Below are positions 1 through 64,000 of a stretch of DNA of 64,000 bases, one piece after another. This stretch comes from Psammoneis japonica. Its lineage: Eukaryota. A model generated the notes under the pieces. The model saw only the letters and a list, made by a program, of their open reading frames with translations. It was not told the origin of the DNA and ran no database searches. Positions within the stretch are counted from its first letter, which is position 1. The number at the start of each line of letters is the position of its first letter. The stretch covers positions 186,001-250,000 of the forward strand of contig QPGO01000070.1 in assembly GCA_008632985.1 (NCBI GenBank), given 5' to 3'. A program made the translations under genes and the position numbers.

Positions 1-3000
1 ATGAATCTTGTACCTCATCCCACCCATCCACACAAGATGCCATTTCTCCCAAGCCTCGTCCCATTTGACACCACCCACCGTCGTGCTACCTCGCGCGCTG
101 AGGTATATCCCATAGTTTCGTTGCTTGAAACTGCACAAACCGTTTGGGTGTCTGATAAGGGTCCATCCAGCAATATACTTCACGCCATCAACGTTGGAAA
201 AAACTTCTCCCTTACCCTTTACATCCAGCATCATTTGGGATGATCTCGCTGCTAGCGGGTGGATAAAAAAGTAGCCGCTAATAAGTATTTCCCCGAGTTC
301 AAGTCTACGTTCCTCTCTTCCGCTGGAAAGTCGCGTTTGCCGTCGGCGGCTAAGACCGACCCTCCGGATGAGATGTATCGTTGAGTCAACTTGTTCACGA
401 AAGTGAACACGTTATCATTTTTTCTAGAATCTGACTTTTGTGCGTACCATAGCTCGCTACCGTCGTTTACGTCCCGTCAGTCTCCTTGCACGCCTTCGGA
501 GTCATTTGCTGCGACCTTTCAAACCCTCGCTCTTCCGCAGGTGCGCTGTTTGAGACGACAATACGCTTGTTTTCTATGTTTTTGATGACATAGCTATCAT
601 CTTTTTCATCAATGGTGAACAGCGCTGTCCCGCAAAAGTTGTATTGCGACCCTTGCAAATCCTTCTGTGGCTTCTAGTAGCATTCTGAAAATTGGAAAAG
701 TTGCCAGCAAGATAAAGGTTGGTCTTTACATTCACGAAAAAGACAGGAACTCCCAATAGCTCCTTTGGGATCTCCAAGCGTTTGGAAGGCTCATCGAGAA
801 GACGTTTCCTGACGTAAATATTCGATCCGTCGGGCAGGTATTGAAATTTGTCCCCTGTCTGCACGTAAACAACGCTCGTATTTTTCTTAAACATGTACTG
901 ATAAAACCCTTTCTTGCTCGGATCTTTCTCTAACTTCTTGACGTCGATCTTGGGGGCTATAGCTATTCCCACCCCGAATGTGTCGTCCTGTAACCACTGG
1001 ACTTCGTATGGTTGATAGGAAAGAGAAGAACAATTGATTCTACTCAACGCACCGGTCGTCCTTCTTCCCGAAACTTGCGACCGAAAAGACTCGAGCCATC
1101 GATCTCCTTTGATCGTGGTAATTCTAAACTCGTTGTAACCAGGAACAGCGTCGCTGAAAGGAATGCTCCAGTGACTAGAATCGTCCCATTTGCTAGATTC
1201 GTCGTCTTTAGTTCCATACTCGAGTTCTCCCTTTAAGTAGTCAAAACCATGCGGGGCGAATTCGTCACTGCCAGGCGGAACATGTCTCACCTTTGTCCAG
1301 TTCTTTTCTTTCGGATCCAATAGCAAAGCTGCTCGCATGCAAGGCCAACCAATCCACCTGTATGGAACGATTCGAACATATCTCGCAACTATCTCCCCAA
1401 AGAGGATTCTGAACTTCGAACCATTGTGCGGGCGAGCTCGGCAGTTCGTCGCAAAAACTTTATCATCATGATCACCCACAGTAACATATTTCCAATCAGC
1501 ATCACTTGCACCATTCGCTTTGGTCTGGATGGTGACATGCGTTGCACGATCCGGGCTGTCGTTAGCGGACCCTTGAACAACAATACCCACCAGCTTGACA
1601 TCTCTTTCGGCATCTATCTGGATCCAGCTCCCAACAGCTTGCTTTGGATTGAAAGTCAAATCAAAGTCAACCATTGATCCGTTCTGTACATCGCTTCTGG
1701 GCTCCCCGTACTGCCGAAAGGTTTCATCGGGATTATGTTCGACACTGTCATGAGGCTCAAAATATCGCAAGGCATTGTCAGGGATAAGAAGATCGGCTCG
1801 TAGAGCTAGACGACGGGCCTTGCTCTTGGATCCCGAGGATTCAGTCGGGATGACCAGCCGAACAACAGTTGCTTCACAAGGTTGCTTAAAAAACACATAC
1901 TCGCGTTGTCCCGGCCGAGTGTGTGTGACGATAATCCGTTCTCAATCGTTTTAAAGTCTTTTTCGCCGGCCTCTTCTTTGATTTGTACCTCGATCTTTGT
2001 CACCCCGTGTGAAAGATCTGTAGAAGGGGATTGGATGACACAACCTCGGATTTCGACTCTAGAGTTCAATTCCATTACAAGTCCAGCTTCTTGTGAAACA
2101 TCAAACTCCCATTCCTGTCCGTCAAGGCAAGACTGAGGCGACGGATCTGTGGAATCCGTGGAAGTCCAACGGGTCCAATTATCTTGGTTTTTCAAGTAAT
2201 AACTCCTTTTGCTTTCTGGAGTATTTTGCACCGAAGGTCCTCTCATATAGTCAAGGAAAATCTGCGCGCAGGACTGCATCTCTAGAGACTCTTCTGCAGA
2301 ATAGAGGCTGTCAAAGCCAGTGCTTTTGTAGTCTAAAGATCTTTGTTGGTGTCCCGATGATTCAAGACCATCGGGATGCCCTGCTGTCTGTCCTCTTGCT
2401 TCGACAATACATCGACTCATCGTTCCGTGCTCCCTTCCAAACTCACGCAAACGAGCCCTTGATTCGTCAATGGTTCCATATTGTCCAATAACTCTAAATT
2501 GAGATCCACTGTCACCTCCGCTGTCAACGTCTTTCCTCACGACGACAAAGAAAATACTCCGATGGTGTTCAACAAAGGCCCCATCGTAGGTGATGTATCG
2601 AAAGTCCTCGAAGTGCGATTTGACATCTTCAACGGCAATTATCTTCCACAACGCTCGGTCGTCAACCTTTAAAGTATCGATGGCTTCTGCTTCATTATCT
2701 GTTTGATCATGAGTACCGGTAGGCTGTTCTCGTTTTATCATGTTGTCTCCAAGCAATGCTTCGCCCCATTCAGGCGACTCGACAAGATTGCTTTCGCATA
2801 GGTATTTTCCTGTCTTCTCATTTCTGATAAAATAGTACTGATTAGAGCCGGCGAGAGTCGTGTCCGTGGCGTCCGAAGAATCAGGCTTGTGCTGTAGGAT
2901 CCTCCATGCACAGTCGTCAATTTTACGGGCAGTCGAGTCAGACTGCGAGTCGTCAACTGCTCTAACGACTTTGTCTCCACTGGGTTCTACTCGGCCAGCA

Positions 3001-6000
3001 AGTTTTCGGCCACGCTCGTTGACAATCTGACAATATAGAAATTCTTCACCAATGCGGCCGTAGCTGGTGTAAATTTCAGAGGGTGGTAGGGTTTCTTCGA
3101 ACCTCCAGAAGTTGTTGATATGATAAACTTTCTTGGATGTTGGTGCAGTGCCAAAGTCCTCCTCTCCTTCGAAGTCGCCAGCTATCATCTGCGCGAATAA
3201 TCGCCGGCCTGTGGGCTTGCTGACAATCAAGAACTTCGCTGGATCCAGAGAGAGAAACTGGTCAAACTCCTCAGCGTCAGAGAATGTCGGTTTGCAAGTG
3301 TAGAACGGGTCAGTCCTCGACGCATGGATGAAATACTTGCTGCCGAGATAATTTGACGTTTCGCTCCTATTTTTTCTTCTTCAGTTGCCCGCCAGGAGAA
3401 GGACATCTGCATTTTGGGGAACCTTGAGTCATTTTCTGATGGGTACACATCTTCAGTAGTGGCGTACTTTTTCGTTTCTCGATGCTCGTAGTACGGTATA
3501 GCAAACCTTCCGAGTTTGCTTCCACGCCCCCCTTGTTAAAGTGATACCTAACCGTTCTTGTCCGCTGCGTTTCTTTCTCCTCTGCTTGTACAACCTGAGT
3601 TTCTTCCTCCTCCGCTGGAACAAAATTCACGGATGTGAGTGACTTATTGATGAAAACAATACCTCCACGATCGAGGAATTCTTCTTCCGAAATAATCTCC
3701 TGGTGTTTCTGCGGGGAAGAGTTGTCTTCGTAGACCAAAAAATACGTCATGCCAGGGTAGAGCATATAGGATCGTCGAATTTGCTGTTCATATTGATATA
3801 TGATTGTCACAACGGTTTCCGTCACGCCGTCCGGACAAAGCAGTTTTGTCGAGGTCCCATATTCACTTTGGAGGACCCCAACCTCAGTGTATATTTTTCT
3901 TGGCCTTCTTCGTTGCATGTCACGATGTAAACAGTTCCAAAGAGAAACAGTTCTCTCAATGTCGTCGCTTGCATCGAAATAAGGGAGGTCGTAAGTCTTT
4001 GCAAAGGAAACGAAGTCGTCCGCCAACCATTCCCAATCATCCTCGCTCAATTCCCGAGACGCTTTGAACGCACTTGCGTGAGCGAGACGAATTTGCTCGT
4101 TCTCCTTCGGTCTGGCTCTCACGCCAGCTTCAGTTTTCGAGACAAAGTCAAAATGTATTTGCTGCACCTCTTTTTCGTCTAAATACTCCTTCTGATTCGA
4201 TTCCTTCATGCCTCGTGCGAGAAAGTCCCTGATCCAGAAGTTGCCATATTCAAACTCGTTCTTTTCCTGTTCCTTTAGGAACGCACGCATCGATGCTCGT
4301 ACGACAAGCTTCAAGGATCTAAGCATCGAAAGTCTGTCTGTGGACAATGCCACTCTCGGTTCGTCTGAATCTGAATCGATGGGGCCCAAATTACGTGACA
4401 GTGCAACCGACGCTGGCTGCCCGACATTGTCTGCTGCCTCTCTCTTCACTGATGGTACGATCACCGAGCAGATGCCCTTCACCAACCGCCCTATGGCCCT
4501 TCTCTTCGCTACTTCATCATCCAAGGCTCGAACCATCATCGCTGGTAGAACTGGTGGATCCTCTCTGCTCATCCACTCTTCGGCCTTTCTCATCCACACT
4601 CTTCTCATCAACCTAATCGCCCTTCTAGCTTTGTTCTTCAATTTCTCGATGGCAAGATATTCTGGATCACTCGAGGACTCAGTAAATGCGCTTTGGTTTT
4701 CCATAGCAGCATATTTCACATCTACTGGGACTTTGCTCATGTCGACTAACTCATCATGGATGAAGTCCCAGATTGGTAGAAGCTGATCCATCTGTCCGCG
4801 ATCAATGACAGACCACGTACCGGAGTTGCTGGAAAGCAGTTCTGAAAACACTTGGGGATCTGCTGCATTCGGACCAAAACTCGTAACTGTGCTGGTATAG
4901 AAGGCTTCTGCACCCGCAACAGCATTACCGCTGCATCCGTTTTCGCTCCAACTTGCGTGCTCCCGCTCTTCGATGCATTGGACATGTTTACAGAAGCACT
5001 CACACGCACACCCCATGCTTTTCCACCAGCACTGGCTGACGTTGAGCTTGACTTGCCTTTCTCTTTTGACATGGTTTCGCCTGCAGCTGCATACATCGAG
5101 GTGGTCTCCACGCTTTCCTGGGTTGTCATTGTGATCTTTCGAAAGAACACACCACCAAGCGTCTGCATGCCAAACGGAAAGTGACTCCCGAAGGATCTCA
5201 TGAATGCCAATGCCTCTCTCTCGGTATCGACTTTAAATACTGCCCTTATCGCATCATCTGAGAGACGCATGGCATCGTAAGGGATTCTGAAGGACTTCAT
5301 GGGCATCTTTATGTACTCGCTCAGAAAGGCTGTAGATGTCTTCTTTTGAGTTTCGGTGCTACCCGACTTCTCAAAGGTGCTTGACTTTGTGGAACTCTCG
5401 GTAGATGCTTGGCTGTGGGAAACACTTCCGCTGTAACCGTATCCAGAAGCCGAGACACTGCCACCAAAAGATTTGGTTGAAGTTTCTGCTATCGTCATCC
5501 CGCCAGAGCTGGCACTCTTATGGAACGAATTGGATTCTGTTTCCTTTGTCGTCTTGAATGTATGCGTTTGGAACGGAGCAGTCACGCCCAGCATGCTAAC
5601 ATACGCGGGACGTTTGAGAACTGGCATACTCGCTGAGACAACCGGGTAGTCGTCCAGAAGCAAACCAATACCGTGAAGTGCTGTTCCTCCCGCAACGGAC
5701 GCAACGAGCTCCTCGTTTGATTTGTAAGACTGTATCACGCCTCCACTTGTGCTCAAGTTCATAGCACCGGACACGAGTTCTTGCTGCATCGCGCTCATAC
5801 CTTGAAAACTCTGCCCAGTGTTGGCAAAAGTTTGCGACGCTTGAACCAAGCTCTTCACCTTTTGAACCTCAGATTGCAACCTTGCTTCATCTTGTGCTTT
5901 TAATTGCTCGACATCCAAGCTATCGAGCAATCTGATTGCCTCTTGTTGTGCATTCTGCGACATTAGAGCAGCTTCTTGACGCCCGGCTTCTGCCGCGTAT

Positions 6001-7007
6001 TGCCGTGCAGCCAAAGCTTCTTCGTGTTCCGTCTGAGACGATGCCACCGCAGACCTGATTTGGTTGCTGATGGGAGAGTTGAGCTTCTTTCCGAATCCCT
6101 TTAATGCTGATTTGGACGCCAACTGATTACTCTCCTCGAAAACCTTTATGTCATCCTCGGTAATATCTTTGGCAGAGTACTTGCCCATATTTTCGAACTG
6201 CTCGGCAGTTTCCAGGGGGATGCTCTTGTCAATGAATTCCTTACGAATGGTTGGGATGAAATCAGCATTATCCGCTGGGCCTACGGTCCCAGCATACAAC
6301 TCCTGGATCTTCTTCTTGTCAACGACAGAACAATTCTTGGGTTTCTGCTTTCCACCTGGTCGTGACTCGGTACTACCAGCCAAGCCACCAGCAGTGGAGC
6401 CATCAACCGATCCCGAAGGAACGGCTACAGCCGTCGTGCTACCGCTCGCTGTCTTGTCTATAACAAGGCAATCCTCAATAACTTTCCAGGACAAGCCTTG
6501 AAACTCAGAAACGGTGCTAGCTTCCATGAAGAGCTTGCCGGTCCAGTGGACTGTTTCTGGATCTTCGGGGACTTCAACTCCGAGTTGAAACAGAGATCCA
6601 CGAAGCTCGAGGCTTGCGAGGAGTTCGTTGGCGTATCTGTCACTAGCAACTTGAAAGTAGTCTTGATCACTTCCTCCAAAGTAGCTTCGACGAAGTACGT
6701 CCATCGCTAGCAAGTTCAGAGAAAGCGCATTATCAAAGGCCACAATGGCCAACGCAACTTCTCCATCGCTCTCGAGACCAACTTCCTTAAGAGCCAACTT
6801 GATGGGGGCGCAAAGAACCTCGATCGCCTTGCTCTGCAAGTGGTCAAGGTTCTCCTGAAAGTAAGGACTTTCGATGCTTTCATCCGAGAGGCAGAAACCA
6901 ATGTTGGACTTGACGACGTCGACCTTGGCAGCTCCGCTTTTCGCCTTCCTGATTGCCTCGTCAATGTACAGCTTGAAATCTTGCTCGTTGTTGGCGCTCA
7001 TCGACAT
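1..7007 (-). pseudogene. Giant (>2300 aa) MACPF-like protein with F5/8 type C (discoidin) and beta-trefoil-like segments; split by several frameshifts and running off the left edge
   Basis: Overlapping minus ORFs 4746-7007, 3367-5016, 3227-3448, 1806-3230, 574-1896 and 467-658 read as one protein. MACPF-like motif FMRSFGSHFPFGMQTLGGVF lies between Ser/Thr-rich segments. Discoidin motifs: WIQID..VGIVVQG..ARYVRIVPYRWIGWPCMRAALL. The frameshifts may be real or assembly errors. Confidence 0.6.
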
Positions 7008-7537
7008 GTTCGCTCTGCGTACGTTAGGGCTACTTCCAAACGCTGATACTTTGCAACTCAGTCTCTCGTAACGCCGATGAAACCGTACAGTGCCGATAGG
7101 GTGCGAAGTACTTCGGGAGACGAAACAGCAGATAAAGCATACTATGGATGCTGAAAACCGGTCAGGTACGCACGGTATGGTAGGTAGCGAAGCCCGGTAA
7201 CCTTTTCTTCCTCTTTAAGACGAGCCGGAAAAAGGATCGCGACGCGAGGAGTCGTCAAAAGATACGGTCACAGGGCATAATGTAACAGTACATATTTATA
7301 GTCAGAGTTGAATATCTAGATGTTGTGATAGATGTCGCGTTTGCTGTCTTGATGTTTTTTTTTTGCGACGTCACTGTCTCACAAGCACGCGCATGCACGA
7401 TCCGTATCTTTCTAGAGTGCTGTGTGAATCATCATCATCAACTGTAGGTAGGGTATTAATAGGGCCCTACTCACCGCCATTCTCTTCACAACAACCGCAA
7501 ATCGTCGTAACTAGCCAGGTCGGTTCGATTTCTCTCA

Positions 7538-8637
7538 TGGCAACACAACCCACACTCGAATTCTCGGAAACGAAAGAAGCTGATGAGGCAGCTGATGAAA
7601 CGTTCGCATCGGTGATACACGATGATTCATCACAATTTTCGACGAGGCGACGTGGTGCAGTAGCTCTACCGGTAGCTTCGGGGCAAAGGAGAGTAGCGAT
7701 GGGAGCCCCCTCGCCGCCGAATGCACCTCGTTTAGAAAAACGACGAGAGAAGATGCTGATGCCACCCAAAGACAGCGGGTACAAAAAGTTAACGAGAGAC
7801 CAAGAGAAAAAGTAAGTCTAGTGGATCGCCGCCCGGGACTGCGGCAAGGCATTATACAACTAACACGAAGGACTCTCTCTCGCTCTCTGCAAAACACTAG
7901 CATATCAAGACAAGGAGTAGTAAACGCCAGGAACACGAGGCTTTCAGAAAAAGATGCCCGGGGTAAGTGCTGTGTCGACAATGCTGATCATGCCCTTAGC
8001 AGATGAGCACAAAACAACGACGTCGGACATTCTTTTTCCTGGTGTTGCCTTTGAAATCCAGTTCAACACCATGAGAGGAGCGATTGTGAAGAGCGCGAAG
8101 GTGGACGAGGAGGTTGGGGAGGTCCAAGGCCAGGACGGAAAAGTGATCCTGAAGACCAACTATAAAGATGAAAGTGGAGACCACGGAATGTTCAAAGTTA
8201 AAGAATTCGTGAGTGACTGCAAGAAGGCTTTGAACCTTAATAGCGAGACGCACAAGAGAGTTGTCGATGATGTCGAGAGGGTCCTTCTAAACTCCTATGA
8301 CTCTAATACGGTTTCTCACATTTACGAGGACTCTGACTTTATGGAAGACACTATTCAGGGAAAAAATTCTCTTTCGATCATCACAGCTCACCAGAGCTAC
8401 AAGTTGGAACCATCAGAGGAAAAGGACAAGGCCGAAAAGGCATACCAAAAGGTCTACCGATTAGCGTACATGACTGATGGCTTTCTTGCTGAAAACTATG
8501 ACGGTAATAGTGCTGAGTTCGAAAAGGATTTCGCCTTCTTTAAAAAGATGGCAAAGGAGAATACTGAAAAGTTTAAGGACGAGTTCGACGGAATGGCGAG
8601 AGATCTACATCGCGGAGGTGCCAGAATACAGTTGTAG
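7538..8637 (+). CDS. Hypothetical protein, probably intron-containing
   Basis: ORF from MATQPTLEF to a GTAAGT donor at about 7812; downstream 227-aa ORF with natural charged composition. Exon boundaries uncertain. Confidence 0.55.
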
Positions 8638-8799
8638 CCTTGAACTCCACAGCAAAAGACGACAGATTCGGCGGATTAACTTAGGAAACACCACTTTTTC
8701 AGGACTAGCATTTCTTGATGCATCAAATTTCATGTAAGGAATCAATCAAAAAACAAAAACATCTTTCATGCAACTCTAGAGAGTCATACGAATGAGATG

Positions 8800-10080
8800 A
8801 AAACAATTAGTGTGCAATGTGAAGGACAGATGTGCAATTGGTTGTCTCCGAGTTGATGCCACTCCCCACTCCCATCCTGCATCCATCATCATTTGAACAA
8901 GGTTTTGGACTTTCCTGGAACAGGCAATGCATCTTTCCTGGCAGACAACAAGAGATCTGTCTCACACATGTGATCACAAATTACTTTTTGGTGACTGGTG
9001 GCGTCTCTTTGTCACCATCCAAGAGCAAAGCACAGGCAGTCATTCTTGGACAGGATGACCAGCTCAAAGCAGTTGTCAGTGACACTTTGAATGCAGCATG
9101 TGCCTCAGCTGATGAGAATCTCTGAAAAATTCCCATTGTGTGCTGCTTCCCTGCCACTTCAGCTTCAATCAAAAAGCAGTGCTGCAGGTGCACTGCACAC
9201 CTTCTTGATGGCACATTCCTGTGACACCTGCCATCTTGTCAATTGATTTATGAGGCATGTGTGCTTTTTGCAGAGGACAAACAAGCTCAAGGCAAGAAGA
9301 GGTTGTCTCAACTGAAAAGCTGTGAAAAGCAAACAAAAACAAACAAACAAACAAACAAGTTGAAAAAATGGTGCATTAGCTTTGCTTTCTGAGGCCCATT
9401 GTGCACCTGGTCATTGACGAGCATCACCATTGTGATCAGCTGCTTGTGCATTGCAAGGGCTGCAGAAAGCCAGCGTTGGAGGCAGCAGCCAAGTCAATGC
9501 CTTGTGTGACGCTGCGTTGTGCAAGACACTCTTCTCAACTCAAAATGCACCTGGTTCCTTTTTTTCTTGCAGTGTGTGACACTCTGTGCATGTTGCATCA
9601 CAAAAACCACATGCGTGTGGTTTTGCCTCAATGCAGAGAAAGAAAGAGAGACCAGCACGCTGTTTTTGGGGTGGCAGCAGTGGTTTGCCCTGCCTCTGCT
9701 TGTGTGCAAGAGACAGGAGCAGCTCCATGCCAGCCTGACAGCAAATAGACAGCACCTGCACAGCTTGAGGATGATCGCTGTGCAGAGGCTCATGGCATCC
9801 AAGCCAAGGGTTGGCAAAGCCAAGTGCAGTGCTGCAGACGCCTGGCTGTGTGCTCATGACCCGGCCCTCGGCACATGCACACAATGATGGCTTCACGAGC
9901 TTGAAACCACCAACTGCAGCATCACCTTGCAATTTTGATTGATGCATCTCAACCTCATTTTTGTTGGCAGCAGCGAGTCTTCATCATGGCTGACCGTTGT
10001 TGTGACTCCAAATGATGAGAACCCCACGTCGGCTTCTGTCCTCGTCATCATATCCAGACAAATGCGCTTGGTTGACCCTG
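8800..10080. other. TpA/CpG-depleted hypermutated block A
   Basis: TG/CA-rich with few TA or CG; six-frame ORFs rich in Cys/His/Gln and nearly Tyr-free. Confidence 0.85.
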
Positions 10081-10487
10081 CCGTTATGACCGCGCACGGT
10101 GGCTCGCGCGCGTCATTCTGGCTACCATTGCGACAACTTCCAAGTACATTCCGCACTTCTCCTGTTGTAGCATGGACAGTTATTATTTATATGAGAGATT
10201 TTCTTGTGACAACAATCGACATACAAGATCGTTTGATCATATGGATGGTCATTAGATCGGAATGCCAGAGACATTTGGAAAATCAGGGGCTTATGTACAC
10301 TGTTTTTGGAGTTTGTGGATCAAAAAATACTGTATGACGAGTCATATGTCGCGTTTCCCTTTCAAGGGCATAGATGTTGTGATCGTGTTTGTGTGATTGT
10401 TCCTCACATCACATGTTTCATCACACTCTGTTGCATTTCGTGCCTTGAAAGCAGGTGAGAGAAGGGCTAATTCTAGTTCCTTTTACG

Positions 10488-11699
10488 ATGAGACTTCCTC
10501 GCTCCATTCTGCAGGTAGCGTTTCTACTGACGGCATCATTCCCATGCGGAGCACAAGACGTTCTTCAGGCGTCCATACGGGGAATGCCGCTTCATCAGAA
10601 CGTGGAGCGTGACCTTGAATCCTCCAACGAAGTTTCCTACCGTTATGACATTGACATGGAGGAAGACGTAGATGAAGGAGGACCGTATGACAATGATAAC
10701 GGACCTTCGAAAGAAGTTGTTGTATGCATGCAGAAATCGATTGCCTCAAACATCGACAACATCGCTGCGGAGTATTACGTTGAACATGGTGACACAGGCC
10801 GTAAGTTGAAGGACTCTCTCATGGGTAAAATCAGCGCCTGGCATCTAAGCAGAGTCTTGTTTAGTCAACATGAAAACAAAATCTCAACGACCGTCTTGAG
10901 TGATTTTGAGGCTCGACTGAGAGTCTTTACCAACGACGAGCTTGTTACTAAGGAGAAAATTCCGTTAGAATTTCATCCCGTGGCGGCGATTGCTCAAGCT
11001 CTGGTACGCGATGCATTTGCACCTCCAAAGAGCAGAAGGAGGCGACCAGGAAAAAAGAGAAAACGACGAAAGTTCGTACTCAACATCAAGGCTACCTGCG
11101 ACCTTTGTCTCACCGACGACAAGGACCACGCGCGGCGCATCATTGAGACACCGCAGGGAACCCCACCCACCGATCCTAGTTTTGAAACTTGGATGAATGA
11201 GTTTCTCCGACAAGTGATAGTTGAAGATTGCGAGGAGGCAATGCTTTATAGGACAAGTTTTTCAACAGAAGTGAACGGGGAAGTGATCCAAACCAGCGAT
11301 CCTACGTATGACTTCATTGGTGCCCTCGGCGGGGAGATCCAGGATCCATTGCTTGTGTTAACTCCGTCGCCCACGATGAGCCCGGTCAATCAGACGTCGT
11401 TCAAGAAAAAAGGACCACCACCAGCAACAAACTCAACAGTTAGGTCTGATTCATCGAGCAATGCGGACTGCTTGCAGAAGTATGGAAACCGCCGCGTTAC
11501 AATGTGTGGTGCGCAAGCGTCTCAATGCACCTTCCGTGTACGCTTGGGAGGTAAGAAATGTGCAAAGTACTGTAGAAAACGTGGTGGGAGATGCCTTTCG
11601 GCCGAGAAAGCTGCTGCCGATGGGAGCTGCGCTAGCGGAGAGGGACCGCTCGGTTGTAAGCGCTCAGCGACAACCGCCCTCTGCACGTGCTCACTGTAG
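10488..11699 (+). CDS. Secreted protein with C-terminal Cys-rich domain
   Basis: Signal-peptide-like start MRLPRSILQVAFLLTASFPCGA, Pro/Thr linker (TPSPTMSP), about 10 Cys in the last 80 aa. Confidence 0.75.
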   Translation: MRLPRSILQVAFLLTASFPCGAQDVLQASIRGMPLHQNVERDLESSNEVSYRYDIDMEEDVDEGGPYDNDNGPSKEVVVCMQKSIASNIDNIAAEYYVEHGDTGRKLKDSLMGKISAWHLSRVLFSQHENKISTTVLSDFEARLRVFTNDELVTKEKIPLEFHPVAAIAQALVRDAFAPPKSRRRRPGKKRKRRKFVLNIKATCDLCLTDDKDHARRIIETPQGTPPTDPSFETWMNEFLRQVIVEDCEEAMLYRTSFSTEVNGEVIQTSDPTYDFIGALGGEIQDPLLVLTPSPTMSPVNQTSFKKKGPPPATNSTVRSDSSSNADCLQKYGNRRVTMCGAQASQCTFRVRLGGKKCAKYCRKRGGRCLSAEKAAADGSCASGEGPLGCKRSATTALCTCSL

Positions 11700-12149
11700 C
11701 CCAATGCTTAGGGCGCTATTCGTCTTTCGCTCCGATCGCTACATGTTTATTAATACAGTATGATTATGTATCAGGGTTGTTACGTTGGCCAGATCCAAAG
11801 ATGGAAAGCCGAGAGCTCAATTGATTGATTTAAACCGGAGGACAAGGTGAACAATTGTGGCATCGACCTGTCAACTCAACATAAAATAGTGATGAGTTTC
11901 ATCCCAAAAGGTTGAATAACTGGCGTGCGCCATCATATTTCGTCTTCTCGTAGAGTAGTTAGTGGTAGGTGTTTTCTTTTTAGAAACGAGGCCCCTGCCT
12001 CGAGAAAGTTGTAAGGTGTGACACAACCGTTGCACATCCTCAGTAAATATAGTATGTGAACATCTAAATAGGCATCAAAAGCGAGACTCGCTCAAGTTTA
12101 TCTACAAGGTCTATCCTTCTTCAACGACAATAACCTAGTTCTTCCCACA

Positions 12150-13173
12150 TCACCATTTGAGCTTGCCGGACAGTCCATATTTTTCGCACAGGTTCTTGTA
12201 ATAAGGCCACAAGTTGCCCACAAATTCATCCCGCAGATCGTTCTCCCCGTCCTTGGTGTACAAGTCAAAGCGGTTGAAAAGGCGCACCCACTCGAGCCGG
12301 TCTTCGTCTCCAGGCTTCATGAGGTGTTTGTAGGCTCCCTTGTCATGCCAGGGGTATGCAGAATGATAACGAATCATGTCTAGCCCTTCTCTTGGAATCG
12401 TCGTATTGTTGGCCACCAACATTCGAAACATGTATTCATCGTGGCCCCAGGCAAACATGAGCTCGTCCAAGCCACAATTTGGCTTGTAGATGCCGTATCG
12501 GGTGTTGTATCGCTCATTGTGCATGTCGGGGTTGAGAGTGTTAAACTCGGGAAACACCACAGCGTCACTGGGAATCTCGCAGCCAACCACAAAGGTGTCA
12601 CCACCGAGTGCCCACTGCTTGCCGTTCGGGCTCAAGCCATCCTGGCCATCGTCTCCGGTGCCCCAAAGGAACATTATCTTTCTTGGTTTCCGATAAAAAG
12701 AGAGAACGGAGTCGTTGTTAGTGGAGTTGGGTCGCGGTTGCAGTCCAGTGTAAACAGTTTCTCTGCCCAATCATTCTGACTTACCCCATGTCATGAAGTA
12801 GCCCGGTAAGTTGCATCCAATCCGGATGACCAGCTCGTCGAATGCCTTCAGCGGTCTGAAGCAAATGAAGCTTGTTGGGCAAGTCCAAGTCGGGGTCGGA
12901 GGAGTCGACGTAATGCTCCAACTCGTCAAAGGCTTCTTCAATTGTCATGAGCTTGCGGTAGTTTCCATTAGAGAAATCGTACTTCTTCTCCATTTTCTTG
13001 TAAAAGGCAACCGTTTGGTTGAGTCGCATATCACGGTAGTGGTCAACGACGCGTTGAGGAGATTCCGTCGTATCATACACGCGAAAGTCCTCGTCGTTCT
13101 TGTCGTTGGTCTTGATCGAATCAAACTTGTCCGGAACGACCGGCGTCATGCTGACATCGCTACTGGTGCTCAT
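12150..13173 (-). CDS. MIOX: Myo-inositol oxygenase (2 exons)
   Basis: Motifs VDSSDPDLDLPNKLHLLQTAEGIR, GLLHDMGK, QWALGGDTFVVGC, WGHDEYM, IRYHSAYPWH, FNRFDLYTK. A GT-AG intron at about 12683-12784 restores MGKIM. Confidence 0.95.
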
Positions 13174-13489
13174 TGTGGTGATAATAGAGTCTCGCAGCTC
13201 CTTTGTCCTGGTCTTGTGAGGACCGCGTCAGAAAGTGTAAGTGTGCAAATCCGTGCAACTGCAGCTTTCCTCTCACAGTTTGTGAGCGGTCGGTGGTCGG
13301 CACGCAATCGTGACACGAAGATGTCAGGTGGATGACAGCTTGATAGCAAAACGGGATTCGAATCGTTCGAATGAAATCTCGCGCATGAAAAATAATTGTT
13401 CGGCGCGGCTCAACCAACACAGTTTCACGAATTATGACATGACAGGCACACGTCACGTCACCATTCAGCCATTTTGACTTCGAGTCTAA

Positions 13490-13548
13490 GGAAGCTAAAT
13501 GGTCAACAATTGTCCAGCACAAGCAACTGTTTGCAGAGAGAGATGGAA

Positions 13549-13584
<36 letters not shown>

Positions 13585-16500
13585 GAGCATGCAGCATGGG
13601 CACAGGTCTCCAGCAGGTGTCCAGATGAGAAGCAACTGCTGAGAGCTGAGTGGCTGCACAGATTTGCGGGCTCCACCAGATTGCACAGTGTGAATTTCGT
13701 GGATCTCACAATCATGCTCCAAGGCTCCTACTTGCATGCCACCCTCTACGAAAAAATGCACATCCCCCGCCACACTCACCTCACACCTGCCCCACCTGGA
13801 GTGCTCGCTGGCCCAACTGTGGGCACGCTCTCTTTTGCATCAACAAACTTTGCTCTGACCCAACTGATGCAAAAGCAAAAATGAAATTGTTGGACTTCAC
13901 TGATGCTTGCAAGCCCGTGGATGTAAACCTGACAAATTGCAACACCGATCTTTCACAAAGCATGCAACCCAATCTTTGGAAACGCAACAAGAGAAAAGTC
14001 GCACCCCAGTCGAATCCAATTTTTGTCCACACTCCATGCCATCTAAATGACCCACCATTGAGCAAACCGCAAAAACTTTGGAAATGGACTGTGGCTCACC
14101 CTCCCTGCTCACAATCACTCGCCAACCTTGGAAATCACGCTTGACAATGCGCTGGCCTGCTCGACCGCATGATTGTTTGCCGCAGCCGCTCGTGCAACCT
14201 TGGCAACCTCCTTTTGCACCACAACCTTCTTCACATTTTCATGGTCTGCCAGTTTTGTCCTGTTGGATTGCAAACAGGGTGGCCACAGAGAGAGAAGAGA
14301 AAGAGAGAGAGACAGCATGGTGACCTGTGTTTGCGCTGAATTGGTCTGACCCACCCGCCTGTCCCTCACCCCTGGATCATTTTGACACAACAGCTCACCA
14401 CCACATTAACAAGAACAGCAGCTGGCCACTGATGATGCCACAGCAAAAGTCTTGCTGGTGATTTTGGTTGGTGCTGTTGTGCCTGCTGTCTGCTCTGCAG
14501 CTTGGACAGCTGTCTGAATGAGCAGCTCTGCCTTGGCTGCTTGTGCTGTTTGTTGGTCACACCATTTGATGGAAAATTGGCTTTGTTGATCTTGTTTGTT
14601 CATTCAAGAGAGAGAGAGAGAGAGAGCACAGCATGGGGCAGGTCTCCACCAGCAGGTCTGCAGATGAGAGGCAACTGCTGACAACTGAGTGCACAGATTG
14701 ACGGTGCCATCTGGGATCTCCCTGCTGATGATGACCACACAGTGTGCACATTGGGAGCTGACACTTTTCACAACACAAGCTCTGAAAAAGGGGCAGAGAG
14801 CTCTCTTGCCAGAGAGGGGGGGGGGGAAGAGAAGCCACTCTGGTTTTCTGCCATGATGGCAAGAATGGTTGAGGTTGTGTCTCTCATGACAAATCAAAAA
14901 CAAAATCCAAAGAGGCCCTGGTGTGGAAAAACATCAAAGTGAACTTCCTTTGATGTTTTGTGAGAAAATCGTGCTTCCTCTGATGATCTTGGCTTGTTTT
15001 TGTGCATTGTCACCAACAACCTGTCTGACTGCCAAGTGAGCTGGACAGCTCCACATTCGTGCCCATCATGAAATTGTCCTTTTTGCAGGAGTGGTCATGT
15101 GACACTCTTCTTCATGCAGGAAGCAACGCCAGGCAGTTGCACCAACAACAAAGATGCCAAGGGTTTTGGGGAGGCATTTTGTTGTGCTGGTGTTCAGGAG
15201 GTTTGAAACTTCGAGGTGTCAAATCTCTTTGCATTTTCTTTCTAGATTGCAGCACATTCTTTGCACAAAATTGTGCATGATTTCAACTCCTTTGCTTCAG
15301 ACTTTTTGTGCACAAATTTCAAGTGCAATTCCATGTGTTCAGACAGAAATTTCTTCAGATGACAATGGGTTGCATTTTGTTGTTCTGTGCTTTTTGCTCT
15401 CTTTCTTGTTCCAAGAAGTTTTCTTGCAGTGTGAACTCCAATTCATGATGGACATCATTTGGCACCCCAATGTGTGACCTTGCAATGCTCTTAACAGGTC
15501 ACCCGCATGCTTGCTGTGGTTCAGGCCCCTTTGCATTTCATTGTTCTGGCTTCAGTGTGACATCCCTGTGCAATTCTGAGCATGATGGCATTTTCATTTG
15601 ATCATCATTTTCCATGTTGGAACTTCTTGGATGTTTCATCCCAGGAAGTTTTTTCTCATTCCTTCTGTGCACTTCATCTCTGGAGACAGCCACATCTTTG
15701 GTTTTTCTGCAGTGTTTTTTTTTTGTGGCTCCCACCATGTGGTGTGGTCAGGATTCTTGTCCATTTTTTGAAGCACAGCAACTCCATTTGCCATCTGACA
15801 AGCACCCAGTTGGGCACCATTTTGACTTGAAATTGCTGGGTGTGATGGGCATTGTCATGCAACAATGTGTCACAACAGTCTTTGAATTGTCCTCCCTGCC
15901 ACCTTTGTTTGGGTGCTGGGGAATGTGGGTCTGCTGCAGTCAGTGTTGACGTGGGCAGTGGTGAGATGATGGCATGGTCACTTTCTTTTGACTGCCAAGC
16001 TGACTGGAGTTCCAAGTCCATCGCCAACTTCCACACCAATGCCAGGCCCGGCTGAGCCCCCAATTTCAAGTCAACAAAAAGGCACCTGACTGCCAGGCTT
16101 GTGGAGGGTCTGTTGCCAATGACCCCCCTTTTCTTGCCTGCTCTCTGCAAGCAAATGCCTTTTCCCCCATTTCTACAACCTGCCTCCAACCAGATTCCCA
16201 TCAGTCAAGCCAGCTCACCCTCTGCCATGTCTCACTCATGCCACATCACTTTCTGCATCATGACACAGACCACTGCAATCAGCAGCAGAGATCCTGTCCA
16301 ACAATTGATTTGTGGGTGGTGAGCAACACAGGATTGATGCTTGCACAGGCAAAAACCCTTCTTGCAAAAAGCTGGGAAAGTTGGATGCACCAGCAGCTGC
16401 AATTGCCTTTGTTGCCAAGGAAAGAAGTTGTGCTCTGAGTCTCAAACCAAGCTGCTGCCCTGAAAAGGTGTTTGTTGCAAGAAGCCTGGAGATTCTGCTT

Positions 16501-17060
16501 GCCACAAATCTAGAACAACACAAGAACACTTGAAGTGCAAGAACAGGAACACTTGCAAAGAAGTCACCTTTGGAGACGATGGGCTGACAATGGATGCATG
16601 CTGTTCAGTGAGTGATGGTTCAGGCAACACCCTGAAGGAAAGCGGCATGTGCTCAAAATGTTGGGAAAGAACAGTTGTGTTGATGTCTTCCAACAGAACA
16701 CCAAAATCAGCCAACCCTGTGGCAAAAGTCTCCAGCACGCAATGATGATCCATGCGAGCCAGACCATTGCAATGCCTGTAACAAAGTGTGTGACCAGCAG
16801 AGATCCCGACCTGAAGATGAGTTTGTCAACGGGGAGTCCCATCTCTGCTGCACAGGTGAAAAGTCTTGCGAAAAGGTGGGAGCGGCTACGATTGCCTTTT
16901 TGCCGAGGGAAGCAGACATGCCCCGAGTCTAATGCCAGGCTGCCCTGGGGTTTGCTGCAAGGCAGGAGAAGACATTTGCTGGAACGAGAAATTTACTTGA
17001 GCAAATGGAGTCATTGGTAACGTCGGTTGGGCCGATGGACATTTGCAGTGACTGATGGAG
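13490..17060. other. TpA/CpG-depleted hypermutated block B (decayed repeats and gene fragments)
   Basis: Near absence of TA and strong CG depletion; internal direct repeat at about 13560 and 14606. Confidence 0.85.
13560..14760 (+). repeat. Diverged direct repeat (~130-150 bp) headed by (GA)n; copies at about 13560-13700 and 14606-14750
   Basis: Both copies read (GA)n..cagcatggg..caggtctcca..gcaggt..cagatgaga.gcaactgctga..ctgagtg..cacagatt. Confidence 0.8.
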
Positions 17061-17319
17061 ACAGGACCCCAGAGCAATAGGATACATGCTCGAAACTAGG
17101 AAAGGACGGGGAAAGCCTGAAGAGGGCAGTCGGATAGTCTTAAAAAAAAAGGAATGACTATGGCCAATGGTTTGGCCGGATTCCCCGGCGCGATGAATTT
17201 TGTGGTGCCGTACCAACCAGGGAGAGAGCAGCAGCTCGTTTTACTTTACACGACTCTCTAGAAGTAGTTTGCCATTACACAAACTGGTGCAATCAGTGGC
17301 TCTTGTGTTACGCAAGTTT

Positions 17320-17713
17320 TCATTGCTTGTTTTGGTATTGCGCAGGTGTCCATGCCTTGATTGTGAGAGCATGAATTTGATCCATGTACTCGGCGAGTGC
17401 GGCATTGACACTACGATGTCTCTTTAACAGTGGCATGCCTTCAAATTTAGCACTAACCACAATGAGCTCCAACTTGGCCCCACCACTACAACTTCCTCCA
17501 ATGTCAATGCATTCTACATGCGTCGCTTGAAATTCTTCCAAACACTGCAGCAGAACATACATTGAGGCGCAGTGTCAGTGAGTAAAGCTTGTATGAGCAC
17601 GTCTACTTCAGCAAGAACGAATACCAGCACTTCCAAAACTCTTTCGGTAAGAATTTGGTGGGAATGTAGTAACGTACCTTGGATCGAACCGCTTCCACAA
17701 GGTCCGTCGCCAT
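17320..17713 (-). CDS. bolA: BolA family protein (2 exons)
   Basis: MATDLVEAVRSK, intron GTACGT..CTGCAG, then CLEEFQ..SGGAKLELIVVSAKFEGMPLLKRHRSVN..IHALTIKAWTP. Confidence 0.9.
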
Positions 17714-17889
17714 TGTCCTCCGGTTGATATTTCTGAGGACTTGCCATGTACCATGTACCTGAGATGAATAAGCCATTTAACTCGTATTGTCAATGCTTAT
17801 TAAAATTGAAAATATTTTATTTTCCTTATTCAAACGTCGCACAACGATCATCGCAGCACACTGCACACTGCACAGCCGCACAACAAACC

Positions 17890-19780
17890 ATGATGCCGAC
17901 GGAGCGGCAGCCAAGACAATGGGCCTTGTCAATGGGTCATCGACAGTACTACGTTATGGTTGCTTTCATACTGCTATGTATATCAATAGGAGCTTATGGA
18001 TATTCTTCAGGATTATCACAGCATCATCATCGCCCGAACAGTCTGGAGAATAATCGCAACACTCGGCTCGGCCTGGCAACCTCATCACAGCAACTCAAGA
18101 ACGGATCAAAAGGAAGCGCAAAAAGATGTCTGCTAATAAAAACACAACTTCCACAGCACAAGCCGCCGTAGGTGCCCGCTTGGCTCGCGCCACGGCTCGC
18201 GCCAAGGCTCTGCAACAAAACGATCGTCAGCCCCTCTTGTTGGAGACAGACAAGGCGTTGATTCAAGATGAACACCTTGGTTCGTTGCGAGACTTGACAA
18301 AGAGTATTGATCAGCGCTTAAATGCCAAGAATCGACGTGCGACATCGTTTAATCACGGACGCATGGCCATGACGGCGGAAGACTCCATGAGTTTTCTGTT
18401 GGGGTACAATGATCGCATCCAACAACGGCACAACTCAGAAAAGAAGTTTTGTGTAGCAGTAGTTTTTGGAAAACCTCTCATTCGAGACTTGATCTCTGTG
18501 GAATATGCGTCTCGTATTCGAGCTCTCGTGGAAAGCATGATTGGTAATAATAACAAGGACGAAAGAAAGCAGCTCAAACCATGCTTGCTATGTTTTGCCG
18601 GCGGCATTGCCAAGGGCAATCATGTAAGCAGTGCGGACGCTGGCTATGTATTCTTTCGTCACTTGTGTCAATCACAGGGTATTGATATATCCAATATAGG
18701 CATCGTCTTGGATCGCACCAGCGCAAATGATGCGCAGACCTTGCTCAAGCTCAAGGAACGCATTCACAAGCGACTGAACCCGTGGCTGAAAAGTGCTTTG
18801 GGTGCAGATTATCAAGAGAAAAAGAAGCAAAAGGTCAACATTCAAGTCCAGCTCTATTCAACAGAGTACCACTTGTGCAATCTGAATGATATTCATCACC
18901 GATCACCGGGACAATCGTCGCTGCAACCAATAGAAGCGCTTCAAGAAGAATGTCGCGGAGAAGATGACGAGGATGGAGACAACTACGAGAGCAGCCGCAG
19001 CAGCCGGAAGCGCGTTTCTATGAAAAAGAATAGAGGTGTTCATGCAATCGTGGACGCATCGTGGACCTTTCACTATGCCACTTATCCTTATTTCTACAGC
19101 AAGGACAATGTGGAGGCGTTCGTTGGAAACTGCTACCTCTTGGGTCAGGAACTATGGCCATCATATGTAAACATGAAGGGTGTTGTGAACGAGGTAAGCT
19201 TGTGGCCTGGAAGGTAACGCTATCTCTTGAAAGATACTGGACTGCTTTGACATTTTGATTGCCGTTTTCTTTCGCAACAGGTTGAGTTTTTTCAACGAGA
19301 CAACTACCTAGTCATGGTGTCCATTCGCCGATCGCTGGTTTCTCACGTGGAGGAAATGTACAATGCGAGCCCGTCCTTTCGTTCAGGATTAAAATTGTTT
19401 CGACAACATGACGGACGCACGGTTGATGTGGTTTTGGAGGGAGCCTTACTATCGTTGGGTCGGTGTATTGACATTGTCCGACCTGCGGGGCTACTAGTGA
19501 GCAGCGTTTCGGCACTGGAATGGGGAAAAGCGTTGCGTGCCTTGGAACATTGCATTTATGAATTGCAAACGGCATGTGATCCTGACCGGCCACTCGAACC
19601 AGAGGAATGGGGAAAGCTTGGAGAAAAGGAGGGCGGAACTCACATAGCGGGGGACCACGTGGACCTCGAGATGCATCAGAAACCTAATGAGGTTGAAAAC
19701 GAGTCGGTCAGTGAAGTCCACATTGTTGGGGACGCGAATGAGGAACTTTTCGATGACATTGAGACTCTCGTTGACGAATA
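17890..19780 (+). CDS. Membrane-anchored protein with DUF218/YdcF-like domain
   Basis: VVFGKPL..EYASRI..LCFAGG..SSADAG..STEYHL resembles the YdcF/SanA fold. Intron at about 19194-19281. The N-terminal TM part is in another frame (frameshift near 18050-18120). Confidence 0.6.
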
Positions 19781-20769
19781 GATATTCGAAAGAGACTTTG
19801 AAATTGCAATTTGGGTGGAGCATTCTCTCTCATATTTGACCAGACCAAGAAAGAGATATTTTTCGTTGCTCGTGAATGACTCCTTTCCTACCATTGCATT
19901 GAAGAGACCAAGGCTGCGAGATTTAAAAAAATGATGCGAAAGAAACTCAAGTTGTGACATCTACGATCGCATGTTTGTTTGTTTCGAGAGCTCTGCAGGT
20001 TTGAATGTGTCTGCGGGTAGATGCGCAGAACCAATGACCTGAGTCCTTGGACGACATTTTTGCATCATGAAGAATGAGCCACCTCGCAACCACAGTCCCG
20101 GATCTAGAGGTACAGGGGGGGGCGATCATGGACTCGAGAAGTGCCTTGTCGAATTGTGCCGTCACGGTACGAAAACCTTGCAACTGTGTTGTGAACGAGA
20201 TCCGCGCATCGAGAATGGTTCGACCAACATTTTTGCCGCCTCTAAAGAACTCGGAGCCGTTTCATAAGGCGCCCTTGGACGAATCTGCTTGAATCCTACG
20301 CTGTGGGGCAACAATGCCCAACTATGCAAAAATACAGGCAAGAGTACAAACAAACTTTGCAACACCTAGCTCGAGAATTGGCCAGGCGTCACCTGAAGAA
20401 GCAACAAGGCGAGCCAAGCAAACACAAAGACAGCATGTTGGAATCTCTGGCAGCCTCCCTAGTAACAAGTTTCACAGTGGTGATGGTGGAGACCTGGAGG
20501 AGGTGCTCTGTCTGTCTACCAATGGTCCACGAGGAAAAGCAGTGATTACGGCAGCAAATCCAACAAGTGGCAGTTTGTCTAGCAAGAGCACGTAAACTAA
20601 AACGATCGACTCGGTGTAAACAACAGAAAAGAGCGTCATTTCAAAGATGTCAAGTTTTTTACTGTGGTGAGCATAGTCCGCCTCAAGCAGAGTCTTATAT
20701 TTCGCTTCGTGCTTCACGACCTGTAATGCATTCCATCTCTCGAGCGCCGCACATGCTGCTTAATGCTTG

Positions 20770-23700
20770 ACTGCACAAGAAATGTGCGCTCTGCAGCAAA
20801 AATGTTAACATTTTTGTTTCATGCTAACATTTTTGAAAAGCAATCACAGTTTCTGTTTATGAAGTTGGAAGTGCAGTTGGTGCAAGAAGGGAACTTGAAC
20901 TGACCTCTGACACCATTTGCCACATTGTTCAAGAAGACTTGACATCTTGAGGTGCACCCTCAAGGCAAACAATGCCTGTAAATCCCACTGCAAAGCCACT
21001 GAAGCTGCCATCATTTCATTTCATGAATTGGCCATGAAGCTTTGCCAGCTCTTCACCTTCCATGCATTCACCCATGCCAGGCTTTGGAAGGCATCTTCTG
21101 CTGAAGACTCATCTCAATTTGACCTTTTCTCTTGCGTCTTTCAGTTGGAGCAAGGCCCAATCCCATGGCACAACAGCTGGAGAGTCACCTCTGATGACCA
21201 TCTTCGCAAGCCTGTCTTTGGGTCAATGGAAGCCAACAAGTGCCAGTGAAATGGCTCATTGCAAGGGTGGTGTCAAGCCATTTGTTGTTTGCATGTGTGC
21301 ACGCACCCTGCTGGCTGTGTCTGTGCTCTTTGCTTGCTGTCAAGATCAGTGCCTGGTGGCGCCAGCACCCAGTGCTTGCCAAACAGCATTCACAGCATAA
21401 GTGGGCCCATGTTTGAGTGCAATGACATCAAAAGTGAAGCTGTTTGAGGTGCCATTCTCAAGCATCTGGAGGCTTGACTGCAGATCTGACAAGAAAAGTT
21501 GGCAGGCCCCAGTTTTCACAGGAGGCACCAACCACCTTGAGACTCAGCTCTGGACTTTTTGTCAATGACATGCTGTCTCACTCCAGCATGGGAAAGAGCA
21601 TTCCCAACAAAAAATGGCCCCGCAACAAACACTTGTGTGATGTTCTTGGGCTGGTGCCAACTCCACTGTGTGCCACACATGCATGCAGGTTAAAAGGCCT
21701 TGGGCTGTCCATCACCCATCAATCTGTCTGTCAGCCCATCAAGCTGACACACACCCAGGCTTCCACCAGCTTGTTGGTGGGGCCTCAAATGACTTCAAAA
21801 TGCTCTTGCAAAAAGCTGGTTGCTCAAGACAAGGACGTGCAAACAGTGTGCAACCAAATCAAGGAATTGACAGAGGAGTGCAAAGTGTCAGGTGGTGCAG
21901 ACAGTTTTGGTGCTGGTGTCAACAGGCACAGCACTGATGCAGCATTGTCGCCAGCTCTTCATTGCCATTTGATTTGTTTGTGTGGAGAGGGGCACAACAG
22001 TCAAGTGATCCATGTGCTGTGTGACAAACCTGGTCAAGGGAAGACAGTTGCTGGCAGAGCACTTCTGCAGATTTTTTGCACTTTCCCTTCAGATGGGCAG
22101 GAGAATGGGAAAATTTTGTGAAAGGGTTTGGTGTGGCAACAAGCAGCCACATGTTTTATGAAACCCATGTGTCATTGCTCAGAGAAAAAGTCAGTGTTGC
22201 TGGCATCAAGGGGTGGACTCATGAACTTCTGTTGGCAATGGATTGGTGCTGCCAACCCATCAACCATCTCAACATTGACCCTGATTTGCTGGAAAAGACA
22301 AAGCCAATCTTCATTTTGATGAGGGCTGGCATGGGTCAACAAAGGGGAAAAAGAACATGTTTTTTGTCAAAATTGCTGCTCAGAACAAGCAAGTTGCTGA
22401 TGCCCTCTGTGGGCTGAATGGTGGTCAAAGAATTGCTCTTGTGCCTGGATGAAATTCAGGTGATGACAAAGCATCACCCAACTGAAAAGAAGAGGAGTGA
22501 AGCTCTGCGGCCTTTTTGTTAAAGCAATTCACTTTGAATTCAATGACAATGGCATGACACAAAAAAGCAGCACCAGGAAGTCCAAAAACTTGAACGCGGC
22601 AACCACAAAATCAACAAGATTTGTTGTGAGCAGCAGCGCATGTGGCCAATCGAGTTGGTGCTCAATCCCATGGCACAAGGAAAGTCAACATGTGTTCATC
22701 ATTGCCTGCCAAGACCCAGAGATCATGCATGACAAGACAAACCCTCAAGTGACATCAGCCAGCTCTTTGCGTCATGACATCTTCCCTTCACCTCTCATGC
22801 CAACTCCGCTCAAAGCCACCAGAAGCACATTTGCTTTTTGCCAAACTTGAGATGCAAGCATGCTCTGGGCCATGCTGGGACTTAGAAAAGAGCGCTGCTG
22901 TCCATCAAAAAAAGCATCACAATGGATCTAAAACAGCTGAAGAGAACCAAAATGGTCACTGGAAGAGGTGCAGGTGATCTTGCCGGAGACTTTTACATCA
23001 CAGCCATTTGAGCCATGGGAAGAATCAGACCATGGTGTGAGCTCTGTTGCAGCCCTTGAAGAATGAGGATGCTCTTTCTCTTCTTTCTTGAGGAAGAGGA
23101 TTCTTGCTCTTGCATTGACTCATTGAGGCATTGTTGTTGGCTGTGCTGCCTTGGAAGCTCTCACTCTAAAAGAGAGGTTGCATCACTGCTGTTGTTGTCC
23201 TTTCTGGCTCCACCCACACATCGGTCTGCTGTTTCTGGCTCTGCTTCCAAATGATCCACAGTCACGGGCTCTTCATCCTCAACAACAGATTCTGTTTCCA
23301 TGGTGGCTGCAGAAGCACCCTCTCTTCTCCTTTTTCTTCCTCCTCTTTTGCCTCCTCTCCTCCTCATTGGAGAATTCATCCTTTTCTGACAAGTCCCTCT
23401 GTGCAAAAAGGACTGCACCCTTCACATTTGCATGACTGATTTGAACAGAAACTCCTCATGCAGCAATCAGATCTCTGCATCTGACAAAGCCAACTCAAGG
23501 TCACATCTGTCACAAACTTGCACCATGCTGTTGGCCCCCTTCCTCCTCAATGTTGCAGTTTCTGCTGGTGTCAGATTTGGGTCAAATGCTGGAGCACAGC
23601 AGCAGTGCAAAGATCAGCAGCCCCTCCCCAGCAGGGCTGCCATCATCACAAAAATGGCAAAGTGGTGGCAGCTGCATTTGCACCTGCACCCACATTGTTT

Positions 23701-25246
23701 TTCTCTTCACAAAGTTGTTGACACTGCTGCACTTGGCCATGGCTGGCACTGCTGCTCTTGCAAACAATGTGAACAGTTGTGCATGAGAGAGCAGAGTGCA
23801 GAAATTTGAAAAGCACTTTTTGCTGCAGCACCCCAAAGCTCATGAGGCATGTGTGCTTGACTGCCCCTGGTGTGTTTGCACCTTGTTTGGGGGTGGATGC
23901 ATGCTTTGACAAGGCTGGGAAAAATCACAAATTGCAGTGGCAGGCACCAGCTAAAATCAGAGTCAGTTCTGTGGATGACAAGGGGTGGCACTCCAATGCA
24001 AAAAGACATGCTGATGCAATTTTTGCCTCTGATTTACCCCAATTTCTTGTTGAGCAACAACTCAAAGAGAAAGCATCCATTGTGCAAGCTTGTGAAAGAC
24101 ATTTTGAAACACACCAAGACTTCATCAGCACAAAAGCAGAGCTGAGAAGAGACAGAGGGATGGCAGCTCCTGAGACACAGAGGCAGAGCTGTGATGACAT
24201 GCTCAGCAGTCTGCTCAGCAGATGGCAGATGGCTGCTTCTTCTGCTGCTGCTTCCATCATTCCATCTCACTGGCCAAACATGTTGGGGCAGTCCAGGGGC
24301 AAAAGACTTCCATTTCTTGGCAACTCCAGAAGAACTTTTTGAGAACAATGTTGCAGAGGTGTTCTGGAGCAGTGCATCGACAAATTGTCACAAGTCGGCA
24401 AGTCACATGATGGATGAGCATGGAGAGAGGTCACTGACCAGCATGATTGACCAAATCTCTGTGGCCCCATTGCTTTGCAAAGAGAAGTGCTCTCTCTCTC
24501 TCTCTCTTGCATCTGCCCCACCACTTGAGTGTCGCGCCATTGAACAACTCTCTCACATGCAAAGCTCAGGTTTTAAAGAGCCAGCAAGAGGCAGGCTGTT
24601 GCGAGAAAGCCTGCGTTCCACTGGCCGTGCAGTCATTGGAGCCTGGAACATTCTTCAGCTCAGAAGCAACCACACACATGATGCCACACCAAAGCAAGAG
24701 AGGGAAAATGACTGGTGCCTGAGAGGGGCTTGTTTTGTGCTGTCCAGGCATTTCTCAAAAGCCACAGAGAGCCTGGAGCACTTGACTCAAAAGCAAGCAC
24801 AAGTGTTTCTCTTTGTCCCAACGCCACACACTGCCAATGCAAGAGGATTGACAAAAGCTTGTTGCGTGCACAACATCAAAGATCTTGCACTCAAAGTGCC
24901 ACCACAACAGCAGCTGTTTGAAACACCAGCTGCCCCAGAGCTTTCAGAGAACAAGTGCCTCAACAGAAAGACACAAGAGACAAAAGTTTGGCATTGCGCG
25001 ATGTTTGCAACTTTCATGCCGGGCACTGCGGCAGCGGTGCAGCACTGGAAACAAAAGGACATCACATGCTGGACAAAAATGCTTGGGTTCAACATGGCAT
25101 GAGAAATGAAAGCTTTTTCGTTGAGGCCACAGGAGTGACCGGACATTGTGTTGTGCCCAAACAAGAAGAAGTGTCCACAGAGAGGAGCACCCAGCCCAGC
25201 AGCTGTGGAGCTGCAGCTTTTCAGGCGGGGTCACAGTTGACAAAAA

Positions 25247-25284
<38 letters not shown>

Positions 25285-25500
25285 GGGGTGGTGTGCTGAA
25301 GGTGCTGGAGGAAAAGATGCCAGCTGACGAGCCACCATTGGCCCCATCTGTTCTCAGAGTCACAGAAGTGCAGCGGGCACACAATTGGGGGCACTTGAGC
25401 TCTTGCACAAAAGGAAGTGCATGATCATCCTGGCGTGCGCATGCCTGGGACTTGTGGTTCTGTTCTGTCCACGTCACACCGTTCTTTTCAGTGCACTTGT
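20770..25500. other. TpA/CpG-depleted hypermutated block C
   Basis: By my reading 23281-23950 (670 nt) has no TA and no CG. Confidence 0.9.
21750..22480 (+). pseudogene. Decayed P-loop NTPase gene fragment
   Basis: QVIHVLCDKPGQGKTVAGRALL is a Walker A motif after a hydrophobic strand; the frame breaks afterwards. Confidence 0.5.
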
Positions 25501-25921
25501 TATGGTTCCTCCTTTCTGCGAGACACGTTGACATGTAAAGGACACGTCACTTGGAAAGGGCCAATCGCGTCAATTCCGCAACTTGCGCAAGCGCGATTTT
25601 GGAATTGAAAAAATGGCGCGAAAAATCAAATGCACGCCGGCATGTTTTCGTTCAAATAACTGGCGTTGACAAGAAAGAACCCTTTTGCACTCTTTCTCAT
25701 ATAAATTTAACGGTATACGTTATACTGTTAGAATACAAATTTATGTAGATATTCATTTTCTTTGACACTCATTTCCGTTTAAATGCAAAGTATGCCAATG
25801 ACACGTACGTCAATTTCAGTACAAGTTTCTACGTTGGTCGGAGAGTGCACTCAAAAATTTGCCCACAATTTGCATTCGGCTTCTCCTCAAGAGTGCGATC
25901 TAACATCGGAAGGCAATAACC

Positions 25922-26488
25922 ATGACCGACACTACCAGCAACAACAGCAAGAAGCGCAGCATAGATCGGAGTAGTAGCAGCAGCAGTAGCATCGAAGTAC
26001 CTGCTTGTATCATGTTTCCACTGGAACTATCTCCCATTCCACCAAGAGCAGCAGCAACAACGTCCGTTGCTACTGTTCCATCACAAGTATCCGATGATGA
26101 CGACGAAGCTCTCATGATGGACGGTGTGTCACGCATGACTCTATCGGAGGATGAGACTACTACTAGACAAGCAGAGTCACCCGCCAATGAAGTTTCCTTT
26201 ACTCACGATGATTTGATTCCCACGACACCGGTCCGAAAACGCCGTCTCATTAGCATGACACCCATCAAGACGCCGCGCATCTCCAATTTTCAAAAGACGA
26301 ACACTACTACAGTCGTGTCACCCATTGTGTGTGGTAGTGATGAACATGCCGCGTTGTTGGACATTGATTGGATTCATCCGTTACCCGAGAGACCACAGCG
26401 GCTTCGTCGAAAGCGGTTGCTGCGCATGAGAAAGTCACAACACATTGCCACGCCCTTTCCCTTTTTTCCGCTCTCGCCGACTCCGTAA
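25922..26488 (+). CDS. Hypothetical Ser/Pro/Thr-rich, probably disordered protein
   Basis: 188-aa single ORF, good ATG context, normal dinucleotide content, basic clusters (TPVRKRR, RLRRKR). Confidence 0.6.
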   Translation: MTDTTSNNSKKRSIDRSSSSSSSIEVPACIMFPLELSPIPPRAAATTSVATVPSQVSDDDDEALMMDGVSRMTLSEDETTTRQAESPANEVSFTHDDLIPTTPVRKRRLISMTPIKTPRISNFQKTNTTTVVSPIVCGSDEHAALLDIDWIHPLPERPQRLRRKRLLRMRKSQHIATPFPFFPLSPTP

Positions 26489-26646
26489 GCGAAGAGCAGC
26501 TATGATTTACGCATGAACGCAAAAAAGAGCTAGCTGTAACGAGTGATACTAGAGAGTGCGTCTGTTTCATAACTTCTTTGAATTACTGTCTCTGCAGAGT
26601 CGTTATTGTTTCATGCAATGCCGTTTTCACGTCCCAGCGCCCAGCG

Positions 26647-27342
26647 CAAGGATTTACTACAAATTGCAAGACAATTGCGCGATTCACGTGCCCGAAGGTG
26701 GAATATCGTTGCCCGAAGCAACATTCTCCCTTCGCGCAGATGTCAATTCTACGTATGATGTGGTATCAAAATTTTCATTTTGGTCCCAGTCATTTCATCA
26801 AATGACCTTGTGGTACTCTCCTACGTGATCTACGAAAATCGGAGCTTCGGGCTGGCTGGTACATTTTCTACAGGCTCTACGTGCGCGAAGCTCGAATTTC
26901 AACAATCACCCTTCGGGCACGTGAATCGCGCAATTGTCTTGCAATTCGTAGTATAAGTCTATCAGGATGTACAAGCTGCGTAGAACGCGTGTTGCCAACC
27001 GCGGTCACACGTCCCTAAGTAATCTTGACGGTGCGAACTCCGCCGTTAAAGTATATTAAATATATTCGTGTTTTATATTTTTTGTCGCCGTCTGTTATCC
27101 CCCCTCCATCACGTTTCGCACCCGTCTGTCTTCCCCCCTCCATCACGTTTCGTCTTCAAGGTATGTATTATAACAAAATATGTATATATTTATAATAGCA
27201 AGGTTCTTTCCGTCAGAAGCCCAACGTAGACCTACGTAATACTCAGTACAAAAAATAACGGTGTTCGTACCACGCATGGCAACAGGCTCGCACGTAGATT
27301 TGTACCGGAGCTTGTACATCCTGATAGACTTATAAATCCTTG
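26647..27342. mobile_element. Non-autonomous TIR element with 8-bp TSD (P-element- or hAT-like MITE)
   Basis: 34-bp TIR CAAGGATTTATAAGTCTATCAGGATGTACAAGCT. The left copy is split by an inner MITE; the right copy is at 27309-27342. TSD GCCCAGCG at 26639-26646 and 27343-27350. Confidence 0.85.
26657..26951. mobile_element. 295-bp Tc1/mariner-type MITE with TA target duplication
   Basis: ~42-bp TIR CTACAAATTGCAAGACAATTGCGCGATTCACGTGCCCGAAGG with one mismatch; TA at 26655-56 and 26952-53. Confidence 0.9.
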
Positions 27343-27563
27343 GCCCAGCGCGGGCGGCGGCGGCGCGGATTTCCCTCCGACACGGTCTGTCTGCATACCG
27401 TACCTACCTAGCCTTCCGAACGCAGAATAGCTGTGCTACTTACGATCCTAAACTACGTCCTTGCAAACAATACAACTTTCTTATGTAACTTTTTGCTCTG
27501 CTGAACGCTGTGCCGGTTGTATTGCTCTCTTTGTTCCGCATCGTGTCCCAGTTAGTATCGTTC

Positions 27564-28697
27564 TCAACCTTCCAAAATACCCTCCACCTTGATCATGCCC
27601 TTTTCTTGCCACTCCAAAGTTCTCCACATGCGTTCCACCTCTTCTTCACTGCCCTGTACGGTGATTTCATTTTCGGTTTCCTCGTCATTGGCAGCAAGTT
27701 TGACGGAAACATCGTCGACACGGTCTCCGCTTTGCCAATAATAAATGCCGGCATACGGCGAAAGCAACACCAAGTAAAACCAATTGGGCTGACCAATGAC
27801 CGGTAAGACTGTCGTGAAATGAGTTGAGGCGGTGAATAGAAGGAGTACATGTTGGTGATATGAATTATAAAGTTGAGGCCGAGACACCACGCAACACAGA
27901 AGTGTGAGAGCGTACTTGCAACAAATCAATAATCACAACAACACGTTATTTCACGCAACGCACCCAAATTTTGAAACTGAATCTGCAACACCAACGCCAG
28001 CGATGCCATTCCAAGAGCGGTACAAAAGGTCAAGAAAAAGGCTTGACTCGTGCTGCGTTGGACAAGTCCACGAAAGGTGATGGTCTCTCCGGCCTCCACC
28101 ACCTCGTAGTTGTTGGCCTTCATGTCTAATTTTGTGAGCGAAAAAATTAAAAAGTGAGGCGACAACGCAAAAGACAAGAACGCTGATAAAGCCTTTTTGG
28201 TTTCACGTACACGCCATAATTTCACCCGCCTGTTGACGAAGATCCTTGCCACTCTCTGCATTTTCTCCTGGACTGCAATTCAAATTATTGGATAGAGATT
28301 GAAAATGATTAGATCCAATCGAATAACGCAACAGTACACCCATCAATCACTATGTTTCTCACCTGACGTAGGTTTTCCGTTTGATTTTTGCCGTCGTGCT
28401 TCGTTTGATTTGAGACCACAATCCTGGAAACGACATGACGTACAAGGCCAGTACAGTGTAGTAGCTGACGCCGCTGTAGGAAACTTCACCCGCAGCGGGT
28501 AAGGCGGCCTCATTGTCGGCTAGAGTCGTGAGTGCTCCATCAAACAGGTGAATGGGATCCATCAATTGGAGAGATGATGAAAATTGTTGCTTGTTGTTGT
28601 TGTTGTGCGCGGCAAACGACGCCGGTGACACAAAGGCAGAAACATTGGTCGACACGAGCAATAGCAAGAGTCCAAACAAACGCCGTGTTGCAATCAT
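27564..28697 (-). CDS. CCB1: Plastid cytochrome b6f heme ci assembly factor CCB1 (4 exons)
   Basis: SYYTVLALYVMSFPGLWSQIKRS, ITFRGLVQRSTSQAFFLTFCT, LSPYAGIYYW, EEEVERMWRTLEWQEKGMIKVEG. Signal peptide plus VSA-FVSP is an ASAFAP-type cleavage motif. Confidence 0.9.
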
Positions 28698-29118
28698 GTT
28701 TGTTGATTTTTCCAGCCAAAAAGCGATTTAGACTAAGACAGCTACTTGCTAGAACAGCGACAAGCCTTGGTGGTGTTGAGAAAAGCGAAAGAATGACGAG
28801 AGCAATGAGTGAATCATCACTCTCTGCTCTCTCACGGTTACGGTTAGTCAGTGTGCTGCGGCAAAAAATCAAAAACTGCCGCCGACGTCGTACGTACGTC
28901 ACACAATAGGTAATGAGCTTACCTAAAGCACAGGCGACCAGTGCTCATCAATCTCAAAAATCATTGTGATTGTTTCAGTCCCGTGCCGCGAACACGACAA
29001 ATCTTTTGGCACCCAGTACAATGCTCAAAGCTCACAATTTTCATCATGTTGTTGCTTTGAATCTCCACAACACACGTCAAGATCGAACAATCCTTCAGCA
29101 GCAACGGCAACACTTGCA
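28690..29118. repeat. Duplicated intergenic/promoter segment, copy 1 (copy 2 is 43686-43896 joined to 45543-45632)
   Basis: Collinear shared blocks: tttgttgatttt, gccttgg.ggtgtt, atgagtgaatcatcactctc, tgccgccg, ttcagtccc.tgccgcgaacacgac, gctcacaattttca, aatccttcagca. Confidence 0.85.
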
Positions 29119-32100
29119 GTGCAGCCTGCAGCATTCACATCCATGACCAGAAAAACGTGGCCTGGCCAGACGATTTGCGGTTTTTCTGGCCTGGCCAGGC
29201 CACCTGTGAACCTGTGCTGGGCGTGTGCAGACTCTACGTGACCTTCTGAAGCAAACTCCACGATCATGTGTGAAATGACAAGTTCACCATGACGGCTCCG
29301 TTCTTGCCTGCTGCAGCTGCACCCTCAACGATGGCTTGCATGAGAGTGAGAGACTCTCCTTTCTGTTGTTTGGATGAGTGCTTTTTTTTGTTTTGAGATG
29401 GAGGTGAATGGTGTGATCATTTTGAAGTGGAAAGAGCCATGACTGCCAATGGTGTCTAAAAATCTGCCACTTGCATTTCATTTGTTTGCCACCATCATCT
29501 TGACTCCCACCCCACTTTCTTTGGGAGACTTTGTTCATGCGCTTGACGCCATCTTGAGATCTTCCGCGCATGTTGTTCTGGACACTTGAGTGATTTTGAT
29601 GGAATCACATGGACTTCTGGCATCTCAAGCACTTGATGTGAGCATTTTGCACCAAGCACGCCAAACATGTCCATCGACCACACACTCTTGCAAGTTGTCT
29701 CTTGTCACACTTGTTTCTTGCAACAATTGTGGATCATGAAATTGGGCTGGGCACTTGCATCTGAGAGGTGAAGCAGTGAAAAATCCACACAAGCAATGGA
29801 GGCTGAGCAAAGTCAAGTTTCCTCCTTTTGAGTTCATTTTGTTGCTCTGTGGATTGGACAAGTGTGAACATTGCATCCACACGAATGTGGTCTCACACAT
29901 GAGTGAGGTGGAATGCCCTTTCTTCCCATTCCACCATGTTCTCAAAAACATTTGTTGTTTCCCCACAATGCATGTCATTCCCCAGTTTCATGGAAGATCT
30001 CATTGGCAGATTGTCTCTTTGATCACGGGCTTGTGGCAACAGATTCAGCCAGGGACATTTGCAGCTGTCAAGACAAATGCAAGTCATTGGGACATCTTGA
30101 GCATGTTTGATCAGTTTGGCCAATTGGAGTGCTCAAAACCCTCCAACACTCCCCTCACTCCAACAGGGACAAAAGAGCAGTCATGGCAGAGTGCATGTGT
30201 CCCACAACCATGTGTTCTGCATGATCATTGGTCACTGAGAGATGATGCAATGCCAAGATCTTGCCCGCATGGAATGGGTTCTCATCGAGTTTGGGGGTCT
30301 TGGTGAATGCTTGGATGATCTGCTTTTTCACAGTGACTTCTGGCATGGATGATCCATTGTTGCTTGAATCATCTTTGACTGGCTTGATGCTCTTGGGATC
30401 CACGGCAGATGTCGGGTTCTTGCACAGGAAATCTAACTCTGCAACCACCCTCTTAAAAGTGAAGCAAATGATGGCTCCACAACCTTTCCCTTTGTGTGTG
30501 CCCTCAACAAAGATGACGCAGTCACCAACCTTGAAACCATGATGCCTGCATCTAAACATGGGTGCTCAACAGATTGCCATGATCTCTGCTGTGGTGTGAC
30601 TCTGGAAAAAATTGTGAGAAATGAGCAGCAAATCTTCCAAGATGGGTGAGCAGTGTGATCATGCAGGAAACTGCATGGTTTGTGCTCAGCTTGCTCTCAC
30701 CAAACATTGCCCAACTGCCAACAGGCCCAAAACATGAGTCTTCACACATTTGTGCAAGTTTGGACATTTTCTGATTGCCCCAGTTCCATGACATGATGTG
30801 AGATTCACAGGTTTCCCCATGTCATCAACTGAATCCAAAATTTTGAAATTGGACAAACAGACAGTGAAAACCTTGTGGGCAACAGGGGGCCATCACCGCC
30901 AGTGTGAATCAGAGTGGCAACACTTTCAATGGTCAGCCATTGCAATGGCCCCTCTCCAGAGAGCTTCCTGATCACACATTTTGCGTGAGTGAGCAGTGCA
31001 CCCTGCGAGGGTTGTCGGAACAATGCACCGCGAATGCACTTGTGGAAGACTGCATTGGCCAGGGGTTTTGTCAAGACGTTGCTCACGTTGTCTCTGGTTG
31101 GGACATGGCAAAATTGTGCAATGTCTTCTGCACATGCTTCTTTGACATGATGGCAGGCAACAGTGTTGTGCTTGTCCTCAAGCACACTGCTTGGAATGGT
31201 TGCACTGGTGACAACCGCTTGATTGTCACCCATCATTGTGGCTGGTCCTCGGACAGGTGCTCCCAGCATGCACAAGTTGCAACGCCATTCAACAATCTGC
31301 TCAACTGCCATTTGGGCTGTGACCAATTTGGATCCGTGCATGGATGTTTTGACCATTTGTTGTTGTTTGCAGGTCAATCTTATGAAGGTGTTGTTGATGC
31401 ACAAGACAACACAGGTGACTGATCTGTGCGTGGTTGGCATCTGCCCATGGGGCCATGGATGCGGCCTTCCCAAGGGGGCTCCAGTGCATCGGTGGGCAAT
31501 TCTTCCTTGGCATCTGGGTGCCTTTCTTGCCAGTTTGTCATGTGAAGTGTGTCAATGTCAGGTGAATTGGGATGTGACAGGTCGACAATGGATTGGGCCT
31601 TGGGGAACTTTTTCAAGCATCCGAGTGTCCGCTTTGCAGCTGTCAAACGTCCTTCCCATGGATCCATGGAGCATCTGGCCAAGGTTGTTGTTGCATGGTG
31701 GACATCCATGTGCCTGAGTGTGATGGCCCAGTTTGCACTTCTGATTGAGCTTCAGAAGTGGGAAGCATCGTCTGTGTTGCATGGGGGAGTTTTGTTGAGT
31801 TCCGGATGGCACAATTTGCACATTGGTGTTTTCTGCAATTGCAAGTCTTTGTTGAACATGCCCTCAACCTTTGAAACAGCATTCTCAATGCAAGTTTTGG
31901 CAGATGGTGCAGCGTGCATGCTGTTGTTCTTCCATTTGTCACTTGGGTCAATCACATCCCCCCAAGCAGCACTCTGGGGCTCCAGTGCCTTTCAGGGTGC
32001 AGTGCTTGCACAATTTGTCAACAACTGCCATGGGATGTTTGGAAAAGACCACAACATTGTCACCAAAGGTGGCAACACACTCACAGTGGTCACTGGCACA

Positions 32101-35100
32101 CTTGATCCAAAAATTGGCATCAGGTCTAGATGGGTGAAAACCAAGTTTATGGAGTCGGGCTGACAGGTTCTCATGGAAGCGGGTGCCAGAGGCACACAGG
32201 CCACACAGTCCTTTGCAGATGATGAGAATGTGGCCTTGCAGCTCACTGAATTCCAGACCAGCAATCCTGGTGCATGTTCAAGACAGAAGTGATGCCAAGT
32301 GATGCCAGCTGTGCTGTTGTCACCAAGGGCAGAATCGTGGTCAAGGCTGCCTTGGTCATGTGAGCGCACCAACTGGGTGGCTTGATCTGGCAACCAGATC
32401 ATGTGCGCTTCAAGGGTGGCTGCTTGTGAGCCCGTGCCATTGCTCCATCTGTCATGGGAACTGGCGTGGCCTGTGCCATTGCCCCATCTGATGTGGGAGC
32501 TGGAGCAGGTGTCTTTGTCCCCCTGGTTGGAGCATTGGTGCATTTGTGGGTGCATCAGCGCTCCCCTGTCCCTCCAAGGGGTTGACTCGCATCAAGGTCT
32601 GTTGGGTTCTTGGTGGCTTTTCTTCTTCTTTGGAGGGAGGAATGTGGCCTTGTCCACTTTTTTGATGGGGGGATGCGCTTGTCACTGCAATGCAGAGTGG
32701 GGATGTGACTGCCATTGATGGCGCATGTGTTGGGGTCCAAGGCATCTTGTTTGTCTTCATTGTCAAGGAAGGTGGGGTCCACAATGGGGTTGAATGACAC
32801 TCATGGATTTGCGTCATGATTGGGGTCACAGGGTTGGACAACGGATCATGACATGATCTGCTTGTTGTCATTGGTGAGGATCTTGCAGGTGAGGGCATCT
32901 CCAACATTTGGTTTGACTTCCCAACCAGTGCCCAGGAAGTTCACAGCCATGGGAAAATGGCAGAGTCATGTCCAGATGTGGTGGCTTCTGGCAGAAATGA
33001 AAGTTGAGGAATGCGGAGACATGTTGGGGGTGTCTCCATGTCATGTTTGGAGGGGTGTGGACCAGCCCAGGGTCTCATTGGTGGTGACATTGTGTGCAGC
33101 GGCAACGCATGCACAGCATTTGGGCCACGCAATGCCAGATGCACTGGCACTGTCCATGACTGTTTGGGAATGTGTTTTCAGACATTTGATGGTGTGCAAT
33201 TCCGTGGGATTTTGGTGTGGATGATGTGGCTCTGTGAACTGGTCACCAGCTGCAAACTTGCGATTGAGATCAGTGACAACTTTGGACTTTTGTGCTTTGG
33301 CATTGTCGCAATGGAGGATCTGTGGGGCTCCTTCCTTGTGCATGAAGTCCTTGTGTGTGGGTGGAAGCTTGGACTCTTTCATGGAGTGGAAGCCAGTCAT
33401 GTGGGATGATGTTCCCCAATGGACCTGTCCGCATGAACAGCCTGAGAGGCTTTTGACACCGGCAAAGCAGGTGTCAGTCACTGCCATCTCCTCAAGGCAG
33501 TCTCACGTGGTTCAATTGTGGGTGCCGTGCCTTCAAATGTTGCTGGAGGGGCACATGAAAGTGTGACTTTGCAGTTGTGTCATGGCTTCCATGGTCAGTT
33601 TGACAACCTTTCTTGGTCGACATGCAAACTTGGGATGCAGGGCATCCAACTCGGATTTGGTGAATGAGCGTTGGGCCACCTGAGTGGCACATGCAAAGGA
33701 GTCAAATGGCGCGTGCTTGCCAAATGGTTCGTCATCCTCCAGAGAGTCCAAGTGTTCATCAAGACCCCATTCTTTGATGGTTGCAGTGTGTGTGCACTCC
33801 ATGGTCAGGTGGAATGCACGCTTGCATCTTCTCGGCATTTGTTCCAATGCATTGAAGAAGCACTGGGGCTTGGTCTGGACCAATGCTGATGTCTCAGTGT
33901 CATCATGTGTTGGCGTGTCTCATTGATCCAGCAGCAATTTGTCTGTGAACTGGAGTTCAATGCCAATGATGGGGTCTGCAATCTCGCCTCTTCCAAATTG
34001 ACAAGGCAATCATGGAACTCCTCATCCATTGGTGAGGGTGGATCATTGATGTCATCCGGAGGTGTGACATTGGCAGAGCATGCTTGTTGTCTTGACTCAT
34101 GAGGTGAGTCCAGAGGTCTGCTCTTGTTGGATTCTACAAAGCTGTTGTCCCTTGTGCACAGACTGGGGATGGACATTTGTCATCCTGTGGGTTGTTCCCA
34201 TCTTCTTGTTGCACCTCACTTCCATGGTTGTCCGGTCCATCCAGTTGGCTCTCAAGTGGGGGCACAGAGGCATCTTCTGGGGCAATGTTGGGTTCAACAT
34301 TGTTGTCATCATCATCATTGTTGTGGATGACAAGTTCTGGGACGGAGCTGCTGGAGCTGACAGCACTGTCATTGTCATTGTCAGCTCCACAGCCAATCAA
34401 AGCAGGGGGGGAATCGGCATCATCAATGTTCTTGATGTGTGTTGCAGCGGCCTCTTTGAGGTTGCTGCAATCTGGCACATCACCCCACGTGGCATGAGTG
34501 GATGGAAGTTGTGCTGCAACTGAACCCAGATCAGGATCTTGGGCATCAGCACAGTGCTCTGTGGGGTTCCACACTCCAGATGCAGTGATGTTGATGGGAG
34601 TTGTCTCGTGGAGTTTGTCATCCAAGGGCAAGTGATGTGGGATGGCCATGAGCATGCCATGGGTTGAGAAGGGGATGATGATGCCATTGGGTGTGGTGAA
34701 ACGTTGGGCACCACGGTGGCCGGCTGCACTCAGGTGGTGATGGGGGACCAAATCAATGACGCAACCTGCTTCTTGACACTGGCATTCCAACAATGACAAG
34801 AAGGATGGGGTGGGGTTGGCTGTGCCCTCGTGCACAGCAAGCAGCACCACAGATCTGTCTGGTGAGTCCATCACAGTGATGCTGCCAGTGATGTCCAGAC
34901 CATTGACACGTGCATGAGACTCATAGAAACCAATTGGGTTTGCCTTGTCTGAACACCCCAGTGTCAGCACCGCCATCAGAGATGAGTGATGGTTGGTCAC
35001 CTCGGGCCTGTCCCAAAAGCACACGTGCCTTGAGGGATGACACGTTGCTGATGACGGAACATGTCACATTGACAGAGTGGAGCAAGCCCACTGGGTCCTG

Positions 35101-38100
35101 TGGTCAATGCCAGCAATGAGTTCTTTGACTGGCTCGTCACAATGGGTGCATGATGGCACCCTTGTCCTTGTCTGGTGTCAATTGTGGGATCTCGGCTGGT
35201 GTGTTGCAACCATCAGGAATGTCTGTCCCCTTGTGGGTGCATTGTGCAGCATTGATGTGGGCTTCAACAATGTCACAGAGGATGGTCTTGAAATTGTCTT
35301 CCAAATGAGGTGGTTCCTGCATGGTGGTCTTGATGTGGTGGCGGCTTTGTTCTGTGTGGTCCTTGTTGCATCAGCTCGCCCATTTCCAAAGACAGATCAA
35401 GGTGTCACCACAGGACAAAGCGTCGCATTGGGCTGCAATGTCATGCATCAGGTTAGAGCAAAGATTGATGAGCAGTCATGCCTTGTGTGTGCTGTCAGCC
35501 CATTGGCATGCTGCGTGTGTGGGTGCATCTTGGTGAATGGCAGCCTCAACATTGATTTGGTTGATTTTGGTGAAGGCCATCTCGCAATCATTGATGAATG
35601 CGGTCACTTCACCCGTGCAGTGTTGGGAGTGCCGCATGTTGACAGTGTCTTCCCAGTTTGATCTGAGCAAGTCGGAAGTGCCTTCTTCTTTGTGGTGCTC
35701 CAGGAAAGCATGCCATGCCTTGAACCCATCTTTGTCTTTCTTGTGTGGTGCAAGGAATTGTTTTCCAATGCCCTTGCGGCATGCAGTGACCAAGGCACCA
35801 TGCACACATTCACGGTCTGCCAGCAGTTGGTTGAGAGTGATGTTGGGTTGCAAGTCTGGCATCAACTCTAAGACTTGTTCACTGTGTTCCTTGTGCACCT
35901 GCAGAAAGTCAGGGTCCGTCAAGTGGCCAGCCTGTTGCATGATCCAATTTTCCTCAAACAAGGATTTGAATTGTGGGAACATCATGTTGTTCCCATCCCA
36001 AGCAATCTTGACCAAGATGGGGTGCCATTTGCAGACAGCATGGTGACATTCTTTGGAGTGGCACAAGAGAGGACATTGCAGAGAGGACGTTTCACAGGTG
36101 ACAACAGTGGTCAGCATCAATGCAGGACAGTGCGGCACTGTCGTGACCGGGAGCAGAGAATGCATTGTCTTCAGTGGCACATCCCCCCCTGTTGCCATGG
36201 TGTGGTGCATTGGGTGATGCAGTGTGGGGTGGTCGTGCATCGGGGTGGATGGCAGTGGCAGAGGGAAGGCCTCCAAAGGAAACACCCAATGGCAGCAGGG
36301 GCTTGGATTGGTGGGAGGCAGAGTGGGTGGGTGGGGGGTCCAATGGTGGTGCCACAGCTGGGGCATCTTTGGCAGCTGGCATTGAAGTGGCTGGTGTGGT
36401 TGCAGGGGTGGAAGCTTCTGCAGATGGGGCAGGTGTGGGGGTGCTGTGGGAGTGCCGGCACATGTTGGGGACACATGGCAATTGGTTTTGGTTTTGGGGG
36501 GTCAAACCATTTGGCACCAGCATTGCAAAGTTGGGCTCATGTTGTGCGCTGTTGACGTTGCCTGCACAGTGTAAAGGTGGGTGCATCAAAATGGGAGACA
36601 ACAAAGTCGCCAGCTTTGTCATGCATGAATTCCCTGGCATGGGCTCTGTGTGCACGGATGTGCACCACATCTTTGCCAAGGTTCTTGAATGCTTGGTGTC
36701 CTGGCATGTCATGGACAGACAGCAATGGGAGCTGCGCGAAGTCAACAAATGGTTGGATGCTGCCGATGCTGTGTTCGTTTGAGAATTGGGCAGTTAAATC
36801 CAACAAGATTGGCCTGAGGCCAGGCTCTGTAAGGAACGTCTGCAGGTTGTCGTTGATGGGCTCCGTGATTGCAAATGCATCGGCAATGTCATCCCAATCT
36901 GTGATGTCACATGCGGGGTCAAACATCTTGACTTCGTGGTGATGCTTGGGACACTTGGGTTTCCTGCCTGAAAGGGGCTACGTGGGGCTGGTGTGTTTTT
37001 GCACAGTGTGTTTTGTGGTGTTCTCTTTGCTGGTTTTGTGCTCTTGTGCCTGAGCATGTTGCAGTGTTGTGTTCACTGGTCAGCAACAAAATTCTTTTGG
37101 CCTCTGTGACCTTGTCACTGGCACTCCTCACGCCCAGCTTGAGTGTCAAGAGCCTGTTGTTCAGGACACAAAGCTCTGGTGCCATTGGTGGTGTCATCAA
37201 CCCAGTGTCCTCCACCAGATCTGCAAGAGATCTTGACATGGGTGCAAACCTCCTTGGCCTGCTCAACTTCCTCAGCTGTGCACTGGCAGGGGTGCTTCTG
37301 CCCCTGACTCTCAACTTGAATCTTGATGCTTGACGTGTCCTGGTTGCTCACAGAATGTCTCTCTTCAGCTAAAAAGCAATCGGCTCTGATGAAGTGGCAC
37401 AGTCACACCTTTGCCCAGCAACACTGGTGCCGGCTGACCCACACCTCCAGTGCACCCTGCAAGGGGTGTGGTAGAAGTTCATGCAATCAGTCGGTCAATG
37501 CGCCGCTTGGCAGCAATGCACACTGGAGACAAGAGGTCACAAGGAGGAATTGCACAAGAATGAGATTATTGCTTTCCTTCAGAGAGGATTTGGTGCACCC
37601 AAACTGCCACAGCAAAGGACAATTGCATCAAGCAGAGCATTCAAAGTGAGTGAAAACTCTGGGAGAAAATCTTTGCTTCTGAGGGAGAATCTTGTCTTAA
37701 CAAAGACTGACTGAATTTCACAATTGCGTGCACCAGCACAAAAGTGTGCAGTTTGCTGCCCGGAACAGTGATCTTGGCAGGCCAGCAAGAAGAAAAGGGG
37801 GTGTTTGGGACTTGCAAGAATGAAACAGGTGACCTTCTTGGTGACATGATGAGAAGGTCGTCGGAAGAAGCAAACATTGTTCTCACGTAGAATTGACACT
37901 GAATCTTGCACAGAAATGCCAATCCATGCAGTGAATGGACAGTCATCAGGCAATGCCAATGGTTCATCCAAACCAACACACGCAGGTGCAATGACAGGGA
38001 CAGTGCTTTCACCACATGAGGTGAAGAACTTGAGTGGCCAGCGGGAGGAAAAGAAACTGCACTAAATCCGCAAAAAATTGCCAAACAAGACAACAAGCGT

Positions 38101-41100
38101 GCGAACCACAAGGCATTGATGCCGGGTTTTCTCCACTGAAAATTGTTGCACATCATGGAGAGACAAGGGCGTGCCAATGGCAGAAGGGGCCAAAAGGTTG
38201 GGGGGGGGGGGGGGGACCCAGCAAAACACCGTCCAAAAAGGGCAATGTCAGTGCAAGAGCATGCATGGAAACACAAGCAGGGGCTGACAGTTGGTGCTTG
38301 CACAGAAAAGTGGCTCTGATGAAGCAGCAGTTGGGAAAGCAATGCAGAAACCCAGTGATGTTGTGTCAATGGGTGTGATGACAACAGCAGTCAAAGGACA
38401 CTCCTGCACAGTTCTTGCAGTTGCTGGCCACACTTCACTGGAACATGAACGTTGCATCTGCACAAATGTGGTCTCACACATGAGTGAGTTGGAACACCCT
38501 TTCTTCACGTTCAACCATGTTCTCAAAAACATTTGTTCTTTCCCCACAGTGCCTTGGTTTTGTCTGAGTTGCAGATCCATTCCAGTGCAAATTTGCAAAG
38601 AGAGCAAAGAATCTTGCCGCACGCTTTCTTGACACTGTCATCAAACCTGACAAACATCCCACGCATGATGTCTCCATTGTTGCCACCAACAATTGGACCA
38701 ACATGCAATCCAGGTTGCAGGTGCAGCCAGCTGTGGTGCAGCCTCTGCACTGCTTTGTGTGCTTCATGAACATGGTCATTGTTGAGCGTTCCATCATTCA
38801 AGCCAATCACAGAACACTCAGACAATGTTGCCTCTGAGGTTTTGTTCTCTGCTGACAACAAAAGCAGTTGCTCCTGTTGTTCTCTGCTTGAAGCTGCACA
38901 AAGCTTCATCTCCAGTCCAACTGCCATTTTTGTGCCATTTGCCATTGCTGTTGCAAGAAAATCAACTGAGTCCTTGACAGCTTCCTCTCATTTCTTGCAA
39001 ATCATTCCAGCCTCATGTGTGGACAACAATTGAAATGGTGTTTTGCCGGCATCTGAGCATGCCGCCATCTTCTTTGCAAACACAGGCTCAAGATGATGAC
39101 CTCTTTGGCAGCTCTCAAGAGACTTTCCCGCAAGCTTGGGAAGGAGTGCAGATTGAAACAGTTGCTCTGATGCAGTGTGAGCTGCATTTTGTCCACTGGC
39201 TCCATGCAATGATGTCCTCCTTCTGCCTTGTCCTTGTTGATGAGAGCAGCTGTGATGTCATCTTCTGATTTTCTTGTGGCACTGCAGCCACGCAGGCAAG
39301 GTCTTGCTTCTTGTGCAACCTCCGTCCTGTTCTTCAAAATGTGCAGGCATTTGTCAGTGAGTGCATGAATCTGCTGTTTGAGTTTGTTTTTGATGGGACT
39401 GATTGCCTTTCCACCGCTGCTTCCTCCAAGCTCTTGCACACGGGCCCAAATCTGCCTTTTGGGCAACTTGTTTTCATTCAGCGGCGCACGCGGCTCAGCT
39501 CTTTGATGTGAGACTCCTCTTGTCACATCAATGGTGTGTTGTGCACAATTGCAGCTCACTCTTGCACACTGTTGGACCCATTCCAATGCAGCCACATCAA
39601 TGCCGGTGGCACGCAAGATGGATTGAGGTGCTTTTCTCAGTGGCACAAGCAGTCGGTTGGTGGCAAATGCAGGCCTGAATGAGCACTTGACAATGCCATT
39701 GTCACAGCTTGGTTGCCATTTCTGCAGGCATTTGCAAACAATTCCACATTCGGCTTGGTGGCTTTGCAGGATTTCTGGAGAAGAATTTTTGGTCCAACCA
39801 TTGGCCCCAAAGTGCGTGCATCCCCTTCCCGTAATTTCTGGCAGCACGCAAATGGAAACCAGCGAGAGCGTTTGATTGTGTTGGCACCAAGCAACCCGCC
39901 AAGCTCCAGGACATCAAACACAAGATCAAAGCTGGTGTTGCTGTGGTCAAAGTCACACTCAACATTTGTGAGGTGCCGTTGCTCGCTTCCACCATTGTTG
40001 GGTGCAAAGAGGCATTTCTTGGCATCCGCTTTACACTGGTCGCTGTGGTGTCATTCTTTCCCTGAACACCAAAGCCAGTTGGGACACCAGTTGCTGTGTG
40101 CATTGCTGCATCAATCACAAAGCTTCTTCTTGCATTGTCCCTGGCACATTGTGCCAGCTTGGGCTTGTTGCCTTTGACTTGTTGTGTGACATGATGATGC
40201 ACTTTGTCATCGTCGACAGTGACTTGTGTCTTTTCTTTCATTCCCTCTGCAAAAAGCTCAGGACACGTTCCAGATGCAGGTGGGAATCCATGTGACATTG
40301 GGCCTTTTAGAACTCCATGTGCAAGCTCCACAGCAAAATTGTGAGGCAATGAAAATGTCAATGATCACCAACAGAAAATGAGGCAATTTTGCGAGTGCAC
40401 AAACTCGTCCATGATTGAAGTGCATCATTTTTTACTTTGCCAGTTACATTCTTCAAACGCATTGTTGTTTCCATAAATTTGTCACATGTGAGACAACTGG
40501 GGATTTGCAAAACAGTGAGTCTGGACATTTTTTTTTGAATGTCACACGCAGAAATGTGTGTGCAAAACATGTGACAGATGACAAAAATCATTTGTGTCAC
40601 ACGTCAGCACTGCGAGCTCCCACCGCACCTGGAGCTGGAACGCATCTCAGCTGCAAGTTGATTGAGGCATTCCTCAAGCTTCCTCCAGAAAGACTTTCCA
40701 GCTCATTTGCTGGATCTCCAACTTTCGTCTACATTGCAGATCAGCTTCCAAAATGATGAATGCTCTTCTTCTTTGGCGAGCAATCCAGGAAACATTTTGC
40801 AATCACGCGTGTCCTGAGCTGGCACGTCAACTGCACAGGACAAGAAAAAGGTTCCAAGGCAGTGTTGGAAATTGCCAGCTTGTCCACAGAGGGCCTTGAA
40901 TTCTTCCTCCAGAAGATGAAAGAGGTGACTCCGTGCCCCCAAAAAAAACACTGTGACGGTGGCCTGGCCATTCCTCTTTTTGCTGTGCTTGGCTTTGAAA
41001 GAGGTTGGTGGCAGAGTTTACGAGAGACATTCCATGCATTTACAAGAGGTGGACCCTTCACTTCATTTTCCACACCCAGACCAAGGCAAACTGCATGTCA

Positions 41101-41450
41101 CAAACTGTTGTCGGAGGTGCAAAGCATCGCGCGACTGGCCAGGGTTTCGTCACTCAGCATGTTCCATTCGATGAGCAGTGTCGATTTTTGCATCTATCCA
41201 CCTTCATCCAGGAATCAAGCTGGTGCTCTTTCACAGTTTTATCATAACTCTCTAAGACTGGGCTTAGCCATTTGTTTGTTTTGTCATCTTTCGGACCTCC
41301 TTTTTGACTTCATGCTGCGGTGTTGACTCGCACCATCCTGAATCGTCACACTTCACATCAATTGCGTGTCAAGAGAGTAAAAGCTATGAAAGAGATCTTT
41401 CTTGTCTCTTCTGTCAATCAGCTTTCCAGTTGAAAGAGATGGACCCATGT
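29020..41450. other. TpA/CpG-depleted hypermutated block D (TE graveyard)
   Basis: About 12 kb with very few TA; contains the Copia fossil and a decayed TIR element. Confidence 0.9.
30980..37400 (-). mobile_element. Decayed Ty1/Copia LTR retrotransposon (CoDi-like): gag, protease, integrase, partial RT, RNase H
   Basis: Integrase GAPQILHCDNAKAQ..FTEPHHPHQNPTE at about 33200-33330. RT remnant HCECVATFGDNV (YVDD region) at about 32050-32090. RNase H GDNQAVVTSATIPSSVL..HNTVACHHVKE..DNVSNVLTKPL at about 31060-31230. The IN-RT-RH order is Copia. LTRs not resolved. Confidence 0.9.
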
Positions 41451-41641
41451 TGTTTTGGATTCGTAAGTGTGGCACCACCCGGCAAGCTTAGTGAGCGGGC
41501 TTGACGCTGAAGTAATGAAGTTCAAATGATTGGGGTGGAGGGCAGACGTGTTGTACTGCAGGGCTACCTACGCGTCCGTCCGCGGGAGTAGTCTTCTCTT
41601 TCCCTCTTCTGTACCACTTACAGACCTCCCAGTTGGGAGTG
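38400..41641 (-). mobile_element. Decayed larger member of the CACTCCC-TIR family; right terminus at 41641, left end not found
   Basis: 41578-41641 is the reverse complement of 43897-43960. About 41110-41570 aligns with 44905-45405. Broken minus-strand coding remnants at 38400-40400; a transposase is not recognisable. Confidence 0.6.
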
Positions 41642-41791
41642 CAAGCAATCAGATCTCAGATTGCGAGTTATTATACCGACACTGAATACGGTACACGATG
41701 CTGTATTGCGAGCTGAGAGCATCGAGCATGAGGCATTGTCAACAACATCAAACATCAAACGCAACGTCAATAAAACACCATTACCAGCATT

Positions 41792-43402
41792 ATGAATCAT
41801 GATGATTATTACCGATTTTTTGACGAACGGTCGAACCAAGGCGTGCTGTTCAATCTCGATTTGAGCAAAATTGATAGTTTACCTGTCGATAGTTTGACGC
41901 CAGCGGAAATCAATGAACGTCAGCAATGGCAAGCACGATTGCCGGAAGTAGAAAATCACTACGAATCATCCGCCGAGGCCCCAAGAGTAACAACGTCGGA
42001 CATGCTGTTGCAACAGCGTATCATGACTCCTAATCTAGGAGTGCAATTCACGAGCTCGAGATCCAAGCTCAATGAAAGTAGACGAGGGCGGCGATATCCC
42101 ACAACGATCACGTCGTGGGTCAGTTTTCGAACGGAAGTGGAAGCGTTCAATCCAACCCATCAAGAGCTCAATCGTAGGTGTGACGTCTTCGATACTGCTA
42201 GTAGATACAGCAACTCCGGAATGCCGTTGACTGATGAACTTCAGGAAGAAACGTTTCTGGTGAACATCCTGAAGTACGCGTTGGTGCGTAACGGAATCAT
42301 GGGGAAGATCACCAAGGTTGGTGGAATCGGAAAGCCAGATGCCTTGATTCTGAAGCAAAGCGCTGACGGTGACAACAATGACATTGCTTATATTCCAAGT
42401 CCGGCTGATGTTGCGGTGATTGTTGAGTTCAAGTCAACGCACAATCTTCCACTGCCTATGAGTGCCGAAGAAATAGTACATGATTACAACAATTCTTATC
42501 AAAAAGTATACACGGAGGATTCCGGACGAACGCCTTTGTGGTCACGTGTATGTCATCCTATCGGACAGCTTCTTGGATACATGGTCGAGAATGGACGACG
42601 GTATGGTGCGCTGTCATCTGCCACACGATCATACTTTGTTAAAATTGAAGGTGATGGCTCTAATGCTCGAGTTTTTATTAGCGACGCAATCTTTGTTGGC
42701 CAACACAACTTCTTACGTGCCTGGACTTATCTGAATTCATTGGGGTGTGGATCGGATGAACCTCTTGTTCCTTCTCAAATCACCTGGAATGTAACAAGCA
42801 AAGAAAAGCCAACCCCTCCTGCAAAAGGCAGGAGACCCGGACTACGCTCTGGCGGAACAATTGACGAAGAATCAGAGGAAGTAGAAATGACCCCAGATAA
42901 CGGACCCCAAATGAACACTGCCTCAATTGAAAATGACGTGTTGCCCAAGATTCCCTTTGATGAGATAAAAATAATCGAACCCATTGGATGTGGACACAAC
43001 GGAGTTGTCCATTTAGCGACATGGCGCACACAACGGGTTGCGCTGAAACAATTTGATGTTGGGAAGGACGGCTACGAGTGGTTTGACAGTGAAATCTCAG
43101 CGTACCTGAAACTGAAAGACGCATGGGGGGAACTTGTGCCGACGCCGCTTTTCCTGTCAGAATCTTGGTCGGGTGGAATCAAATTCCTCGGTTTGCAGCT
43201 TGGTCGCGTTCCAAAAGCTGGAGTGGATGACGTGTCTGCCTGGGGTGACATTCTCAATGCCTTGGAAACACAATATGGTTTCCGGCATGAAGATGCGGAT
43301 AGAGGAGGAAATATGGTGCTTATTTCGGATGGAGGCAAGGCGAAAGAAAGACTAGTGGCCATTGATTTGGAGGGTCATACAATGATGCATCAGACAAGCT
43401 GA
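41792..43402 (+). CDS. PD-(D/E)xK restriction-endonuclease-like domain fused to a C-terminal kinase-like domain (Crinkler/CR-effector-type architecture)
   Basis: Nuclease-like: GKPDALIL..VIVEFKS..IGQLLGYMVENGRRYGALSS. Kinase-like: IGCGHNGVV..VALKQFD..EISAYLKL..RHEDADRGGNMVL..AIDLE. Intact, intronless, 536 aa. Confidence 0.8.
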   Translation: MNHDDYYRFFDERSNQGVLFNLDLSKIDSLPVDSLTPAEINERQQWQARLPEVENHYESSAEAPRVTTSDMLLQQRIMTPNLGVQFTSSRSKLNESRRGRRYPTTITSWVSFRTEVEAFNPTHQELNRRCDVFDTASRYSNSGMPLTDELQEETFLVNILKYALVRNGIMGKITKVGGIGKPDALILKQSADGDNNDIAYIPSPADVAVIVEFKSTHNLPLPMSAEEIVHDYNNSYQKVYTEDSGRTPLWSRVCHPIGQLLGYMVENGRRYGALSSATRSYFVKIEGDGSNARVFISDAIFVGQHNFLRAWTYLNSLGCGSDEPLVPSQITWNVTSKEKPTPPAKGRRPGLRSGGTIDEESEEVEMTPDNGPQMNTASIENDVLPKIPFDEIKIIEPIGCGHNGVVHLATWRTQRVALKQFDVGKDGYEWFDSEISAYLKLKDAWGELVPTPLFLSESWSGGIKFLGLQLGRVPKAGVDDVSAWGDILNALETQYGFRHEDADRGGNMVLISDGGKAKERLVAIDLEGHTMMHQTS

Positions 43403-43896
43403 GCTTTCCCCAAGCGGGATGGCAGGGGCCCTGTACACGGTTGGAACTTCCACGACCAGTTTTTCACTGGGGGTGTTTTCGCGGATGCTGTATCGAATTG
43501 TTGGGACTGACTTGATATTGCAGTCGCAGCAGTAATAACAGTTCTAGGACGAAGAATTGGGCGAATCATATCAAGGCAGTACTGCTAATACGTTTACAAC
43601 TACCACGCCACGTGACAAGGAGGTTACCAGTGACAATATGGAATAGGAGTACCGGTAGTGGGCAAATTTTGATAAATGCGATTTTAATCTTTGTTGATTT
43701 TTAGTCTAAACGGCACGCCTTGGCGGTGTTTAGGAAAGAGAGCGAATGACAAAAGCTATGAGTGAATCATCACTCTCCACTCTCAACGTTGTCGGTGGTC
43801 ATCAGCGGCCGGCCGCAAAATAAAAAAATGCCGCCGCCGACGCGAAGACGCAGATTTTTCAGTCCCTTGCCGCGAACACGACTTAATGTCGCTAAC

Positions 43897-45484
43897 CACT
43901 CCCAACTGGGAGGTCTGTAAGTGGTACGGAAGAAGACAGAGAAGACCTACCTCCCACGGATCGTAACATAACGCTGTACCAGGCTAACTGGCACAGCTTA
44001 AAAAAATCGCAACGTGCGATTTTTTTGGTTCCTGGTACAAAAACGAAAAATTCTACGCAGAATTTGCGTAGCCACCATGGCGAATTTGTTTCGCGTCCAC
44101 CGTCGTTTTCACCTGTTTTCACGAGGTGAGTCACTCAGGATATTGTCGACATTTGTCTATAGCACCATTACGTGTTGGCTGAATTTTGACAAGTGCCACT
44201 CCGCGCAAGAATATCGATTTCGATTCCTTCGGTGTATGAGTCTGCCGCTGTTGTCGTCGTTCCGGTATGTTTCGTCGAGTTTGTTATTATTTCCCTCCTC
44301 TCATCCCTTTACCTATGCCTCATTCGTTTCATAATAAATATAGATAAAAGGCGCTGATGTGTATGGCACCTTTGGAGTGTTTGAGACGAGCTCTGGACGT
44401 CGCGGCTCGTGGTTGGTGTGTTTCCAACAGACGACAGCGGTCCGGCACTTATTCTGTTTGTTTCTCGGTCCGCACGCAGATTCTTCCCCACGAAAGGGCC
44501 TCATGATTTACTTTATGGAATATGTTGATGATACAAACAGTGGTGTTCATGGATCATGTATTAAAACACGGTGTGTGAGTTCTCTGGCAAGCTAGGTGGC
44601 CTTGCAAGAAATTCCTTGAAGACCTCTCTGCATCCGATGACATTATGGACACCCTGATCTATTTGACAACCCAGAAAACTTGGTATCATTAGGAGGTCGA
44701 AAGATATCAATCTCTTGGAGGACATCTTTGCAGGTTACAACAACGTCATTCGTGGTGGATCAGTTGGTTTCAAGGAGCATTTGCAGGTGGGAAAAGGACG
44801 TGTACGTGGTTATGCTGGCAATGTTTGATTTGGAGAAGATTGGTGACAGAAACATCACTCCTATGGGAATTATTCAGATACTGTTGGGTGGGCTTTATTC
44901 TTGCCCGAGGTGCAAAGTATCGTGCGATTGGCCGGGGTTTGTTACTCAGATCACTCCATGCAATGAGTAGTATCGATTTTTTGCATCGAGTCACCTTTAT
45001 CTGGGAATCGAGCTGGCATCTTTTCACAGTCTTATTATAACTCTCTTAGCTCTTTATTTGTTTTGTTTTCCTGCGGACCTCCTTTTGACTTCAATCCGGC
45101 CGTGTCGACGACTCGACCCGAGTTTCCCGATTCGTCACACTTACATTATGCTGGTACAGTCAAGAGAGTAAAAGTTCTGAAAGAGATCTTTCTTCACTCT
45201 TCTGTCAATCAACTTTCCAGTTGAAAGAGATGCACTCGTGTTGTTTTGGACTGGTGGTGAGTAGACGGGGTGCTGAATGAAGTTCAAAAGCATGAGAGAA
45301 TCGAACCTCTTGGTACCGGCCGGTACAATAAATAGGCGGGAGTGTGGAGTGTTACCGGCATAGGATTGGGGTGGAGGCCAGACGTTTTGTGCTATTACGG
45401 CTACGTGATTCGTACGAGGTACGTAGAAATCACGTAGAAATCTCTCTGTGCGCCAGTTGAAATATGTTACGATCCGAGGGAGTG
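43897..45484. mobile_element. 1.6-kb non-autonomous TIR element with 9-bp TSD (Mutator-like by TSD length)
   Basis: Starts CACTCCCAACTGGGAGG and ends GGGAGTG. Subterminal inverted repeat 43951-43970 vs 45463-45482. TSD GTCGCTAAC at 43888-43896 and 45534-45542. The joined flanks match 28970-29118. Confidence 0.8.
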
Positions 45485-45920
45485 GTCGCGCGCTAACCAC
45501 TCCCAACTGGGAGGTCTGTAAGTGGTACGGAAGGTCGCTAACGACCCAACGCTCAACGCTCACAATTTTCAAACATTTTTGAATCTGTCCCAACACACAT
45601 CAAGCTCGAAAAATCCTTCAGCAATACTCGTAAACAACAACGGGAAAGCTTCATAGTTGTGAGATGTTAGGGAGAATCACCATTCAGCGCATACCCCAAA
45701 GGAACCCATCGCATTTCACAGCAATCAATCAATCAACAATCGAGCAATCTGAAATCTTCGCAAATCGCAACTGCAATCAAGGTATGGACCGGAAAGAAGA
45801 AAGCCTTACCCAGCGATTGTTGAATCATTGATCTATAGAAGCAAAATGATACTTCTTGCCTCTATTATTTATTTCAAAAAGAATGGCTCCAATTCCAAGC
45901 CGTATGTCTCAATAATCGCA

Positions 45921-46925
45921 ATGACTCGGAGTCGACGACTAAAGAAAGCGCGATTTCCAATCTTTGCGGCATGCATCACTGCAATTGCTGCAGGCCTCCT
46001 GTTGATTCATATGCATGAGTCCGGGGAACCTTCTTTATCGAACCTCCGTGGAAGACATCTTAAGACTGCATCTCCGATAGTGTGTTCCCATCAACTCTTG
46101 AACCCACCTTTCATGTATTCTAAAAGGGTACCCGAAGGATCTCTGGCAGCCATGAAATCGTTTTGGTCCAAAGGGATACATTGTTTTGACATCGATATTG
46201 TGACATTAAAAGATGGTACACTCTTGGCATCTCACCCAAACCGATTGTCCAAGGCTACAAATGGTGCCAAAGCACAAGAACACTCGCTATTTTCGATACG
46301 TCAAGCTGGAGCCGACCAAATACGATTTCCGTTGCTTGATGAAATCTTGAAAGAATATGCTCGTCTCGCCACCAACGAACCAGCGGCATTTAGCAATGAT
46401 TCGTCCCTCGATCCTCAATTGTCATCTCGTCGGACCAAAGCATCATCCGCCAGGCTGCTGCAGGGTCCTCTTTTGAATCTCGATTTAAAGGGGCCGTCGT
46501 TGACTCAGCAACACTTGAGAGGAATAGTAAACGATTTGTATTCGTTACATATTCAAGATAATGTTGCATTGTGCGTCTCGGACTTGTTGCCTGGAGAAAC
46601 TGGAGCCGGTATTAATATCCTGAAGACCCTAGGAGGCCATCCGAAGGATGGACGACGGCCGGTTCGAATGGGATTGGTCTTGAGAGATTTGGTCCCTCAA
46701 GATTTGGATATTGCGCGAATTCACCGCATTGTGGAAACCTATCCGGAGAGTATAAAGCTCTTGGTGCCTTCCTTCAAGTTTAACAAGAACTGGTTTGACG
46801 AGATTCATGCCACAATCGGTCTGCCCGAGACGGGATGGACGATTGACACGGCCAAAGACTTTGAAGACGCGAAACGCATGGGGGTTACCGCCGTTGTTGC
46901 CAACAATCCCATGGATTTTGTATAG
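45921..46925 (+). CDS. Glycerophosphodiester phosphodiesterase (GDPD)-like protein with N-terminal TM anchor
   Basis: IVCSH, EGSLAAM, FDIDIVTLKDGTLLASH, LNLDLK, WTIDT..GVTAVVANNP. Start codon uncertain (45847 or 45921). Confidence 0.8.
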   Translation: MTRSRRLKKARFPIFAACITAIAAGLLLIHMHESGEPSLSNLRGRHLKTASPIVCSHQLLNPPFMYSKRVPEGSLAAMKSFWSKGIHCFDIDIVTLKDGTLLASHPNRLSKATNGAKAQEHSLFSIRQAGADQIRFPLLDEILKEYARLATNEPAAFSNDSSLDPQLSSRRTKASSARLLQGPLLNLDLKGPSLTQQHLRGIVNDLYSLHIQDNVALCVSDLLPGETGAGINILKTLGGHPKDGRRPVRMGLVLRDLVPQDLDIARIHRIVETYPESIKLLVPSFKFNKNWFDEIHATIGLPETGWTIDTAKDFEDAKRMGVTAVVANNPMDFV

Positions 46926-47550
46926 CGTCAAAGCCATCTTTTCCGGAAATGCGTTCGGAAGAGTAGTAGGGCCTAGAGTGCTATCACAATCTATACATAT
47001 GTTGGAAGTTAGGAACAGATGATGACTTCAGTAGAACTCGCTGCTCACAGCCCAATAGTCTACTGCTGACCCGCTTCAAAGTCCTAGGAGTATTATTTAT
47101 AGACTGATTTAATGTAAAATGTTTGTGCACTGTGCTACCTGTCGACTTGTATCAGGGACGATATGTAAGTGGTACCTAACCTCAGTAGGGTTGGCACCTT
47201 ATGATGTTTGAAAAACGACCTCCAATCGAGTCGAATTGGCTATTCCTCCATCAGATTTACCAATGGTCCTTCCCGAGTAGATTTACACTGGCTGATAGAG
47301 TTGAACTGAAAATCAGAATCATTGGAATATGCGACGCAACTACCGGTAAGTAAACAAAGACTTCACAAACCAACTGATAACTGATACACCGCATCCAAAG
47401 TCGCACGATCATTCGTCAAACACATTTCAAGAAGAAGTACAGAACGAGCACCGCTGTGATAAAATTGAAAACTAGATAATTCAAACTGGAGTTCAAATGT
47501 CGTCTGTTGAAAAGGATTTCAAATACTCTCTCCCAACTACAATGATACGC

Positions 47551-48174
47551 TTAGAACTCCTCTCCAGCCAAATGCTCAGTATCTTGAACTTTCTTAATGA
47601 ATTCATCCTTTTCCACACATCCCCGACACTCCACACCCCGGTCGGCAAGAATTGATTTGAGTTGTTTGACCCTCAATTTCGACAGGTCTTTCTTTTCTAG
47701 ATTCTCCGTCTTTACAGGGAACTTGACGGTACAGATTTCGGGATTGGTCTTGGTAATGCGCTGACAAACTTTGAGAGAGGGCATTCCAAGCGAAAAGGGC
47801 TGTGCGACATCACGCTTGATGGGGTCAATGTAATAACAAATCTTCTTTTCGCGTGCTCCCAACGCCTCCTTGTTGTTGCAGTACGCACCGAGCGCCGCCT
47901 CGATCTTGGGCTTATTGCGTGAGTCCTCCTTGCTCATTGTGGCGCGAACATCATCCATGACCTTGACACAGACTGAAAACAAAAAAAAGGAATATCCAGC
48001 ATTTGCGGTTAGTCATGCATATTGTGTCATTGAGACTCTGCGTGATCAAAATTGGCACGTATGATTTTCGAATTTCCCGTTTTTCTAGCTCTCACCTTCA
48101 CATTCCGTATTGGCAGATACCAGAGCAGTGGTTGACGCAATGGCCAACCAGGTAAGGACAGAAAGAAACTTCAT
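47551..48174 (-). CDS. MANF: ARMET/MANF-like secretory-pathway protein (saposin-like + SAP domain), 2 exons
   Basis: Signal peptide MKFLSVLTWLAIASTTALVSA, CE|VC across the intron, REKKICYYI, KVCQRI..PEIC, LSKLRVKQLKSILADRGVECRGCVEKDEFI, C-terminal GEEF. Confidence 0.9.
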
Positions 48175-48752
48175 GGTTGGTGCGCTGTTGTTGCGGAGCG
48201 GTGTTTCTTTCAATGACCGTCTTTGTTTGCCGAGAAACCGCGACGCTCCACGTGTTTGTGCTTGTGACGCGTGGACCCGTTTGATACGTGATTTCTACGT
48301 GGACCATTGATATGTGACGTCATAACGGCTATATCACTACATCTATTTTGATATTTGGCGTGTGAGCTTTACAGAAGGCTCTTACGTCGTCCGGTCCGTC
48401 CGTCCGGCGCGCTACAGTAGGAGCGCGACGTCTGTTTTTCTTTTCCCGCGGTTATCTGTATCGGCATTGCTTACCGTACAGTATGGTGCGTGGTAAAGTT
48501 AAGCTAATCAATAGCTCTCTAGAGAGTAGAAGAAGTAGCAAGCACCGGTTGTTAAAAAGTCAAGAGGTGCCGTGCATCGTCGAAGCAAGCTCGAACGAAA
48601 GCTGCAAGACTCAACCTTCGCGAGTGACACGTGTCTCGCAAATTTTATTTCTAGTCACCCTGAAAACCAAATATGGTACTGAATACCATACCGAATAAGA
48701 TGTCATTTAGAGAGGAAGAATGCTCATGCTTTGAACTTACGGTATTGTTGTA

Positions 48753-49277
48753 CTATGCGTTATTATTTTCATCATTCTCCTCACAAAACCACAGTCTCAG
48801 CCGGTAGGCATCACCCCAATTCAAATAGTATCGCACCAACAATTCTTCTCGTACAAAACCAAATATATCTTGATAAAGTTTCTGAGCCGCAACATTGGAC
48901 ACTTCGGTTTCCAACGTGACGGATGTACACCCCTTGGTAGCTTGAAATCTCTCCAACAACATGGTCACGAGCGCTCGGGCAATGCCCAATCGACGTTTGG
49001 CCTTGTTGACGGTCAACATGCCAATATAACCCGTCAATGTATCGTCTTGTTTATCGATTTTTCCAACAATGCATCCAATGGCATTGTCATCGTCGTCCAT
49101 GGCGAGAATACACAACTCGGGAAAACGATGCAAAAAGTACCGGTACGTAAAGATGGAATAGGGTTCCGACAAGTCGCGTCCCACCAATTCCATCACATTG
49201 TCTAATTGAGATTCGTCTTTATAATTGACAAACTTCACACCGGGAATATCTTGTATTGTTGTTGTTGTTGTTGACAT
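48753..49277 (-). CDS. NAA30: N-alpha-acetyltransferase 30 (NatC catalytic subunit, Mak3)
   Basis: DLSEPYSIFTYRYFL, GYIGMLTV..RRLGIA, VTLETEVSN, RYYLNWGDAYRLRLW. Confidence 0.95.
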   Translation of the reverse strand: MSTTTTTIQDIPGVKFVNYKDESQLDNVMELVGRDLSEPYSIFTYRYFLHRFPELCILAMDDDDNAIGCIVGKIDKQDDTLTGYIGMLTVNKAKRRLGIARALVTMLLERFQATKGCTSVTLETEVSNVAAQKLYQDIFGFVREELLVRYYLNWGDAYRLRLWFCEENDENNNA

Positions 49278-49495
49278 GGTTTTGTTGCAAAGTTACGAAG
49301 TTTTGTTTTGTGGGTTTTGGGTTTGTCGTCGATCATGGTGGGATTGAGTCGGAGAAGTCGTCAAAATGGCGGGAAACCCATATCCGGGTTTCTTTCGCGG
49401 ACAAAGACATTTGCCCCATCAAGTTTTGCAACACACAATGGATAGAGCCGCTCTAATTTCACAGCACTCTTGTCGATGCTTTAAGGAGTCATACT

Positions 49496-50481
49496 ATGTC
49501 ATCGATGATTGAACCGGGTCGTATTGTTCGTATCCACTCACTCCAATCCAAGGCGGGAAAGGAGATGAATGGTCAACGCGCCGCGGTGCTTCGCAAAGTA
49601 CAAGATAGTGATCGCTTCGAGGTCAAACTCGAATTTGCCCACGACAATTGCAACGCCACCAAGGCCATTAAAGAGGGAAATTTGAGGCTCGAAAAGCGTT
49701 TGCCGTTGCCTACAAATGGTGGCGGCGCTCGTGGTGTTGTGTCGGAAATGAACAACGACACGTGTCGGAAGCTCTGTGAGTTGTTGTTGTGGTACCGTGG
49801 TTCGTATCGGCCACCAGAAACCATGTTGGGTGGCTTTGCGGGCATGGCCTTTATGCGCCTGGGTCAGCACAACTTTATGTACTTTTGTCCTGATCAAATG
49901 GAACAAATTGCGGGAGTGCTCATGCTGGCCAGCATGTGCAAGCAGGGTGAGGAGTCCGGCACGTGCGACGTGCTGTTTGCTCTACTCGAAGGAGACACCA
50001 TGTATGTAGAGAGTCTGGCACAAACCTTGTATTGGACTGGCTTTATCGGACCAGAAGATGCCTGCACGAATTACGATGATTTCTCCAATTGTCCGCCCAC
50101 GGCACTTTCTCCCGATCAAGACGAGCAGGTGTAAATTCGCACCATGTCGGAGGGACCGCTCTTGTTGTTGCGTGAAATGACAAAATGCCAACTCGGCAAG
50201 GCCCTGTTTGCTGCCCTACGTCAATGCCAATTCTATCACTTGCTGGCACAGCGTTTGTTGCGTCTCGTGGCACGAGAGAAGCTTTGAAAACCAAGGACGG
50301 CAAGGCTCTTGGGAAAAAGGCACGTGAAATTCTAGGTGAAGGAATCTTGGACGGTAAAGTCAAGGTTGGGGCAGTCACGGCCGCGACAGCACAGGGCATT
50401 TTAAAGGATGCTGGAACCGTCTTGGTGTCACCCGAGGGCACAACCGACGAGGCAATCATGGAGCTATTGAGAATGGAGTAG
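49496..50481 (+). pseudogene. Hypothetical protein interrupted by an in-frame stop and a frameshift
   Basis: After TAA at 50132-50134 the frame continues (IRTMSEGPLLLLREMTK..LLRLVARE), then shifts to EALKTKDGKALG. Confidence 0.5.
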
Positions 50482-50799
50482 GAACCTCTAGTCCTGTGTA
50501 ACCTTTTCGTGGAGCCATGATAGTGAATTGCGTTGTTCATCCCATAACGCAATGTAAGTTATAACTCCTCATTTGTTTTACTCTATTCTTTACTTGGCGA
50601 ATAGAGTTTTCCAGTGATGATTCAAGAAGGGCGTAATCGAGTGAATCGGACCGCAAATTTGACTCCCGTCAAATAAAAACCGACGGTTTCTCCTCGTCAC
50701 ATTTTTTTCTAAACCATGTTGCTACACCATTCCGGACCAACCAAGGCATGGCAGTCCCAACAAAAATTGGATTCGCCATAAAAACGTCAACGATCAACC

Positions 50800-52402
50800 A
50801 TGCAATCGATTAGCGATTACATCTCTATTATTAGCCTCAGGACGTCTGAGAGCATATTCTTGATCTCCCCGGAACTGAGGAACGACGAGCTGTTTTACAA
50901 AGAAACGGAACAAGTGCGTGAGCAACGAAACAACGAACCAAACTCCAAAACGTGGATATCATCGGGTCAGCAGCGTTGGGAGCTCGCCATGAAGCAGTGC
51001 TATGCCAAATTGGCAACGACCCTTCACCATCCGAAAATGGAAGAAATGTGGCACGACCTTCATGCATTGTACAGCAACGAGAGCGTTACTCAAGAGGAAC
51101 TACGACAAGGTCAAGAGGAACTTCTAGGCGCTCCGCTCAATGCTGGACACGACTTGGAAGATTTGGTTGGAGCGTATGGGCATTTGATGGGACAGTACAT
51201 GATTGACAATGTTTCGAGTCCAGCATGTCTCGACTGGCTTGACAATACGCAACACGTTGCACTCATGTTTGCCATTGCCGAGTCGGCTCGCAAAGTCTCC
51301 ATTGTCTTTGGAGACGAGGCAAAAATGTCTCCCACAGTCGTCTTGGCGTGTGAAGAATTTTATCGCGGCGTGGGCTTTGCCGAGGACGATTGCCCCGTTT
51401 ACGGGCGTCGCAGCTTCCCCACAAGATGTTTTGGATTTTTGCAAGAAAGCCTTGCGTGAAGACAAGACTTGGGAAAATGGGATGCGAGACTTTATAAGTC
51501 TTCAGTACCGTGGGACGGTACTCTACAGCGCTTCGCAGATGCTTGCTTCAAACGACAAGAGCTCCTTGGTGCATGCCGAGTGGGCAACTCGATTTATCGC
51601 CATGGCGGATGATGAGTGGAACGTGACGAAAAGCAAACAATACCGTCAGTACGGATGCAGTTTTCAACCTAGTTTTCGATTGGGCATCATGGCAGCAGAG
51701 CTCGACACAGTCAAGGAGGTGGGTAACATTTCAACCGGACAGCGTGATTATGAAAAGGAATGGAAGCTGGTCAGCGATATTGTTGCTCTGGAGAAGAGTA
51801 TGGATATTGATTGTGAATGCAAGATCCAAAACAGAGCTCTGTTTGATGCTATCTTTCGACGAAAGCCTTGTGCTTCAGCTCATGCTACCGCTGCGGAGTG
51901 CTTGTTGAAATTATCGGCAGGAGCGAGTGACGACGAGTGCGACAAGATCATGAAGCAGCTAGGTGGTGATGGTGAAGGGGGCCTTCCCCGTTTGCATGCC
52001 GCCGTTGCCAAACAATTCCACCTTGCCGCAACAACTGAGCTCCACGACGATGGAGCGACCCATCAGTTTTGGTGGGGATGCGCTGCAAGCATGGTTCGAG
52101 CAGGCGCCCTTAAAGGTGACGACAAGTCTAGTGGATACTGTTTGGGCGAATTCCGTCACGCCATTCGAATGGCAAAGGCTTCCAAACGCGTAAGGGACAC
52201 GGACTTCATTGATGATTTCGATTTCGCAGAAATCGTTGGTAAACACTTTGAACTTCAGGCTCGAGCGGTGGAGCGTCACTTTCGTCGTCAAGCAGACAGC
52301 TTAATGCTTCCTCAAGTAGAGCACAGACGCGGTCCAAGGAAGACCATTTCTTTGTTTATTGAAGACGTGTGCATTCTTCGGAACCTTAAACAAAAACTCT
52401 AG
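50800..52402 (+). CDS. Hypothetical helical protein split by one frameshift (about 51350-51400)
   Basis: Overlapping ORFs 50800-51459 and 51203-52402, both with protein-like composition. Confidence 0.55.
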
Positions 52403-52418
52403 TTTGCGGCACCCGGCA

Positions 52419-52583
52419 CATGTAGGATCTTAAAAAATGTAAATTGAAACTATTTATCACAAGTCTTTTCATAGGGAGAGAGAATTCACCTGTGATCATG
52501 TAGGATCTTAAAAAATGTAAGGAAATTGAAACTATAATTATCACAAGCCTTTTCATAAGGAGAGAGTATTCACCTGTGATCAT
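52419..52583. repeat. Two-copy tandem repeat, unit about 80 bp
   Basis: catgtaggatcttaaaaaatgtaa..ttcacctgtgat occurs twice. Confidence 0.9.
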
Positions 52584-52874
52584 TGTCGTCACTGCATTGT
52601 GATCGCAGTTGATTCACGGTTGGAAATGAACAAAAGTTGCTGAGCAGGATTGAAAGAGGCTTCAGGCAGGCTGGAAGCATCAACGACTGAACTTCAAACT
52701 CGCGACCACCTTCGCGCGCACCGGCACCCATGTTGCTGACGTGGCTTATGTGGTGACACGTAGAGTATACCAGAGTATGTTTTTGGTACAAAATAGTGTA
52801 TGTAGGGAATATATACAAAGTCTACGTGATACACGCGTCACACGAAGAAAATTGAACCATGAATTTTTTGCGCG

Positions 52875-54982
52875 ATGTCGCAAGTCAAAAGTCCAACACG
52901 ATCGACGATCGAACATCGAACACAAAAAATCACAGCGGAGGATATTCAGTGCCAGTTCAAGAGTTTATCGAAACCAACATCAATGCAAGTTCAAGGCGCA
53001 TTAGACAACCAGATGGAGATACATTCAACCGATGATGAGCCTCAAGCTGAGGAGTGGGTCGAATTCGAAGGGTCTCATCATTTCAAAACTGCGTTGCCCG
53101 ACAAGTCTGACACTCCAAAAGACACTGAAGAAGTTGGTACAAAAGAAGCTTCGCCCTCTGTGGATACGCCTACAACCGAGGCTGTCATGCGTGATTTAGA
53201 AGCAACCGAGGCTGCCATGCGTGATTTAAAAGAGTCGAAGAATCGAAAGGAAGATGCACAAACTGGAACAAACGGAGACACGTCATATCAAGAGAAAGTC
53301 GAGGATGTAGCTGATGCAGCTCATGCAACGGGAGAGTCATTACCAGAGAGTGCAGCAGAAACGCCACCCAAACCAAAAGTCGAAGAGCCCGAGAAAGAAG
53401 AGTCAGCCACAGATCCGAAACTTGATGTGATAGATACAGTTGCTGAACAAACAGTAGAAACCTCGGAAGAGCCAAAGGAGGCTGAGGAGCCAGAGGTACA
53501 AGAACCGGTCGTAGCGGAAGCCCCTGACGAGCCGACGGTTGTGGAGCCAGAGAAACAAAAACCGGCCGAGGATGAAACCCCTGAGGAGTCGAAGATTGAG
53601 GAGCCAGAGAAGAAAGAGTCGGTAGTAGCTGACACTTCTGAAGAGCCCAAGGTTGAAGGGCCTGAGAAAAACGAACAGGTCGTAGCTGAAACTTCTGAAG
53701 AGCCCAAGGTTGAGGAGCCGGAGGAGCAAGAACCTGCAGTTGCACCCACAGCCATCGTAAGCGACCCTGACGAATCTTTTGAAATTACGGAACAAGANGA
53801 ATCCCAGAGCAAGGACGAAGAATTTCAGAAGCGAAAAGTTTAGAAGATTCAAGCAGCAATATCAGTCAAGCATCAACTGATTCTGGTGTTCGTCGAATGA
53901 GCTCAAGCAGCAACATCAGTCAAGGGTCAACTGATTCTGGTGTTCGTCGAATGAGCCACATGGTTACACCGCCACGACAGAGAAAGGACCAAGATGATTC
54001 GATCATGCATCGCGGCAACTCTATTATTCTTGACATTACCTCGCCGCCTGATCTGATGCTGGAAAAGGCAAACCCAGAGAAGTCTCAGTCGGACATTCCC
54101 TCCCCAACCGAAAACCAGCGACCACAAGGCTTTGGGACTCCACCGCGAGTGCAAATCGGTGCCAAGCCACGAAAGCCATCGAAGACAGCATCGATTGATT
54201 GGTTCAAAACCACGCGCGACAAGGGAAAGGTCGACAGCCTTGTATTGACGGACAAGTCACAACGCAAGTTGGAGGTAACTACAGAAGAGGTGGCTGCGGA
54301 TCCGGAATATGGACACGCAGAAGAGACTGTTGCTGTGTTCAATGCAAATAGTCCTGAGGGTTCGCTGACTGTCAAAGCTTTATCAAAGAGAGGATGCAAT
54401 GTAGTTGCAGTTGTGCGAGTCTTTACCAGTCAAAATACAAAGTTGCTCCTTCGGTTACCGAGAGTTACAGTGAAGGTTGCGGACTCCCATGATCGAACGG
54501 CCTTGGCAAAGTAAGTTTGGACTCTGTATTTATGTTGTTGTCGAGTTTGATTCAAATCGTACCTCACTTTTAAAATGGTCGTTCTCCCGTAACTTTAGCG
54601 CAATTAAAGGGGCAGACCGAGCGATTCTGGTAACAAAGTATTGGGAACGGTTCGAAAGTCGACTCGAGGAAACGCAAGCGGACATTATCATTGATGCATG
54701 CCATGATGTAGGCGTGCCACACGTTGTGTTTAGTACGTACGAAGACATCAAAGCACTTAGTCGCAGTGGCAAAAAATCTCAAATTGTTCCGAATCAGGCG
54801 GGCAATGTGGAACCTAGCTTTGAAGGAATGAAGGCTGCCAAAGAGAAAGCCGAGAGTTATGATATTCTCCTCACACACATGATGACGTCGTATCTCGACA
54901 AAGAAAAGACAAAGAAATCGCTTTGCCTGCTTCTAGCGGAAAGGGAAAAGTTATTGTGAAGCCGTATTTCAAGGATGTTTAA
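52875..54982 (+). CDS. Protein with long Glu/Pro-rich repeats and a C-terminal NmrA-like Rossmann domain
   Basis: EEPKVEEPE repeats; the frame changes at the N at 53798. VAVFNANSPEGSLTVKAL..VVAVVR; intron 54511-54598; AIKGADRAILVTKYWE..GVPHVVFST. 54-bp tandem duplication at about 53850-53957. Confidence 0.7.
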
Positions 54983-55148
54983 CCATGTGCTGGACGATCT
55001 CTGTGTTTTTGGACAGTTTGGGGGTGGGGTGGATTCATGGTCGGGACCGGTTTGGCCGGGTGGGGATAGAAAAGCCCGGTCGTAGGCCATAGATACATAC
55101 TTTGCGCATCTTGGAGGAGATGGTACTTTATGTGTTGTTACATTCTAT

Positions 55149-57504
55149 TTAGACAGTGCGTATAACTGGCATTTTCAAACTTTCCGATGAGTTTGAGGAC
55201 CCCCTTCTCTTTTTTGTAGCCTTGGATTTCGATTCAAATACCCGTGGAGATTCTGAGTCTACGTTTGTGTCAGCCTCTACAAATTGAGGCCCACCGAAGT
55301 GAAGGCCTAACCAGCTAAAAAGTAGCTGAGCACCAGATAGTTTTGCGAGGCTCGTCATCACATTAGAGTAGTCCACTCCCTCAAGGCCCAGCACCCTCAG
55401 TATCTCGTTACCGTCCTTCACCATGGCAAAAGCTCCAATCTTTGGCAAGTCGCGTAACCGTTGCCACGAGAATCGTTTCCCAGAGTCTTCAAATGTCATG
55501 TCTTTGAACTCAGCCACACAAAGAGCTTCGATCGCCCATTTTATGGGACTAATTGTTTTGAGGAAACGAATGACCGCTGGCGGTGGGTGGGATGTATCAA
55601 CACCACTTGGATTGATGATACTAACGCACATTAAGATGACAAGGTAGGGTCCACCTGATGCGAAAGCCACTTCCGGAGTTGGCGAGATGCTTCCGAATGC
55701 AAAACCAAGAGACGCGCCTGCAACCGTCACTAGGGAAAAAGTACCCACAAGCTGCGATAACGATATTCGCAATCCAGTTACGGATTTCAGGACTGCGGCA
55801 AATATGGCAGCAAAACAAGTGTCCAAAGGTAGTTCAGCAACTGCCTTTGCCAACAAATACTCCCAGCTACTGTACTGTTTTCTAGTTTGTTCACGCAGCA
55901 CGACGCCTCTCTCCTTCGAAAACAGATCAAGAGTCTTCATCAAAGCCACCTTCATTTCAACATCGATCAAGCGAATACATGTCAGTATGAAATTTGTGAA
56001 AGATACCGTATCTAATAATTTCACAATCTTGTCTCAATAAAGAGAAAACACTTACCATGCACATGTTGACAACACCAAAAGAAAGCAATGCTGCGCGGTC
56101 CGCAACACCCACGGCAGTCGGAACACCCTTTCCAACGCTCTTAAAGACTTGAGATAACAGGAACGCCTGTCCAACAGATGCTATGAGTCGCAGAATATTT
56201 ATCTTGCCATTCCGAACATTTTGTCTCAGCGACCTCAATAAAAGCGCACTGAACCGTCGCAGAGGTCGAAACGGTGCTCTTGATTTCGTTAAGGGCCTGG
56301 AAACTGTAGCCTCTCCTGTATCTGACGGGCGATCACTTCGTTGTTTCGCCATGTGCTTTGTAAAAGCATCATGCAGTTCAATTATTCTCTGAACATCTTT
56401 CTCTTGCTGAAATGGATCTTCGGTATCAATCGACACCAGATCTATAAAGAACTCTGCAGGATTGGTTTCAGACGGGCATTCATAGCCGAGCCTTGTAAAA
56501 TACTTGGTAGCTTCTTGTCGACTTCCCATGTAGCAGATACGTCCACCAGGTGCCATTAGAATGAAAGAGTCCAACAGTTTCCAGATTGATGCACGTGGCT
56601 GGTGCAACGAAACGACACTGGGTATGTTTCTTTGCCTCGCCAGTTCTAGAATGAGATTCACAACCTTTTGTGCCTGCGTCGAGTCTAGTCCCGTTGTCGC
56701 CTCATCTGCTAGAAAGAGTCGAGGGGATGTGATTAGTTCCAAGGCAACAGACAAGCGTCGGCGTTCTCCGCCACTGAGTCCCTGGCGGCTTAGAGTACGG
56801 TCACCAATCGAACGATGCTGCACACTCGACAATCCCAACCCGTACAAGCTCTTGTCGACAATGGCATCTCGTTCGCGCTGACTAGCAGAGGTGGCAATTC
56901 CAAAAACGCAGCAAGCTCTATTGTTTCTCTGACTGTTAACATGTTGAAAAAGATATCATGCTGCTGCAAAAATGCAACCTCGCCCGAACTGCAAACAAAA
57001 GGTGAGACGCACAAGAGCACGTGGTTGTGCAAGAAACAGCAAAACAGAAACGTACCGAATTGACAGTTTTGATTTTGTACCATTGGAATTCTCCATCCAA
57101 ACTGATCCTTCTATACTCAAACCCGAGTGCTTCGAAGTAGTTCCCGCTAAAGCAGCAAGAAGAGTGCTTTTTCCTGGGGTGGACAAAACGATGGGAAAAA
57201 GTGCGGATTTCAGCAGGAACCCAACAGTAGCAGAGGGTTTATATTATTGAAACGAGCTTCTCTCACCTGCACCACTTGGACCGAGGATACCACACATGCG
57301 GCCATTTTCGACACTTCCAGTTGACGGATGTAATATGTAATTTCGATCAGTTTCTCCTCCTGATGAGGATGTGTACACGTTTAGCCCGTCCCAGTGGATG
57401 CCACCACCTCCGTTATTGTCGGGCTCGTCACGCTGTGCGACTGCCAAGCAGCAACATCCCAAAAGAATACCGACAGCAAAGAAGACATAGACGGCACGAG
57501 TCAT
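55149..57504 (-). CDS. ABCG (White family) half transporter, multi-exon
   Basis: GILGPSGAG|KSTLL, FLQQHD..LTVRETI, LSGGERRRLSVALELI..LFLADEATTGLDS, SLHQPR, NPAEFFIDL, ABC2 membrane domain. One apparent frameshift at about 56890. Confidence 0.9.
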
Positions 57505-57916
57505 GAATTTAAACAGCATGTCATCGATTACATATGCACATCGATAAGTCGACAGCAGAGTTGTCAATCAACACGTGTTCCGTCGATTGTCTGTGAGATG
57601 CGAGATGCCGAAGGGGTGCGGTATCTTTTATCGTCGGATTTCCCTCCGAGCTGAAACCATGGGCACGTAAAAATATGCGTGATTTTTGTACTAACAACAA
57701 GTTCAACATGACGTCACCCTCATTCTTCTGCTCAAGCGTTTTCAGTTCCCCCAAACGTTTTTCGTGTTGGTTGCCCGCCACTTTTTTTAGTTCGTTGCGT
57801 TGTAGCACCCCTAGCTAGCTAGAGGACTTGCACTCTTGTCGTTTTCCTTCCTTTGTTCTGTTCTCTAGAGTGTCAAAAGCGAGGTATGAATTCAATGAGA
57901 CTAAACGCAATCAGAA

Positions 57917-58707
57917 ATGTGCTTGAATTGCGAGACTTGCCTCGCACTTATTTTTTGGAGGACTGCTCGGACCGTACTTGCAGCTGCGGCGGCTGCGACG
58001 GCCTTGACCGTGACGGCGGAAACGACAACAACAACACCGTCGACTGCTTTTGTTGGCGGTGGAAGAAATTCACCCAGAAAGAAAACACATGATGGAATGT
58101 CGCTCCCGCATGTCGGCAGGTCTGGTTTCTTGCGACCCCCGAGCATTGTAACGTACTGCGAAGCATCCAATGTACAACTCTTTGAAAATGCAACGAGCGA
58201 CGGAGTTTCACCATCTTTTCATTATGAACGCATGCCGCCTCCACCAAGGTCTCTGGCGTCGTCTCATGCCATTTTTGGGCACTTGCTGAAGCCAAACCTA
58301 CTCGAACGTTACAATGTCTATCGGCGTGTCTATATTGATGATGATTCCAACAAGCCAGAAGAAGGTCACGAAGAAGTTGTAGTTGTAGATTTGGGATTTG
58401 GAATGAATCTGAATGGGCCTGAGGATATTGTTCATGGAGGTATTCTTGCCTTGATTATCGACGATTCCATGGGTTTTGCCTTTGAAGCAATGGGAATACG
58501 CATGGCCTTTACCGCCAATCTAAACATTGACTACCGCCAACCAGTCCCTGCCGGTGTGTCTGCCGTGCTGCGGATATATCACAAGGAAACAATTGGTCGA
58601 AAGCTATACTTTGAAGCAAAATTGACAAGCCCAGACGGAAGTGTGCTGTATGCCGAAGGATCCGGCCTTTTTATTTTGCCAAAGGACCAAAGTCAAAGTG
58701 ACGGATA
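57917..58707 (+). CDS. Hotdog-fold acyl-CoA thioesterase (THEM4/PaaI-like)
   Basis: LNGPEDIVHGGILALIIDDSMG..FTANLNIDYRQPV..GRKLYFEAKL..LYAEGSGLFI. Confidence 0.9.
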
Positions 58708-58964
58708 ACTCAAGCGACACCCTGCAGTTGAATTTATGTAAAGGCAGAGACTTCTTGATTCAATGGGGGGTTTTGAACGCTTTGTCGAGCGCAGCAAGGC
58801 CTACTATGGTATGCTGTAGATACTTTAAAAATTTGTTCAATGCTTAATGAATCTGCTATAGCTCTTTACAAAATTGTTTCGTTATGCGTAGTAAGTAGCT
58901 GTCCGCTTTTATGTTGGTAGCGCGGCGTTGTCGTGTTGCAATGGGCAGGCGTGTGCACTCTAAG

Positions 58965-60337
58965 TTATTGTCGCCCTTGAACCATGCGGTTGGAATTATT
59001 TACAGTGCCCGAATTGGACAGTTGGTTTCGTCTGAGAACAAACAATACTTTGAGAAAGTCTTCAAGAGTCAAACGCTCTTGGACGCCCAAGGAATCCATG
59101 AGATTGTCCATGCGTTCACGCGATGGTTGGTTGGTGCTGTTCATAAAGGCGTAATTCACTGCCCGTCGTACATCAAAGCGCGAGAGCGTTCCCTTGTGTT
59201 CATGATCAAAATTGAAGTAAAAGCGCTTCATAAATTCAAATGTGTTTTCGTCCAAGGTCATCTTTGGCCCGAAAAAATCTTGTAAGGAGTCCTCAATTTC
59301 GTCTCGACTGGTTGTGGTGCCGCCACTTTGAAGAGCAGCCTCTGTATAGTCCATTTGGTTGTTTACCTTTATCCATGTTTGTACAAAGACATGTGCGTCG
59401 TAGAGGACATGTCCAATAATGCACGGCAAGATGTCTCCACCAGCCAGCAGATACACAATTCCGTACCAAAGACCATTTAAAGTGTGCAGCATGCAAACCA
59501 CTCGATTCTCACCCGCTGAAGCTCGTTTCGAGCAGTGCGACAGCCCAAATATTGTAGCTTGACCAATAAGTGCAGGAAACGTCGAATGGTTACTCAGAAG
59601 ATAGAGTAGGGAAGGTAACTCTCCTCGAAACACAATCTCTTCGATAAATCCGGTGACAAGGGTAAGGAGCGCCACCATTGGCAAAACGTGCATAATCGTT
59701 TGACTATGAATTTCGGGATGTGGCTCGTTGTTCGAGGAAAACAGTTTGTTTCGTCGTCCAAACAAAGTCATGACAATGTGATTGGTGGAGAAACTTGCGT
59801 GGCTTTCGTCACGTCCGTCGGAGTTGTCCACCAGAGTTCCCAAATAAATCATGGGTATCGCCGTCAAGATGCCTTCGACCACTCGGAGTGGTGTCAGTGA
59901 CCAGTCAAAAAGCGACGAAAAGCCGGCTTGGTCGGCATTCCAGTGCAAGGCATTAAAGTCGAAAGAGTTCTGAGTGAGAAATAGCCCAACAAACGTAATC
60001 ACGGATGCAACCACCAACGTCAAGAGTTGCGACACTACAATCACACTTGTTAGGGGAACGCCTGTCCGGCTTGTTTTCTCACTCGAGGGATTTACCATCG
60101 TGGGCGCCGGAGGAGCATGGTGACTCTTTGTATCGACAACACCGACAGCAGCAACCGCAGTTTCAGCTTCATCATGTCGGTTCGATACGACAGGGGAGAA
60201 CAACGCGGCGGCTGTTGTACTGAAACCACAGGAGCGATTCCCCTTACACGGGATCCAACAAGAAAGCCGTTTGACTCTTGCATCAACAATGATACGGTGA
60301 GAACCAGCAACAGGGTGTTGCGAAACCGGCACGCCAT
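58965..60337 (-). CDS. CPBP/CAAX (Abi) intramembrane metalloprotease with C-terminal EF-hand-like region
   Basis: EEIVFRG, IFGLSH, GHVLYD motifs; FDHEHKGTLSRFDV. The signal peptide starting at 60337 is in another frame (frameshift at about 60220). Confidence 0.85.
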
Positions 60338-60689
60338 CGTGAATACGAAAGGTTCTTGGTCAGCCTTTCAGTCTCGAAAAATGGTAACTTGTTAGTAGAT
60401 TATAGCCGCTAGAATTCGTTGATTGTGTGGCAAATTTGATCAAAAAGTGTGGCGATGACATGTGATGATGTTTTACTTTTTCAGCTTTCGTGTCACACGT
60501 GTCAGCCTCGCGGTATTTTCGTTGGCTCTTCGTTCGATGTTGACACCCGTGTGACACCAAAATTCGATTTTGAAAATAACGGTCAACTAATAATATCTTA
60601 ATTTATGAATATATAATAAAAATTAGACAAAATGTCTCTTAACGTTGTGACTTGTCTTATGACCGGACACTTCAACTTCACATGAGTCC

Positions 60690-63050
60690 TCGTGAATGGC
60701 TGATAACTCACCGATCACAAGATTAGATGATTCGAGCTGCAAGACGCTTTTTCAACATCATCAGTTTCTTTCCTTTGTGGGGGGAACCTGTGTGCGCCAC
60801 AGGATCCAACGGAGTGACCCATCCCCGGTGCTTTCGGCAGAGGTGGCTCATCTCTGGAATGAGAATGAGAGGTGTGGGAGGTGCCTTGTGCACCAGCCCA
60901 AAACAAAGATCATGTGCTTCGCGCCAGCGAACTCCACCTCAAACCAAAAGCTGGTGCGAGAGTTGGGGGGAAGATGGAGACTGAAAGGTGCACTCATGCT
61001 GCTCTCTGGTGGATGGCTTTGGGGTGGGGGGGTGGGGGCAGCTTGTGTTTGCCCCTGCGTGCCGTGGCCTGTGCCTCGCCACAGCTTTTGCACTCGCAGT
61101 CATCAGCTGCAGCACCAGCCAAGTGAATGGAGCAATTTGTTTGCTGCTGCAGCGCTGGTGTGCCATTCTTCAAGGGAGCAGCCAGCTGTTGTGGTGGAGT
61201 CAAAGCACACCACAAAATGTGTCAGAGCTTGTGTGAGCACCATTTTCGCCATCTTTGTGATCAAGGACATCCAAACGGCCATTGCCCATGTGCACAAACA
61301 CAAAACACACCAGTGGTTGCACAAGCATGAGTGATTTCATTGTTGACAACAGTGCCAGCAAGCGCCTTTTCACAATGGTGCAGAAGCCATCAAATCAAGA
61401 CACACACTTGGTGTCCTCCCTCTTGATCGTTGCAACTGCTGTTTGCAGGAAACATGTCTTTTTGCATGTGCACCCATGTTGCCTTTGTTTCAATGCATGA
61501 AAACAGCATTGCCATCCATGTCCAGGGGCCAGGCTCAAAAAATTCTTCCACTCGCACTCCACTTGCCATCTCAACCACGTCAGATGAGAAAAGCAATGGA
61601 GGCAACCACTTTCATGAAAAGGAAAAGACATTTGCTTTCCATTCCAGCAAGGAATGAAAAGTGCAGCAAATGCCTCAGCAATTTGGCACAGATGGCATCC
61701 AGGTGTTTGTGTCTTTCATCTCTCACAAGTCTGTGCACAGTGTGGCAGGGTTTCTTGTCATCAACTTGGGGCCCATTTCTCAACCATTGAGAGGCTTGTG
61801 CTGCATCAGGTGGATGTTCTTTGGGCTGGGGCAGACAATGAATGCTGAGCTAAAAGTTGGACCATCCCTGATGCAGTTCCATTGAAAGCAAACACCACCT
61901 TGCTGCTGCTTTTTACAAGAGTGGCAGGGATGAAAAAGTTGTTGCTGCCCCAATCTTTCCACCATGTGCAGTGTTTTGTGAGAGACCACCATGGTTTGCC
62001 CCATGCAGCAGCAAGTGCATCCTTCTTGCAGTTGTTGTCCAACCAACAATGATCCACCATGAGATCATGAAGGTGTGGAACAAGATCAATGGGAAGGGCA
62101 ACTCTCTGGCCTGCGCAAAAGGGGCATCGACCTCAGCTCCCTTTTTTGAGTCCAGTGCCAGCTTGTTGTGTGGCCTTGCAGCTGGTCATTTTTACACCAG
62201 AGTCTTGCTCCTTTTCAACCAGATGCCAGTTGAATGGTTTTTCAAGTGCCAGAAACATGTCAAGACAATGGCTGCACATGAAACTGCTTTGTCCGTGTTT
62301 TTGTTTGAACCAGCCAGATGTCAACCAAAAATGTGACCAAAAATGGTGTGTGTGCAGCAGGCGGAGAGCCATGAAGAGATCCCAAATGAAGAGCTGGGCA
62401 GAGAAGAGACCAACTCACCACAACCACTGCAGCTCCAATGTTTTCAACTGGAGAGCCTCCAGTGTGGGCCAGCTTTTTTCATGGACTCGACAGCACACAC
62501 GCGCACACAATCAACCAGTGTCTCGACCCGATGCTCTTTTGCTGCAACTCCTTTGCATGCCAACATCTGCTGCAGTGCCAAGAATTGTCATTGTCCCACC
62601 TCTTGTCTGGCAAACTGATCTGCCAGTGCTTTTGACAAAAAGGCCATCTCTTTGTGGGGGTGTGCTGCTGCCTCCTTTTGCACACCACCAGTCGGTCCCA
62701 GGTGGTCATGAGGATTTGCTTGACACTGACATGTCATGCCTCAACTCAGAATTTCAGCCAAATTGCAGCCAAAAGCTGGCAAGAGTTTTGGAACAGGGAG
62801 GCCGATGGGTCAGTGCTGCTGTGTGACAGGCTTCTTGAGAAAGGGGGAGAAAAAGGGCTGGAGAGGAGGTGAGAGCTTGTGTGGTCTCCACTCTTGTCCC
62901 CCTTTGTGTGGGCAGAGCCTTGGCCTGTGCTTCTCACAGCTTTGGCATGGTGGGTGCTTGTAGTCATCAGATGCAGCGCTGGCCATGTAAGAGAACACAG
63001 ACCAACTTGTGTTTGCTGTTTGCTGCAGTTCCAATGCCACATTGGGGGCA
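60690..63050. other. TpA/CpG-depleted hypermutated block E
   Basis: TA nearly absent, bounded by TA-rich DNA at 60590-60620 and 63085-63100. Confidence 0.9.
61230..61850 (+). pseudogene. Hypermutated copy of the upstream region and exon 1 of the neighbouring gene (63070-63680)
   Basis: Collinear alignment, e.g. ggtggatgttctttgggctggggcagacaa vs ggcggatattctttgggctggagtagacaa. Confidence 0.9.
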
Positions 63051-63249
63051 CACAGTAGATAGACGCGGTGGTGTGAGCATGTTCAACATATATAATGTAT
63101 GGCATTGAATAAACGTATTTTCGCGATCTTTGCGATCAAGATTCAAGATACCCACACCTAATACCGCGTACCATCCAAAGTTGCAAGTATCACCTTCATT
63201 GTTGACAACAACAAGCAGCTTTTCACAACGACGTGAAAGCCATCGCATC

Positions 63250-64000
63250 ATGACGTTCAACGTCCTTTTGATTGTTGCGACTGTTGTTTGTAGGCAGCAT
63301 GCTGTCGCGTACGCTCCCGTGTCGCCCTTGTTTCAACGCGTGCGGCAAACGGCATTGCCGTCCATGAAGGGCTCTGCTCGAAACGATTTTTGTGTATTGA
63401 AAATGTCATCGACCGCATCAGATGAGGAAAGCGATGGAAACAACTACTTTCGTCGCAAGGAACGATTTGCTTTGCCTTCCGACAATGTAAAATACAACAA
63501 CCGTCCCAGCAACTTGGCAGAACGCGTCGCGATTCGAGCATTTCATTATGCAAGTCGCAAGTGTGTGCAGTGGGGTGCCCTGTCGACTTGGAATCCGTTC
63601 GTCAAGCTTCTGAGTTTTATATTGTACCAGGCGGATATTCTTTGGGCTGGAGTAGACAAGGAGTACTATGTCAAACGTCGTGCCATGTATGGACCAAACT
63701 TTATTTCTGCTATATGTGAGTAGCCCTTTTGTTCTGCAGCTGCATCTTGGAAAGCCTTCTGCAAGGCTGATGCATCCGTCACAAACAAGACTCGCTCAAC
63801 TTTTCCATTGCCCCTTTTTTGTTCTTTTCGTTTCGTTCAGCGGTCGTTGTCAGCAAGTTTGATCCAGAGGCAGTTGCGGAGGATTCGCTGGATGCACAAT
63901 TGATTGGCTTGCCACAAAAACGTGGCTTGTTCTTAGGGTCAACCATTATGACTCGAGACCATTTGCCTCTGGACGCGAGTATTACGAATCCCGACAAAAA
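63250..64000 (+). CDS. 5' part of a protein with a signal peptide, possibly a cytochrome P450 (truncated by the window end)
   Basis: MTFNVLLIVATVVCRQHAVAYAP.. exon 1 ends at GTGAGT (about 63716); acceptor TTCAG at 63840, then GVVSKFDP..QKRGLFLGS. The P450 idea rests only on YYVKRRAMYGPNF. Confidence 0.55.

What the first reader, a model, noticed from the sequence alone, without database searches (positions are those of the whole stretch)
61230..63680. Internal control: a host-gene duplicate 1.85 kb from its source shows directional TA and CG loss, in one copy only
Seen, intact -> decayed: ttgcga->ttgcaa, ttgtag->ttgcag, cccgtgtcgcc->cccatgttgcc, caacgcgtg->caatgcatg, aacggcattgccgt->aacagcattgccat, aactactttcgt->aaccactttcat, gcggatatt->gtggatgtt, gtagac->gcagac, tacta->tgctg. 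Almost every alignable CG and TA is converted. Inference: the process also acts on non-TE sequence, and it spares one partner. RIP mutates both copies of a linked duplication, so this suggests targeting by chromatin domain rather than by homology pairing. Selection on the intact copy is an alternative explanation.
Basis: seen in the sequence. Interest (0 to 1): 0.82.

Follow-up and report, generated by a model that had tools for sequence, protein, structure and literature searches.

The report
Gene duplicate stripped of TA and CG
In a diatom-like genome, a spare copy of the front end of a working gene has had almost every TA and CG changed to TG or CA, while the expressed copy 1.8 kb away is untouched; this shows a position-limited mutation process of a type I could not find described.

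Summary
Two collinear units, A 60944-61865 and B 62769-63686, lie 1821-1864 bp apart. B holds the upstream region and exon 1 of a spliced cytochrome-P450-like gene. Of 62 aligned CG or TA in the intact copy, 1 survives in the decayed copy and 44 are now TG or CA. Other dinucleotides survive in 257 of 484 cases (Fisher p 2e-17). Outgroup proteins put the changes on the decayed copy: 38 of 46 differing codons.

"One copy only" needs correction. The distal 284 bp of unit B (62767-63050) is decayed too. The TA/CG-free domain (about 60725-63050) ends about 200 bp before the ATG.

The intact copy shows no loss at codon positions 2-3 and 3-1, in its 199-bp upstream DNA, or in its intron. Non-ORF DNA elsewhere in the window is not depleted either. 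Site-by-site selection therefore fails as an explanation.

The most likely reading is position-limited mutagenesis of silent DNA. CG loss fits 5mC deamination. The TA-specific A:T>G:C activity has no known counterpart. A RIP-like burst with selection against damaged gene copies is not excluded. Six literature searches found no description.

The parts
60725..63050 (.). TA-free domain between two divergently oriented genes. The CG-poor core runs about 60960-63060.
   Evidence: No TA between 60724 and 61851. There are 5 TA and 27 CG in 60851-63050. Change-points: TA at 60725 and 62960, CG at 60960 and 63060. O/E in 61001-63000: TA 0.03-0.05, CG 0.18-0.19, TG/CA 1.7-2.0.
60944..61865 (+). Unit A: decayed duplicate of the upstream region, 5' leader and exon 1 of the P450-like gene.
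   Evidence: Collinear repeats D1-D7, D9, D12 and D13 at spacing 1821-1864. Alignments. Start codon lost. 20 gaps in the coding alignment, 14 of them not multiples of three. TGA at codon 140.
61866..62768 (.). About 0.9-kb linker, equally TA/CG-free, with no detectable homology to the intron or exon 2 of the gene or to anything else in the window.
   Evidence: Alignment of 61860-62890 with 63716-64000 scores 64, against a null mean of 67. tblastn with 8 outgroup proteins gives no hit with E<0.1 there. No Pfam hit for the ORFs at 62071-62823 and 60696-61331.
62769..63050 (+). Unit B, distal upstream part: homologous to 60944-61190 and itself decayed.
   Evidence: 284 bp (62767-63050) hold 2 TA and 2 CG against 37 TG and 22 CA. 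Against unit A: 224 aligned bases, 169 identical, 35 transitions, 20 transversions. There are 4 TG<->CA discordant pairs and 7 pairs where only one unit keeps CG or TA.
63051..63249 (+). Unit B, proximal upstream region and 5' leader: normal composition.
   Evidence: 199 bp hold 13 TA and 11 CG. The spliced contig of run X2 begins at 63189.
63250..63715 (+). Exon 1 of the intact cytochrome-P450-like gene, with an N-terminal presequence.
   Evidence: Translation P0001. 16 homologues at E<=0.001, 10 at E<=1e-10, with the match starting around residue 64. Four of 7 longer homologues hit Pfam p450. Joint 63715/63841 in an X2 contig.
63716..63840 (+). Intron (GT..AG, 125 bp) that contains a short element repeated elsewhere in the genome.
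   Evidence: X2 contig skips 125 bases with GT..AG ends. Summed X1 word depth reaches 1143 in 63628-63828, with many short contigs and loose ends. The intron keeps 4 CG and 1 TA.
63841..64000 (+). Start of exon 2. The gene runs off the window.
   Evidence: tblastn hits from 8 of 8 outgroup proteins at about 63825-63977. The joined reading frame is open.
58965..60359 (-). Left neighbour: ORF with an Rce1-like CAAX protease domain. Its 365-bp upstream DNA has normal composition.
   Evidence: Pfam PF02517, E 2.1e-11. 60360-60724 holds 22 TA and 18 CG.

Best explanation
Shown: A segment of about 0.92 kb, holding the upstream region, 5' leader and first exon of a diatom cytochrome-P450-like gene, was duplicated about 1.83 kb upstream in the same orientation. 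The upstream unit, the 0.9-kb linker and the distal 284 bp of the downstream unit now form one 2.3-kb intergenic domain. In it nearly every CG and TA has been changed by a single transition into TG or CA. The domain stops about 200 bp before the ATG of the gene on the right, which is present as a spliced-transcript-like contig, and about 365 bp before the start of the ORF on the left.

Inferred: The mutagenesis is limited by position. It acts on DNA lying in a silent, probably modified and heterochromatic, interval whatever the origin of that DNA. It is kept out of promoters and gene bodies. Two activities operate together. The first is C:G>T:A at CpG, most simply deamination of 5-methylcytosine, which diatoms are known to place on silent DNA. 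The second is a strictly TpA-specific A:T>G:C transition that is even more complete (O/E 0.04 against 0.21) and often reaches a little further out. Its chemistry is unknown. Candidates are enzymatic adenine deamination, or oxidation or modification of thymine at TpA.
For: - Duplicate and its extent.
- Specificity: CG+TA kept 1 of 62 against 257 of 484 for other dinucleotides (p 2e-17). 44 of 62 became TG/CA. The reverse change is 5 of 86.
- Only the O/E of TA, CG, CA/TG, GC and GA/TC differs between depleted and normal DNA. AA, AC, AG, AT and CC stay within 0.95-1.07 of normal, so the A>G change is confined to TpA.
- Polarity: 38 of 46 codons favour the intact state.
- Position rather than copy: the boundary near 63050 lies inside unit B. 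Distal to it, 2 TA and 2 CG remain in 284 bp. Proximal to it, 13 TA and 11 CG remain in 199 bp.
- Decay after duplication in both units: 4 discordant TG<->CA pairs plus 7 one-sided retentions.
- Not site-by-site selection: codon positions 2-3 and 3-1 and the intron of the intact gene are normal.
- Not a genome-wide bias: 7011 bp of non-ORF DNA in normal domains has TA O/E 0.71 and CG 1.06.
- Four further domains in the window have the same composition.
- The TA-free zone runs 150-405 bp beyond the CG-poor zone at 6 of 10 edges, including 235 bp at the left edge here. This suggests two activities.
- Real sequence: the X1 contig agrees.
- Diatom lineage: all named ABCG homologues are diatoms, at 41-60% identity.
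- Diatoms methylate silent transposons and carry DNMT4, a relative of fungal RID of unknown function (passages of PMC9998398).
Against: - No methylation, chromatin or expression data exist for the domain, so 'silent chromatin' is inference only.
- There is one gene duplicate in one window, so n = 1. A transition-tolerant scan found no other decayed gene copy in the window.
- At 4 of 10 domain edges the TA and CG change-points differ by -70 to -135 bp, that is, they coincide or are slightly reversed.
- The left edge of the CG-poor core (60960) falls at the start of unit A (60944). A homology-triggered process would also predict this.
- Part of the decay of the shared upstream segment could predate the duplication: 31 of 42 informative dinucleotide pairs are concordant.
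- No known enzyme gives TpA-specific A:T>G:C change in nuclear DNA.
- The genome is not held, so candidate genes could not be sought.
Confidence: 0.55

Rival explanations
1. RIP-like, homology-triggered mutagenesis. The linked duplication was recognised, and tracts covering both units and the linker were mutated in bursts. Haplotypes in which a tract reached the promoter or coding part of the working copy were lost by selection. The visible boundary is then simply the limit of what the gene tolerates.
For: - The domain consists of unit A, the linker and the start of unit B.
- The CG-poor core starts at 60960, 16 bp from the start of unit A.
- Both units carry post-duplication conversions in their shared upstream part.
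- Diatoms have DNMT4 enzymes related to fungal RID (PMC9998398 passages).
- From recall, not from a call: Neurospora RIP also mutates linkers between close repeats and can spread beyond a repeat border.
- Elimination of whole haplotypes would leave synonymous sites of the surviving copy untouched.
Against: - Conversion in unit A is saturated: 61 of 62 CG/TA changed at 68% overall identity. By recall, that identity is far below what homology recognition in RIP needs.
- The proximal 650 bp of unit B has normal composition.
- The TA-free zone runs 217 bp to the left of unit A, into DNA that is not duplicated here.
- Four other domains of 1-11 kb show no internal or in-window duplicate apart from one fragment of about 110 bp.
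- The domain sits at single-copy word depth, 60.5 against 57.6 and 52.8 in its flanks.
- Half of the chemistry (A:T>G:C at TpA) and the CpG target are not those of RIP.
Confidence: 0.2
2. The gene fragment was captured by a mobile element or integrated virus. That element's DNA acquired the TA/CG-free composition during its own replication, or by selection to evade a host nuclease or sensor, and it then inserted next to the source gene.
For: - The 0.9-kb linker and the left flank have no identifiable origin.
- Other depleted domains may be old mobile elements.
- The homology ends close to the exon 1/intron border.
Against: - The copy includes about 300 bp of non-coding upstream DNA and lies collinear, in the same orientation, 1.83 kb from its source.
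- The source unit's own distal upstream DNA carries the same decay in place.
- No terminal inverted or long direct repeats frame the segment.
- No transposon protein domain was found in 167 ORFs of depleted domains.
- The word depth is single-copy.
Confidence: 0.1
3. There is no targeting. TA and CG are hypermutable everywhere in this genome, and all sequence of normal composition is held by purifying selection site by site. The duplicate simply drifts to the neutral equilibrium.
For: - The decayed copy is a pseudogene with about 25% divergence at non-target sites as well.
- Every non-coding stretch longer than about 1 kb in the window is depleted.
Against: - Codon positions 2-3 and 3-1 of 3566 control codons have CG O/E 1.01 and 0.88, and TA 0.57 and 0.55.
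- 7011 bp outside ORFs in normal domains has CG 1.06 and TA 0.71.
- The intron and the 199-bp upstream DNA of the intact gene are normal.
- Domain edges are sharp, with rates changing about 10-fold within tens of bases.
Confidence: 0.05
4. Sequencing or base-calling artefact: modified TA and CG in silent DNA are misread as TG or CA.
For: The window differs from the X1 contig by two single-base insertions next to runs of the same base. This hints at a long-read assembly. By recall, base modification can bias long-read base calling.
Against: - An X1 contig at word depth 60.5 reproduces 59940-63744 with 1 substitution and 2 indels.
- The decayed copy also differs from its source by 67 transversions and many indels. 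That is real divergence.
- X1 may come from the same sample, so it is not fully independent.
Confidence: 0.03

Closest known systems
Repeat-induced point mutation (RIP) of Neurospora and other fungi (RID-dependent)
   Same: Irreversible transition mutagenesis. It is specific to a dinucleotide context, is found on a linked duplication and the DNA between the copies, destroys the reading frame of a gene copy, and produces sharply bounded domains of odd dinucleotide composition.
   Different: RIP gives only C:G>T:A, mainly at CpA. It creates TpA, lowers G+C and hits both copies (recalled knowledge; abstract of PMC2621366 seen in the listing). Here TpA is destroyed, CpA/TpG is the product rather than the target, half of the changes are A:T>G:C, and G+C stays at 0.49-0.51. 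The working part of one unit is untouched.
CpG decay by deamination of 5-methylcytosine in methylated silent DNA (vertebrate genomes; CpG-targeted hypermutation of transposons in basidiomycetes, PMC3318451, listing only)
   Same: CG>TG/CA restricted to silent intervals, with unmethylated promoters and genes keeping their CpG. The residual CG O/E of about 0.2 is like that of vertebrate bulk DNA. Residual CGs are relatively enriched in G/C flanks.
   Different: This process does not remove TpA. Here TA loss is stronger than CG loss (O/E 0.04 against 0.21) and often reaches further out.
Somatic hypermutation of immunoglobulin genes (AID plus error-prone patch repair by polymerase eta at WA motifs); recalled, no call
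   Same: It couples cytosine deamination with A:T mutations in the surrounding few hundred bases, with TA as a hotspot. It would account for TA loss spreading beyond the CG-poor core.
   Different: Polymerase eta also mutates AA. Here AA/TT O/E is unchanged, 1.19 against 1.16. SHM is transcription-coupled and somatic. Nothing here links the process to transcription.
Ordinary unprocessed pseudogene after a partial tandem duplication
   Same: Lost start codon, frameshifts, an in-frame stop, and about 25% divergence at non-target sites.
   Different: Neutral drift does not erase two dinucleotides selectively (1 of 62 kept against 257 of 484). Non-ORF DNA elsewhere in the window is not depleted.

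Membership tests
RIP (fungal repeat-induced point mutation) | Only C:G>T:A transitions | tested here: not met
   T>C and A>G at TpA account for 14 of the 44 conversions to TG/CA. Overall there are 60 A:T>G:C against 55 G:C>A:T transitions.
RIP (fungal repeat-induced point mutation) | Preferred target CpA (TpG), product TpA, giving AT-rich DNA | tested here: not met
   CA/TG O/E rises to 1.83 and TA falls to 0.04. G+C is 0.495 in depleted DNA against 0.44-0.48 in normal DNA.
RIP (fungal repeat-induced point mutation) | Both copies of a duplication are mutated over the duplicated length | tested here: not met
   Unit A is mutated throughout. Unit B is mutated only in its distal 284 bp, and 63051-63715 has normal composition.
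RIP (fungal repeat-induced point mutation) | Premeiotic timing and dependence on a RID-type DNMT | not testable with these tools
   No genome is held. DNMT4/RID-like genes exist in many diatoms, with unknown function (PMC9998398 passages).
Methylation-driven CpG decay | CG>TG/CA in the affected interval, with CpG kept in active genes | tested here: met
   30 of 42 CG became TG/CA and 1 was kept. CG O/E is 0.21 in depleted DNA against 1.0 in normal DNA.
Methylation-driven CpG decay | 5-methylcytosine present on the interval | not testable with these tools
   No methylation data. The runs X1-X3 are held as contigs only.
Methylation-driven CpG decay | It accounts for the whole pattern, with no other dinucleotide lost | tested here: not met
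   0 of 20 TA are kept and 14 became TG/CA. TA O/E is 0.04.
Cytochrome P450 (identity of the source gene) | Significant match to the P450 profile and a Cys heme-ligand region | tested here: inconclusive
   The window holds only exon 1 and the start of exon 2, and these have no Pfam hit. Homologues of 450-530 aa match from residue 64 on. Four of the 7 scanned hit PF00067 at E 3e-11 to 5e-06, above the gathering score. An Atlas feature search with P0005 gave P450 clusters at 0.95-0.96.
Transposable element (for the depleted domain itself) | Transposon protein domains, terminal repeats or multiple copies | tested here: not met
   0 of 167 ORFs from depleted domains hit Pfam at E<=0.01. No framing repeats. 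Single-copy word depth. Heavy decay could hide such features.

The most novel reading that the evidence does not exclude
This diatom has a genome-silencing mutator of a kind not described. Within silent chromatin it erases both self-complementary pyrimidine-purine steps, TpA and CpG, into TpG/CpA, whatever the origin of the DNA. It uses a nuclear, TpA-specific A:T>G:C activity alongside 5mC deamination. That activity could be adenine deamination, or thymine oxidation or modification at a palindromic site that can be maintained like CpG methylation. Active promoters act as barriers. The process works as a homology-independent, G+C-neutral counterpart of RIP.
Probability: 0.4. Interest if true: 0.9.

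Novelty: new variant of a known kind. Interest (0 to 1): 0.78.

Why it matters
Context-specific mutation of silent or repeated DNA is known from fungi (RIP) and from methylated CpG decay. In both cases only cytosines are lost.

Here a gene duplicate with a known source, a known polarity and an untouched partner 1.8 kb away shows that a diatom genome also removes TpA. It does so by A:T>G:C transitions, more completely than it removes CpG, and within sharply limited intervals.

If this holds genome-wide, three things follow:
- It points to an unknown DNA-modifying or editing activity acting on A:T pairs in nuclear DNA.
- It gives a sequence-only way to read silent chromatin domains in diatom genomes.
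- It explains why old repeats in such genomes escape similarity searches. All the changes are transitions, so purine/pyrimidine-level alignment recovers them.

The locus is a ready-made assay. The boundary lies inside a duplicated unit, so position and sequence can be separated.

Tried and rejected
- Whole genome: not held. No genome-wide survey and no search for DNMT, deaminase or TET/JBP genes was possible.
- DNA-level outgroup: two scans of metagenome contigs, one with alignment A3 and one with P0001, found no relative. Polarisation therefore rests on 12 protein homologues at 35-59% identity. Synonymous sites could not be polarised.
- The search for homologous proteins with P0001 against longer proteins: no hit. 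The exhaustive HMMER search then found 16.
- The listing of cluster members: not available.
- Earlier notes of this scan: four look-ups returned nothing relevant.
- Transposon identity of depleted domains: 17 + 150 stop-to-stop ORFs gave 0 Pfam hits. 30 further ORFs of the 180 listed were not sent, mostly in 60696-63135. Two of those (60696-61331, 62071-62823) had already been covered.
- Other decayed gene copies in the window: 1508 chunk comparisons gave nothing between a depleted and a normal chunk above the null tail (best 221, 99th percentile 228). Chunks that overlapped each other were excluded. The best depleted-versus-depleted hit reduced to a shared fragment of about 110 bp.
- Continuation of the duplicate into the intron or exon 2: not significant (64 against a null mean of 67). 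tblastn does not see the decayed copy at E<1.
- Expression: no RNA holder was listed. X2 is of unrecorded kind but holds a GT..AG-joined contig of the intact gene. X2 has no cover over 58000-63024, and X3 laid nothing. This says nothing about whether the decayed copy is silent.
- Polymerase-eta-type WA mutagenesis: considered and set aside, because AA/TT O/E is unchanged.
- ApT-directed 6mA: set aside, because AT O/E is unchanged (0.88 against 0.91).
- Strand co-asymmetry as evidence for deamination of both C and A on one strand: in 29251-36600, TG is 977 against CA 756, with positive GC skew and negative AT skew. By my arithmetic the base skews are larger than the TG/CA imbalance can explain, so this was left open.
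- Literature: six full-text searches and passages of two papers gave no description of joint TA and CG erasure in any alga. The library lacks most subscription journals, so an existing description cannot be excluded.
Full report
**What is there**

The window has G+C of about 47% and carries long, intron-poor ORFs on both strands. The only named homologues of its ABCG transporter ORF are diatom proteins, at 41-60% identity. I take it to be from a diatom without a close sequenced relative. I did not try to go further than that.

Its dinucleotide make-up falls into two states.
- Most of the window has CG O/E about 1.0 and TA about 0.55.
- Five intervals have TA O/E 0.04, CG 0.21 and TG/CA 1.7-1.9 at unchanged G+C. 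They are 8801-9850, 14201-16800, 20801-25400, 29251-40350 and about 60725-63050.

The finding concerns the last interval.

**The observation**

Over 563 aligned bases the two copies are 68% identical. Of 42 CG in the intact copy, 1 is kept and 30 are CA or TG in the other copy. Of 20 TA, none is kept and 14 are CA or TG. Together that is 1 of 62 kept, against 257 of 484 for the other fourteen dinucleotides (Fisher p 2.3e-17). The reverse change occurs in 5 of 86.

Per base, transitions affect 31-52% of C/G in CG and 40% of T/A in TA, against 8-18% elsewhere. Transversions run at 8-25% in all classes. So the copy is old, with roughly a quarter of non-target sites changed, and the two dinucleotides are saturated on top of that.

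The homology is not a composition effect. A transition-tolerant local alignment of the core scores 722, against at most 115 for 112 segments drawn from the other depleted domains.

A contig of run X1 reproduces 59940-63744 at word depth 60.5 with one substitution and two single-base insertions. The depth in the flanks is 57.6 and 52.8. The depletion is therefore in the DNA, not in the base calling, and the interval is single-copy at the 31-mer level. X1 may be the source sample.

**Extent of the duplication**

The repeat finder gives a collinear series of direct repeats with spacing 1821-1864 bp, running from 60944/62769 to 61865/63686.

A continuation into the intron and exon 2 is not significant, at 64 against a null mean of 67.

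The duplicated unit is thus about 0.92 kb. It comprises about 480 bp of upstream DNA and leader plus exon 1, and it ends near the exon 1/intron border. The 0.9 kb between the units (61866-62768) matches nothing I could test.

**The source gene**

- Exon 1 (63250-63715) translates to P0001.
- An exhaustive HMMER search found 16 homologues at E<=0.001, 10 of them at E<=1e-10. Several are 450-530 aa long and align from residue 64 onwards.
- Four of the 7 homologues scanned hit Pfam p450 above the gathering score.
- A contig of run X2 starts at 63189, runs to 63715 and continues at 63841. It skips 125 bases with GT..AG ends. That is the form of a spliced transcript, although the run's kind is not on record.
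- The joined frame is open, and exon 2 matches all 8 outgroup proteins tested.
- The N-terminal 60 residues look like a bipartite plastid presequence. That reading rests on my recall of the motif and was not tested.

**Polarity**

At 46 codons from residue 64 on, the two copies encode different residues and at least six outgroups are aligned. The outgroups favour the intact residue 38 times and the decayed one 6 times, with 2 ties.

- Tyr126 is Tyr in 10 of 12 outgroups, and Tyr139 in 7 of 12. Tyr is encoded only by TAY, and the decayed copy has CAT and TGC there.
- Arg96 is Arg in 10 of 12 outgroups. CGA has become TGT.
- The decayed copy has lost the start codon. It carries 20 alignment gaps in the coding part, 14 of them not multiples of three, and a TGA at codon 140.

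**Where the line is drawn**

This is the main correction to the finding. Unit B is not spared as a whole.
- Its distal 284 bp (62767-63050) have 2 TA and 2 CG against 37 TG and 22 CA.
- The next 199 bp, up to the ATG, have 13 TA and 11 CG.

The change-points for both dinucleotides fall at 62960-63060. That is inside the duplicated unit, about 140 bp before the first base of the X2 contig.

In the shared upstream segment, where both units are decayed, there are 224 aligned bases with 35 transitions and 20 transversions. Four dinucleotide pairs are discordant (TG in one unit, CA in the other). In seven pairs only one unit still has the CG or TA. At least part of the decay therefore happened independently in both units after the duplication. 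31 of the 42 informative pairs are concordant, so some of it may be older.

On the left, the last TA is at 60724, which is 365 bp from the start of the Rce1-like ORF. CG stays at normal density until about 60960 (9 CG and 0 TA in 60725-60941).

**Is selection on the intact copy enough?**

Not site by site.
- At codon positions 2-3 and 3-1 the intact gene has CG/TA O/E of 1.10/0.54 and 0.98/0.52. For 3566 codons of eight control ORFs the values are 1.01/0.57 and 0.88/0.55.
- Its intron keeps 4 CG and 1 TA.

Nor is the depleted state simply the fate of unconstrained DNA. 7011 bp outside ORFs of at least 100 codons in the normal domains has TA 0.71 and CG 1.06.

What cannot be excluded is selection on whole haplotypes. 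If the process acts in tracts, lineages whose tract reached the promoter or the gene would have been lost, and the survivor would look untouched.

**What the process looks like**

Only TA, CG, CA/TG, GC and GA/TC change in O/E between the two states. AA, AC, AG, AT and CC stay within 0.95-1.07 of normal. The A:T>G:C change is therefore confined to TpA. This argues against polymerase-eta-type WA mutagenesis and against an ApT-directed mark.

All the changes are transitions, so the purine/pyrimidine pattern is conserved. That is why transition-tolerant alignment recovers the homology.

The 55 residual TA sit mostly in TTA/TAA contexts: 88 of 110 strand-counted tetranucleotides, against a fraction of 0.40 in normal DNA. 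Residual CG is relatively enriched in G/C flanks and depleted in TCGA and ACGA/TCGT.

At 6 of 10 domain edges the TA-free zone extends 150-405 bp beyond the CG-poor zone. At the other four the two change-points lie within -70 to -135 bp of each other. TA loss is also the more complete of the two. I read this as two activities that share a target interval, not one.

**Most likely mechanism**

The steps shown are the duplication, the polarity, the dinucleotide specificity, the positional boundary, and the failure of site-wise selection and of a genome-wide bias.

The inferred part is as follows. The interval between the two divergent promoters is silent, modified chromatin. Whatever DNA lies in it loses CpG through deamination of 5-methylcytosine. 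It loses TpA through an unknown A:T>G:C activity. Active promoters set the limits. Diatoms are reported to methylate silent transposons, and many carry DNMT4, a relative of fungal RID of unknown function (passages of PMC9998398).

I give this 0.55. The rivals are:
- A RIP-like, homology-triggered tract process with haplotype selection, 0.2. In its favour, the domain equals unit A plus the linker plus the start of unit B, and the CG-poor core begins 16 bp from the start of unit A. Against it are saturation at 68% identity, the extension of TA loss into non-duplicated DNA on the left, the lack of in-window duplicates for the other four domains, and a chemistry that is not RIP's.
- Capture of the fragment by a mobile element, 0.1.
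- No targeting at all, 0.05.
- Sequencing artefact, 0.03.

**Comparison with known systems**

The locus fails three tested defining features of RIP: cytosine-only change, CpA target with TpA product, and mutation of both copies over the repeat length. It meets the CpG-decay pattern, but TA loss lies outside that pattern.

Six full-text searches and passages of two papers gave no description of joint TA and CG erasure in an alga. The library lacks most subscription journals.

I therefore class it as a new variant of a known kind: context-specific mutation of silent or duplicated DNA. The TpA-specific activity is the part that may be categorically new.

**Limits**

- There is one duplicate in one 64-kb window.
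- The genome is not held and no DNA-level outgroup was found.
- There are no methylation, chromatin or stranded expression data.
- The transposon nature of the other domains is untested beyond 0 Pfam hits in 167 ORFs.

Noticed in passing
window 8801-9850, 14201-16800, 20801-25400, 29251-40350: Four more TA/CG-free domains (TA O/E 0.00-0.10, CG 0.03-0.38, TG/CA 1.4-2.4). Together with the studied one they cover about a third of the window. None of 167 stop-to-stop ORFs from them hits Pfam. Their long ORFs are expected anyway, because TAA and TAG stops cannot occur without TA.
   Followed up: partly
window, the ten domain edges: The TA-free zone extends 150-405 bp beyond the CG-poor zone at 6 of 10 edges (for example 60725 against 60960, and 28926 against 29331). 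At the other four the two change-points lie within -70 to -135 bp. This suggests that two separable activities share a target interval.
   Followed up: partly
window 29251-36600: Strand asymmetry inside the largest domain: TG 977 against CA 756 on the + strand, with GC skew +0.10 to +0.29 and AT skew -0.09 to -0.21 at 31-37 kb. That is the direction expected if C>T and A>G both occurred preferentially on one strand. By my arithmetic the base skews exceed what the TG/CA imbalance alone explains.
   Followed up: partly
window about 29900-30060 and about 38470-38610: A fragment of about 110 bp shared in direct orientation at high identity inside the 11-kb depleted domain. It is the only convincing internal repeat found there. 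The rest of the long alignment around it looks like composition-driven noise.
   Followed up: partly
window 63742-63844 (intron of the P450-like gene): A short stretch at which many X1 contigs pile up. Summed word depth is 1143 against about 60 in the flanks. There are loose ends on both sides and variant insertions CCATAG/CCACAG behind 63771. It is probably a short dispersed repeat. It has normal TA/CG content even though it is repetitive.
   Followed up: no
window 59749-59968 (inside the Rce1-like ORF): A second X1 contig of 221 bases at depth 73 differs from the window at 22 positions. Of the 18 listed, 15 are transitions. It could be an allele of a diploid genome or a paralogue.
   Followed up: no
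depleted domains, residual sites: The few surviving TA are mostly in TTA/TAA contexts. There are none in ATAT, ATAC/GTAT or GTAC. Surviving CG favour G/C flanks, while TCGA and ACGA/TCGT are the most depleted. These may be flank preferences of the activities, or sites newly created by mutation.
   Followed up: no
window 53798: A single N in the sequence. ORFs on either side (52863-53843 and 53783-54514) may be one gene interrupted by it.
   Followed up: no
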